In this document: one piece after another, positions 1-32,000 of the stretch
Position numbering within the stretch: position 1 is the stretch's first letter
How the letters are laid out: the number at the start of each line of letters is the position of its first letter
Assembly: GCF_001465295.1 (NCBI RefSeq)
Contig: NZ_CP011034.1
Location: 1,920,001 to 1,952,000, forward strand
Direction: 5' to 3'
Length of the DNA stretch: 32,000 bases
Origin: Pseudoalteromonas translucida KMM 520
GTDB taxonomy: Bacteria; Pseudomonadota; Gammaproteobacteria; Enterobacterales; Alteromonadaceae
Position numbers and translations under genes: made by a program
Notes under the pieces: model-generated
Database searches by the model: none
Told to the model about the DNA's origin: nothing
What the model saw: only the letters and a program-made list of their open reading frames with translations

Positions 1-515
1 AAGATTTACTCTCTAGCTTTGCCGATCATATTATTGATACCGAAAGCGGACAAAAGCGCTACACCGATCACAACCTTACATTAAGGGACTCTAAGGGCGA
101 GCTAAGCGATACTGAGGTTGATAAAGTAAAAGTGTTAATGCAAGCATTACTTAACGACGACACCTTGTTTAAACAATGGCTTGGCACAACGTTAAGCCAA
201 CCAAAGCACGATATGGACTTAATGCCTGTTGAGCAACCGTTTAATGCGGCGCAAATTGCCGATGCAATAAACAGTGACGACATAAGCTTTGAACGCCTTG
301 GTGGAACGCGTGCTATATATCAGCAAACAGCTAATGAATTATTAGTAAGTATTAATGGAGAAAACTACTCTGTACCAAATAGTGACTTAAATGCTGTTAA
401 GTTACTTACTGATTTTACAGGCTTTAATGCGCAACAGCTAAAAAACTCGGCACCAAGCCTAGTTTTTATTGAAATATTCACTACACTGATTAATGAGGGT
501 ATTTGGTTCAATTAG
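1..515 (+). CDS. roxA: RoxA/YcfD-like cupin (JmjC) ribosomal protein hydroxylase, C-terminal part; the 5' end lies outside the window
   Basis: Frame 3 is open from base 3 to the TAG at 513-515, with no stop upstream of the listed Met at 132. The translation (..FKQWLGTTLSQPKHDMDL..RLGGTRAIY..LINEGIWFN) matches by eye my recollection of the E. coli YcfD C-terminus (..FKQWFGEFISQSRHELDI..RLGGLRVL..LVNSGYWFFEG). Confidence 0.75.
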   Translation, partial: DLLSSFADHIIDTESGQKRYTDHNLTLRDSKGELSDTEVDKVKVLMQALLNDDTLFKQWLGTTLSQPKHDMDLMPVEQPFNAAQIADAINSDDISFERLGGTRAIYQQTANELLVSINGENYSVPNSDLNAVKLLTDFTGFNAQQLKNSAPSLVFIEIFTTLINEGIWFN

Positions 516-524
516 AGGTGTATT

Positions 525-992
525 ATGGACTACCGGGTAGAACAGGTCGATTGGCACAGCCAAAAAGCGCTACTGCAGCAAATAAGAGAGCGTGTATTTG
601 TTTATGAGTTACATATTCCTAAACATATTGAATTTGACAACCTAGACCCACTTGCCCAACATATTCTTGTCACCAGTATTACCAACGATACACAGTCTCC
701 TGTAGCCACAGGCAGGCTGTGTAGCGATGGCCTTATAGGCCGTATAGCTGTATTACCCGCTCACCGCAATCGCAATGTTTACAAATCTCTACTCAATTTT
801 ATTGTTGCACTTGCTGCAGAGCAAAATATTGAAGTACTGAGTACTAACTGCATTTTAGAAGAAGTGGAATTATTTAAACAAAATGGCTTTAGCCAACAAG
901 GCAATGTCTTCATGGAGGCCGGCATTGCAAAGCTACGAATGCAGTGCCCTGTTACCAGCTTTGAAACTCGTCCATTTACGTTAACGCATTAA
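525..992 (+). CDS. GNAT-family N-acetyltransferase (small, 155 aa)
   Basis: The ORF starts 10 nt after the roxA stop. Its size and the central segment GRIAVLPAHRNRNVYKSLLNFIV, followed by ..LFKQNGF, fit the GNAT acetyl-CoA-binding core. The motif is weak, so the call is generic. Confidence 0.6.
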   Translation: MDYRVEQVDWHSQKALLQQIRERVFVYELHIPKHIEFDNLDPLAQHILVTSITNDTQSPVATGRLCSDGLIGRIAVLPAHRNRNVYKSLLNFIVALAAEQNIEVLSTNCILEEVELFKQNGFSQQGNVFMEAGIAKLRMQCPVTSFETRPFTLTH

Positions 993-1029
993 AAAGCGAG
1001 CTACAATAAACAAAGTAGCTCGCTTTTTT
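991..1029. terminator. bidirectional rho-independent terminator between convergent genes
   Basis: A perfect 10-bp stem agcgagctac (995-1004) / gtagctcgct (1015-1024) has a 10-nt loop. It is flanked by an A-run upstream and ttttt (1025-1029) downstream, between the convergent stops at 992 and 1055. Confidence 0.8.
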
Positions 1030-1054
1030 AATTTGTTATACAAACATATTAAAC

Positions 1055-1501
1055 TTATTTAGGCTCGTTAGCCCACAGTTGTTCATTTTCGTGCATTTCG
1101 TATAAACCATGGGCACGATTAATCAGTAAGTTGGCAAAATCAACCTTGGTTTTATCACTCGCCCCAGTTTGCATTATTTGATCGGCTTTTAGCTGCCATT
1201 GCAGTGAAAAATAACGTATTGCATCGCGAGCATCTTTTGCAGCACTCACTTCGGCATGATCAGTTGGTAAACGACCTGTAATTACCCAATAGTTTTTACC
1301 GTTTTGCGCCTTAAATTTCCATAGAGCACAAAATGGGGCTAAAAAACGACTGTCTTTTTCAATCAACGTTTTAGGCATAATGCCTTTTTCAGCTAAATGC
1401 TTTTGTGCGTTTTGAAAGCATTCACGCTGCCATAATATATTTTGCTGCTCTACTTGAGTTTGTTCTTGCGCTGTTAACGGTTTTTTTTCTTGTTGTGTCA
1501 T
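1055..1501 (-). CDS. conserved hypothetical cytoplasmic protein (possibly DUF4826-like; family name is a recollection only)
   Basis: A clean 148-aa ORF with no TM segment or signal peptide, convergent with the GNAT gene and sharing its terminator. No catalytic motif was recognised. Confidence 0.5.
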   Translation of the reverse strand: MTQQEKKPLTAQEQTQVEQQNILWQRECFQNAQKHLAEKGIMPKTLIEKDSRFLAPFCALWKFKAQNGKNYWVITGRLPTDHAEVSAAKDARDAIRYFSLQWQLKADQIMQTGASDKTKVDFANLLINRAHGLYEMHENEQLWANEPK

Positions 1502-1626
1502 TATTAATAACCTTTTACTTCTTTTTTAACACTTTAAGGGCTTAACAAATAAGGTGCAAGTACAAAAATAGTATTTTTTGGCCTCAAACCCGCTGTTTGC
1601 TTGGTTTTTAGCCAAATTTATAAGCT

Positions 1627-3045
1627 TTACTTAACTAATTTAATATTATGATCGAATGAGCCCACATCCCCCGGAAATACCACTGGCGACTCAATCCCCT
1701 CTTTATTGATGGCTGCAACACCAAAATAGTAATTATCAATAACTACATTGTTAAGTGTAGCTTGAGTAACCTTACCTACGGTTTTACTAAACTGCCATTG
1801 TGGCTCGCTGGTAAAACGCCAATAAATACGATAACCGGTTATATTATTGTCTTTAGATGCCTGCCACGACAAATGCGTATTAGCCGTTACCGCACCCGCT
1901 ATTTTCACTTCTTTAGGAGGCGCTGGAGCCCACGCCATAGACGCTAAACTTACAGCATTAAGTGCGGTTAATTTAGCTGCATAGTCAAAATCAACGCCTT
2001 TAATCGTATCACCATATTCAATGCCGTTTTCAGTGCGTAAGTCTTGATGCTGACGATCGTAATGCTCGTTTGTTTCCATAATACGCACTGCAGCAAAGCC
2101 CGCGTCATTAAAGGGTCTATGGTGCCCGCCTCTGCCAAATCGGTCTAACCGGTAAACTAGCATAGTGTCTAAATTAGCAATATATCTGTCGGCAATGGTA
2201 TCTATGTAACGCGCCAAGTTACGACTAGCTGAGTCAACCTCGCCCCCGGTAAAGCGACGCGTTCGTGCTTGCTCTTTAGTTTCTATTACGCGTGTACCTT
2301 CAGAAAATATCCGCGCTGTGGTGTTATCGGTTACGCCATTAACACCGGTAATATTGCCTATCATGTCGTTGTTTAGTACTGCGTGTATTTGCCAATCGTG
2401 TTTTTGCGCATAAGCAGTTAAAATTTTACCACCAAATAAACCCTGCTCCTCGCCCGACAGCGCCGCGTATACCACAGAGCCATTAAACTTATGCTTACTC
2501 AATACGCGCGCCGCCTCTATTACGCCCGCTACACCCGAGGCGTTATCGTTAGCACCTGGCGAATCACTAGTAAAGTCCATCACATCGCTTACGCGTGAGT
2601 CTATATCGCCCGACATTATTACCATACGGTTAGGCTCGCTTATACCGCGCTGAATAGCGACAATATTAACCACTTCGGTTGCATTAGGAATTCGTTTTTC
2701 TCCCGATATAGTGTCTTTTACTTCAATAATTTCGAGGCAGCCGCCGCATTGTGCTGATATTTTTTCGAACTCTTGTTTTATCCAGCGCCTTGCTGCGCCA
2801 ATACCACGGGTATCCGATTTAGTGTCTGATAATGTATGGCGCGTACCAAAATCCACCAGCGTTTGAATATCGCCACCTATACGCTGCGCTGAAATATCAC
2901 CGGCTATTACATGCAATTTTTGTTGGTCAGTGTATTTAATCTCGCCCGCTGCCAATGCTTGCGAAGTTAAACCCACAAAACAAGCAGTTGCAAGAGTACT
3001 CACGCTAAGTAATTTTGTTGTTATTTTAAAAGGTGTTTTAAGCAT
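1627..3045 (-). CDS. secreted M28-family zinc aminopeptidase with a C-terminal fibronectin-III-like domain
   Basis: There is an N-terminal signal peptide (KLLSVSTLATACFVGLTSQALAAG). M28 metal-ligand motifs are present: MSGDIDS, GANDNASGVAGVIEAARVL, LSGEEQGLFGG, NNDMIG. The C-terminal about 90 aa (..LSWQASKDNNITGYRIYWR..YYFGVAAINKEG) look FN3-like. Confidence 0.85.
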   Translation of the reverse strand: MLKTPFKITTKLLSVSTLATACFVGLTSQALAAGEIKYTDQQKLHVIAGDISAQRIGGDIQTLVDFGTRHTLSDTKSDTRGIGAARRWIKQEFEKISAQCGGCLEIIEVKDTISGEKRIPNATEVVNIVAIQRGISEPNRMVIMSGDIDSRVSDVMDFTSDSPGANDNASGVAGVIEAARVLSKHKFNGSVVYAALSGEEQGLFGGKILTAYAQKHDWQIHAVLNNDMIGNITGVNGVTDNTTARIFSEGTRVIETKEQARTRRFTGGEVDSASRNLARYIDTIADRYIANLDTMLVYRLDRFGRGGHHRPFNDAGFAAVRIMETNEHYDRQHQDLRTENGIEYGDTIKGVDFDYAAKLTALNAVSLASMAWAPAPPKEVKIAGAVTANTHLSWQASKDNNITGYRIYWRFTSEPQWQFSKTVGKVTQATLNNVVIDNYYFGVAAINKEGIESPVVFPGDVGSFDHNIKLVK

Positions 3046-3240
3046 CTAATGGCTCCTTATTTTTATTATAATCACCATTACGTAAGTAAGCTTATTGCGC
3101 AATACTTTTGCGGTAGGCACCACAAAAAAGTAAGTTAAAGCACAGATTAAAGGTTTAATTAAGCCAGATAATTAGCAACCACAATATTTAGTAATATAGT
3201 TATTTATGCCACACTAGCTTCTTTATATATTAAAAACTTT

Positions 3241-4038
3241 ATGCGCCAATTAAAAAACGATACCAAGCTTAGTAATCAAATCTATCATACCGACAGTAAG
3301 TTTGGTCCGGTACGCGTTTATCAAAATGAAGATTATAGATGGCTCACTTTTAATAACGATCCGCAGCTAGACGTTACCTTTCAAGGAGTAATGAGCAAAG
3401 CCCGGCCTGAACTATTATATGTACCAATATATCAAAGCATGTTGTTATTCTTATTAGCCCCAGTTAGTGAGCTACGTATTTTAAATTTAGGCTTAGGCAC
3501 TGCAGCAATAGAGCGCGCACTTAAACACATTGAATCTAGCCGCCGTAATTTAATTGATACGTTTGAAAGTGTAGAAATAAACCCCGATGTTATAAGTATC
3601 GCTAAACAATTTTTTAAATTACCCAGTGATCATACTGTGCACCTGCAATGTGCTAAGCAATTTATTAGTCAATGTACTCATCAATACGACCTAATTTACA
3701 TAGATATATTTAGTGGCGAGCACCACCAAACGTTTATTCAAAGCGAGTCGTTTTGGCACGCCATTAATCGCTGCATTGATAAAAGCGGCCAGGTAATCAT
3801 TAACTTAAATCCTAAAACAGGGCAAGAATTACAAACTACTTTAGTGCTGTTGCGCCATTACTTTAACTGTATTGCACTTATAGAGTTTAACGAGTACAAA
3901 AACATTGTACTTATACTAAGTAACCTTTCGTTAAAGCATATAACGGTAGAGGCAATACAAGCCTCAACAGTAATGCAAAGCATAGCGCCAAACTTACATA
4001 GCAATATAAATACTATTTACCATATAGAAGCAGTATAA
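3241..4038 (+). CDS. spermidine/spermine-synthase-like SAM-dependent methyltransferase-fold protein
   Basis: Rossmann motif I ILNLGLGTAAIERAL is followed by VEINPDVISIAKQFF and the acidic DLIYIDIFSGE. This layout is typical of the spermine/spermidine synthase family. Confidence 0.6.
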   Translation: MRQLKNDTKLSNQIYHTDSKFGPVRVYQNEDYRWLTFNNDPQLDVTFQGVMSKARPELLYVPIYQSMLLFLLAPVSELRILNLGLGTAAIERALKHIESSRRNLIDTFESVEINPDVISIAKQFFKLPSDHTVHLQCAKQFISQCTHQYDLIYIDIFSGEHHQTFIQSESFWHAINRCIDKSGQVIINLNPKTGQELQTTLVLLRHYFNCIALIEFNEYKNIVLILSNLSLKHITVEAIQASTVMQSIAPNLHSNINTIYHIEAV

Positions 4039-4211
4039 AAATTAATGAGTCTGCTCATATAACGGCTGCTAATAACAATCTTGGTATTGTTTTAATGCTT
4101 ACTAATATTAATTATACCTTAGAGTATGAGCAATTAAGCCTCTACTAAGCTGCATTTAAAAACACATAAATGCTATGATAGCTGCAATTACTTGCCATTT
4201 AAGCTATTAAA

Positions 4212-6059
4212 ATGTATCGACTATTTGAGCGCATCACTAAGCCGTTCCCACAAGATAAGCCAACGCAGCCACCTAATACGCTGCTTGCGTTTTGCCTTCA
4301 TTACACCAAAGGCATGGGGCTGTCGCTAGCACTACTCTCGTTAAGTGCCGCCTTGCTCGCTATTTTAGAAGTATCGCTATTTAGCTACATGGGGCAACTA
4401 GTTGATTGGTTGGCAATTTATACACCACAAACACTCTTTGTAGAGCAGCAGTCCGAGCTGACAAAAATGGCCCTTATGCTCCTTGTAGTGCTGCCTGTAG
4501 TCGTGTTTTTTCATTCTGCAATTTTACACCAGGCATTACTGGGTAATTACCCCATGTCGATTCGCTGGTTAGCGCATAGGTATTTATTGCGCCAAAGTGT
4601 TAGTTTTTATCAAAATGAATTTGCCGGACGCATCGCCACTAAGGTATTACAAACCTCTCTGGCTGTGCGCGAAGCAGTAACAAAACTGCTCGATGTATTA
4701 ATGTACATAATCGTTTATTTTGGCTCTATGTTATTTTTAGTAGCCGAGGCCGATTGGCGCTTAATGTTGCCCTTACTTGTTTGGCTTGTTTTGTATATTT
4801 GTATTCAACTTTACTTTGTACCGCGTCTTAAAAAAGTGGCTACCTCACAAGCCGATGCCCGCTCAGAAATGACCGGCCGCATTGTCGACAGCTACACTAA
4901 CATTGCTACCATTAAACTATTTTCGTACACCCAACGCGAAGAAGAATACGCAAAACAAAGCATGGATGTTTTTTTGCAGCCGGTGTACAAGCAAATGCGC
5001 TTAGTCACCAGCCTTAACTTTGTTATTCAAACTTTAAATTACTTATTAGTATTTTCGGTCACTGCGGTATCACTTTACTTGTGGTCGCTAAGTGCTATTA
5101 GCGCTGGAGCAATTGCCGTTGCGGTTAGTTTAGCCCTTAGGTTAAACGGCATGGCGCAGTGGATCATGTGGGAAATAAGCAGCTTATTTGAAAATATTGG
5201 CACCGTAGCCGATGGCATGCAAACCCTCTCTAATCCAATTGCAGTAGCCGATAAACCCAATGCCAGCACGCTTAACGTTAGCCAAGGTGCAATTGAATTT
5301 AACAATGTGCACTTTAACTACGGCAAGGCAGCGAGTGAAACTTTACGTGGCCCGGTTATTAACGGTTTAAACTTAAATATTAAAGCTGGCGAAAAAATTG
5401 GCTTAGTGGGTCGCTCTGGCGCGGGTAAATCAACGCTAGTTAATTTACTACTACGCTTTTACGACACCGACTCTGGCAGTATAAAAATTGACGGCCAAAA
5501 CATTACCGATGTGAGCCAAGAAAGCTTACGCCGTTACATTGCCATGGTAACTCAAGACACCTCCCTGCTGCACCGCTCAGTAAAAGACAACATTTTATAC
5601 GGCAGACCAGATGCCACAGAAGCCGAAATGATCGATGCCACCAAGCAAGCTAAAGCCCTAGAGTTTGTAACCGACTTAGTTGACAGCAAAGGTAATAAAG
5701 GCTTTGACGCGCAAGTAGGCGAGCGTGGCGTTACCTTATCGGGTGGGCAGCGCCAACGTATTGCTATTGCGCGCGTACTGCTTAAAAACGCCCCTATTCT
5801 CATACTCGACGAAGCCACCAGCGCGCTTGACTCAGAAGTAGAAGCCGCTATTCAAGCAAGTCTTGATGACTTAATGACAGATAAAACAGTGATTGCTATT
5901 GCTCACAGGCTGTCAACCATAGCGCAAATGGACAGGCTTATCGTACTTGATAACGGCGGTGTTGTTGAGCAAGGCACACATGATGAGTTAATTGCTAAAA
6001 ATGGGATTTACGCGGCACTTTGGGCACATCAAACAGGTGGGTTTATTGGCGTTGAATAG
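4212..6059 (+). CDS. ABC exporter, fused permease/ATPase half-transporter (MsbA/multidrug-like)
   Basis: The N-terminal about 330 aa has six predicted TM helices. Walker A GRSGAGKST, ABC signature LSGGQRQR, Walker B ILILDEATSALD and H-loop AIAHRL are all present. Confidence 0.9.
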   Translation: MYRLFERITKPFPQDKPTQPPNTLLAFCLHYTKGMGLSLALLSLSAALLAILEVSLFSYMGQLVDWLAIYTPQTLFVEQQSELTKMALMLLVVLPVVVFFHSAILHQALLGNYPMSIRWLAHRYLLRQSVSFYQNEFAGRIATKVLQTSLAVREAVTKLLDVLMYIIVYFGSMLFLVAEADWRLMLPLLVWLVLYICIQLYFVPRLKKVATSQADARSEMTGRIVDSYTNIATIKLFSYTQREEEYAKQSMDVFLQPVYKQMRLVTSLNFVIQTLNYLLVFSVTAVSLYLWSLSAISAGAIAVAVSLALRLNGMAQWIMWEISSLFENIGTVADGMQTLSNPIAVADKPNASTLNVSQGAIEFNNVHFNYGKAASETLRGPVINGLNLNIKAGEKIGLVGRSGAGKSTLVNLLLRFYDTDSGSIKIDGQNITDVSQESLRRYIAMVTQDTSLLHRSVKDNILYGRPDATEAEMIDATKQAKALEFVTDLVDSKGNKGFDAQVGERGVTLSGGQRQRIAIARVLLKNAPILILDEATSALDSEVEAAIQASLDDLMTDKTVIAIAHRLSTIAQMDRLIVLDNGGVVEQGTHDELIAKNGIYAALWAHQTGGFIGVE

Positions 6060-6090
6060 TTGTTTTAAATATTAACAACAAGCTTAAAAT

Positions 6091-6125
6091 ATTAAACCAT
6101 AACGAAAAATGCGTTATGGTTTAAT
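6091..6125. terminator. hairpin between the convergent ABC and FMO genes (likely bidirectional terminator)
   Basis: A 14-bp stem attaaaccataacg (6091-6104) / cgttatggtttaat (6112-6125) has a 7-nt loop. The flanks are AT-rich and the T-run is weak. Confidence 0.6.
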
Positions 6126-6141
6126 ATTGTTTTATTACGTG

Positions 6142-7518
6142 CTAGCTCGCTTTACTTTTTTCTATAGTGTGAGTAGCCGATAATTCTAAAAAGTATTCTA
6201 ATGAATCATCAAGCACATCTAACCACGGCACAGGAAGCTCAGGTGCCAAGGTGTTTGTTAAAGTAGAGCGATATGCTTTTTCTCTAAAACACATAATGTC
6301 TTGTTGTTTATCTTTTTGCCATTCTTTGAGAATATCTGCCTGTTTTTCAACTGCAAATTCAGGGTAATCTGTGGCATTAGTTAAATCACGAATATAAGCT
6401 GCTTGATAATCAATAGAGCCTTCAACATTCGTTACTTCATCGTACTTAGCTAACCAATTTTTTTCATCTTCTTGTCGTGCTGCTAATGCTGGTAGTTTTA
6501 TTCTGTCTAAAATTTCGTCGCGTACATACCATGCTTGCGCATCAAACATATTAAAAGTGAAGTACTGATCTTGCATGCCTAAATAAACTAACTTAGGGTT
6601 TGGCTGCCAAAAAACACCCTTATATAAGTTTGCCGGATACAAACAGTTATGTGTTTGTAAACGTAGTTCATCAGGTAAAAATGGAAAATGAAATAAATAC
6701 CCAGTACACATAATCACTGCATCAAAGCGCTTACTGGTGCCATCTATAAAGTGCGCAACATCCCCTTCAAAGTGGGTCACAAGTGGCATTTCTGCAATGC
6801 CGTCTGGCCAATTATAGCCAAGTGCTTTAGTACGGTAGCTTATAGTTACCGATTTAGCGCCATACTTATAACACTGCGTACCTATATCTTCGGCAGAGTA
6901 GCTACTGCCTATAAGTAAAACCTCTGAATCTTTAAATTCTAGTGCATCTCTAAAGTCATGAGCATGTAATACTCGACCAGAATACTCTTCTAGCCCTTCA
7001 AAATAAGGCATGTTTGGTGTAGAGAAATGACCTGTAGCAACAATAACATAATCAAACTCATTCACTTCCTGCTCGCCGGTTTTATGGTTCATAACCGTTA
7101 CGGTAAACATTTGTGTTTCGTCGTCAAATGTAACCCAACGAACCGGGCACTCAAAGCGAATGTATTTACGAATATCTTGCTTATTAATACGCCCCATTAT
7201 GTAGTCTTTAAGCACTTCACGAGGGGGATACGAAGGAATAGGTCTACCAAAATGTTCTTCAAAAGAATAATCAGCAAATTCTAAGCATTCTTTTGGTCCG
7301 TTAGACCAAAGATAACGATACATACTGCCATGTACCGGCTCACCATTTCTGTCTAGCCCAGTGCGCCATGTATAGTTCCACATGCCACCAATATCATTTT
7401 GTTTTTCGTAACAAACAACTTCCGGTAAATTTTCAATACCGGCTAAACGAGCTGCTTCAAATGCACGTAATTGTGCCAAACCGCTTGGACCTGCGCCCAA
7501 AATAGCAATTTTTTTCAT
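6142..7518 (-). CDS. tmm: flavin-containing monooxygenase, bacterial trimethylamine-monooxygenase (Tmm)-like
   Basis: FAD motif ILGAGPSGL at the N-terminus. FMO-identifying motif F/YxGxxxHxxxF as YSGRVLHAHDF. Second dinucleotide motif LLIGSSYSAEDI. The N-terminus KIAILGAGPSGLAQLRAFE resembles marine Tmm proteins. Substrate assignment is inference. Confidence 0.75.
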   Translation of the reverse strand: MKKIAILGAGPSGLAQLRAFEAARLAGIENLPEVVCYEKQNDIGGMWNYTWRTGLDRNGEPVHGSMYRYLWSNGPKECLEFADYSFEEHFGRPIPSYPPREVLKDYIMGRINKQDIRKYIRFECPVRWVTFDDETQMFTVTVMNHKTGEQEVNEFDYVIVATGHFSTPNMPYFEGLEEYSGRVLHAHDFRDALEFKDSEVLLIGSSYSAEDIGTQCYKYGAKSVTISYRTKALGYNWPDGIAEMPLVTHFEGDVAHFIDGTSKRFDAVIMCTGYLFHFPFLPDELRLQTHNCLYPANLYKGVFWQPNPKLVYLGMQDQYFTFNMFDAQAWYVRDEILDRIKLPALAARQEDEKNWLAKYDEVTNVEGSIDYQAAYIRDLTNATDYPEFAVEKQADILKEWQKDKQQDIMCFREKAYRSTLTNTLAPELPVPWLDVLDDSLEYFLELSATHTIEKSKAS

Positions 7519-7750
7519 TATAAAAGTCGACTCCTAATAGCTAATACGAGCCTTACTATAACATTTTTTCATGCAAATTATTTGCCACAATAAAAATAAA
7601 CTCTTTTTTATAACATTTACCTTTAAAAAAACATAAAATAAATCAATATTTTATTAACTAGCCGCCTATTGTCACCGCAACTTATTTGGCTTAAAAAATA
7701 TAATCAGTAAGCACTCAGCCGTTAATTTATAACGGCTTAAATTTAAGTAA

Positions 7751-7790
7751 TAAAAAAGCGAAGAGGCTGTTTATGCTCCTTCGCTTTTGC
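7751..7790 (-). terminator. rho-independent terminator downstream of nhaD
   Basis: The minus strand reads aagcgaaggag-cataaacag-cctcttcgctttttt, an imperfect GC-containing stem followed by a T6 run. It lies about 80 nt after the nhaD stop. Confidence 0.65.
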
Positions 7791-7868
7791 CGCCATTTAA
7801 TACTTAAATTAAAGCTTTATAAAATTGTTACTGTTATAAAAAATAGCTTATAGCGTTTGCTGGCACCT

Positions 7869-9305
7869 TTAAAATAATGATGCGTTAAGCCATAAGTGCA
7901 ACATTATGCTGGCCCCGTAACCTAACGCAATCACAGGCGTCCACTTTAGGTGACCAAAAAAAGTATAGTAGCCGCGCGCTTGCCCCATTAATGCGACTCC
8001 CGCAGCCGAGCCAATCGAGAGTAAACTACCGCCTACCCCCGCAGTTAATGTGATCAGCAACCATTGCCCATGCGACATTTCAGGATCCATAGATAACACC
8101 GCAAACATAACCGGTATATTATCGATCACTGCAGAAATCACCCCAAGAAAAATATTGGCCGTTGTAGTAGACCAATTGCCATATAGCATCTCAGACATAA
8201 AGTTTAAGTAACCTAAAAACCCTAAGCCACCCACGCACATAACAATACCGTAAAAAAATAATAACGTGTCCCACTCTGCCCGTTGCACTCTACTAAACAC
8301 GTCAAATGGCACTACACTGCCTAATTTAGCTAATCGTTCTTGATCGCCTAACTGCTCTGCATGTGCTCTTTTGCGAGCCAGCGATCCTGGTAAAGTCATT
8401 CTTAAAAAATACCCAAAAAACTGTAAATAGCCTAGCCCCATCATCATACCTAATACTGGCGGCAAGTTTAAAAAGCTATGGCAAGCAACTGCAGTGGCTA
8501 TGGTAAGTAAAAACAACACTAATATTCGCACGGCGCCGCGCTTTAGCTCAACCGCTTCGTATTGTGCGGTTGGGTGCTTATCGGCAACATAAAAGCTCAT
8601 AATGGCTGCAGGCACTAGGTAATTAACTAAAGCAGGTAAAAACAACACTAAAAACTCGTTAAAATGCACCAATCCAGCTTGCCACACCATTAGCGTGGTT
8701 ATATCGCCAAAGGGGCTAAATGCGCCGCCCGCATTAGCCGCTATAACAATATTAATACAGCTAATGTTTATAAATGGCTTATCACCTTCGGCAACTTTCA
8801 TTACTACTGCACACATTAATAACGCGGTGGTAAGGTTGTCGGCAATCGGGGAGATAAAAAATGCTAAAAAACCGGTTATCCAAAATAAATTTTTATAGTT
8901 AAAGCCTTTGCGGATCATCCAAGCGCGTAATGCATCAAATACTCCTCTTTCTTCTAGCGCATTTATGTAGGTCATAGCGACTAGTAAAAAGAGCATAAGC
9001 TCGGCAAACTCAAGTAAATTATGCCTAAATGCAGTTTCGGTAAGTTCAGTAATATCATGGCTAACGTAATAGGCACCTATTAATATCCAAATTAATCCTG
9101 CTGCAACCAATACTGGTTTCGACTTTCTTAAATGTAGCTTTTCCTCGAGCATAACCACGGTATAAGCAATAAAAAATATACCAATACACAACCAACCAAT
9201 ATTCGATGATGTTAAATCTAACTGCCCTTGCGCAGCCCAAACTGGCGAGCAAAAAAACAACATAGCAATACATACTATGTTGAACCCCCGTAGCAAACTC
9301 TTCAT
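7869..9305 (-). CDS. nhaD: NhaD-type Na+/H+ antiporter (ArsB/NhaD permease superfamily)
   Basis: A 478-aa polytopic membrane protein. The signature-like segments ADNLTTALLM and VIAANAGGAFSPFGDITTLMVW match what I recall from Vibrio NhaD. Confidence 0.7.
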   Translation of the reverse strand: MKSLLRGFNIVCIAMLFFCSPVWAAQGQLDLTSSNIGWLCIGIFFIAYTVVMLEEKLHLRKSKPVLVAAGLIWILIGAYYVSHDITELTETAFRHNLLEFAELMLFLLVAMTYINALEERGVFDALRAWMIRKGFNYKNLFWITGFLAFFISPIADNLTTALLMCAVVMKVAEGDKPFINISCINIVIAANAGGAFSPFGDITTLMVWQAGLVHFNEFLVLFLPALVNYLVPAAIMSFYVADKHPTAQYEAVELKRGAVRILVLFLLTIATAVACHSFLNLPPVLGMMMGLGYLQFFGYFLRMTLPGSLARKRAHAEQLGDQERLAKLGSVVPFDVFSRVQRAEWDTLLFFYGIVMCVGGLGFLGYLNFMSEMLYGNWSTTTANIFLGVISAVIDNIPVMFAVLSMDPEMSHGQWLLITLTAGVGGSLLSIGSAAGVALMGQARGYYTFFGHLKWTPVIALGYGASIMLHLWLNASLF

Positions 9306-9603
9306 TTTATATTTCCTGTTTTAATTACATAAATCAGCTGGCTTTAATTACAATAAAGCAATTGTTCTGCTTTATTGATACGCATTTTGGTGAGTATTTA
9401 TTGGTTATTATTTTTTCACCACAATAAAATAGCACAGCATTACCAAGTGGCTATTGTACTGAGGTCTATATATGCATAGATGGTTGCTATATTGTAAATA
9501 CAGTGTATGAATAGTGATTATGGCAAGCTTTGATTTTTATAGTTTAACTACACAAAATTCAACTGGTTATATTATTTTTATTTAGTGCTGCGGAAGTAGT
9601 TTA

Positions 9604-9640
9604 CAAAAAAGCGAAGTTGCTATGTAAGCAACTTCGCTCT
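9604..9640 (-). terminator. rho-independent terminator downstream of the MAPEG gene
   Basis: An 11-bp perfect stem agcgaagttgc / gcaacttcgct has a 7-nt loop. On the minus strand it is followed by tttttt. Confidence 0.75.
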
Positions 9641-9690
9641 TGGTTAATTGTTAATTATTAATTGTTGTTTTGTACATTCTATTATTTATA

Positions 9691-10110
9691 TTAGGCAATT
9701 AACCTTAAACCTATCATTACTAGCATCACAATATTGGCAAGTACGCCAATTAAAAAGAAGTAGCTACGCGGGCTAGGGTTTTTATTGGTAGCAATTGCGT
9801 AGTACAGCACCATATGAATTAATCGCGCAATAACGTATATCCATACACATAGTGCAAATATTGGGCTTTGATAATTTATTACAAAAGCAAACAACACTGT
9901 TCCTATAAATAGCGCACTATTTTCAAGGGTATTATGAAAAGTACGGTGTGCTCTAAATATAAAACTATCATGCGATAAGTCGTCACTTATTTTACCCGGC
10001 ACTGCATTAGGCTGTTTTGCTTTACTAAAAGTTGCTACCGCCCACTGTGCAAGCAACATAATTAAATACAGGTAAAACGCCAAATACGCCGAAAGTGCAA
10101 TATTAGTCAT
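9691..10110 (-). CDS. MAPEG-family membrane protein (microsomal glutathione-S-transferase-like)
   Basis: 139 aa with four TM helices. The conserved loop FRAHRTFHNTLENSALF resembles the MAPEG R-x-H-x-N-x-x-E-N signature. Confidence 0.65.
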   Translation of the reverse strand: MTNIALSAYLAFYLYLIMLLAQWAVATFSKAKQPNAVPGKISDDLSHDSFIFRAHRTFHNTLENSALFIGTVLFAFVINYQSPIFALCVWIYVIARLIHMVLYYAIATNKNPSPRSYFFLIGVLANIVMLVMIGLRLIA

Positions 10111-10344
10111 AGTTTATTTCCTTGTTTTTATTAAATATGTTTATTAAGTATTGTTTATTATCAACTTTTAGATCTGTAACATTAATAACAGGCAAGTTTT
10201 AGGCTCAGTTTAATTGCTTGATATTTATATAAATAATTAAAGCTATTGTTTGAACTCAGTAATTTATTCCAACGCTTTTACATAAAAGTACTTAATACTT
10301 AAATTAAAAAACGTAAAAGTAATATTACTCATTAAAATTATAGC

Positions 10345-11502
10345 CTACGACCTCAAAGTTAAAGTAACTATAACCACCCCATGGTCGGTACTTAAATCGT
10401 CTCGCTCAAATACCGGGTTAATTAAATGCCGATCGTAAGTGTTATAGCCACTTACTTCATAAAAGCTATCATGGTAGCTGGCATCAAATTCACTAGACAA
10501 TAAAATGTAGTCAAGCACTGAACTGCTCGCGCCATAGTAATGGGTTGGTGTGCGTGGCGTTACTGGCTTAGCAGCATTTATATCACCTTGCTCAATTGCA
10601 ACACTCGCTATATCGCCATCAACACGTAATTCGTCTGTTCGTGTTTGTGGCTCAGCACTTGCCAATTGCGACTTTGCAAATAAGTCCCACGCATCATTTA
10701 AACAATATTTAGCAAGGTAAGTTTTAGCGTCAAAAGCAGGGGCAAAACGCAGTGTATTAGTAAGCATATGGCTTAACACACCATCGGCTATGCTATTATT
10801 AAAGTCGCCCATTAAGATCATAGGCTGCTGCGTCGCTTCGCGGCGCGCAATCATGTGTATCATTAATAATGTGGCTTCACTGCCACGCTGAATAGTTGAT
10901 CCCCAACCACCCGCTACATTCGCTTTTAAAATCTCAATTATGTTCTTTTCGGGCGTAAGTGCTTTACTGTGCTCATCAACCTCGATCATTGGGCGTTTTG
11001 ATTTAAAATGCACCACATAACAATCGGTATTACCTATGTGCGGCAAAGTTACTGTGGCTCTTAATACCTTACGGCTAAATGTAAAGTCAGCACTAAGCCC
11101 AAGGGTAGCAGCAAGTTCATTATCGTGCTGCACCGCAGCCACTTCAACAATAGGGTATTTAGCTGCAATTGCCACTACGGGGCGCTTATAAATAAAGTCG
11201 TCAATCACCTCTGGCGTATCTACCACTGCAAAGTGCTCATAGCCTTGCCCGCGTACTAATTCTTGTAACGCCTCTATGCTAAACACTTCCTGAAAACCAA
11301 TCACATCAGGCGCGTGCTCTATTAAGTAATCAATAATCCACTGCTGCTTTTTAGCCCACTGCTGCGCGGTATAAATTTTCTCAAACTCATAGTATGCATT
11401 AGGCGGCTCAAGGTAATTAAACAAGTTAAATGTGGCTATTTTTAGTTGAGTGTTTTTTATCAAAAGAGGTTCCACTGCTGTACATTTTAAAATAACAGGC
11501 AT
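10345..11502 (-). CDS. endonuclease/exonuclease/phosphatase (EEP) family protein
   Basis: EEP catalytic motifs appear in order: IATFNLFNY, VIGFQEV, LMGDFNN, and C-terminal LSTDHGVVIVTL. Confidence 0.8.
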   Translation of the reverse strand: MPVILKCTAVEPLLIKNTQLKIATFNLFNYLEPPNAYYEFEKIYTAQQWAKKQQWIIDYLIEHAPDVIGFQEVFSIEALQELVRGQGYEHFAVVDTPEVIDDFIYKRPVVAIAAKYPIVEVAAVQHDNELAATLGLSADFTFSRKVLRATVTLPHIGNTDCYVVHFKSKRPMIEVDEHSKALTPEKNIIEILKANVAGGWGSTIQRGSEATLLMIHMIARREATQQPMILMGDFNNSIADGVLSHMLTNTLRFAPAFDAKTYLAKYCLNDAWDLFAKSQLASAEPQTRTDELRVDGDIASVAIEQGDINAAKPVTPRTPTHYYGASSSVLDYILLSSEFDASYHDSFYEVSGYNTYDRHLINPVFERDDLSTDHGVVIVTLTLRS

Positions 11503-11887
11503 CGCTGAGTTATCAGCCCTAATGTAAGAGCATGTGTTTGAGCTTACCTTTGCTTACTTACATAAATACGTAAAGTATGTAATAACAGTATACCCTATTG
11601 TTTATCGTTTTTAAGGCTTTAGGGTCGTGTTTAAAACCTGTGTTATTTCATAAAACTAATAAAAACAGGAATGATACATGGCAAATCAGTTCAATTTCAT
11701 ACATCAAAAAATAGCATTGCAAATTTAGCTGCTTACGTATCCGCAGCTTCCTTTTTACCCTTGAGTATCACTGCGCTAAAATCGACCTAGTATTTAGAAG
11801 CGATTATCTGGGGCATTTAATAGTAATCAGCTGGTTAAACATATAAAATTCGCGGCTCTTAAATATGAGTATAAAGCGAAAAGTGTC

Positions 11888-14191
11888 ATGACCAGAAAGA
11901 TTGAATTATTAGCCCCAGGCGGTGATGTAAACGCGGTAAAAGCCGCCATCGTAGCCGGCGCTAATGCGGTTTATTGTGGTTTAGATACCTTTAATGCCCG
12001 TAACCGAGCGTCTAATCTTTCGTTTGACGAGCTTAACGGCGCACTGCGCTTAGCCCATGAATACGGCTGTGAGATTTTTTTAACCCTTAACGTGGTTATT
12101 TTAGAGCACGAAATGGCAGCGTTGTTTAAGCTGTTAAACCAATTAGTAAATACCACGCTTGATGGTATTATTGTGCAAGATTTAGGGCTGTTTAATATTG
12201 TTAAAAAGCACTTTCCTACATTGCACATTCACGCGTCTACCCAGCTAACTACCCATAACGAATCGCAAGTAGAATTTTTAGCGCGCATTGGCGCTACACG
12301 CGTAAATTTATCGCGTGAGCTTAACTTAACCGAAATTAAAATACTCACCGACGTAGCGCACAAATGCGATGTATTAACCGAAGTGTTTGTACACGGTGCA
12401 TTATGTATTGCGTTTTCGGGGCAATGTTACTCAAGTTCAGTAAGTGTCGGTAACTCGGGCAACCGAGGCCGCTGCTCGCAAGCGTGCCGTGACGAATACG
12501 AGCCAACCGCTATGGGTAACAAACACCCATTAAACTTAAAAGACAACTCGGCCTATTTTGATTTACCAGAGCTGGTAGCCGCAGGTGTTGATTCGTTAAA
12601 AGTAGAAGGCCGTATAAAAGGTGCTAACTACGTACATACGGTTATTGATAGCTGGCGCAAACAAATAGATACCTTTGTACAAACTGGTAACTTAATTGAA
12701 GACGACTCAAGCCTTTACAAAGTGTTTAATCGTAATTTCACTAATAAATTTTTACAAGGTGACATGACCAAAAACATGTTTACCGACAATCCGCGCGACC
12801 ATAGTTTTGATCACGCAAACGAAAAAAGTAACGCCATTTCGGTTGTGCAAATTTACGATGCACAGCAAGAACTCGCCGCTGAAAAAAATGACATTGATAC
12901 GCTGGTTAAAAAGAAGATTGAATTTCTAGATATTTCAAAGCGTGAGCTATGCTTTGAATTTGCAGGGCAATTAAACCAGCCATTTACTGTAAGTATAATT
13001 ATTAAAGATAAAAACGATATTACGCTATCGAATAAAAACGCAGAGCACACTCAGCAAATACAACGCTTTGAAGTGCAATCGCAAATGGTTATGCAAACCG
13101 CCGATAAATCAGTTGTTGATATTGCCGCTATAGATAAACGCTTTAAAAGCTTTAGTAATGCCAATTTTGAAATTAAAAATATGGATTATTCAAACCTAGG
13201 CGACAACTTAAGCATTGCGTTTAAAGAGCTAGCGCGCATTAAAAAGCAAGTAGCGTTTTTATTAAACGAAGGCAAAGACGTACTCGCCCCTGTTGAATTG
13301 CCTAAACTGGTGAACCATCAAAAAGTTGATAAAAACAAAACAACACTCTCTATTTTAATATCGGACATAAAAGACGTTCACCTATGTGATTTAACAAACG
13401 GCGATGTTTACTTTAAATTACCAGAGAGCTTTAGAACCGATAACGATAAATACATTAATGTATTTTTAGCGCACCCGCAGTTAATTCCGTGGTTTCCGGC
13501 GGTATTAATTGGTAAAGACTTTGAAGAAGCAGTACGTTTACTCGAAGTTGTAAAACCTAAGCTTATTATTAGTAACAACACAGGCGTTGCATTTAAAGCG
13601 GTACAAATGGGCATTGACTGGATTGCAGGGCCATTATTAAATACCACTAACTCTTACGCGTTATTAACGCTACAAGAGGATTTAAACGCTAAAGGCGCGT
13701 TTATTTCAAACGAAATAAACAAACCACAAATGCGTAATATAAAACGCCCTAACAACTTTAAAATGATGTACAGCATTTATCACCCAATACTAATGATGAC
13801 CAGCCGCCAATGTTTTTTCCAACAAACTGTAGGCTGTAAAAAACCACGTATTGACGCAAGTTGTATGTTGAGCTGTAAAAAAGAAACAACCGTTACTAAT
13901 GTTAAAGGCATTAGCTTTGCCATCGATAAGCAAAAAGGCGGCTACCCAAGCATTTATAACCATGAGCAATTTTTAAACATGGATATTGTAAGTGACTTTG
14001 CCGACAAGTTTGACGAGTTTATGATTGATTTAACCGACATTGGCTCAGGCGATAAAGAAAAACTAGATAAAGCCGTGTTACTTGCGCATTTTCAAGATTT
14101 AATTAGCGGGCAAACACACGCTGCAGATCAGTTAAATAATATGGTAAAAGTAAAAACACGCCAACAATATCTTGAAGGCCTAAACAGTTAA
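11888..14191 (+). CDS. long (767 aa) U32-family protein with a CX6CX15CX3C Fe-S type cysteine motif
   Basis: The N-terminus ELLAPGGDVNAVKAAIVAGANAVYCG and the U32 signature EVFVHGALCIAFSGQCYSS are present. Cysteines C173, C180, C196 and C200 have the spacing CX6CX15CX3C. A large additional C-terminal region has further Cys clusters (SRQCFFQQTVGCKK..ASCMLSCKK). Confidence 0.85.
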   Translation: MTRKIELLAPGGDVNAVKAAIVAGANAVYCGLDTFNARNRASNLSFDELNGALRLAHEYGCEIFLTLNVVILEHEMAALFKLLNQLVNTTLDGIIVQDLGLFNIVKKHFPTLHIHASTQLTTHNESQVEFLARIGATRVNLSRELNLTEIKILTDVAHKCDVLTEVFVHGALCIAFSGQCYSSSVSVGNSGNRGRCSQACRDEYEPTAMGNKHPLNLKDNSAYFDLPELVAAGVDSLKVEGRIKGANYVHTVIDSWRKQIDTFVQTGNLIEDDSSLYKVFNRNFTNKFLQGDMTKNMFTDNPRDHSFDHANEKSNAISVVQIYDAQQELAAEKNDIDTLVKKKIEFLDISKRELCFEFAGQLNQPFTVSIIIKDKNDITLSNKNAEHTQQIQRFEVQSQMVMQTADKSVVDIAAIDKRFKSFSNANFEIKNMDYSNLGDNLSIAFKELARIKKQVAFLLNEGKDVLAPVELPKLVNHQKVDKNKTTLSILISDIKDVHLCDLTNGDVYFKLPESFRTDNDKYINVFLAHPQLIPWFPAVLIGKDFEEAVRLLEVVKPKLIISNNTGVAFKAVQMGIDWIAGPLLNTTNSYALLTLQEDLNAKGAFISNEINKPQMRNIKRPNNFKMMYSIYHPILMMTSRQCFFQQTVGCKKPRIDASCMLSCKKETTVTNVKGISFAIDKQKGGYPSIYNHEQFLNMDIVSDFADKFDEFMIDLTDIGSGDKEKLDKAVLLAHFQDLISGQTHAADQLNNMVKVKTRQQYLEGLNS

Positions 14192-14204
14192 GGTAAGTAA
14201 TAAC

Positions 14205-14864
14205 ATGACACTGCCATTATTATATTCATTACAACACTGCCCATACGCAATGCGCGCAAGAATGGGTATTTTAATGGCAGAGCAACAGGTGGTGCTGCGC
14301 GCTATAAAAACTAAAAACAAACCACCGCATCTTTTACAAATATCGCCAAAAGGCACAGTACCTGTTTTATTACTGCCTAATAACCACGTAATAGATGAAA
14401 GCCTAGACATTATGCTGTGGGCTTTAAAACAAAACGATCCGCATAACTTACTGCACGCACACGATCCGTTAGCACTTGCGCGCATGCTTAAATTAATTAA
14501 CCTAAACGACACGCAATTTAAACCTGTGCTCGAAAAATATAAATTTTATGCTCGCACAAAAGACATGGCACAAATTTATTACCAACAAGCCTGCGAAGAA
14601 TTTATTAAACAATTTGAAGCAAAGCTAACCGCACATAAATACCTAATAGGCGATGAAAAAAGCCTAGCCGATTATGCCCTGCTGCCATTTATTAGACAGT
14701 TTGCCCGCGTAGATAAACACTGGTACTTACAAAGCGAATACTCACATGTACGCGCGTGGTTAAACGAATTGTTGCACGCCCCCATGTTTACCAAAGTCAT
14801 GACAAAATATGATTTATGGATGGATTGTAATGAAGAGTTTTTATACGGGGTTAAAAAAATCTAA
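14205..14864 (+). CDS. glutathione S-transferase / glutaredoxin-2-like thioredoxin-fold protein
   Basis: It starts 13 nt after the U32 stop, so it is probably in the same operon. The N-terminal thioredoxin-like motif is LYSLQHCPYAMRAR..ISPKGTVPVL..IDESLDI. The C-terminal domain is helical. Confidence 0.65.
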   Translation: MTLPLLYSLQHCPYAMRARMGILMAEQQVVLRAIKTKNKPPHLLQISPKGTVPVLLLPNNHVIDESLDIMLWALKQNDPHNLLHAHDPLALARMLKLINLNDTQFKPVLEKYKFYARTKDMAQIYYQQACEEFIKQFEAKLTAHKYLIGDEKSLADYALLPFIRQFARVDKHWYLQSEYSHVRAWLNELLHAPMFTKVMTKYDLWMDCNEEFLYGVKKI

Positions 14865-15000
14865 CTTTAGCTTATGCTTATAGGCAATGACGTTGCAGTA
14901 ACAACCTTTAAAACTCAGCATTGAATAATTCTCAACTTACTATTTTAGCCCTTTATTTACGCTATACTGCCCTTTCCATTACCAACAAACGCTATGCATT

Positions 15001-16263
15001 ATGAACTACTCAAACTTTGGCACTAAATTTACACAACCCAACGGCATTACTCAGTTAATGGAAGACTTAGGCAGTGCTAAAAGCAGTAACAATCCTAATA
15101 TTGTTATGCTGGGTGGCGGTAACCCTGCATTAGTACCACAAGTAAATGAGGTTTTTTTAAGTGAGTTACAAAAGCTCGTTGCCAGTAATAAAGTATCGCA
15201 AGTATTTGGTCTTTACGACGGCCCAACCGGTAACGACGAGTTTAGAGCTGCATTGGCAGGCCAACTAAGTAAAGAATATGCATGGGATATAAGCGCCAAC
15301 AACGTAGCACTTGGCAATGGCAGCCAAGCTAACTTTTTTGTGTTGTTTAATATGTTTGCAGGCGAAATGCCTGATGGCAGCCATAAAAAGATTTTATTTC
15401 CCCTCGCGCCAGAATACGTAGGTTATGCCGACCAAGGTTTATCGGCTAATATGTTTGTTGCCATAAAGCCCGATATAGAAATTTTAAATACCGGTAGCAC
15501 ATCAAAACAATTTAAATACGTTATTGATTTTAAAGCGGTTGAAAAAGTATTAGCAAACGACAGTAGTATTAGCGCATTGTGCGTATCGCGCCCTACCAAT
15601 CCAACCGGTAATGTAATAACCGACCAAGAAGTAAAGCATCTTGATTTACTTGCTAAGCAATACAACATTCCGCTCATTATTGATAACGCATATGGCGATC
15701 CGTTCCCGGGCTGTATTTACACCGATGCAAACCTAACGTGGAACTCAAACATAATTTTATGTATGTCGCTTTCAAAGCTTGGCTTACCGGGTTTACGCAG
15801 CGGTATTGTGGTTGCAAACAATAAAATTATTAAAGCAATTGGCCGCGTAAATGGCAGCATGGTGTTATCGCCAAATAGTATAGGGCCAAGCTTAGTTACC
15901 CGTTTAATTAACGACGACGAACTACTGCCGCTGTGTCGTAATGTTGTGTTGCCTTTTTATCGTAATAAAGCACAAATAGCGATTGAACTGTTTGATGAAA
16001 TATTTGCCGATATGAGTGTTTACTTGCATAAAGTTGAAGGCGCATTTTTTATGTGGCTGTGGTTTAAAGATGCAAAAATAACAAGCGAAACGCTATACCA
16101 AAAGCTTAAAGAGCAAGATGTGTATGTAATTCCTGGACACAACTTTTTTATTGGCATTGACGATAGCTGGGCGCACAAGCACGAGTGTATTCGTATTAAC
16201 TATGCAACCGATGAAGCAACACTACGCAAAGGTTTACAAACCATAAAGTATTTAATGGCGTAA
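15001..16263 (+). CDS. avtA: valine-pyruvate aminotransferase (transaminase C)
   Basis: It is collinear with my recollection of E. coli AvtA along the whole length: FG.KFT..GIT.LMEDL, LGGGNPA, LFPLAPEYVGYAD, VSRPTNPTGNVITD, IDNAYG.PFPG, CMSLSKLGLPG.R.GI, FMWLWFKD, PGHNFF. Confidence 0.93.
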   Translation: MNYSNFGTKFTQPNGITQLMEDLGSAKSSNNPNIVMLGGGNPALVPQVNEVFLSELQKLVASNKVSQVFGLYDGPTGNDEFRAALAGQLSKEYAWDISANNVALGNGSQANFFVLFNMFAGEMPDGSHKKILFPLAPEYVGYADQGLSANMFVAIKPDIEILNTGSTSKQFKYVIDFKAVEKVLANDSSISALCVSRPTNPTGNVITDQEVKHLDLLAKQYNIPLIIDNAYGDPFPGCIYTDANLTWNSNIILCMSLSKLGLPGLRSGIVVANNKIIKAIGRVNGSMVLSPNSIGPSLVTRLINDDELLPLCRNVVLPFYRNKAQIAIELFDEIFADMSVYLHKVEGAFFMWLWFKDAKITSETLYQKLKEQDVYVIPGHNFFIGIDDSWAHKHECIRINYATDEATLRKGLQTIKYLMA

Positions 16264-16566
16264 ATTAATGCTTATGCTATTTACGCCTTGGCTATAACGT
16301 AACATTCACTATAACGGCACGCTATTGAGCAAGTGTTGCCTTTATCGCTTATTTACCTCTGTAATACTGTACTATTTCTGTGCAAACGCGCGCTATACTC
16401 TTTAAATTTATATATAAACTGTTATTCTACGCGACCTTTTTTACACGCTATTTACTAGCGGGTAATATAAAAGGCTGTTCAGGCTGCAAACGCTTACACT
16501 AAGTGGCAGTAATAAAACGCGCGCCCATACAGGTGCACACTTTAAACACCAACATACAGGTAAATT

Positions 16567-17766
16567 ATGCGATTAGGACCAGGACTACTAGTCACCGCAG
16601 CCTTTATAGGACCAGGTACCATAACGACTGCTAGCGTAGCAGGTGCAAACTTTGGCTTTGCACTTATCTGGACATTACTTTTTTCAGTAATAGCCACTAT
16701 ATTATTACAATCTATGGCTGCTCGCCTTGGCGTAGCAACAGGCAAAGATCTTGCTCAAGCACTGCGCGCGCATATTCATACCCCAGTGCTTAAAGTGCTC
16801 GCTAGCTTTTTGGTAATAAGCGCCATTGGCGTGGGCAGCGCCGCCTATGAAGCGGGTAACCTTAGTGGCGCTAGCATGGGTTTAATAAAGATATTTCCGA
16901 CAATAAATGCGCAAATATGGACGCCGCTCATTGCTTTTATTAGCGCATTGTTACTGTACAGCGGAAAACATAAAGTGGTAGAAAACGCGCTCATTTTATT
17001 AGTAATTTTAATGAGCTTAGTGTTTATTTCTACTTTAATTATGGCTGCTCCGCCTATAAGCCAAGTACTAGCGGGTTTTATTCCTACTATCCCTGAGGGC
17101 TCTGTTACCACTGTACTAGCACTAATTGGCACCACCATAGTACCTTATAATTTATTTTTGCATTCAGGAGTGCTCGCAGCAAAATACAACAATAATAGCG
17201 ATAAACGTAAAATTATTAAGCAAACAAATATCGATACCAGCTTATCAATCACTTTAGGTGGAGTGATCACTTTGGCTATTTTATCTACCGCCTCGGTGGC
17301 TTTTTATGGTACCGACGCAGGTAAAGTTAGCGCAGCCAATATGGCAGTACAGCTTGAGCCATTATTAGGGGGCGCTGCCCATTACTTTTTTGCTATTGGT
17401 TTATTTGCTGCAGGTTTAACTAGCGCAATTACTGCACCTTTAGCGGGAGCCTATGCGGTTTGCGGCATGCTTGGTTGGTCTAACAAAATGCAAAGTAGCC
17501 GTTTCAAATCGGTAGCATTGGTTATCTTATTGTTTGGCGCAGCTGTTGCATCACTGGGGTTAGATCCGGTTGCCGTGATCATTTTTGCCCAAGCCGCTAA
17601 TGGCTTATTACTGCCTATTATTACTGTTTACTTACTCTGGTTGGTAAATCAAAAAGCGGTGATGGGCAATTACACCAATTCAGTGTTATTAAATCTTATC
17701 ACTGTACCTATATTACTGCTTATTTTTGGCTTAAGCAGCTACAAGCTGATTAGTTTGATTTTTTAA
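16567..17766 (+). CDS. NRAMP-family divalent metal cation transporter (short MntH-like form)
   Basis: A 399-aa polytopic protein. The N-terminal LGPGLLVTAAFIGPGTITTASVAGANFGFALIW and the mid-protein TIVPYNLFLHS are typical of NRAMP. An in-frame TAA lies 6 nt upstream of the ATG and fixes the start. Confidence 0.8.
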   Translation: MRLGPGLLVTAAFIGPGTITTASVAGANFGFALIWTLLFSVIATILLQSMAARLGVATGKDLAQALRAHIHTPVLKVLASFLVISAIGVGSAAYEAGNLSGASMGLIKIFPTINAQIWTPLIAFISALLLYSGKHKVVENALILLVILMSLVFISTLIMAAPPISQVLAGFIPTIPEGSVTTVLALIGTTIVPYNLFLHSGVLAAKYNNNSDKRKIIKQTNIDTSLSITLGGVITLAILSTASVAFYGTDAGKVSAANMAVQLEPLLGGAAHYFFAIGLFAAGLTSAITAPLAGAYAVCGMLGWSNKMQSSRFKSVALVILLFGAAVASLGLDPVAVIIFAQAANGLLLPIITVYLLWLVNQKAVMGNYTNSVLLNLITVPILLLIFGLSSYKLISLIF

Positions 17767-17781
17767 TTAAACTAAAAACAT

Positions 17782-18146
17782 CTAGGGTCTGTTTATCTTT
17801 CAAGGTTAGATTTGCAGCAGTGTGTTTGGTATTTAGGCAAGGCAGAGCCTATGTGGTGTGGTTATTCCCCATAAAGAGGCGATAACGTAGCATCAATGCC
17901 AAACATGCGCTGCCCGAAGGGTTCTGCCTAGGGGCAATTGACTCTTTGTTGCCTACATGGATGTAGGTAAGGGGCGTGAGCAGGACGCGGAAGCTTTGCT
18001 CGGTTTTTACTTATTCTTACATGGATGTAAGCCAGTAGAATAACGCAGGAGCAGTTATCGAGCCCACTAGGTTACAAACCTCGCGCCGTGATTAAATCGC
18101 CCCTAGTTTGAACAAATTTTAATCCGCAAAGGTCAACAGACCCTAG
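17782..18146. mobile_element. 365-bp non-coding MITE-like element with 12-bp perfect terminal inverted repeats
   Basis: ctagggtctgtt (17782-17793) pairs with aacagaccctag (18135-18146). There is no ORF. Two near-identical internal palindromes are present, cctacatggatgtagg and cttacatggatgtaag. The element sits between the NRAMP stop codon and the terminator hairpin at 18152. Confidence 0.55.
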
Positions 18147-18151
18147 TTTAA

Positions 18152-18182
18152 AAGCCACTGTTCACTACAAACAGTGGCTTTT
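18152..18182. terminator. bidirectional rho-independent terminator
   Basis: An 11-bp perfect stem aagccactgtt (18152-18162) / aacagtggctt (18170-18180) has a 7-nt loop, with A-run and T-run flanks. It lies between convergent genes. Confidence 0.75.
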
Positions 18183-18232
18183 ACCTTATTCATAATAATA
18201 AAAACCTTACCTGTATACTGCAGTAATTAAAA

Positions 18233-18673
18233 TCAGATAATATTTGTTTTTGTTAAGCGTGAAAACACATAGCCCCCTGCTGCACCTGCAAGTAATTGAG
18301 TATAAAACCCCCAGCCTCTTGCGCCCGCTATAATATGAATATTCATAATCGACTCAATAGCAATTAACACCATAGCAAACGCCACAATGCCAGCGATAAC
18401 AAATAGCTGAGTACGGTATTTTTGAACCTTTTTATTAAGCTGCACCGTAACTAAAAAAGCGATGGCAAGTGCAATGGCGATAATAGCGCCATAGGTAGGT
18501 AATAAGCCCAACCAATCATCCAGTGTTAAACTAACACGGTCGCTAAAGCCCACTACAACACCTACATTAACTAATTGATTGACAACGTATTGGCTATGAA
18601 ACAAGCTAGCAAGTGTGAATGTAAATAACCAAGAAACTAAAAATGAGGGCAATATACGTGTTAAAAATGACAT
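18233..18673 (-). CDS. small integral membrane protein, function unknown (4 TM helices)
   Basis: A 146-aa hydrophobic ORF with four clear hydrophobic stretches. No motif was recognised. Confidence 0.55.
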   Translation of the reverse strand: MSFLTRILPSFLVSWLFTFTLASLFHSQYVVNQLVNVGVVVGFSDRVSLTLDDWLGLLPTYGAIIAIALAIAFLVTVQLNKKVQKYRTQLFVIAGIVAFAMVLIAIESIMNIHIIAGARGWGFYTQLLAGAAGGYVFSRLTKTNII

Positions 18674-19848
18674 GGTTATCTCAACTTAAAATAAAGTTTT
18701 TTTCTTATATAAGCCATGCTAGCAAAGGCTTACCCCGTAAACAATGCATCTCTTTTTTTACCCTGCTTTCGCTTTTTGCGTTTTCTGTTAATGCAGGCGC
18801 TGCGTTACCAAAAAAGCAATACAGTACAAAAACCCTTGCCACACAATTACAGTCTCCGTGGAGTATGGTTGAACTAGCAAACGGCACATGGTTAATTACA
18901 GAGCGCGATGGCCACGTAGTTATAATTAAAAATAATGCGCAATCAAGAGTAAAACTAAACCTAGAGGGCTTATACCTTGCAGGCCAAGGTGGCTTGCTAG
19001 ATATAGTGTTATCGCCAGATTATAGCAACTCCAAAGAAATTATTTTTACCTACGCCCAAGGCGATGCCAACGCAAATAGGCTTGTTGTTGCCAAAGCCAC
19101 CTTTAATGGCACTGACTTTTCAAAGCCGCAAATTATTTATAAAGTAGCTACCAATAAAAACACACCACAGCATTACGCTGGGCGCGCCCTTGTACTACCC
19201 AATAATACCTTATTATTTTCTACTGGCGATGGCTTTGACTTTAGAGAGCAAGCACAAGTTATTACCAGCCAGCTTGGTAAAATATTACGAATAAACTTAA
19301 ACGGCAGTATTCCAACAGATAACCCATTTATTAACCATAAAAACCCAAATGCCCACGCTGTTTACTCACTTGGCCACCGTAACCCTCAAGGCCTTGTATA
19401 TGATTACGATACACAGCAAATTATTAGCCACGAACACGGCCCCGCAGGCGGCGACGAACTAAACTACTTAAGCCCAGGCACCAATTATGGCTGGCCAGTA
19501 ATCACCTACGGTAGGGATTATTCGCAAGCGCGTATTTCACCTTTTACTCAATACCCAGGCATGCAAAAACCAAGTGTTAATTGGACGCCATCAATCGCCC
19601 CATCAGGCATGGCGTATTACGGCTCTAAGCACGCCGCTTTTCCCTCATTACAAAAACATCTGTTAATTACTACTTTGGTTGATAAAAAGCTCTACGCTGT
19701 AAATTTAGCTAATGGTGAATTTACCCAGTCTCATATATTCCCAGAGGCCACAGGCCGATTAAGAGATGTGTTTGTAACCACTAAAGGTAATGTAGCAATA
19801 TTAACCGATGGGAAAGATGCAAAGCTGATGTTGGTTAAATCAAATTAG
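18667..19848 (+). CDS. yliI: PQQ-dependent soluble aldose/sugar dehydrogenase (YliI/sorbosone dehydrogenase family), secreted
   Basis: Beta-propeller family motifs are present: GGLLDIVLSPDY, GDGFD, LGKILRINLNGSIPTDNPF, YSLGHRNPQGL, HGPAGGDELN, NYGWP. A signal peptide (FFTLLSLFAFSVNAGAA) is present. The start is uncertain between 18643 and 18667, and I chose the second Met. Confidence 0.8.
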   Translation: MTWLSQLKIKFFSYISHASKGLPRKQCISFFTLLSLFAFSVNAGAALPKKQYSTKTLATQLQSPWSMVELANGTWLITERDGHVVIIKNNAQSRVKLNLEGLYLAGQGGLLDIVLSPDYSNSKEIIFTYAQGDANANRLVVAKATFNGTDFSKPQIIYKVATNKNTPQHYAGRALVLPNNTLLFSTGDGFDFREQAQVITSQLGKILRINLNGSIPTDNPFINHKNPNAHAVYSLGHRNPQGLVYDYDTQQIISHEHGPAGGDELNYLSPGTNYGWPVITYGRDYSQARISPFTQYPGMQKPSVNWTPSIAPSGMAYYGSKHAAFPSLQKHLLITTLVDKKLYAVNLANGEFTQSHIFPEATGRLRDVFVTTKGNVAILTDGKDAKLMLVKSN

Positions 19849-19930
19849 TTCGCAAGAGGGTTAGAGAGACTTCGCTTTTAGAGGGTGATAGCGCCTTTTA
19901 GTAAGCCGCTTTAATAGGTTTAAGCACTCT

Positions 19931-20042
19931 GTTGGGTGGCGCCTTCGGCTTAACCAACCTACCTTTTGACGTAAGTCGGATAAGCGGCGAAGCCACGCCA
20001 TCCGACAAAAGTGATGAGTTTACTAAAAACAACCCGACTTAC
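19931..20042. repeat. two REP-like GC-rich extragenic palindromes, the second nested inside a 9-bp inverted repeat
   Basis: The first is gttgggt-ggcgccttcggc-ttaaccaac (19931-19958). The second is gtcggat-aagcggcgaagccacgcc-atccgac (19975-20006). The outer inverted repeat is gtaagtcgg (19971-19979) / ccgacttac (20034-20042). The form resembles enterobacterial REP (GCCGGATG..CATCCGGC). Confidence 0.5.
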
Positions 20043-20096
20043 CGCGTTATGCAGTAACCGAAAAATGTATTAAAGGTAATTACAGGAGCTTTACAC

Positions 20097-20531
20097 CTAG
20101 TTTTTACCCGATTCTAATTTCTGCTTTAATAATTCAATAAGTTGAATGTTAAGCCCGGTAATTTCAGCTTCTAGCACCTTCACTTTTGCCTGCGACTCTT
20201 CATCATCTTTACTGCGTAACAATGCAGTTTCTTGCAGTAGTTTTTCAAGCTTTTCTTGTATTTCAGCAATCAGTTCATCAAGGGGATCACCTTCAGATTA
20301 TGATGCTTGATCTACATCTTCATTACCTAATAACTTGCGAAATGCCGCTTGATTTTTATCTTCCAGACTTTTTTCCGCCCCCTCTTCAGATATATCTACT
20401 TGAACACCTTGAGCCACTCCCTTTTGCACTGTCTGTTTTTCAGAAACGTCATCAGCCACCACCTTTAAAATTTGTTTTTTCGGGTGAGCTTCTAAAGATT
20501 TAGACGTTATGTTAACTGACATTTTATCCAT
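20097..20531 (-). pseudogene. FlxA-like coiled-coil protein gene interrupted by one in-frame TAA (77 + 66 codons)
   Basis: The listed 77-aa ORF ends at a TAA (comp. 20300-20298). The same frame stays open for 66 more codons (SEGDPLDELIAEIQEKLEKLLQETALLRSKDDEESQAKVKVLEAEITGLNIQLIELLKQKLESGKN) to a TAG at comp. 20099-20097. The heptad-like pattern with an acidic centre resembles FlxA-family proteins; the family call is tentative. Confidence 0.4.
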
Positions 20532-20624
20532 TGTAACACCCCTTATTTAATCAATTATTGGTGGCTATTGCTCAACTATAAATATAATGTTTTGCCAGCT
20601 GTTATTTGTTCTTGTATATAAAAT

Positions 20625-20879
20625 TTGTGCCTGTCCTATTTTACTTCTAAATTTTTAAGGCAAACATTTGTGCGTTATTCATTTTGGGAAAAAACATATT
20701 ATCGGCAGCAAGAAGCCAAAGGAAAACCCCATAATACCATCACCAGATCATTAGCATCTAAGTGGATACGAATACTATTTAGGTGCTGGAAAACATATAC
20801 GCCCTACGATGAATCAACTTACTTAACTGCATTGAAAAGTAAGAGATCACCGCTGTTAAAATTTACGGTGGGAAGTTAG
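20625..20879 (+). mobile_element. 3' remnant of an IS110-family (IS1111-like) transposase gene; the N-terminal catalytic domain is missing
   Basis: The translation ..KFLRQTFVRYSFWEKTYYRQQEAKGKPHNTITRSLASKWIRILFRCWKTYTPYDESTYLTALKSKRSPLLKF matches the conserved IS110-family C-terminus (..YY..QR.KGKSH..A.RALAFKWIRI.FRCW....PYDE..YL.AL...GSPLL). Only about 75 of the roughly 340-400 expected codons are present. The frame is closed by a TAA at 20619-20621. Confidence 0.75.
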
Positions 20880-20883
20880 CTTT

Positions 20884-20924
20884 AGTGCTTGCTGTCCACC
20901 TCAGGGCGTGTTGTTAGACTTACA
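20884..20924 (-). other. truncated integron attC site of cassette 2 (R'' core plus L''-side arm only)
   Basis: The minus strand reads TGTAAGTCTAAC-AACACGCCCTGAGGTGGACAGCAAGCAC. GTCTAAC fits RYYYAAC and starts 5 nt after the ORF stop. The 12 nt TGTAAGTCTAAC are the exact reverse complement of the first 12 nt of the cassette (comp. 22330-22319). The partner arm is absent and the IS110 remnant abuts here. Confidence 0.7.
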
Positions 20925-22256
20925 TTACTCATCACCTGAGTCATCATCTTTATTTTTATCTTTATAAGCCTTGAAAATCTTGAGTAACTTCTCATTATCC
21001 GTAAGGGGATCTCGATAAGTATTTAGGATTTTTTGAAGTTTCTCATTACCCGCAAATGGGTCTTGATAAGAATTTAGGATTTTTTGTAGCTTTTCATTAC
21101 CCGCAAATGAGTCTTGATAAGAGTTAAGGATTCTTTGTAGCTTTTCATTACCCGCAAATGAGTCTTGATAAGAGTTAAGGATTCTTTGAAGTTTCTCATT
21201 ACCCGCAAATGAGTCTTGATAAGAGTTAAGGATTCTCTGAAGTTTCTCATTACCCGCAAATGAGTCTTGATAAGAGTTAAGGACTTTTTGTAATGGCTCA
21301 TTACCAATTGGCTGAAGATGCTGAACCTCAGCATCTTCGATAGAGCTTTCACTTACATCAATAGATAAATTTGATTTACCATCTTCTAGAAACATTGATG
21401 TACTGTACATATGAAAGTTTTTGATATTTGACTCTCGATATATTTCAGATTGTAGCTCAGCAAGGGGACCAATAGTTTTTTTACCATTTAAATTTATTTT
21501 GTACCACCAGTCTTCTTTCGCGTCGTCAGTAATGAAAATTACATTCTCAATATTATCATTCTGTGACTTCTTAATTAATTGTTTCCAAAGAATAAGATCT
21601 CCATATTGTCTCTCATAATTTAAGCCATCATTATAAAAGTGTGTTTCATCATCACCATTACCTTTTCCTGCATCCTTAAAACCCGGAGGGATTTTATTTT
21701 TAAATCGATCTTTTCCTTCAATGTAAAGTTCGTCTAACCACTTTTGGTCTTCTGGTTTTTCACCGACTTTCTCATGGAAAAAATCATTGAGTTTATCTCT
21801 TATTTCATCATGCGATCTTACACATGGTTGTTCATTATCCCAGTGCTGAACAGACTTCTTGTAATTTGAAATACTCTTGTTAATTTCTTTTTCAAGTTTC
21901 TCTGTATTTTCAAACAATTTAGGGAAACGGCGTTTAAGTGCTAGTTTTTCGAAATCCCCTTTAAAAACTTTTTGAATTTTACCTAAATTACTTTCAATAT
22001 CATTAAAAACTACTTTTTCATTTTTAATTATGCTTAATCTACGTCTTTGATACTCCAAGCCTACATGGTACGGGAGCCATAACTTATCGTTAACAGCATC
22101 AAGGATACTAAAGAAGTCATCCCTAGTTTGTTTAGCATATCCATATAAATTAAGTAGAACGTTGGTATCAAAAACAAAAATAGTTTTTTCATCCTTCCAT
22201 AACTCTTCCAATACAGCACTATCAATATTGTAAAACCCTTTAAATATATCTTTCAT
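20925..22256 (-). CDS. PIN-like domain nuclease (DUF4935/PIN-like type) with a C-terminal 7 x 17-aa tandem-repeat tail
   Basis: N-terminal PIN acidic residues lie in characteristic contexts: FVFDTNVLLNLY (D30), YHVGLEYQRR (E68), YGDLILW (D220), FITDDAKEDWW (D244/D245). Residues about 319-436 are repeats of NEKLQ(R/K)ILNSYQDSFAG, followed by an acidic end DDDSGDE. Confidence 0.75.
   Translation of the reverse strand: MKDIFKGFYNIDSAVLEELWKDEKTIFVFDTNVLLNLYGYAKQTRDDFFSILDAVNDKLWLPYHVGLEYQRRRLSIIKNEKVVFNDIESNLGKIQKVFKGDFEKLALKRRFPKLFENTEKLEKEINKSISNYKKSVQHWDNEQPCVRSHDEIRDKLNDFFHEKVGEKPEDQKWLDELYIEGKDRFKNKIPPGFKDAGKGNGDDETHFYNDGLNYERQYGDLILWKQLIKKSQNDNIENVIFITDDAKEDWWYKINLNGKKTIGPLAELQSEIYRESNIKNFHMYSTSMFLEDGKSNLSIDVSESSIEDAEVQHLQPIGNEPLQKVLNSYQDSFAGNEKLQRILNSYQDSFAGNEKLQRILNSYQDSFAGNEKLQRILNSYQDSFAGNEKLQKILNSYQDPFAGNEKLQKILNTYRDPLTDNEKLLKIFKAYKDKNKDDDSGDE
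20938..21310 (-). repeat. 51-bp in-frame tandem repeat array (about 7 units) inside the PIN-like gene
   Basis: Units start at 20989, 21040, 21091, 21142, 21193 and 21244 with an exact 51-bp period. Degenerate units lie at both ends. Adjacent central units (21091-21243) differ by about 2 bases each in my by-eye alignment. Confidence 0.9.
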
Positions 22257-22318
22257 TCATTGTCCTAAATTAGTTCTGCTTTTAAATAAATATGCTGAGG
22301 GATGTTGTTAATTGTGTC

Positions 22319-22424
22319 TGTAAGTCTAACGTCTGTGTTCAGCGGCATTTGAGGCGACACCTGTTTTTGTGGCAGCAAAATTGGGTGGTCCCTCAAATGT
22401 CCGCTGCAACGACTTGTTATAAGC
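22319..22424 (-). other. complete integron attC recombination site (about 101 bp core, R''-L''...L'-R')
   Basis: The minus strand reads GCTTATAAC-AAGTCGTT-GCAGCGGACATTTGAGGG-(35 nt)-CCTCAAATGCCGCTGAAC-ACAGAC-GTTAGAC. The L''/L' arms pair except for one unpaired A in L'', an extrahelical base. R' GTTAGAC fits GTTRRRY. R'' starts 4 nt after the upstream ORF stop. Confidence 0.8.
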
Positions 22425-23691
22425 AACCTTACCGCGGCAAGTGGAATGCTTGGATAGCAATATGAACTTCTCGATTTGAATCATCATTAATGTGAAACCG
22501 ATACTGATACCAACCTTCTTCCACCTCTTTGACAAATCCCAAATGATTCGGATGTTCTGAAGTAACTTCACGAATAGTTTCGAGGACGGGGCTGAACTCC
22601 TTGTTGGATATGAACATAACCACTGCTGCCTTTGAATCCCTCCAAGTGAGATACGAAAGCAACTGAGTTATTGTTTCGAGATAGCCTTTCTTCCCATGCC
22701 AATATTTCAATTCGGCCACGAACACATTTGAGCCCTCGTGACGAAGCAAAATATCTGTTTTACCTTTCTTATTAAATGTTTCGCCCGTTGCAGAACCCTC
22801 AAAATTTGGCTCTAAAATCAGAAGCATATGATCACGAAGATGTTCCTCACCTTTTCCAGCGTATGTACTCGGCAACCGCTCAAATTGCTTGCCAACATCG
22901 TGGATAATTTTGAGAATCTGATGGTAAATTGCGTTATCAAGAGTTGGTTCCGGCTTATAGCCTTTGGCAGTAACTTCGGGCTTGGGCTTGCTTGGTATGG
23001 CTGGGGTTCGTTTAGCTGGAACTGAGAACGTAGAAGGTGTGCTGTGAGCTTTTCGAACAGGAATACCCAAAGCCGAAATCACGTCATGTTTCTTTAACAA
23101 CTGTTCTTTTCGTGCATCGAATGCTTTGCTCAACAGTGACTCCAACGACCCGTTGAATCTTACTAGATCGTTCGTAAGATTCTGGTTTTGCGACGTTAAC
23201 TGCGCCACAACATTATCAGCCTCGCGCTTTATCGCTTCCGCTTCTTGGTTAAAGTTAATAATTTCAAACTGAATTTCCCGACCATCAGTCTGAATACGCG
23301 GAGATGACATGCTGTATGTACTTGCACGAACCTTGAGCAACTGAGCATCCCCAGAAAACGGCAGGTGGAAGGTGTACACATCTTTTGGATAGGATTTTCC
23401 ATTGTCCACCCAGTATGAACTGGGATGTCGTTTGGCAGGAATCATCCGTTCTTCAACAGAAACCGATAGTTGCTCTTGATGAATTTCCAATGGCTGCATT
23501 GAAAACTCCGAACCCAAATGATCAAGGTATTCCGTCTTGTTTACATTCAGAATGTAATCGTCAGTCTGGCCCTTTATAGCTTGAAGGGCTTGTTCCTTCC
23601 TGCCTTCGATTACGCCAAATCCATCTAACTCATAAAAGGCTACAAAATAATTATGCCCGTATCGACTCATCTCAGCTCCAGTAGCTTATAA
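22330..23691 (-). mobile_element. integron gene cassette 1 (413-aa nuclease-like protein), complete, 1362 bp
   Basis: It starts TTATAAGC (from G|TTATAAGC, comp. 23692-23684) and its own attC carries the exact complement GCTTATAAC (comp. 22424-22416). It holds a single ORF with an SD-like GGAG 6 nt before the ATG. It ends at the G of R' GTTAGAC. Confidence 0.75.
22429..23670 (-). CDS. hypothetical two-domain protein with a C-terminal PD-(D/E)xK-like nuclease motif
   Basis: The 413-aa ORF has an N-terminal domain of about 200 aa ending in a coiled-coil-like stretch (aa 140-195). A Pro/Lys/Ser-rich linker spans aa 205-243. The C-terminal domain has the ordered motif GEEHLRD (E275/E276) .. GKTDILL (D306) .. 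FVAELKYW (E320-x-K322) .. ITQLLSY (Q336). This is the E...D...ExK...Q order of restriction-endonuclease-fold enzymes. Confidence 0.6.
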   Translation of the reverse strand: MSRYGHNYFVAFYELDGFGVIEGRKEQALQAIKGQTDDYILNVNKTEYLDHLGSEFSMQPLEIHQEQLSVSVEERMIPAKRHPSSYWVDNGKSYPKDVYTFHLPFSGDAQLLKVRASTYSMSSPRIQTDGREIQFEIINFNQEAEAIKREADNVVAQLTSQNQNLTNDLVRFNGSLESLLSKAFDARKEQLLKKHDVISALGIPVRKAHSTPSTFSVPAKRTPAIPSKPKPEVTAKGYKPEPTLDNAIYHQILKIIHDVGKQFERLPSTYAGKGEEHLRDHMLLILEPNFEGSATGETFNKKGKTDILLRHEGSNVFVAELKYWHGKKGYLETITQLLSYLTWRDSKAAVVMFISNKEFSPVLETIREVTSEHPNHLGFVKEVEEGWYQYRFHINDDSNREVHIAIQAFHLPR

Positions 23692-23692
23692 C
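23684..23692 (-). other. cassette-boundary core site GTTATAAGC (R'-type) at the upstream end of cassette 1
   Basis: It is a perfect reverse complement of the R'' core at 22416-22424. It lies 13 nt upstream of the ATG. Immediately upstream is only a 6-bp-stem hairpin (AACGAG..CTCGTT), not a full attC. Confidence 0.55.
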
Positions 23693-23735
23693 GAGCCTGT
23701 AGATTAACTCGTTTTTTGTTTTTATTCATAAACAA

Positions 23736-23764
23736 ACCATAGCTGAGTTCCTATTTTGGTTCAA
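23736..23764 (-). promoter_or_regulatory. candidate sigma70 promoter reading into cassette 1
   Basis: The minus strand reads TTGAAC (comp. 23764-23759), a 17-nt spacer, then TATGGT (comp. 23741-23736). Each hexamer matches consensus at 4 of 6 positions. It lies about 65 nt upstream of the ATG. This is sequence-only and weak. Confidence 0.25.
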
Positions 23765-24071
23765 TCGATTACTTATTTATGCAGAATATAAAGTGGGAGT
23801 TTGATGTTGTTTTAATTGGTATTCTGGAAGGAATTACTGGTGTTTAAGCGGCTTTATTGAGGTTAAAAGAGCTTCCCCCTCTTAATGCATCGTGTTTTGC
23901 AGCTTTTCTATATTATGAACAAGGCAATACAGTTGCCATTACGCATTCACTTGACCCCGTAACAGATAAAAAGTCGTAACAAGGACAGGCGCATATTTTT
24001 TGGCAAAGAACTGTAACGCGCTAAAGCACGCCCTACATATTAGCTGAACCTTTTTACTTTTAACCTATAAT

Positions 24072-24108
24072 AAAAAAGCCGCTGTTTATTACAAACAGCG
24101 GCTTTCTT
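24072..24108. terminator. rho-independent terminator downstream of serS (bidirectional shape)
   Basis: A 10-bp stem agccgctgtt (24077-24086) / aacagcggct (24094-24103) is flanked by an A-run on one side and a T-rich run on the other. It lies about 45 nt after the serS stop. Confidence 0.8.
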
Positions 24109-24149
24109 TTTAAGCTCATAAGCCTAAAACCAGACTTAAAACTTAAGTT

Positions 24150-25835
<1,686 letters not shown>

Positions 25836-25843
<8 letters not shown>

Positions 25844-27179
25844 TTTCGTATCGTTTAAGTGGGCTTTGCGCGTCGCGCTCTTTTAAGTAATCGAGCTTTT
25901 GCTTAATTTTTTGCTCAAGGCCACGATCGCTCGGTAAATAATATTCCTTACCTTGCATTTCTGGTGGTAAATACTTCTCTCCGGCAGCAAAAGCGCCTTC
26001 TTCGTTATGCGCATAACGATACTCAGCGCCATACCCTAAGTCTTTCATTAAGTTGGTTGGCGCATTACGTAAATGCTCTGGCACTGGGTAACTTGGCTCG
26101 TTTTGAGCATCGGCCTTGGCTTGATTAAACGCCATATACACCGCATTACTTTTAGGTGCGCTGGCTAAATAAAGTGTGGCTTGGGCAATTGCGCGTTCGC
26201 CCTCGCTTGGGCCAACTCGCTGAAAAATATCCCATGCGTTTAGCGCCACTTCCATAGCGCGCGGATCGGCGTTGCCTATGTCTTCTGTGGCAATGGCAAG
26301 TAAGCGCCTAGCTACATATAAAGGGTCGCCACCACCGGCTAAAATACGGCAATACCAATACAGCGCGCCATCGGGGGAGCTGCCTCGTACCGATTTATGA
26401 AAGGCCGATATTAAGTCGTAAAATTCATCGCCGCCTTTATCGTATTTAGCTAAATGTGTGGGCAGCACTTGGCTAAGTACGTGCTCGTCTACATTGTATT
26501 GGCCGTTTTGCTCTGTGGTTAAATCAACCGCTTGCTCTAGTAAGTTAAGTACTTTGCGCGCGTCGCCACCACTTGCTTGGCACAGTGCTTTTTTTGCGTT
26601 GTCGGCAATTACTATGTGCTTTTGGCTTAATTGTTCGTCTTGTTTGAGTGCGCGATTTATTACTGTGTATAGATCGGTATCGGCAAGCGATTTTAAAACA
26701 TACACACGGGCACGCGACAAAATAGCGTTGTTAAGTGCAAACGAGGGATTTTCGGTGGTTGCACCTACAAATATAAAGGTGCCGTCTTCTATGTGCGGTA
26801 AAAATGCATCTTGCTGGGATTTATTAAAACGGTGAACTTCGTCAACAAACATTAAGGTACGTTGGCCACGGCTTTGTAGGTTTTCGCGCGCCTGCGTAAC
26901 GCTGTCGCGAATGTCTTTAACGCCTGCAGTAACTGCCGACATTTGAATAAGCGCAGCATCGGCATGATTAGCAATTATTTGCGCGAGCGTTGTTTTACCC
27001 ACGCCCGGCGGGCCCCACAGTATTAAACTATGACAGCGCCCTGCAACAATTGCCTGATGCAGTGGTTTATCGGCGCTGAGTAAGTGCTGCTGACCAATAT
27101 ATTCATCAAGGGTTGTTGGGCGCATACGCGCTGCGAGTGGGCGTACATCGGGCCCAAAGTTAAATCCTAAGTTACTCAC
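25836..27179 (-). CDS. rarA: replication-associated recombination protein A (AAA+ ATPase, MgsA/YcaJ)
   Basis: 447 aa. [18 protein letters not shown], Walker [12 protein letters not shown], Walker B and sensor [24 protein letters not shown], and ATTENPSF are nearly identical in pattern to E. coli RarA. Confidence 0.95.
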
Positions 27180-27798
27180 CGTTACTCTGATCGTCTATTT
27201 CAACACCTTCTGGAGGCGTAAATTCAAAGGTACTTTTATCAAGCGGCGTATTAACTTGTGCATCATTAAAAGTAAACGACGATAACTGCCCTGAATTATC
27301 GGTTACCACTAATTTAGCCAAACCTTGCTCGTTACCAGCAAAGGTTATATCTAGCTGCTCTACTTGGCTTTCTACGCCTTTGTTTGGCGTTACGCTAAAG
27401 CCGCTATTTGTGGCCATTACGCTGTATTTTTCCCACTGCGCTGGATCTTTTGACGTAAGTAACACAAACGGCGTTGAATCTATAAGGCTGCTAGTTTGCA
27501 TAATAGTTACTTGCTCGGCGAAGCTGTCGAAGTAATATGTTTTATCACCATTTGATACAAATAATGTATCGTCTGGATTGGTTTGCTGCCAGCGGATCAT
27601 CATAGGTTGTTGCAGGGCAATTGTGCCCTCGCCTTGCATTACTGCTTGGCCTTGTTTGTCTGTTACTTTTTGCGCAAACTGCGCTTTAAAGCTTTTTAGC
27701 GATGCGAGTTGATCTTGTAATGCTTGGCTGTCGTCTGCAAAGCTTGGCGTAGCAACTAAGCTGCCAAGTACTAATAATAAGGTGTTAAGTTTTTTCAT
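27172..27798 (-). CDS. lolA: outer-membrane lipoprotein carrier protein LolA
   Basis: 208 aa with a signal peptide ([14 protein letters not shown]). The segment [13 protein letters not shown] is typical of LolA. The conserved position between ftsK and rarA agrees. Its start codon overlaps the ftsK stop by 1 nt. Confidence 0.88.
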
Positions 27799-30284
27799 TA
27801 ATTTGCTCCATTAGGTACTAATACATCGCGAGCGCCATTGTGGCCAGCTGAACTCACGATACCCGATGTTTCCATTTGTTCTACTAAGCGTGCTGCGCGG
27901 TTATAGCCAACACGTAATTTACGTTGCACAGACGACACCGATACTTTACCGGTTTCAATTACAAACGACACGGCTTCGTCGTACAGCGGATCGTTTTCTT
28001 CATCTGCGTTTTCGCTGGCTTCACCCGGTAATAAAATATCCTCGTTCGCGTCGCCATTGAGTATTTCGTCTATGTAATTTGGTTTAGCACGGGCTTTCCA
28101 GTCGTTTACTACCGCGTGTACTTCGTGGTCGTCTACAAACGCGCCATGCACACGCTCAGGAACACTTGTACCTGGCGGTAAATACAACATATCACCCATA
28201 CCTAGTAAGTTTTCGGCACCTTGTTGGTCAAGTATAGTGCGCGAATCTATTTTACTCGATACCTGAAACGCCATACGCGTTGGTATATTTGCTTTAATTA
28301 AACCGGTAATTACGTCTACCGATGGGCGCTGTGTTGCCAGTATTAAATGAATACCTGCGGCACGTGCTTTTTGCGCAATACGGGCAATTAGCTCTTCTAC
28401 TTTTTTACCTACAATCATCATCATGTCGGCAAATTCGTCAATTACTACCACTATACTAGGTAGTTTTCCAAGCTCATCTGGGCCATCTTTCATGCCATCG
28501 GTGTCTTTAAATAATGGGTCCATTATTGGGTAGCCCGCTTCTTTGGCTTCAAGCACCTTTTGGTTGTAACCTTTTAAGTTACGTACACCCAACGCCGACA
28601 TTAGCTTATAACGACGCTCCATTTCGCCTACACACCAACGCAGTGCATTAGCGGCTTCTTTCATGTCGGTAACTACTTCACACAATAAATGCGGAATACC
28701 TTCGTATACCGAAAGCTCAAGCATTTTCGGGTCAATCATGATCATACGTACATCGTCAGGACCCGATTTGTACAGTAAGCTTACTATCATGACATTAACG
28801 CCCACTGATTTACCCGAGCCTGTAGTACCGGCTACCAGTAAATGCGGCATTTTACCAAGGTCGGCACATACCGGCTCCCCTGCAATATCTTTACCTAATA
28901 CCATGGTGAGTGGCGATGGGTTTTGCTCAAATTTAGGGGCGTTTATTACTTCTGATAAACGCACTATTTCGCGATACTTGTTAGGCAGCTCTATGCCTAC
29001 ATAGGTTTTTCCCGGAATAACCTCAACCACACGTACACTAATTGCTGAAAGCGAACGGGCTAAATCTTTTGCTAAACCGGTAATTTTAGACACCTTTATA
29101 CCGGGTGCTAAATCTAGCTCAAAGCGTGTAACAACTGGCCCTGGGTATACTGCTACAACCTTTGCTTGTACGTTAAAGTCGAGCAGTTTTGTCTCTACTA
29201 GTCGTGATACTGTATCGAGCTCTTCTTGCGAAATAGGATTTTTAGCTTTGTCGGGTCTGTCGAGTAAATCAAGCGATGGTAATGGCCCCAGTGGCGGCTC
29301 TTGATTAAGTAATTGTTCAAATTTTTCTTTGGCTGTTGGTGGCGGCTGATACGCAGCTTTTGGCTTGTTCATTGGCCTAGCTGGCGATACTACCGTAGTT
29401 ACTGGCTTTTCAGGCTCTACTACTGGGCTCTGATCAAGTGCATTAAGTGCAGCTTCTGTATCCATTGGATCGTCATCTATGGCGCTAAAGCCAATTTCTT
29501 GATCGAGTATGTCGTCAAGCTCGTCAAACGGCATAAATTCGTCGCTAATTTGCGGCTCATTAAATGGCGTTTGCGGTTTGTTAATTGATTTTTGTTTATT
29601 TACTTTTTTAGTATTTGTTTCATCGGCTTGCTCGTCGGTGTCTGGTTCAAATTGTGCGTCTATTTGCTGATTATCAGTACCCGCTAAACGCTCTCGGTTT
29701 AACCAGCCTTTTATATAATTGCTTGTGTAACGATAAAAACGGACGATTAAATCACCTAAATAATCAACAAAATCAACCCACGATACGCCCGTTAATAATG
29801 TTAAACCGGCAAAAAAGAAGCACAATAATAATATTGAAGTACCGGTAAAGTTAAATGCCGGCATCATTGCCGATTCAATTACATCGCCCACTACCCCGCC
29901 TGATGAAAAGTTATAAATATCATCAAAATTAATGCTGCTAATAGCGGTGGCTGAGGTAATAAATAAAGCAAAACCAATAACACGCAATGCTAAGGTGGTG
30001 TAGTCGAGTTGTAAAATTCGGTGCGGTTGTTTAAATAGTAAATAGCCAAATATCTGAATTGCGGCCGGTACTAAATAAGCCAACCAGCCAAAAGTGAGTA
30101 ATAATATGTCAGCAATCCAGGCACCTGCAGCGCCAGTAATGTTTTTTACTTCGCTAAAGCTAGTTTGCGACCATGCAGCATCCGCCGGATCAAAGCTGAT
30201 TAAGGCACATAAAATAAATATTGCTGTAAAAGTGCTGATTATCAGCCCTGTTTCTAATAGCCTTTGCACACCGTTTAGGCGCAT
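27798..30284 (-). CDS. ftsK: DNA translocase FtsK
   Basis: There are N-terminal TM helices, a Pro/Gln/Asp-rich linker, a motor domain with Walker A GTTGSGKS and Walker [13 protein letters not shown], and a C-terminal gamma winged-helix ([23 protein letters not shown]). Confidence 0.95.
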
Positions 30285-30480
30285 AATTCCCTATTCCTCT
30301 TTATTATTTTACACTCACTTAGCAGTGGAATACCTTAGCAGGAAATGTATTTTGTTGCACTTTATCTTAACCTTGATGGCCTGATTATGAACAAGTTTTT
30401 ATAATTTAAACTTATATTATGCGAAACTAATTATAAATTACTATATTAGCCTGTAAATAACACACATATTGTAAATCAGC

Positions 30481-30966
30481 TTAAGCAACATAGGGGCGAA
30501 TAATTACGCCTTCCTCGCCTTTTACTTCTTCCATTACTACATAAGTACGACTTTCGCTAACATTGGGTAACTTTAAGAGTATATCGCCCAGTACTCCTCG
30601 GTACTCAGACATGTCGTTTACCCGCGTTTTAAGTAAAAAGTCAAAATTACCCGATACTAAATGGCACTCTATTATTTCGTTATGCTTTTTAACTGCGGCA
30701 CTAAATTCGTCAAATACATCTGCCGATGTTTTAGTAATAGTTACCTCAACGTATACCGATAAACCTTGGCCAAGCTTAGCCGGATCGACCACTGCCTTGT
30801 AACCAAGTATATAACCTTCTCGCTCCAACTTTTTTACACGCTCTAAACACGGTGTCGCACTTAAGCCAACTCGTCGGGCCAGTTCCACATTAGATAGCCG
30901 CCCATCCTGTTGTAATTCCACTAATATTTTGCGATCTATTCTATCTAATAGTGTATGCATACTCAC
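30481..30966 (-). CDS. lrp: leucine-responsive regulatory protein (Lrp/AsnC family)
   Basis: LDRIDRKILVELQQDGRLSNVELARRVGLSATPCLERVKKLEREGYI..ECHLVSGNFDFLLKTRV.DMSEYR..TYVVMEEVK is almost collinear with E. coli Lrp. Confidence 0.93.
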   Translation of the reverse strand: MSMHTLLDRIDRKILVELQQDGRLSNVELARRVGLSATPCLERVKKLEREGYILGYKAVVDPAKLGQGLSVYVEVTITKTSADVFDEFSAAVKKHNEIIECHLVSGNFDFLLKTRVNDMSEYRGVLGDILLKLPNVSESRTYVVMEEVKGEEGVIIRPYVA

Positions 30967-31099
30967 CTAGTTTATTATTCTGTTTAAAAGCCAAAAGCAG
31001 ATATTATCACTATAATATGTTAAAAAAAAGGTAAGACACACTGGCAACACATGAATATAATAGTGAAAAAACTTATCCCGTTCTAACAAGGCGAAAATT

Positions 31100-32000
31100 A
31101 TGATTATAGGTGTACCTAAAGAAATTAAAAACCATGAATACCGCGTAGGTATGGTTCCTGCTAGTGTTCGTGAGCTCGTTAATCACGGCCACCAAGTATT
31201 AGTGGAAACAGATGCGGGTATGGGCATTGGCTTTACTAACGATGATTACGTACAAGCCGGTGCTGAAATTTTAGCAACACCTGCTGATGTATTCGCAAAA
31301 GCCGAGATGATAATTAAAGTAAAAGAGCCACAAGCGATTGAACGTGCCATGCTGCGCGAAGATCAGATTCTTTTCACTTACTTACATCTTGCCCCTGATT
31401 TACCACAAACTGAAGACCTAGTTAAAAGCAAAGCAATTTGTATTGCATACGAAACAGTCACAGACTCTCGCGGTGGCCTTCCTCTTTTAGCTCCTATGAG
31501 TGAAGTAGCAGGTCGTATGTCTATTCAAGCAGGCGCACAAGCGCTTGAAAAAATAAATAAAGGCAGTGGTATGTTACTTGGTGGCGTACCGGGCGTTGAG
31601 CCAGCTAAAGTAGTTATTATTGGCGGCGGTATGGTTGGCCGTAGTGCTGCGCTTATGGCGGTTGGTTTAGGTGCAAATGTAGTAATACTTGATCGTAACA
31701 TTGATGTATTACGCGCACTAGACGCACAGTTTGGCAACAAAGTACGCGCTATTTACTCAACTGCCGACGCACTAGAAAAACACGTACTAGAGGCCGATTT
31801 AGTAATTGGCGGTGTACTCATTCCAGGTGCAGCTGCACCTAAACTAGTAACTGCGGAACACATTAAAGCCATGAAGCCAGGCTCTGCAATTGTTGATGTA
31901 GCAATTGACCAAGGTGGTTGTATTGCTACTTCTAAAGCAACTACGCATGCAGATCCTACGTTCATTGTTGATGACGTTGTTCACTATTGTGTTGCTAATA
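31100..32000 (+). CDS. ald: alanine dehydrogenase, N-terminal 300 codons; the 3' end lies outside the window
   Basis: The frame is open from the ATG at 31100 to the window end. It is not in the ORF track because no stop is reached. The translation MIIGVPKEIKNHEYRVGMVPASVRELVNHGHQVLVE.., NAD motif VIIGGGMVGRSAA and ..HYCVAN are hallmarks of L-alanine dehydrogenase. It is divergent from lrp. Confidence 0.92.
   Translation, partial: MIIGVPKEIKNHEYRVGMVPASVRELVNHGHQVLVETDAGMGIGFTNDDYVQAGAEILATPADVFAKAEMIIKVKEPQAIERAMLREDQILFTYLHLAPDLPQTEDLVKSKAICIAYETVTDSRGGLPLLAPMSEVAGRMSIQAGAQALEKINKGSGMLLGGVPGVEPAKVVIIGGGMVGRSAALMAVGLGANVVILDRNIDVLRALDAQFGNKVRAIYSTADALEKHVLEADLVIGGVLIPGAAAPKLVTAEHIKAMKPGSAIVDVAIDQGGCIATSKATTHADPTFIVDDVVHYCVAN

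What the first reader, a model, noticed from the sequence alone, without database searches (positions are those of the whole stretch)
20884..23692. Integrase-less integron cassette array (CALIN-like) inserted next to serS
Two consecutive minus-strand ORFs each carry the bracket signature of integron gene cassettes.
- Cassette 1 begins GTTATAAGC (comp. 23692-23684), and its 3' end carries the exact complement GCTTATAAC (comp. 22424-22416).
- Cassette 2 begins GTTAGACTTACA (comp. 22330-22319) and ends with the exact complement TGTAAGTCTAAC (comp. 20924-20913).
- GTTAGAC fits the R' consensus GTTRRRY, and GTCTAAC fits R'' RYYYAAC.
- Each R'' starts 4-5 nt after a stop codon.
- A 101-bp imperfect palindrome with an unpaired base separates the ORFs.
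- The two attC sequences are unrelated to each other.
- By eye the two cassettes differ in base composition, with cassette 2 visibly more AT-rich.
- No tyrosine recombinase or attI is recognisable in the 380 bp between cassette 1 and the serS terminator, so this is an orphan attC cluster in a housekeeping neighbourhood.
Basis: partly seen in the sequence, partly recalled or inferred. Interest (0 to 1): 0.8.

Follow-up and report, generated by a model that had tools for sequence, protein, structure and literature searches.

The report
Orphan integron cassettes with IS scar
Next to the serS gene of Pseudoalteromonas translucida sit two mobile integron gene cassettes, both carrying candidate anti-phage genes, that have no integrase of their own, and the end of the array has been cut off by an insertion sequence that specifically attacks integron recombination sites; this is a well-documented example of a known kind of element, not a new one.

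Summary
Window 23691-20913 (minus strand) holds two integron gene cassettes with no integrase or attI nearby. Cassette 1 (PADLOC candidate PDC-S54, 413 aa) ends in a complete 99-nt attC (22422-22324). That site has canonical geometry and scores 36.3 bits (E 4e-6) with a covariance model built from independent attC sites. The same gene plus attC occurs in other arrays, once beside a truncated intI. Cassette 2 (PIN_8 protein, 443 aa) keeps only the R'' box of its attC. The sequence after it (20912-20666) is not an attC. It is the terminal ~250 bp of an attC-targeting IS110-family insertion sequence, which occurs intact in at least 120 marine metagenome contigs, always inside cassette arrays and antisense to them. 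Related strains carry different cassettes in this slot, and a related species keeps an intI remnant at the same place. By IntegronFinder's default rule (at least 2 attC) the locus is a single-attC element (SALIN), not a CALIN. It is a new member of a known kind: a decayed chromosomal integron carrying defence-type cargo and pruned by an IS.

The parts
24150..25454 (-). serS (seryl-tRNA synthetase, 434 aa), the conserved left neighbour of the array
   Evidence: Pfam Seryl_tRNA_N + tRNA-synt_2b. The 434-aa reading from ATG 25454 matches the gene call in sister strain L001.
24075..24105 (.). serS intrinsic terminator hairpin. Homology to other Pseudoalteromonas species stops here.
   Evidence: 13-bp stem plus T-run. 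Inverted repeat I3. Synteny to L012-L028 ends at 24162-24069.
23693..24074 (-). 382-bp spacer with no recognisable intI or attI. Its last base (G at 23692) is the left recombination junction G|TT.
   Evidence: tblastn with two IntI N-terminal fragments and blastn-short against the L014 intI/attI region found nothing. L098 carries a different cassette joined at exactly this G|TT.
22330..23691 (-). Cassette 1, complete: TTATAAGC...ORF1...attC...G
   Evidence: Homology to the same cassette in unrelated genomes starts at (G)TTATAAGC. It is 99.6% identical to sister strains while the flanks are 93-97% identical. The same ORF plus attC occurs in L225/L226 arrays.
22429..23670 (-). ORF1, 413 aa, PADLOC defence candidate PDC-S54. 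No Pfam, NCBIfam, PDB sequence or fold match.
   Evidence: PDC-S54 E 3e-152 over the full length. No hits. More than 3,500 homologs across phyla.
22324..22422 (-). Complete attC of cassette 1: R'' TTATAAC, UCS AAGTC, L'' GTT[G]CAGCGG[A]CATTTGAGG, variable loop, L' CCTCAAATGCCGCTGAAC, UCS ACAGAC, R' G|TTAGAC. The bottom (recombinogenic) strand is the window + strand.
   Evidence: Fold. Structural scan score 17.5, above all 30 shuffles. Model R1 gives 36.3 bits, E 4.4e-6, model positions 1-101. Geometry matches Nivina 2016. A homologous attC with a compensatory change occurs in L225/L226.
20913..22329 (-). Cassette 2, truncated at its 3' end: TTAGACTTACA...ORF2...TGTAAGTCTAAC (only the R'' box of its attC survives)
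   Evidence: The bracket is conserved with ORF2 homologs in L092 and in the V. anguillarum superintegron L095, with a compensatory change. The segment 22415-20913 is absent from sister strains.
20925..22256 (-). ORF2, 443 aa, PIN_8 (PIN-like) domain protein with a C-terminal array of 17-aa repeats. 100% identical to PTRA_a2117 of P. translucida KMM 520.
   Evidence: Pfam PF18476 E 1.7e-67. Identity. Tandem repeat 51 bp x 6.2 at 20989-21305.
20666..20912 (+). Terminal ~250-bp remnant ('footprint') of an attC-targeting IS110-family insertion sequence. It includes the last ~70 codons of its DEDD transposase (stop at 20877-20879) and is antisense to the cassettes.
   Evidence: 93.7% identity over 252 bp to the end of an intact copy in L108. 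Intact copies encode PF01548+PF02371 transposases. Removing the IS reconstitutes attC sites in 10 of 16 copies. No attC-model hit here.
20097..20649 (-). Conserved right-hand backbone resumes here (fspA-like gene 20097-20531, carrying an in-frame stop in this strain)
   Evidence: Homology to all sister strains resumes at 20649. NCBIfam FspA weak hit for the L001 ortholog. In-frame TAA.

Best explanation
This is the remnant of a sedentary chromosomal integron array next to serS in Pseudoalteromonas translucida KMM 520. It has two gene cassettes and has lost intI and attI. Cassette 1 (PDC-S54 family gene plus a complete 99-nt attC) is a standard mobile cassette delivered by integron-integrase recombination at G|TT. 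Cassette 2 (PIN_8 gene) was once equally complete. An IS110-family insertion sequence that specifically targets attC sites then inserted between the R'' box (+AA) and the L'' arm of its attC, antisense to the cassettes. Later, most of the IS and everything distal to it was deleted, leaving a ~250-bp footprint. Shown here: the attC structure and its model score; the cassette boundaries; the presence of both cassettes in other integron arrays; strain-level turnover; and the identity and target specificity of the IS. Inferred: (i) the array descends from a resident integron, as in P. sp. 3D05, which keeps an intI stub at the same position; (ii) cassette exchange now depends on an integrase supplied in trans, or on homologous exchange between strains; (iii) both cargo genes act in anti-phage defence and are expressed from their own promoters or by read-through, since no Pc is present; (iv) the sister-strain structure (ORF1 joined directly to an IS footprint) arose when the same IS family hit cassette 1's attC.
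For: attC. The central element has a strong imperfect hairpin. On the + strand, which carries the AAC on the opposite arm, extrahelical bases C and T are separated by a 6-bp stem, and the spacers are 6 and 5 nt. This matches the canonical description. My structural scan scores it 17.5, above all 30 shuffles, while the same scanner scores ten V. anguillarum superintegron sites at 12-17.3. Covariance model R1 was built from 33 attC sites outside the window lineage; 14 of its 18 pairs show compensatory changes. R1 hits 22422-22324 end to end at 36.3 bits, E 4.4e-6. In 1.28 Mb of control loci, every hit of 30 bits or more lies in a same-strand cassette cluster or at a cassette boundary.

Cassette mobility. 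Homology around ORF1 in Thalassobium, Halomonas and Shewanella starts at (G)TTATAAGC. In Halomonas, ORF1 is the first cassette beside a truncated integron integrase (TIGR02249 positions 2-107, E 3e-29). L225/L226 carry ORF1 plus a homologous attC with a compensatory A>G/T>C change, in two different upstream contexts. ORF2 homologs lie in the V. anguillarum superintegron and in L092, with the same bracket.

Turnover. The same backbone holds ORF1+ORF2, ORF1 alone, orf100, a RelA/SpoT gene, or other genes, depending on the strain. The ORF1 cassette is 99.6% identical between strains whose flanks are 93-97% identical.

Locus history. P. sp. 3D05 has a 71-aa intI remnant directly after the serS terminator, followed by cassettes. 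attC arrays also follow serS in L013, L015 and L037.

IS. See, with the published insertion geometry of attC-targeting IS.
Against: No trace of intI or attI exists in the window's 382-bp spacer. That spacer shares no sequence with the L014 intI/attI region, so descent from a resident integron is inferred from position only. Only one complete attC is present, so a standard IntegronFinder run would not call a CALIN. The first extrahelical base is C on the bottom strand rather than the usual G. I could not run the IntegronFinder attC model itself; R1 is a surrogate with roughly calibrated E-values. I could not search the rest of the genome for intI. Defence activity of either gene is untested, and ORF1's fold matches nothing solved. 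The two IS-footprint haplotypes join the backbone at the same base, which my scenario explains only by an untested recombination step.
Confidence: 0.85

Rival explanations
1. The cassettes never belonged to a resident integron here. An integrase acting in trans inserted them into a genomic site ('attG' route), producing a small orphan cluster, and the serS-proximal site is simply a hotspot for such insertion.
For: There is no intI or attI remnant in the window. Loot et al. report that most CALINs lack nearby intI pseudogenes and that small CALINs/SALINs can arise by cassette insertion into genomes. The ORF1 cassette is much younger (99.6% identity) than its flanks. Exchange occurs exactly at one G|TT in a spacer that does not look like attI.
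Against: A related species has an intI stub at the equivalent position right after the serS terminator, followed by cassettes in the same orientation. Several other species and genera have arrays after serS. The array end carries an IS footprint typical of array termini. Homologs of that intI stub are all fragments, which fits genus-wide decay of one old integron.
Confidence: 0.13
2. One reading: a true CALIN with two complete, unrelated attC sites, the second lying downstream of ORF2 (about 20919-20788).
For: GTCTAAC fits RYYYAAC. A weak outer stem ACGCCCT/AGGGCGT and a GTTTTCC about 130 nt downstream give spacings of 5 and 6 nt.
Against: The fold is not better than shuffles (z -1.4 to -1.8). 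The structural score of 10.2 is within the chance range. There is no model hit at E<=10. The sequence is 93.7% identical to the end of an IS and encodes the C-terminus of its transposase on the other strand.
Confidence: 0.01
3. The 1,503-bp difference from the sister strains (junctions at the two R'' boxes) arose by integrase recombination of attC top strands, or by a deletion between the 6-bp repeat TAACAA, and not by an IS hitting cassette 1's attC.
For: The junctions fall at ...ATAAC|AA and ...CTAAC|AA. Top-strand recombination at R'' is documented at low frequency.
Against: What follows R'' in the sister strains is an IS end of a different variant, about 70% identical to the window's footprint. 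A simple deletion from a window-like ancestor does not predict this. The IS family inserts precisely at R''+AA.
Confidence: 0.05
4. This is not an integron at all. It is a generic variable defence island downstream of serS, in which the palindrome is a terminator and the short inverted repeats are chance.
For: The slot is variable, and some variants (L099, L101) have no attC-like element. Short inverted repeats are common by chance. A genuine terminator elsewhere in the window scores 21.6 bits with the attC model.
Against: The attC model score of 36.3 bits is full-length with extrahelical bases. The attC co-travels with ORF1 in other arrays. Brackets are conserved and co-vary. A Halomonas homolog sits beside intI. 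An attC-specific IS chose this site.
Confidence: 0.01

Closest known systems
CALIN / SALIN (clusters of attC sites, or single attC sites, lacking an integron integrase; Cury 2016, Neron 2022 PMC9024848, Loot et al. bioRxiv 10.1101/2022.09.11.507474)
   Same: Gene cassettes with attC, no intI or attI nearby, in a chromosomal housekeeping neighbourhood. Thought to be degraded integrons or trans-inserted cassettes.
   Different: Only one attC is complete, so the default CALIN rule (at least 2 attC) is not met. The second cassette is recognisable only from its R' / R'' bracket and from homologs elsewhere.
Sedentary chromosomal integrons as stores of anti-phage defence cassettes (bioRxiv 10.1101/2024.07.02.601686) and the Vibrio superintegron
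   Same: Promoterless-looking single-gene cassettes encoding defence-type proteins. An ORF2 homolog is a cassette in the V. anguillarum superintegron.
   Different: There is no integrase, there are only two cassettes, and the attC is not of a homogeneous host-specific family. Defence activity of PDC-S54 and of this PIN_8 protein is only predicted.
IS1111-attC group insertion sequences (ISPa21, ISPst6, ISKpn4; Tetu & Holmes 2008, Post & Hall 2009, as cited in PMC3001079 and PMC11187229)
   Same: A DEDD (IS110/IS1111 superfamily) transposase. Site-specific insertion near the 5' end of attC sites. Orientation antisense to the cassettes. From my memory of the Tetu & Holmes abstract (not readable here), degenerate footprints are found at array termini.
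   Different: The long non-coding region lies upstream of the transposase gene, with the stop codon 44 nt from the IS end. Siddiquee 2024 describe this as the IS110-type layout, not the IS1111 one. The transposase is ~420 aa. The closest annotated relatives are ISEsa2-family elements at ~48% identity. Phylogenetic placement relative to the IS1111-attC group was not tested.
Group IIC-attC introns
   Same: Another mobile element class that inserts into attC sites in antisense orientation near their 5' end (PMC3001079).
   Different: No intron RNA domains or reverse transcriptase are present here. The element encodes a DEDD transposase.

Membership tests
Integron gene cassette (cassette 1, 23691-22330) | attC site: R''(..AAC)-UCS-L''...L'-UCS-R'(GTT..) imperfect hairpin, 57-141 nt, with extrahelical bases on the bottom-strand arm opposite the AAC and 6 bp between the first and last | tested here: met
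   The site is 99 nt with UCS of 5 and 6 nt. Extrahelical bases C and T on the + strand are separated by CCGCTG. The first extrahelical base is C rather than the usual G.
Integron gene cassette (cassette 1, 23691-22330) | Recognised by an attC covariance model | tested here: met
   Surrogate model R1, built from 33 independent sites, gives 36.3 bits, E 4.4e-6, full length. IntegronFinder's own model was not available.
Integron gene cassette (cassette 1, 23691-22330) | Boundaries at G|TT, with the start of the cassette complementary to the R'' of its own attC | tested here: met
   GTTATAAGC / GCTTATAAC. Homology to the cassette in other genomes begins at (G)TTATAAGC.
Integron gene cassette (cassette 1, 23691-22330) | Same gene plus attC found in other cassette arrays or next to an integron integrase | tested here: met
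   L225/L226 arrays carry a homologous attC. In Halomonas L009 it is the first cassette beside a truncated intI.
Integron gene cassette (cassette 1, 23691-22330) | Recombined by an integron integrase | not testable with these tools
   Needs a recombination assay.
Integron gene cassette (cassette 2, 22329-20913) | Complete attC at the 3' end | tested here: not met
   Only the R'' box TGTAAGTCTAAC survives and the rest is replaced by an IS remnant. Cassette status rests on the bracket and on homologs in the V. anguillarum superintegron and L092.
Complete integron | intI (integron-type tyrosine recombinase) adjacent to the array | tested here: not met
   No similarity anywhere in the 32-kb window. 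The rest of the genome was not searchable.
Complete integron | attI site and Pc promoter upstream of the first cassette | tested here: inconclusive
   No similarity to the L014 attI region. Only two weak 9/12 sigma-70-like matches lie on the cassette strand in the spacer, and the region as a whole has no more matches than shuffles. attI sites are not conserved between integron classes.
CALIN (IntegronFinder 2 default) | At least 2 attC sites clustered | tested here: not met
   One hit above noise in the region. Definition.
CALIN (IntegronFinder 2 default) | No integron integrase nearby | tested here: met
SALIN (single attC lacking integrase) | A CDS with one attC and no other att site or intI nearby | tested here: met
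   Biologically there is a second, attC-less cassette next to it.
IS1111-attC group | DEDD transposase of the IS110/IS1111 superfamily | tested here: met
   PF01548 + PF02371 in intact copies. The window keeps only the C-terminal ~70 codons.
IS1111-attC group | Site-specific insertion near the 5' end of attC, antisense to the cassettes | tested here: met
   More than 100 different left flanks end in YTAAC. Flanks reconstitute attC in 10 of 16 copies against controls of 0-6.9. By my cross-reading of the strands listed, the attC hits lie on the same strand as the IS in every contig I compared.
IS1111-attC group | IS1111-type layout: long non-coding (seekRNA) region downstream of tnp | tested here: not met
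   The stop codon is 44 nt from the IS end and ~240 nt of non-coding sequence lies upstream of tnp. Layout rule ('usually').
IS1111-attC group | Transposase falls in the monophyletic IS1111-attC clade | not tested
   Reference sequences (ISPa21, ISPst6, ISKpn4) were not at hand. The nearest annotated relatives are ISEsa2-family at ~48%.
PADLOC PDC-S54 (candidate single-gene defence system) | Full-length match to the PDC-S54 profile | tested here: met
   E 3.3e-152, residues 10-412 against profile positions 6-407 of 410.
PADLOC PDC-S54 (candidate single-gene defence system) | Protects against phage | not testable with these tools
   It is a candidate system only. No fold or domain match was found.

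The most novel reading that the evidence does not exclude
The insertion sequence whose footprint ends this array may be a previously undescribed, very abundant marine lineage of attC-targeting elements with the IS110-type layout (guide-RNA region upstream of the transposase). That would make it an origin of attC targeting independent of the known IS1111-attC group. By repeatedly hitting the last intact attC and recombining with older footprints, it would prune and fossilise chromosomal integron arrays in Pseudoalteromonas and relatives. This would explain why the intI of this genus survives only as fragments and why different strains show different cassettes fused to the same scar.
Probability: 0.3. 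Interest if true: 0.55.

Novelty: new member of a known kind. Interest (0 to 1): 0.35.

Why it matters
The locus is a clean natural example of how chromosomal integrons decay. The integrase is gone, one attC is still intact and presumably still usable in trans, and the distal attC has been destroyed by an attC-specific IS. It adds two defence-type genes to the list of integron-borne cargo: PDC-S54, a widespread candidate with no known fold, and a PIN_8 protein with a repeat tail. It also shows strain-level cassette turnover at a fixed chromosomal slot. For annotation practice, it shows that a cassette can be missed by attC-based tools when an IS has removed its attC, and that the R'/R'' bracket together with homologs in other arrays can rescue it. 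The IS family itself, with at least 120 copies in marine metagenomes, is a ready-made data set for studying RNA-guided targeting of a structured recombination site.

Tried and rejected
- Rfam gathering-threshold scan of the window: no hits, and no attC family was reported.
- tRNA scan: none, so this is not a tRNA-linked island.
- Reversed orientation (cassettes reading on the + strand, ORFs antisense): I considered this because the strain indel is bounded by AAC/GTT at the R'' boxes. I rejected it because the extrahelical bases make the + strand the bottom strand, and because ORF1 plus attC co-travel in the sense orientation.
- Element X as a host-specific attC family, prompted by its many different upstream partners: rejected once the transposase ORF and the far IS end were found.
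- Top-strand integrase recombination or microhomology deletion as the cause of the R''-R'' junctions: demoted (see rivals).
- First attempt to reconstitute IS targets failed because I anchored the join wrongly. It worked once the shared AA at both junctions was taken into account.
- Exact 20-mer of the attC arm in metagenome contigs: no match.
- Exact-protein look-ups given as window DNA references failed, although the identical proteins exist in the collection (against 13, 14, 44).
- 30-nt imperfect inverted repeat flanking the region (20608-20637 / 23982-24011): treated as chance.
- Second model hit at 979-1041: an intrinsic terminator.
- ORF1 structure prediction (pLDDT 69.5, N-domain ~90) and PDB fold search: no match better than E 0.14. 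PDB sequence searches for both ORFs gave nothing meaningful.
- Search for full-length integrases related to the L014 stub: only 43-105-aa fragments were found.
- The Tetu & Holmes 2008 paper was not available to read.

Full report
**What is there.** The window comes from Pseudoalteromonas translucida KMM 520. ORF2 is 100% identical to PTRA_a2117, and ORF1 is 100% identical to a hypothetical protein of P. sp. HL-AS2.

- two minus-strand ORFs (22429-23670, 413 aa; 20925-22256, 443 aa);
- the 9-bp bracket GTTATAAGC/GCTTATAAC and the 12-bp bracket GTTAGACTTACA/TGTAAGTCTAAC;
- a ~100-bp imperfect palindrome between the ORFs;
- a drop in GC from 0.438 (cassette 1) to 0.322 (cassette 2).

Short inverted repeats of this length are expected by chance in 4.4 kb (194 pairs). 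The case therefore rests on their placement and on comparative evidence, not on their existence.

**The central element is a bona fide attC.**
- It folds far better than shuffles (z -5.3 to -5.8).
- Taking the ORF strand as the top strand, it reads R'' TTATAAC, spacer AAGTC, L'' GTT[G]CAGCGG[A]CATTTGAGG, loop, L' CCTCAAATGCCGCTGAAC, spacer ACAGAC, R' GTTAGAC.
- On the window's + strand the two unpaired bases (C and T) lie on the arm opposite the 5'-AAC-3', are separated by a 6-bp stem, and the spacers are 6 and 5 nt. This is the geometry Nivina et al. 2016 describe for the recombinogenic bottom strand. The only deviation is a C where G is usual.
- A structural scanner I wrote scores it 17.5, the best in the window and above all 30 shuffles (maximum 15.9). 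The same scanner recovers ten 126-bp repeats of the V. anguillarum superintegron at 12-17.3.

**Covariance-model test.** Their RNAalifold consensus has 18 pairs, 14 with compensatory changes. I built covariance model R1 from them and searched the window with filters off.
- The top hit is 22422-22324 on the minus strand: 36.3 bits, E 4.4e-6, covering the whole model.
- In 1.28 Mb of control loci, every hit of 30 bits or more lies in a same-strand cassette cluster or at a cassette boundary.
- The only other window hit below E 0.01 (979-1041, 21.6 bits) is an intrinsic terminator between convergent genes.

**Both ORFs are mobile cassettes.** The ORF1 family (PADLOC candidate PDC-S54, E 3e-152) has more than 3,500 members, with 80-87% identity across unrelated phyla.
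- In Thalassobium, Halomonas and Shewanella, homology to the window begins exactly at (G)TTATAAGC. In the first two it continues to GCTTATAAC.
- In Halomonas it is the first cassette next to a divergent, truncated integron integrase (TIGR02249 positions 2-107, E 3e-29). Further bracketed cassettes follow.
- In two metagenome contigs with different upstream neighbours, the ORF1 homolog (75.7% nt identity) is followed by an attC clearly homologous to the window's. It includes a compensatory A>G/T>C change in the stem and scores 37.3 bits.

So ORF1 plus this attC is a standard cassette. ORF2 (PIN_8, E 1.7e-67) has homologs in the V. anguillarum superintegron and in an array on contig L092. Each is bracketed by GTTAGGCTTACA ... 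TAAGCCTAAC. The window's version differs by G>A and C>T at paired positions.

**The sequence after cassette 2 is an IS scar, not an attC.**
- It folds no better than shuffles, scores at chance level in my scanner (10.2), and gets no model hit even at E<=10.
- Its first 19 nt occur in at least 120 metagenome contigs. There they are preceded by more than 100 different sequences, nearly all ending in YTAAC, and they are not followed by this locus's backbone in the 76 contigs long enough to check.
- On the opposite strand, a 420-433-aa ORF ends 44 nt from the element's outer end. It is an IS110-family DEDD transposase (PF01548 + PF02371).
- Window 20917-20666 is 93.7% identical to the last 252 bp of an intact copy. 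The window's 84-aa + strand ORF is the transposase C-terminus.
- Intact copies are 1,541-1,549 bp and end in ...AACTATAAGC.
- Removing them and keeping one of the two flanking AA dinucleotides reconstitutes ~100-nt attC sites in 10 of 16 cases (scores 12-17, against 0-6.9 for shifted controls).
- The IS-bearing contigs contain 132 attC hits in 415 kb. By my cross-reading of the strands listed, these are on the same strand as the IS in every contig I compared.

Insertion near the 5' end of attC and antisense to the cassettes is what is published for the IS1111-attC group. Unlike IS1111 elements, however, this IS has its long non-coding region upstream of the transposase gene. Its nearest annotated relatives are ISEsa2-family elements at ~48% identity. 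I did not test its phylogenetic position.

**Comparative picture of the locus.** Strains with the same backbone (serS ... fspA-like gene ... GSDH) carry different cargo in this slot: ORF1+ORF2 (window); ORF1 only (HL-AS2 and another strain); a 100-aa ORF; a RelA/SpoT-domain gene; or unrelated ORFs with no attC.
- Each cassette has its own complementary bracket: GTTATAC/GTATAAC and GTTAGTTTTC/GAAAACTAAC as well as the window's two.
- Where an IS footprint is present, it abuts the cassette's R''.
- The left junction in three variants is the same G|TT at 23692.
- The ORF1 cassette is 99.6% identical between strains whose flanks are 93-97% identical, so it was exchanged recently.
- The sister strains, where ORF1's R'' is joined directly to an IS end, are best explained by the same IS family hitting cassette 1's attC. 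The footprint there is a different IS variant, about 70% identical to the window's.

In more distant Pseudoalteromonas species, synteny ends at the serS terminator. P. sp. 3D05 has a 71-aa intI stub right after that terminator, followed by cassettes with attC sites. Arrays also follow serS in P. gelatinilytica, a Pseudoalteromonas MAG and a Colwelliaceae genome. All retrievable homologs of the intI stub are fragments. Together this suggests an old serS-linked chromosomal integron that has decayed across the genus. For the window itself this is inferred from position only, because its 382-bp spacer has no intI or attI similarity.

**Classification.** The features of a gene cassette are met for cassette 1. 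For cassette 2 they are met except for the attC, which is destroyed. A complete integron is excluded because there is no intI in the window. IntegronFinder 2 reports a CALIN only with at least 2 attC sites, and a single attC without an integrase is a SALIN. With one detectable attC this locus is formally a SALIN, and biologically a two-cassette remnant array. Loot et al. raise a rival origin, insertion of cassettes into a genomic site by an integrase acting in trans. I cannot exclude it and give it about 0.13.

**Function.**
- *Shown:* sequence families only. ORF1 has a confidently predicted N-terminal domain but no fold match and no Pfam, NCBIfam or PDB sequence match. By eye, its C-terminal GKTDILL...AELKYW resembles a D...ExK nuclease motif; this is unverified.
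- *Inferred:* both genes are anti-phage defence cargo, in line with recent reports that chromosomal integron cassettes are rich in defence systems. Neighbours of ORF1 homologs elsewhere (an OLD/AriA-like ATPase and an AAA_13 protein) point the same way. No convincing promoter was found, and consensus matches are no more frequent than in shuffles.

**Unexplained.** Both IS-footprint haplotypes, and the footprint-less variants, join the backbone at the same base (20649/50). Repeated IS insertion followed by homologous recombination with an older terminal footprint would produce this, but I did not test it. The nature of the left junction site in the spacer is also open.

**Verdict.** This is a new member of a known kind and of moderate interest. 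The IS family is the most promising lead for something new.

Noticed in passing
L105-L224 (metagenome contigs); window 20666-20912: An abundant marine IS110-family element: ~1,545 bp, 420-aa DEDD transposase, ~240-nt non-coding region upstream of tnp, ends AACACGSCCTGAGGTGGAC... and ...GGAACGGnnAACTATAAGC, with AA at both junctions. It inserts between R'' and L'' of ~100-nt attC sites, always antisense to the cassettes. By eye there may be subterminal inverted repeats (GTGGACRGC / CCGTTCCAC) about 12 nt from each end.
   Followed up: partly
L014 9556-9771 and 10232-12396; L013 14477-16612; L015 12803-16581; L037 9520-12879: attC arrays lie downstream of serS in several other Pseudoalteromonas species and in a Colwelliaceae genome. 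P. sp. 3D05 keeps a 71-aa integron-integrase stub right after the serS terminator. All database homologs of that stub are 43-105-aa fragments.
   Followed up: partly
window 20649-20650 and the equivalent positions in L001, L098, L099, L100: Two different IS-footprint haplotypes (~250 bp and ~163 bp, ~70% identical to each other), and also the variants without a footprint, all join the conserved backbone at the same base. Independent deletions would not be expected to do this.
   Followed up: no
window 20097-20531 (minus strand): The fspA-like 144-aa gene that is intact in the sister strains has an in-frame TAA at 20298-20300 in this strain, so it is probably a pseudogene here.
   Followed up: no
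window 20989-21305: The 3' part of ORF2 is a 51-bp tandem repeat (6.2 copies, 90% matches) encoding 17-residue units (LNSYQDSFAGNEKLQRI). Homologs differ mainly in this C-terminal part (72-77% coverage in many hits).
   Followed up: partly
window 979-1041: A perfect hairpin with a T-run lies between convergent DUF4826 and GNAT genes. It is flanked by GTATAAC...GTTAACG and scores 21.6 bits (E 0.008) with the attC model. It has no extrahelical bases and no matching bracket upstream, so it is a terminator and a useful marker of the model's false-positive level.
   Followed up: yes
window 20608-20637 and 23982-24011: A 30-nt, 77%-complementary inverted repeat brackets the whole variable region. 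One arm is partly deleted in L001. It is only slightly better than other chance repeats in the region.
   Followed up: no
L100 11980-12050; L099 11970-12030: In strains with a different spacer allele, the first cassette is preceded by a perfect 11-bp hairpin (GACATTTGTCG...CGACAAATGTC) and by ...ACAAAGTT|GTTAG. This may be an attI-like junction; I did not test it.
   Followed up: no
L015 9476-10642: A VarG-family subclass B1-like metallo-beta-lactamase (NF033574, 788 bits) with a divergent LysR regulator sits between serS and the cassette array in a Pseudoalteromonas MAG.
   Followed up: no
L007 8155-9985; L225 301-2985: ORF1 homologs elsewhere are preceded by other defence-type cassettes, each followed by its own attC hit: an OLD/AriA/GajA-like ATPase-TOPRIM protein and an 864-aa AAA_13 protein.
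   Followed up: no
Exact-sequence look-ups of ORF1 and ORF2 given as window DNA references returned 'not on record'. Yet the identical ORF1 protein, once returned by the homolog search, was found on 11 contigs, and the homolog search also lists a 100%-identical ORF2 protein. This is a tool quirk worth knowing.
   Followed up: partly

What the first reader, a model, noticed from the sequence alone, without database searches (positions are those of the whole stretch)
20925..22256. Cassette-borne PIN-like nuclease fused to a 17-aa solenoid-like repeat tail
The N-terminal about 290 aa carry the four acidic PIN-type residues in characteristic contexts: FVFDTNVLL, GLEYQRRR, YGDLILW and FITDDAKEDWW. 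This suggests a Mg-dependent RNase or DNase of the PIN-like (DUF4935-type) group, which is frequent in defence islands but poorly characterised. It is fused to seven copies of NEKLQ(R/K)ILNSYQDSFAG and an acidic C-terminus. I do not know this domain combination. The gene occupies its own integron cassette directly downstream of the PD-(D/E)xK cassette, so two different nuclease-type cargo genes sit side by side.
Basis: partly seen in the sequence, partly recalled or inferred. Interest (0 to 1): 0.75.

Follow-up and report, generated by a model that had tools for sequence, protein, structure and literature searches.

The report
Cassette-borne PIN nuclease with repeat tail
This is a mobile integron gene cassette that encodes a stand-alone PIN-type nuclease of unknown function; its catalytic body is conserved, its tail of seven 17-residue repeats evolves very fast, and it is a reasonable but untested candidate for a one-protein anti-phage system.

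Summary
The ORF 20925-22256 (-) encodes 443 aa. Residues 26-267 match Pfam PIN_8 (PF18476, E 1.7e-67), not DUF4935. D30, E68, D220 and D244 are invariant in 34 homologues. Residues 319-437 are seven 17-aa units (51-nt period), followed by DDSGDE.

The gene is a genuine integron cassette. Its 5' GTTAGAC box is the exact inverse complement of the GTCTAAC box after the stop codon. Homology to a metagenomic copy stops at these boxes. Vibrio homologues sit in superintegron arrays. The window has no integrase, and the cassette's own attC is cut by an IS110 remnant.

The "unknown domain combination" is the family norm. PIN_8 has 7,269 clusters at 50% identity, and members carry a conserved roughly 310-aa N-terminal body plus a 50-220-aa tail. 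The tails are hypervariable: bodies 91-92% identical can carry tails 21-27% identical. Different tandem repeats recur across lineages, and copy number varies from 6 to 8 among close relatives.

AlphaFold gives no confident solenoid (pLDDT 43-53), only short amphipathic helices. There is no conserved neighbour gene and no antitoxin gene. Homologues occur on tiny plasmids, in prophages and in integrons.

The best reading is a single-protein defence or abortive-infection nuclease with a regulatory or sensor tail, analogous to Cosus (PIN_12). Function is inferred, not shown.

The parts
20925..22256 (-). CDS of the 443-aa PIN_8 protein. It is 100% identical to PTRA_a2117 of Pseudoalteromonas translucida KMM 520.
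   Evidence: ORF list; P0001 at 100% identity and coverage.
21321..22256 (-). Conserved catalytic body, aa 1-312. The Pfam PIN_8 match covers aa 26-267 (21456-22181). The acidic residues are D30, E68, D220 and D244/D245.
   Evidence: Pfam E 1.7e-67; invariant columns; AlphaFold2 pLDDT mostly 80-95 for aa 10-310; 7,269 family clusters match this part.
20946..21302 (-). Seven tandem 17-aa (51-nt) units, aa 319-437, consensus NEKLQ(R/K)ILNSYQDSFAG. Each unit is predicted as a helix of about 10-11 residues plus a 6-residue loop.
   Evidence: Tandem Repeats Finder; unit table and nucleotide identity matrix; DSSP of the models; amphipathic moment 1.79 against shuffles 0.96+/-0.46.
20928..20945 (-). 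Acidic C-terminal tip DDSGDE (aa 438-443). The stop codon is at 20925-20927.
   Evidence: Translation; 86 of 103 close homologues have at least 4 D/E in the last 12 residues.
22324..22422 (-). Complete attC-like site of the upstream (PDC-S54) cassette. R'' is TTATAAC at 22416-22422. R' is GTTAGAC at 22324-22330, and the G|TT crossover there is the 5' boundary of the PIN cassette.
   Evidence: Hairpin scan -38.5 kcal/mol; ssDNA fold z -5.3 with two bulged bases; homology to L036 begins exactly at this box.
22257..22323 (-). 5' untranslated part of the PIN cassette, with an AGGA ribosome-binding site about 7 nt before the ATG. It is conserved in the metagenomic copy and in decayed form in Alkalimonas.
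   Evidence: 81% identity to L036 here against 57% upstream of the box; visible alignment. No convincing sigma-70 promoter was found.
20880..20917 (-). Truncated attC of the PIN cassette. R'' GTCTAAC lies at 20911-20917 with the start of the L'' arm; the rest is lost.
   Evidence: Sequence; exact inverse complement of the 5' box; the equivalent full attC is present in L036 (GCCTAAC...GTTGAAC).
20625..20879 (+). Remnant ORF. Its last roughly 60 codons match the C-terminus of IS110-family transposases, and it abuts the truncated attC.
   Evidence: NCBIfam NF033542, profile positions 306-342 of 343, E 3.4e-4, well below the curated cut-off. The match is weak and only a fragment.
22429..23670 (-). 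Upstream cassette gene, 413 aa. It is a full-length match to the PADLOC phage-defence candidate PDC-S54 and is not genetically linked to PIN_8 elsewhere.
   Evidence: PADLOC E 3.3e-152; absent from all 35 PIN_8 loci.
23685..23692 (-). GTTATAAG box 14 nt upstream of the PDC-S54 start codon. It is the exact inverse complement of that cassette's R'' and is the likely 5' boundary of the first cassette.
   Evidence: Inverted repeat I21; sequence.

Best explanation
The feature is a single-gene integron cassette, now stranded in a two-cassette array without an integrase next to serS in Pseudoalteromonas translucida.

It encodes a stand-alone member of the PIN_8 family (VapC group of PIN-like, metal-dependent nucleases). 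The protein has two parts:
- A conserved roughly 312-aa catalytic body whose four acidic residues (D30, E68, D220, D244) should bind Mg2+/Mn2+ and cleave nucleic acid.
- A non-globular, fast-evolving C-terminal tail. Here it is seven 17-aa amphipathic-helix-plus-loop units ending in an acidic tip.

Shown: family membership, conserved active-site residues, cassette structure, mobility across integrons, plasmids and prophages, absence of any partner gene, extreme tail variability, and copy-number change.

Inferred: the protein acts as a one-protein anti-phage or anti-mobile-element (abortive-infection type) nuclease. The tail holds the nuclease in check or targets it and determines which invader is recognised. 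Repeat slippage and recombination supply new tail variants.
For: Identity:
- PIN_8 scores 228 bits with full profile coverage.
- The acidic residues are invariant in 34 homologues.
- Matelska et al. 2017 place PIN_8 in the VapC group with 4-5 conserved active-site residues.
- The model has the long helical insert after strand 2 that the paper describes for the related DUF4935.

Cassette and mobility:
- The attC hairpin and matching boundary boxes are present.
- Identity to the metagenomic copy L036 is 81-88% inside the boxes and 53-57% outside.
- V. anguillarum and V. vulnificus homologues lie inside superintegron arrays flanked by 124-nt repeats.
- GC content is 32-36% against 41-46% in the flanks.
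- Homologues occur on 80 plasmids. One is a 4.2-kb plasmid whose only cargo is the PIN gene and an upstream 65-aa ORF.
- Homologues also occur in a Clostridium phage and a Moritella prophage and match phrog_9788.
- The taxonomic spread is patchy across many phyla.

Autonomy: there is no recurrent neighbour in 35 loci, and PDC-S54 is never linked.

Tail as variable module:
- Bodies 91-92% identical can carry tails 21-27% identical.
- The tails of 258 members fall into 135 BLAST clusters, 116 of them singletons.
- Of 103 close homologues, 25 have tandem repeats of period 17-21, and other periods occur in distant members.
- Copy number is 6, 7 or 8 units in proteins whose bodies are 93-96% identical (426, 443 and 460 aa).

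Precedent and setting:
- Cosus (Brc24) is a single-protein integron cassette with a PIN_12 domain. It gives complete T7 resistance that is largely lost in T12A, D14A and D96A mutants.
- Integron cassettes are enriched in defence systems.
- The adjacent cassette is a PADLOC defence candidate.
Against: - No experiment exists for any PIN_8 protein. There is no hit to a PADLOC defence model for the PIN body and no NCBIfam name.
- Neighbourhoods are not classic defence islands. Flanks include nrdAB, RND efflux, Hsp70 and urea carboxylase genes. Only a few of 142 neighbours hit PADLOC models.
- Foldseek finds no significant PIN structure in PDB or BFVD, so the fold assignment rests on profile and sequence evidence.
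- The tail's role is pure inference. AlphaFold2 gives no docking or fold information. The catalytic body is itself net acidic (-10), so a simple electrostatic pseudo-substrate model is not supported.
- No promoter was detected in the cassette and no Pc/intI lies nearby, so expression in this genome is unknown.
Confidence: 0.5

Rival explanations
1. It is a self-contained addiction or toxin module, that is, a fused toxin-antitoxin. The PIN body is a VapC-like toxin and the labile C-terminal tail is an in-cis antitoxin. The benefit is stabilisation of cassette arrays and small plasmids rather than phage defence.
For: PIN_8 belongs to the VapC group. It is the main cargo of a 4.2-kb plasmid. Superintegrons are known to carry many toxin-antitoxin cassettes that stabilise them (Darracq preprint introduction), and a HigB/HigA pair lies near the V. 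anguillarum copy. No separate antitoxin gene exists.
Against: A cis-fused, co-translated antitoxin does not by itself give post-segregational killing. Hypervariable tails are not expected for a purely intramolecular inhibitor. Some distant plasmid homologues do have a small upstream ORF, but this cassette has none.
Confidence: 0.2
2. The nuclease has some other accessory role, for example competition between mobile elements or a phage-beneficial function. The repeat tail is a largely neutral, slippage-prone disordered extension without a specific function.
For: pLDDT is low in both predictions. Central units are near-identical at nucleotide level, which indicates recent slippage. Copy number varies. 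Tails are unalignable across the family. The gene occurs in phages.
Against: A tail of at least 40 aa is kept in 258 of 259 members, with a median of 130 aa. The reading frame and amphipathic helix pattern are maintained in every unit. An acidic tip recurs in 86 of 103 close homologues. The boundary between body and tail is sharp and conserved at SSIEDA.
Confidence: 0.2
3. It is a housekeeping RNA-processing or DNA-repair nuclease of the host.
For: It is chromosomal, next to serS/rarA/ftsK. PIN domains often process RNA (Matelska 2017).
Against: attC boundaries are present, GC content is low, and the distribution is patchy across phyla. Copies sit on plasmids, in prophages and in shuffled superintegron positions. 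The flanking genes differ in every genome.
Confidence: 0.03

Closest known systems
Pfam PIN_8 (PF18476), the PIN_8 cluster of Matelska et al. 2017 (VapC group, function unknown)
   Same: Full-length profile match well above the gathering score. The 4-5 conserved acidic active-site residues are present. The gene is mostly bacterial and monocistronic. This protein is an ordinary member.
   Different: Nothing differs at the level of the catalytic body. The literature I could search does not describe the variable C-terminal tail or the integron association of the family.
Cosus (Brc24), an integron-cassette anti-phage protein with a PIN_12 domain (Kieffer et al., bioRxiv 10.1101/2024.07.02.601719; Science 2025)
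   Same: It is a single protein in a single integron cassette. It has a VapC-group PIN-like domain whose acidic or T/D residues are needed for function. Homologues are found in marine gammaproteobacterial integrons, as lone cassettes with an attC outside integrons, and without attC.
   Different: The Pfam family differs: PIN_12/DUF4935 against PIN_8, and PF16289 does not hit this protein. No repeat tail is reported for Cosus. No phenotype is known for PIN_8.
DUF4935 / PIN_12 (PF16289)
   Same: It is a sister family in the VapC group, with a long helical insert after strand 2, an N-terminal PIN followed by a C-terminal extension, and monocistronic genes. Nine of the 120 listed homologues carry a secondary PF16289 hit, and four are named 'DUF4935 domain-containing' by NCBI.
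   Different: This protein does not reach PF16289 at E<=1. The DUF4935 C-terminal part is described as alpha/beta, whereas here the tail is helical repeats.
VapC toxins of VapBC type II toxin-antitoxin systems
   Same: It has the same acidic tetrad in DTN..., E, D and T-D contexts, and is presumed to be a Mg2+/Mn2+-dependent endonuclease.
   Different: The body is about 310 aa with large helical inserts, against about 130 aa for VapC. There is no upstream antitoxin gene. Foldseek finds no significant similarity to solved PIN structures.
CapRel(SJ46)-type fused toxin-antitoxin defence proteins (Zhang et al. 2022; cited from my own knowledge, not checked here)
   Same: The architecture logic is the same: a conserved N-terminal toxic enzyme plus a hypervariable C-terminal region in one polypeptide, acting alone.
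   Different: The enzyme is unrelated (a RelA/SpoT-like pyrophosphokinase). Its C-terminal domain is folded and has been shown to bind phage capsid protein. Here the role of the tail is only an analogy.
CALIN / SALIN (clusters of, or single, attC sites lacking an integron integrase; IntegronFinder categories)
   Same: There is one complete and one truncated attC, two cassettes in the same orientation, and no intI within 32 kb.
   Different: IntegronFinder itself was not run. The second attC is only a half-site, interrupted by an IS110-family remnant.

Membership tests
PIN_8 (PF18476) | Match to the family HMM above the curated gathering score over most of the profile | tested here: met
   228.2 bits against a 26.1-bit cut-off, E 1.7e-67, profile positions 1-226 of 227, residues 26-267.
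PIN_8 (PF18476) | Four to five conserved acidic active-site residues (Matelska 2017) | tested here: met
   D30, E68, D220, D244, D245 and D249 are invariant in 34 homologues down to 46% identity.
PIN-like superfamily | Three-layer alpha/beta/alpha fold with a parallel beta-sheet, similar to solved PIN structures | tested here: inconclusive
   The AlphaFold2 body is confident, and the order of strands and helices is compatible with the fold. However, Foldseek against PDB and BFVD gives no hit at E<=0.001. The best viral hit is a 'PIN like domain' protein at E 0.13. There is no PDB sequence or profile hit.
PIN-like superfamily | Metal-dependent nuclease activity | not testable with these tools
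   This needs biochemistry.
DUF4935 / PIN_12 (PF16289) | Match to the PF16289 HMM | tested here: not met
   There is no PF16289 hit for this protein at E<=1. Only 9 of the 120 listed homologues have a precomputed secondary hit.
Integron gene cassette | attC site downstream of the ORF: R''/L''...L'/R' imperfect palindrome, GTT crossover triplet, extrahelical bases | tested here: met
   The upstream cassette has a complete 99-nt site. The PIN cassette retains R'' GTCTAAC plus part of L'', and the rest is truncated. A full attC is present after the orthologous gene in L036 and in V. anguillarum.
Integron gene cassette | The 5' TTRRRY of the cassette is complementary to its own R'', which is the signature of a circularisable unit | tested here: met
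   GTTAGAC / GTCTAAC in the window. GTTAGGC / GCCTAAC in L036, L038 and L001. GTTATAAG / CTTATAAC for the PDC-S54 cassette.
Integron gene cassette | The same unit is found between different flanks, with homology ending at the boxes | tested here: met
   Identity to L036 is 81-88% inside the boxes and 53-57% outside. The cassette sits at different array positions in V. anguillarum strains.
Complete integron | intI integrase, attI and Pc adjacent to the array | tested here: not met
   No tyrosine recombinase is found among the ORFs of the 32-kb window that I scanned. The whole genome was not available.
VapBC type II toxin-antitoxin | Small antitoxin gene immediately upstream in the same operon | tested here: not met
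   Only 67 nt separate the cassette boundary from the ATG, with no ORF. No recurrent upstream gene is seen in 35 loci.
Known anti-phage systems (PADLOC-DB 2.0) | HMM match to a defence protein model | tested here: not met
   Only a weak hit of the repeat tail to PDC-M41A (E 1.3e-4, residues 322-359), and nothing for the PIN body. Current DefenseFinder models, including Cosus, were not available.
Cosus (Brc24) | Sequence homology to Brc24 and a PIN_12 domain | not tested
   I did not recover the Brc24 sequence from the paper's supplement with a term search. The Pfam families differ.
Alpha-solenoid repeat proteins (TPR, Sel1, HEAT and similar) | Repeat-family HMM match and a confidently predicted superhelical stack | tested here: not met
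   There are no repeat-family Pfam hits, only sub-threshold chance hits. pLDDT is 43-53 in the full-length model. The tail-alone model has mean pLDDT 47.8 and pTM 0.24.

The most novel reading that the evidence does not exclude
PIN_8 may be a large family of one-protein immune sensors and effectors that has not been recognised as such. It has about 7,000 clusters at 50% identity. In this reading the C-terminal tail is both the in-cis inhibitor of the nuclease and the direct sensor of a phage component. Tandem-repeat slippage and tail swapping would then generate new specificities quickly, which would explain why near-identical nucleases carry unrelated tails and why repeats arise again and again in the family.
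Probability: 0.2. Interest if true: 0.8.

Novelty: new member of a known kind. Interest (0 to 1): 0.5.

Why it matters
PIN_8 is a big, widely transferred nuclease family with no known function and no solved structure. This copy offers a compact, well-delimited test object: a 1.4-kb single-gene cassette with clear catalytic residues to mutate and a modular tail to delete, shorten or swap.

If it defends against phages, three things follow. It would add a second PIN-like family (after Cosus/PIN_12) to the integron defence repertoire. It would give a name to thousands of 'PIN-like domain-containing' proteins. It would also provide a natural system for studying how tandem repeats diversify recognition.

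If it does not defend, the pattern of a sharply conserved body with a variable tail still needs an explanation.

Tried and rejected
1. Linkage to the neighbouring PDC-S54 gene. tblastn finds it in none of the 35 PIN_8 loci, so the two are independent cassettes and not a two-gene system.

2. A conserved partner or antitoxin. All-against-all BLAST of +/-4 neighbour genes gives only chance pairs.

3. Restriction-modification neighbours. I guessed from gene sizes that L002, L003 and L008 carried type I restriction-modification genes. Pfam shows nrdAB, RND efflux and similar genes instead, so I dropped the guess.

4. Defence-island enrichment. Only a few of 142 neighbours hit PADLOC models, so this does not count as support.

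5. Structural homology. Foldseek against PDB and BFVD, and phmmer and hmmsearch against PDB sequences, all gave nothing.

6. Solenoid fold of the tail. Neither the full-length nor the tail-only AlphaFold2 model is confident.

7. The tail fused to other domains elsewhere. A tail-only search of the 5.8-billion-protein set returned nothing, not even the protein itself. This is probably a filter effect on repeats and is uninformative.

8. Electrostatic pseudo-substrate idea (an acidic tail on a basic body). The body is itself net -10, so this is not supported.

9. ncRNA or bridge-RNA near the IS110 remnant. Rfam gave only sub-threshold hits on the serS terminator.

10. A 30-nt inverted repeat bracketing the island (I1). 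The similarity fades outside about 35 nt, so I treated it as possibly chance.

11. A general attC association for the whole family. My hairpin scan finds attC-like arrays only in L017 and L018. By eye, boundaries are also visible in L001, L002, L036 and L038. Most other loci show none.
Full report
**1. What is in the sequence**

The minus-strand ORF 20925-22256 encodes 443 aa and is preceded by an AGGA ribosome-binding site. The protein is 100% identical to hypothetical protein PTRA_a2117 of Pseudoalteromonas translucida KMM 520 (P0001). The window is therefore chromosomal DNA of that strain.

The surrounding genes are core genes: lrp, ftsK, lolA, rarA and serS on one side, and a PQQ-type glucose/sorbosone dehydrogenase, Nramp, an aminotransferase and a U32 peptidase on the other.

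The quoted motifs are all present. Tandem Repeats Finder finds a 51-nt period with 6.2 copies and 90% matches at 20989-21305. At protein level there are seven 17-aa units at aa 319-437:
- Unit 1 is NEPLQKVLNSYQDSFAG.
- Units 2-4 are identical, NEKLQRILNSYQDSFAG, and share 47-50 of 51 nt.
- Unit 5 has two substitutions, and units 6-7 are progressively degenerate.
- The protein then ends DDSGDE.

**2. The catalytic body**

Pfam places residues 26-267 in PIN_8 (PF18476) with E 1.7e-67, 228 bits against a 26-bit cut-off, covering the whole profile. DUF4935/PIN_12 (PF16289) does not appear even at E<=1. It is a secondary precomputed hit in 9 of the 120 listed homologues, and NCBI names four of them 'DUF4935 domain-containing'.

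Matelska et al. 2017 (PMC5499597) defined PIN_8 as a VapC-group cluster with 4-5 conserved active-site residues, 458 sequences and unknown function.

In an alignment of 34 homologues down to 46% identity, D30, N32, E68, D220, T243, D244, D245 and D249 are invariant. Conservation runs to about residue 309, at the SSIEDA motif.

AlphaFold2 with that alignment gives a confident body, with pLDDT mostly 80-95 for residues 10-310. It includes two long helices (63-105 and 112-142) after the second strand. This is the 'long helical insert following S2' that the 2017 paper describes for the sister family DUF4935.

Foldseek found no significant match in PDB or BFVD. The best viral hit is a 'PIN like domain' protein at E 0.13. 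There is no PDB relative by sequence or profile. The PIN assignment therefore rests on profile evidence and residue conservation, and the family has no solved structure.

**3. The tail**

In the full-length model the tail (313-443) has pLDDT 43-53. It is drawn as helices of 9-11 residues (the last one 17) separated by loops of about 6 residues, one helix per unit. Predicted alone, it has mean pLDDT 47.8 and pTM 0.24. No repeat-family HMM matches. The helix EKLQRILNSYQ is amphipathic, with a hydrophobic moment of 1.79 against 0.96+/-0.46 for shuffles. A solenoid is therefore not supported. The tail looks like a flexible string of short amphipathic helices that may fold only on binding or oligomerisation.

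**4. The architecture is the family norm, and the tail is hypervariable**

A phmmer scan of 1.84 billion cluster representatives with residues 1-312 finds 7,269 clusters at E<=1e-3 and 2,010 at E<=1e-30. In nearly all of the best 150, the match starts within the first few residues of a 400-550-aa protein.

The tail statistics across the family are:
- Of 259 family members examined, 258 have a tail of at least 40 aa, with a median of 130 aa.
- These tails fall into 135 BLAST clusters, of which 116 are singletons.
- Pairs whose bodies are 90-100% identical have a median tail identity of 59%, with values as low as 23% at the 10th percentile. P0006 and P0007 are 92% and 91% identical to the query in the body but 27% and 21% in the tail.
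- Among 103 close homologues, 25 have clear tandem repeats of period 17-21 with unrelated unit sequences, for example IDNDRLREALERTNNIPS and DPMKEYREQQELLRTHL.
- Of the same 103, 86 have at least 4 acidic residues among the last 12.
- Distant members show other repeats of period 17, 19, 20, 23, 35 and 37.
- Within the query's own tail type, copy number is 6, 7 or 8 units in proteins of 426, 443 and 460 aa (P0004, P0001, P0002).
- Some distant homologues replace the tail with a folded-looking module carrying a PD...(D/E)xK-like motif.

**5. The cassette**

Between the two genes lies a 99-nt imperfect palindrome at 22324-22422 on the minus strand. It starts TTATAAC and ends GTTAGAC. It was the strongest hit of an attC-shaped hairpin scan of the whole window at -38.5 kcal/mol. 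The only other hits are weaker and lie inside genes, and shuffles give 0-3 such hits. The bottom strand folded as ssDNA gives -25.5 kcal/mol and z = -5.3, with two single-base bulges on one arm, as expected for the extrahelical bases of attC sites.

The GTTAGAC box is the exact inverse complement of GTCTAAC, which lies 5 nt after the PIN stop codon. The upstream gene shows the same relation, with GTTATAAG 14 nt before its start and CTTATAAC after its stop (I21). That is the signature of units that circularise at G|TT.

The same PIN cassette occurs in a metagenomic contig, L036, which encodes P0002. There it lies between GTTAGGC and GCCTAAC, has a complete attC, and has different flanking cassettes. 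Identity to the window is 81% in the 5' leader and 88% in the CDS, but only 57% and 53% outside the boxes.

In Vibrio anguillarum the homologue P0015 lies in the superintegron between copies of a 124-nt repeat starting TAACAAACG..., and its neighbours differ between strains. V. vulnificus P0046 is in a similar array. L001 and L002 also show the boxes, and Alkalimonas (L005) keeps a decayed leader without boxes.

In the window, the PIN cassette's own attC is cut after about 38 nt. It abuts an ORF whose end weakly matches the C-terminus of IS110-family transposases. From my own knowledge, the IS1111-attC subgroup of that family targets attC sites, which would fit. No integrase is present in the 32 kb. 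GC content is 32-36% in the gene against 41-46% in the flanks.

The element is therefore a short array without an integrase (CALIN/SALIN in the terms used). It resembles the lone chromosomal cassettes reported for Cosus homologues.

**6. Context elsewhere**

A degenerate-pattern scan of 185,579 species genomes gave 35 loci. They span Gammaproteobacteria, Campylobacterota, Bacteroidota, Actinomycetota, Saccharibacteria, Verrucomicrobiota and others.

No neighbour recurs, and PDC-S54 is never adjacent. Among 142 neighbour genes, only a few hit PADLOC models: mad8 in 4, mad3 in 2, AriA in 2, and one each of a TIR effector, a SNF2 helicase, PDC-S73 and PDC-M36A. Many flanks are housekeeping genes such as nrdAB, RND efflux, Hsp70 and urea carboxylase.

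tblastn finds the family on 80 plasmids. One is the 4.2-kb Psychrobacter plasmid pA48P2, which carries only repM, a 65-aa ORF, the PIN gene and mobV. Another is a 5.2-kb ColE1-type Klebsiella plasmid. The family also occurs at the end of the Clostridium phage phiCp-A genome and in a Moritella viscosa prophage between endonuclease VII and the HNH/terminase genes. It matches phrog_9788, of unknown function. In P. ruthenica it lies in an islet next to glnS with a GHKL-ATPase protein and an IS3 element.

The gene is thus a self-sufficient accessory gene that is often mobile. It is not a member of a conserved operon and is not typically found inside large defence islands.

**7. Mechanism**

Shown:
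- The protein is a PIN_8 member with an intact acidic tetrad.
- It is monocistronic and mobile.
- It has a sharply delimited, hypervariable tail that often consists of repeats.

Inferred, from what is established about VapC-type PIN domains: the protein is a Mg2+/Mn2+-dependent endonuclease. Its substrate cannot be predicted.

The most likely biological role is a single-protein anti-phage or anti-mobile-element effector. I base this on four points:
- The closest characterised analogue is Cosus (Brc24). It is a one-protein integron cassette with a PIN_12 domain that gives complete T7 resistance dependent on its PIN residues.
- Integron cassettes are now known to be rich in defence genes.
- The adjacent cassette is a PADLOC defence candidate.
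- A conserved enzyme joined to a fast-diversifying region is the pattern seen in proteins whose variable part recognises an evolving partner. An example from my own knowledge is the CapRel fused toxin-antitoxin.

I propose that the tail restrains or targets the nuclease and that an invader-derived signal releases it. This step has no direct support. The structure predictions say nothing about docking, and a simple charge-complementarity model fails because the body is itself net -10.

The rivals are:
- an in-cis toxin-antitoxin acting as an addiction module;
- an accessory nuclease whose tail is a neutral slippage product;
- a housekeeping enzyme, which is very unlikely.

**8. Comparison and novelty**

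The gene is an ordinary member of a catalogued but uncharacterised family, and it is already in public databases as a hypothetical or PIN-like protein.

I could not find the following described in the searchable literature:
- the family-wide hypervariability of the tail;
- the recurrent independent tandem repeats;
- the cassette-borne subclade in marine Gammaproteobacteria.

These make PIN_8 a credible, testable candidate for a new single-gene defence family, but no more than a candidate.

**9. Verdict**

- Observation: confirmed.
- Interpretation: partly supported.
- Novelty: new member of a known kind.
- Interest: 0.5.

Noticed in passing
window 22429-23670 (-): The upstream cassette gene (413 aa) is a full-length match to the PADLOC phage-defence candidate PDC-S54 (E 3.3e-152). 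It has no Pfam, PHROG or PDB relative. Its C-terminal 'GKTDILL...VAELKYW' looks PD-(D/E)xK-like by eye only.
   Followed up: partly
window 20625-20879 (+): A remnant ORF ends with a weak match to the C-terminus of IS110-family transposases (profile positions 306-342 of 343). It directly abuts the truncated attC of the PIN cassette. This is consistent with an attC-targeting IS that was later deleted.
   Followed up: partly
window 20608-20637 and 23982-24011: A 30-nt imperfect inverted repeat (77% complementary) brackets the two cassettes plus the IS remnant. The similarity fades beyond about 35 nt, so it may be chance in AT-rich DNA.
   Followed up: partly
window 20096-20531 (-): A 77-aa ORF (20298-20531) is followed, in another frame, by a coiled-coil-like continuation (EGDPLDELIAEIQEKLEKLLQE...). 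It may be a frameshifted small gene between the IS remnant and the dehydrogenase gene.
   Followed up: no
window 19950-20060 (-): A hairpin-rich stretch (GTAAGTCGG...CCGACTTAC enclosing GTCGGAT...ATCCGAC) lies downstream of the small ORFs, next to the end of the dehydrogenase gene. It could be a REP-like or degenerate attC-like element.
   Followed up: no
L017, L018, L021, L029, L032 (C-terminal part of the PIN_8 genes): Distant PIN_8 homologues replace the helical tail with a different module of about 150 aa carrying a PD...(D/E)xK-like motif (for example 'NRNGFPDFVGY...FGFEVK'). That would make them two-nuclease fusions. L017 (Halomonas) sits among several attC-like hairpins.
   Followed up: no
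L036 150-510 and 2060-2365: In the metagenomic contig the PIN cassette is flanked on both sides by copies of a short repeated cassette of about 300 nt, each with its own attC-like end. An IS91-type transposase and a tyrosine recombinase lie downstream.
   Followed up: no
L042 (Psychrobacter plasmid pA48P2) 1355-1552; L043 (Klebsiella pC51_006) 2867-3142: Plasmid-borne distant PIN_8 genes are preceded by small ORFs (65 and 91 aa, with gaps of 57 and 12 nt). These could be antitoxin-like partners. No such ORF exists in the window cassette.
   Followed up: no
window 20925-21341 (-), tail-only query: A search of the 5.8-billion-protein set with the tail alone returned no hit, not even the parent protein. 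This is probably a composition or repeat filter effect. The question of whether this repeat occurs on other domains remains open.
   Followed up: no

Follow-up and report, generated by a model that had tools for sequence, protein, structure and literature searches.

Results

A single-gene cassette lies downstream of serS

The window, i.e. the whole 32,000-nt stretch of Pseudoalteromonas chromosome that was analysed, carries a small cluster of two cassettes, flanked by serS-crcB-rarA-lolA-ftsK on one side and GSDH/Nramp genes on the other. The features at this locus are:

22429..23670, minus strand: gene for a 413-residue protein, a member of the PADLOC candidate family PDC-S54 by its profile match (ORF list and PADLOC)
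22324..22422, minus strand: attC site of the cassette, 99 nt, the minus strand being its top strand (hairpin and covariance model)
23684..23692, minus strand: upstream cassette boundary GTTATAAGC, with the crossover between G23692 and T23691 (sister-strain divergence)
23693..24149, minus strand: conserved backbone from serS to the insertion point (kept in L081 and L083-L086)
20925..22256, minus strand: gene of the second cassette, for a 443-residue PIN_8 (PIN-like nuclease) protein (Pfam PF18476 at 1.7e-67)
20788..20919, minus strand: right flank, R'' GTCTAAC followed by AACAC and GCCCTGAGG, common to all sister strains

The reading frame at 22429-23670, which had been proposed from the letters alone as encoding 413 residues, is on the minus strand and opens with an ATG start codon, with GGAG 8 nt upstream. 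The gene is real and conserved, given 3514 homologues at E<=1e-3 and 3732 clusters in a 50%-identity representative library, almost all of about 400-415 residues. An exact-sequence lookup of the window protein found none on record, with P0001 differing by two residues; RB215_08305 of Pseudoalteromonas sp. HL-AS2 is identical at 411/413 positions.

The attC site is composed of R'' TTATAAC (22422-22416), a 5-nt spacer (AAGTC) and L'' GTTGCAGC, followed by L' GCTGAAC, a 6-nt spacer (ACAGAC) and R' GTTAGAC (22330-22324), with the crossover between G22330 and T22329. As DNA, it folds into an imperfect hairpin of -23 to -24 kcal/mol (z = -3.3), with a 5/6-nt spacer asymmetry for which attCaadA7 served as the comparison. 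Our first attC heuristic, with R''/R' complementarity of at least 6/7, missed this very site, and the criterion was relaxed. A covariance model trained solely on attC sites that adjoin homologues at other loci gave this site as its best match in the window, on the gene-sense strand (16.6 bits, E 0.07). A reading of the attC on the plus strand, as part of an inverted PIN_8 cassette, was rejected as the main reading because the minus strand fits the asymmetry of spacers and bulges better and because the orientation-specific model, matching the minus strand here, also matches the gene-sense strand near homologues elsewhere (37/37).

The upstream boundary GTTATAAGC and GCTTATAAC, which lies at the R'' end of this cassette (22424-22416), are complementary, such that the 5' end of the cassette, TTATAAGC, pairs with its own R'', GCTTATAA. 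Homologues in Halomonas, cyanobacteria and Desulfobacterales are preceded by the same 5' end; where homologous cassettes belong to other phyla, the pairing is either kept or covaries (TTACAAGT / ACTTGTAA), and covarying ends recur in other homologues (GTTACAAGT / ACTTGTAAC). Measured from the T after G23692 in GTTATAAGC to G22330 in GTTAGAC, the cassette spans 1362 bp, exactly the length claimed earlier. At 16 or more of the 81 homologue loci (about 20%), the start of an attC site and the stop codon are no more than about 10-30 nt apart, and homologues reside in attC arrays at L059 (10-11 sites of 138 nt), L034 (Vibrio nereis), L022, L029, L012 and L078. The sequence-only reading had called the gene cassette-borne, which agrees with the attC directly 3' of the stop, the exchange of cargo among sister strains at G|TTA and the relatives in attC arrays. 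It had also called it the sole ORF of a complete cassette: other internal ORFs are indeed only short antisense or overlapping ones, but an integrase and a recognisable attI are both missing from the window.

Sister strains carry different cargo at the same two junctions

Sister strains with identical SerS differ in their cargo but share precisely the same two junctions, being colinear through ...CTACAGSCTCG and divergent from TTA onward, with the right flank shared by all of them from ..TAA|CAACACGSCCTGAGGTGGAC. The backbone on the serS side comprises the serS terminator hairpin (24075-24105), an A-rich microsatellite (AATAAAAA)n and a small hairpin, AACGAG..CTCGTT, ending at the crossover; it acts as the recipient side, either attI-like or a degenerate attC. 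The adjoining PIN_8 cassette begins at T22329 and reaches about 20913, with TTAGACTTAC / GTAAGTCTAAC as its boundaries, and its protein matches phrog_9788 at 4e-82 and ends in six 17-residue repeats (a 51-nt tandem repeat). Strain HL-AS2 lacks this cassette and has the gene for the 413-residue protein alone, the difference from the window being an insertion/deletion whose ends fall in two R'' boxes, not R' boxes. The plus-strand reading of the attC is the simplest account of this strain difference.

The right flank forms an atypical branched palindrome of about 130 nt (-18 kcal/mol, with ACGCCCT/AGGGCGT pairing) and may be a degenerate attC; since the covariance model gives no match there, we refer to a second attC after PIN_8 only as atypical. 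No integron integrase was found among the window ORFs listed, with the Pfam scan covering ORFs 11888 to 27179, nor did the window contain a recognisable attI or Pc promoter, so that the adjacent intI, attI and Pc of an integron platform are missing. Given that there is no integrase at the locus, we regard it as an integrase-less cassette cluster (CALIN-like) and not a complete integron; nor is it a long array, because a repeat search of the window found no repeated attC family. Rfam and tRNA scans of the window returned nothing, and a promoter scan found sites no more frequent than chance. Expression of the gene is unproven, as neither an integrase nor a Pc promoter is present.

The 413-residue protein belongs to a widespread PADLOC candidate family

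The protein matched the PADLOC family PDC-S54 nearly end to end (E 3.3e-152, 505.7 bits, residues 10-412 vs. profile positions 6-407 of 410), without a match at E<=1 to any other PADLOC family; based on this profile match, it is a member of PDC-S54. Pfam, NCBIfam and PHROG searches gave no meaningful match, and PDB sequence and profile searches gave nothing relevant, merely coiled-coil noise on a long helix. The profile searches proposed at the outset thus assigned no Pfam family while placing the full length in PDC-S54, and the remark that no named family could be recognised stands for the N-terminal half but not for the whole protein. The PDCs are 145 candidates nominated by 'guilt-by-embedding', through their presence within loci of BREX, DISARM and type I RM (Payne et al. 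2024 preprint, PADLOC-DB v2). In the literature searched and in the supplements of that preprint, we found no mention of 'PDC-S54', and the same literature yielded no domain description, mechanism or published test of it. Among other PDC/HEC candidates tested elsewhere, 4/8 protected.

The family is patchy in nearly all phyla, a search of genomes from 185,579 species having hit 330 of them; homologues from Gammaproteobacteria and Cyanobacteria are 81-85% identical, and 22 plasmids, archaeal ones included, carry a member. Judging from these sequence comparisons, the gene is accessory and mobile in character. A copy in Thauera is flanked by genes for a type I S subunit, RelE/HigA and a restriction endonuclease, and proteins of type I, III and IIG RM, SIR2-HerA and MADS are neighbours of some homologues. 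Defence proteins were also among the control genes 6-10 kb from homologues in a PADLOC near-vs-far scan, and with matches in both the near and control sets a defence enrichment of the neighbourhood cannot be claimed. Whereas some relatives are in or beside RM loci, the window copy, which shares with PDC-S54 the full-length match and single-gene organisation, is positioned in an integron-type cassette near serS, flanked by housekeeping genes and another cassette and not embedded in any known defence system.

Across 81 loci there was no conserved neighbour gene, the shared features being the gene itself and antisense ORFs inside it, and thus no conserved small partner gene adjacent to it as in a type II toxin-antitoxin system. 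This finding bears on whether the protein is a selfish nuclease of inter-element competition, e.g. a toxin stabilising its cassette or array, or one directed at plasmids and rival elements, with no specific anti-phage role. Sedentary integron arrays often hold addiction modules, the family is found on cassettes and plasmids and in IS-rich regions beside TA systems, and the adjoining cassette encodes another predicted nuclease, PIN_8, all of which would fit such a role. However, no antitoxin-like partner is conserved at the 81 loci, and the single gene is stably kept across phyla, which argues that the protein is presumably not constitutively toxic. We consider a purely selfish role quite unlikely.

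The protein is predicted to join a variable N-terminal half to a nuclease-like domain

An AlphaFold model from a deeper alignment (mean pLDDT 87.4) superseded an earlier run with a shallow alignment (pLDDT 71), for which the fold search was uninformative. The model comprises three parts, an N-terminal alpha/beta domain with a 57-residue helix, a disordered Pro/Lys linker and a C-terminal alpha-beta-beta-beta-alpha-beta domain, in line with the architecture proposed beforehand (N-terminal domain with a coiled-coil-like segment, linker, C-terminal domain):

23242..23625, minus strand: N-terminal alpha/beta domain, residues 16-143 (AlphaFold, pLDDT mostly >95)
23071..23241, minus strand: single long helix, residues 144-200 (DSSP helix, high pLDDT)
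22936..23070, minus strand: disordered Pro/Lys/Thr/Ser linker, residues 201-245 (low pLDDT and composition)
22432..22935, minus strand: predicted C-terminal PD-(D/E)xK (restriction-endonuclease-like) domain, residues 246-413 (AlphaFold, conservation, Foldseek)

The N-terminal domain is modelled with three helices and a 4-5-stranded sheet and carries a conserved H-L-P-F-x-G motif (P104, G107). Residues 16-143 had no Pfam, NCBIfam or PHROG match and no credible Foldseek match, and similarity to known sensors or modified-base readers was not detectable by profile searches or Foldseek. The sole sequence matches on the long helix are to coiled-coil proteins, e.g. dynein light chain (E 0.003), and the modelled helix is probably a coiled-coil or oligomerisation element. 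Within the linker, pLDDT drops below 50 at residues 209-226 and 235-240; the stretch 205-243, singled out earlier as Pro/Lys/Ser-rich, indeed contains 8 Pro, 6 Lys, 5 Thr and 4 Ser, and short motifs are conserved (P204, T214-F215, R221-T222, P231, PEPTLD). Mean identity among distant relatives is 27% in the N-terminal domain, 52% in the C-terminal domain and 37% in the linker, the last thus exceeding the N-terminal domain. By these alignments, the N-terminal domain is fast-evolving and the C-terminal domain conserved, a pattern of modular evolution.

The C-terminal domain is mostly modelled at pLDDT >90, with helix 275-289, strands 293-300, 303-311 and 314-323, helix 327-340 and strand 347-354. 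Each of the residues named in the sequence-only reading is at its assigned position (E275/E276 in GKGEEHLR, D306 in GKTDILL, E320 and K322 in VAELKYW, Q336 in TQLLSY). E275 is placed in helix 1, D306 in strand 2 (303-311), E320-x-K322 in strand 3 and Q336-x3-Y340 in helix 2, which is the pattern expected for the PD-(D/E)xK superfamily, with catalytic residues on strands 2 and 3 and an acidic residue in helix 1. Among 122 sequences of 32-85% identity, E275, D306, E320 and Q336 show no variation, and conservation of K322 and Y340 is at least 90%. The call of a PD-(D/E)xK-like domain is therefore upheld at the level of prediction, the core being the predicted one and the motif residues canonically positioned and invariant or nearly so.

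The structure prediction and Foldseek search suggested with that call pointed the same way, the higher-probability matches being almost all PD-(D/E)xK or Mrr nucleases with weak E-values. Against the PDB, the matches included SfsA (E 0.034, probability 0.77), NucS/EndoMS (probability 0.60-0.66), EcoT38I, BpuSI and CdiA-CT; against the viral library BFVD, they included an Mrr type IV REase domain (E 0.0096, probability 0.99) and a PD-(D/E)xK nuclease (probability 0.97). E-values were in the range of 0.01-0.1 and TM-scores on the target 0.2-0.47, with zero matches at E<=0.001 in PDB and BFVD. No Pfam nuclease family rose above threshold for the protein and 115 relatives; there were weak matches to DUF234 in 7/115 relatives, to HSDR_N among relatives and, in the homologous region of P0204, to DUF6602. 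The C-terminal module (59% identity) is also fused to an nSTAND2 NTPase in P0256.

These fold matches allow for three further readings of the domain. First, the protein may be a type IV-like restriction endonuclease, modification- or structure-dependent, in which the N-terminal domain directly binds DNA that is foreign or modified and the Mrr-like domain cuts it, with no protein trigger or abortive infection. The best viral-library match is to an Mrr type IV domain, the PDB matches EcoT38I, BpuSI and NucS are DNA-recognising enzymes, the system is a single gene with no methyltransferase partner, and some homologues are beside RM genes; yet a Pfam Mrr_cat match is absent in the protein and its 115 relatives, the N-terminal domain is unlike any known modified-base reader, and the STAND-NTPase fusion better fits an activated effector. 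On balance, we judge a type IV-like enzyme unlikely. Second, the NucS/EndoMS matches, together with a QxxxY motif after the ExK motif that we take to resemble RecB-family nucleases, would suit a horizontally acquired repair or recombination nuclease (NucS/EndoMS- or RecB-like) unrelated to conflict. Such a role appears highly improbable in view of the patchy distribution, the cassette and plasmid location, the fast-evolving N-terminal domain and the lack of conserved repair-gene neighbours. Third, the domain may mimic the nuclease fold or act on RNA, making the protein a non-catalytic binding protein or an RNase. Some PD-(D/E)xK toxins act on RNA, the fold matches include the CdiA-CT tRNase-type toxin 4g6v, and all of those matches are statistically weak; most of them, however, are DNases, and an acidic/lysine catalytic set that is invariant (K322 in at least 90%) in 122 diverse sequences argues for catalysis, leaving this reading very unlikely in our estimation.

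Discussion

Taken together, the best explanation of the locus is one 1362-bp integron-type cassette (23691 to 22330, minus strand) encoding a self-contained two-module protein of the PDC-S54 family, a candidate defence nuclease, a reading that, with the mechanism proposed here, we hold to be somewhat better than an even chance. In this mechanism, the variable N-terminal domain and the long helix would keep the protein as an inactive oligomer until the N-terminal half recognises a sign of infection, which could be a phage protein or else DNA that is foreign or modified. The C-terminal PD-(D/E)xK domain (E275, D306, E320, K322, Q336/Y340) would then cut nucleic acid, most probably DNA, and cleavage would halt phage replication directly or via death of the infected cell. 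On this reading, the spread of the family across phyla is accounted for by the cassette format. We infer the anti-phage function by association, from the PADLOC listing, the STAND-NTPase fusion and the plasmid and RM contexts of relatives. Oligomerisation of the 413-residue protein and catalysis by its C-terminal domain are likewise presumed, the latter from the modelled fold and motif. By analogy, we propose that the N-terminal domain is a sensor or recognition domain, with the putative logic of sensor plus nuclease effector resting on the nSTAND2 fusion in P0256. The single-gene defence role suggested earlier is thus supported as a candidate, for a protein that is a full-length PDC-S54 member encoded by a single gene, and so is the overall picture of a cassette-borne, PD-(D/E)xK-like protein.

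The earlier statement that chromosomal integron cassettes carry anti-phage systems is confirmed by the literature, and several of those systems are nuclease fusions. Epona, Divona and Damona of the Vibrio cholerae chromosomal integron are also single-gene cassettes in which a nuclease is joined to an unrelated second domain, and cassettes of this type combine a PD-(D/E)xK/Mrr-like or DUF6602 nuclease with holin, DUF4365/crr6 and other fusion partners (Darracq et al.). No sequence-level relationship to these proteins was established, and the N-terminal domain described here is not among their partners; in addition, the 1362-bp cassette is larger than the 'streamlined' cassettes of Darracq et al., and the V. 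cholerae systems had anti-phage tests while the one in the window is a candidate. Mrr/type IV REases, NucS/EndoMS and SfsA, the best fold matches, share the predicted core, in which E...D...ExK...Q occupy equivalent places, but the likeness is at the fold level only, the N-terminal half being unrelated to their DNA-binding domains. With antiviral STAND NTPases (Avs / NLR-like) bearing nuclease effectors, the protein has in common the C-terminal module found in the P0256 fusion; unlike them, it has no NTPase domain, its putative sensor being a small alpha/beta domain with a coiled-coil helix. As for the locus, two cassettes, an attC and boundaries at G|TT, with intI, attI and Pc all missing from the vicinity, are also the features of CALIN or non-classical genomic cassette insertion, but at the serS slot sister strains swap cargo at exact junctions and the HL-AS2 difference ends in R'' boxes, not R'.

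More broadly, and tentatively, PDC-S54 may be a genuine, very widespread and self-contained immunity family, with thousands of sequence clusters spread over almost every bacterial phylum and some archaea, whose N-terminal domain would be an undescribed infection-sensor fold. Travel in integron cassettes would then be behind its cross-phylum spread, and the serS slot would still be exchanging cassettes without an integrase, with some crossovers in R'' boxes, which would imply top-strand attC recombination in nature. We regard this wider view as possible, on the doubtful side.

PDC-S54 is already catalogued by PADLOC as a candidate anti-phage family. If the protein protects against phages, this candidate would be established as a broadly distributed defence system made of one defined protein, for which catalytic-dead controls (D306A, E320A/K322A) are ready and a putative sensor domain is at hand to dissect. 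It would also provide a large (1.36 kb), cross-phylum example alongside the recent evidence for integron cassettes delivering immunity genes. The serS slot itself offers natural before-and-after strains, having the gene alone, the gene with the PIN-nuclease cassette (one strain) or unrelated cargo, and these may help in studying how cassettes are exchanged when no integrase is linked.

The protein, its family and its predicted structure

The 413-aa ORF (22429..23670, minus strand) starts with ATG, carries GGAG 8 nt upstream of that start, and is a real gene under selection. At E<=1e-3 there are 3514 homologues, with a length of 404-420 aa in almost all of the best 120 of these, and in a 50%-identity representative library it matched 3732 clusters, 1309 of them below 1e-30. 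The nearest relative, the hypothetical protein RB215_08305 of Pseudoalteromonas sp. HL-AS2, is identical at 411 of 413 residues. Searches of Pfam, NCBIfam, PHROGs and PDB sequences gave no meaningful match to the protein. By profile, we assign it to PDC-S54 of PADLOC-DB v2 (E 3.3e-152; residues 10-412 against positions 6-407 of a 410-position profile). AlphaFold, supplied with a 122-sequence alignment reaching down to 32% identity, returned a model with a mean pLDDT of 87.4 and four parts.

Parts of the AlphaFold model of the 413-aa protein
aa 16-143: N-terminal alpha/beta domain
aa 144-200: single helix of 57 residues
aa 201-245: disordered linker
H275-289, E293-300, E303-311, E314-323, H327-340, E347-354: C-terminal domain

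In this model, the order of elements in the C-terminal domain is that of the alpha-beta-beta-beta-alpha-beta restriction-endonuclease core. The sequence-only reading had proposed a PD-(D/E)xK-like domain here, preceded by a linker at aa 205-243 that is indeed high in Pro, Lys, Thr and Ser, and the residues that it named, E275/E276, D306 (GKTDILL), E320 and K322 (VAELK) and Q336, are all in place and in canonical order. The model puts E275 in helix 1, D306 in strand 2, E320-x-K322 in strand 3 and Q336-x3-Y340 in helix 2; E275, D306, E320 and Q336 are invariant in all 122 sequences, with conservation of 90% or more at K322 and Y340. Beside this conservation, the idea of an RNase or a non-catalytic protein seems very improbable to us. 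Foldseek with the model found nothing at E<=0.001, and its matches of appreciable probability were in almost all cases PD-(D/E)xK enzymes, comprising SfsA (0.77), NucS/EndoMS (0.60-0.66), EcoT38I, Cdn1, CdiA-CT and BpuSI in the PDB, and an Mrr type IV restriction domain (0.99) and PD-(D/E)xK nucleases (0.97, 0.84) in the viral library. A type IV-like enzyme with direct recognition of DNA is a possible but unlikely reading, and a repair nuclease one to which we give hardly any credence. Among 115 relatives, DUF234 matched weakly in 7 and HSDR_N in 1, both of them families of the PD-(D/E)xK clan. Because of the model core, the conserved residues, the fold matches and these domain matches, we judge the nuclease fold to be well supported at the prediction level, and any placement in a particular family to be tentative.

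The N-terminal half, for which the sequence-only reading recognised no named family, likewise had no credible relative in Pfam or, by fold, in the PDB and viral libraries of Foldseek. Mean identity among distant relatives is 27% in this half vs. 52% in the C-terminal domain, and the N-terminal half thus evolves about twice as fast. In one homologous protein (P0256), an nSTAND2 NTPase is fused to the C-terminal module, which begins at the PEPTLD motif with 59% identity; antiviral STAND proteins that carry nuclease effectors are laid out in this way, and the 413-aa protein resembles STAND-nuclease systems without belonging to that group.

A cassette with its own attC

We find the 1362-bp cassette as first delimited to be supported, with an attC site after the stop codon, strain junctions, paired unit ends and attC-adjoining homologues all in agreement.

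Features of the cassettes
22424 down to 22324, minus strand: attC site, GCTTATAAC-AAGTC-GTTGCAGC ... GCTGAAC-ACAGAC-GTTAGAC, directly 3' of the stop codon
20925-22256, minus strand: PIN_8 (PF18476) protein of 443 aa, neighbouring cassette
Unit end pair 1: start TTATAAGC, complementary end GCTTATAAC
Unit end pair 2: start TTATAACTC, complementary end GAGTTATAAC
Unit end pair 3: start TTATACGTTT, complementary end AAACGTATAAC
Unit end pair 4: start TTAGACTTAC, complementary end GTAAGTCTAAC

The attC folds as an imperfect 99-nt hairpin (-23 to -24 kcal/mol as DNA, z = -3.3) with boxes running R''-L''...L'-R'; its 5-nt and 6-nt spacers and extra base in L'' match those of attCaadA7. Each unit starts with TTAxxxx and finishes with a complementary xxxxTAAC, as expected if the 5' end of a cassette and its own R'' box had once formed one attC. 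Both GTTATAAGC upstream and GCTTATAAC downstream are kept in homologous cassettes of Halomonas, Pegethrix, a Desulfobacterales MAG and an Ectothiorhodospiraceae MAG, and a covarying end pair, GTTACAAGT / ACTTGTAAC, occurs in three loci (L010, L012, L013). At 16 or more of the 81 loci an attC starts within ~10-30 nt of the stop codon, against a background of ~1 heuristic site per 16 kb, which supports the cassette assignment.

A covariance model trained on 12 attC sites adjoining homologues, with the window left out, contained compensatory changes in 9 of 13 consensus pairs, and its top match in the window was 22322-22424 (minus strand), at only 16.6 bits and E 0.07. The second match, a hairpin between genes and well away from the cassettes (977-1043, minus strand; 15.3 bits, E 0.15), is probably a terminator and shows that this small model discriminates weakly. 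In 80 related loci the model gave 37 matches, all 37 on the gene-sense strand, including sites outside the training set that abut the gene (L026, L027, L030) and further sites in multi-cassette arrays (L010, L012, L022, L029, L034 of Vibrio nereis, L078). In L059, a heuristic scan found ten equal-length 138-nt sites, and a local scan added the eleventh, which lies immediately upstream of the gene. Equal-length arrays flank homologues in L059 (6741-17334, Bacteroidota MAG, 138 nt), in Vibrio nereis (~126 nt) and in an Ignavibacteriales MAG (L040, 138 nt); these long arrays are therefore sedentary chromosomal integrons, which to our knowledge are scantily documented beyond Proteobacteria. The window itself contains no intI among its listed ORFs, of which those from 11888 to 27179 were searched with Pfam, and no attI or Pc, and its locus is therefore an integrase-less cassette cluster.

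An exchange slot beside serS

After serS (window 23693-24149; L081-L088), the serS-GSDH gap is a slot whose content varies between Pseudoalteromonas strains that share an identical SerS. From serS to ...AACGAGTTAATCTACAGSCTCG, five of these loci (L081, L083-L086) run colinear with the window; they differ from the next TTA, and become colinear again after ...TAA, at CAACACGSCCTGAGGTGGAC. In HL-AS2 and several metagenome contigs the slot holds the 413-aa gene alone; other strains have unrelated genes there, of 98, 100 or 246 aa, and the window has the 413-aa gene with the PIN_8 unit. L082 and L087 have a different insertion with an earlier start, encoding a T5orf172/MUG113 protein and a reverse transcriptase (RVT_1 + GIIM). 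Immediately upstream of the junction is a microsatellite, (AATAAAAA)n, whose number of copies differs from strain to strain.

What separates the window from HL-AS2 is one exact insertion/deletion with both ends in R'' boxes (between TAA and C), not in R' boxes, where canonical integron recombination would place them; top-strand attC recombination or deletion between short repeats could have produced it. Compared with L083 and L091-L096, the indel comprises the attC interior and the PIN_8 unit (22329-22416, 20913-20919). The PIN_8 protein ends in six tandem 17-aa repeats (NEKLQRILNSYQDSFAG; 51-nt units, 20908-21315), matches phrog_9788 and no PADLOC family, and is a second predicted nuclease that may be another defence candidate. 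The element 3' of it starts with a good R'' box, is otherwise atypical, and was not recognised by the covariance model. In the conserved right flank, a short ORF (20625-20879, plus strand) weakly matches the last 37 residues of transposases of the IS110 family (E 3.4e-4), and it may be an old remnant, since attC sites are known targets of some IS110/IS1111 elements. The conserved 144-aa gene beside the slot (20100-20531, minus strand) has an in-frame TAA at codon 78 where sister strains have Gln, and the copy of this strain is therefore probably a pseudogene.

Distribution and proposed function

No neighbour gene is conserved across the 81 loci, and the 413-aa gene is therefore a single-gene module; the PDC-S54 match supports the earlier proposal of a candidate single-gene defence system. 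Relatives occur in 330 genomes of a collection in which each of 185,579 species is represented by a single genome, ranging over Proteobacteria, Cyanobacteria, Nitrospirota, Bacteroidota, Firmicutes, Acidobacteriota, Planctomycetota, CPR bacteria and one Nitrososphaeria archaeon. The Pseudoalteromonas protein is up to 81-85% identical to those of Halomonas and the cyanobacterium Leptolyngbya, implying, on sequence comparison, recent horizontal transfer. Relatives, all annotated as hypothetical, lie on 22 of 72,556 plasmids (two of them haloarchaeal), and a relative is present in only 2 of 50,697 phage records. A Thauera plasmid has its copy flanked by genes for a type I S subunit, RelE/HigA and a restriction endonuclease. 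We regard a selfish or competition toxin as improbable. The 148 nearest neighbours include type I, III and IIG RM, SIR2-HerA, MADS and PDC-S15 proteins, and we claim no enrichment because control neighbours 6-10 kb away include defence proteins too.

Most likely, in our view, the 413-aa protein is a self-contained sensor-effector, in which the variable N-terminal domain and the long, putatively oligomerising helix would hold the conserved PD-(D/E)xK domain inactive. Recognition of an infection cue would release this domain to cut DNA, resulting in direct immunity or abortive infection. The analysis establishes the predicted fold, the motif, its pattern of conservation, the mobility of the cassette and the place in a candidate family; catalysis, sensing, oligomerisation and a role against phages are inferred. 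That integron cassettes carry anti-phage systems, as the sequence-only reading stated, is established in the literature, including three 2025 references (Science, Nature Microbiology), and nuclease-fusion cassettes such as Epona, Divona and Damona were recently shown to defend Vibrio cholerae. The predicted mode of the 413-aa protein is like theirs, although it is not of that group. PDC-S54 was already catalogued as a candidate before this analysis, as one of 145 'phage defence candidates' chosen because some members are embedded in BREX, DISARM or type I RM loci and labelled untested in the defining preprint; our literature search found no mention of PDC-S54 in papers or supplements, and in another study 4 of 8 other PDC/HEC candidates protected E. 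coli. To this family our analysis adds a structural assignment, its cassette-borne spread and the serS-adjacent exchange slot.
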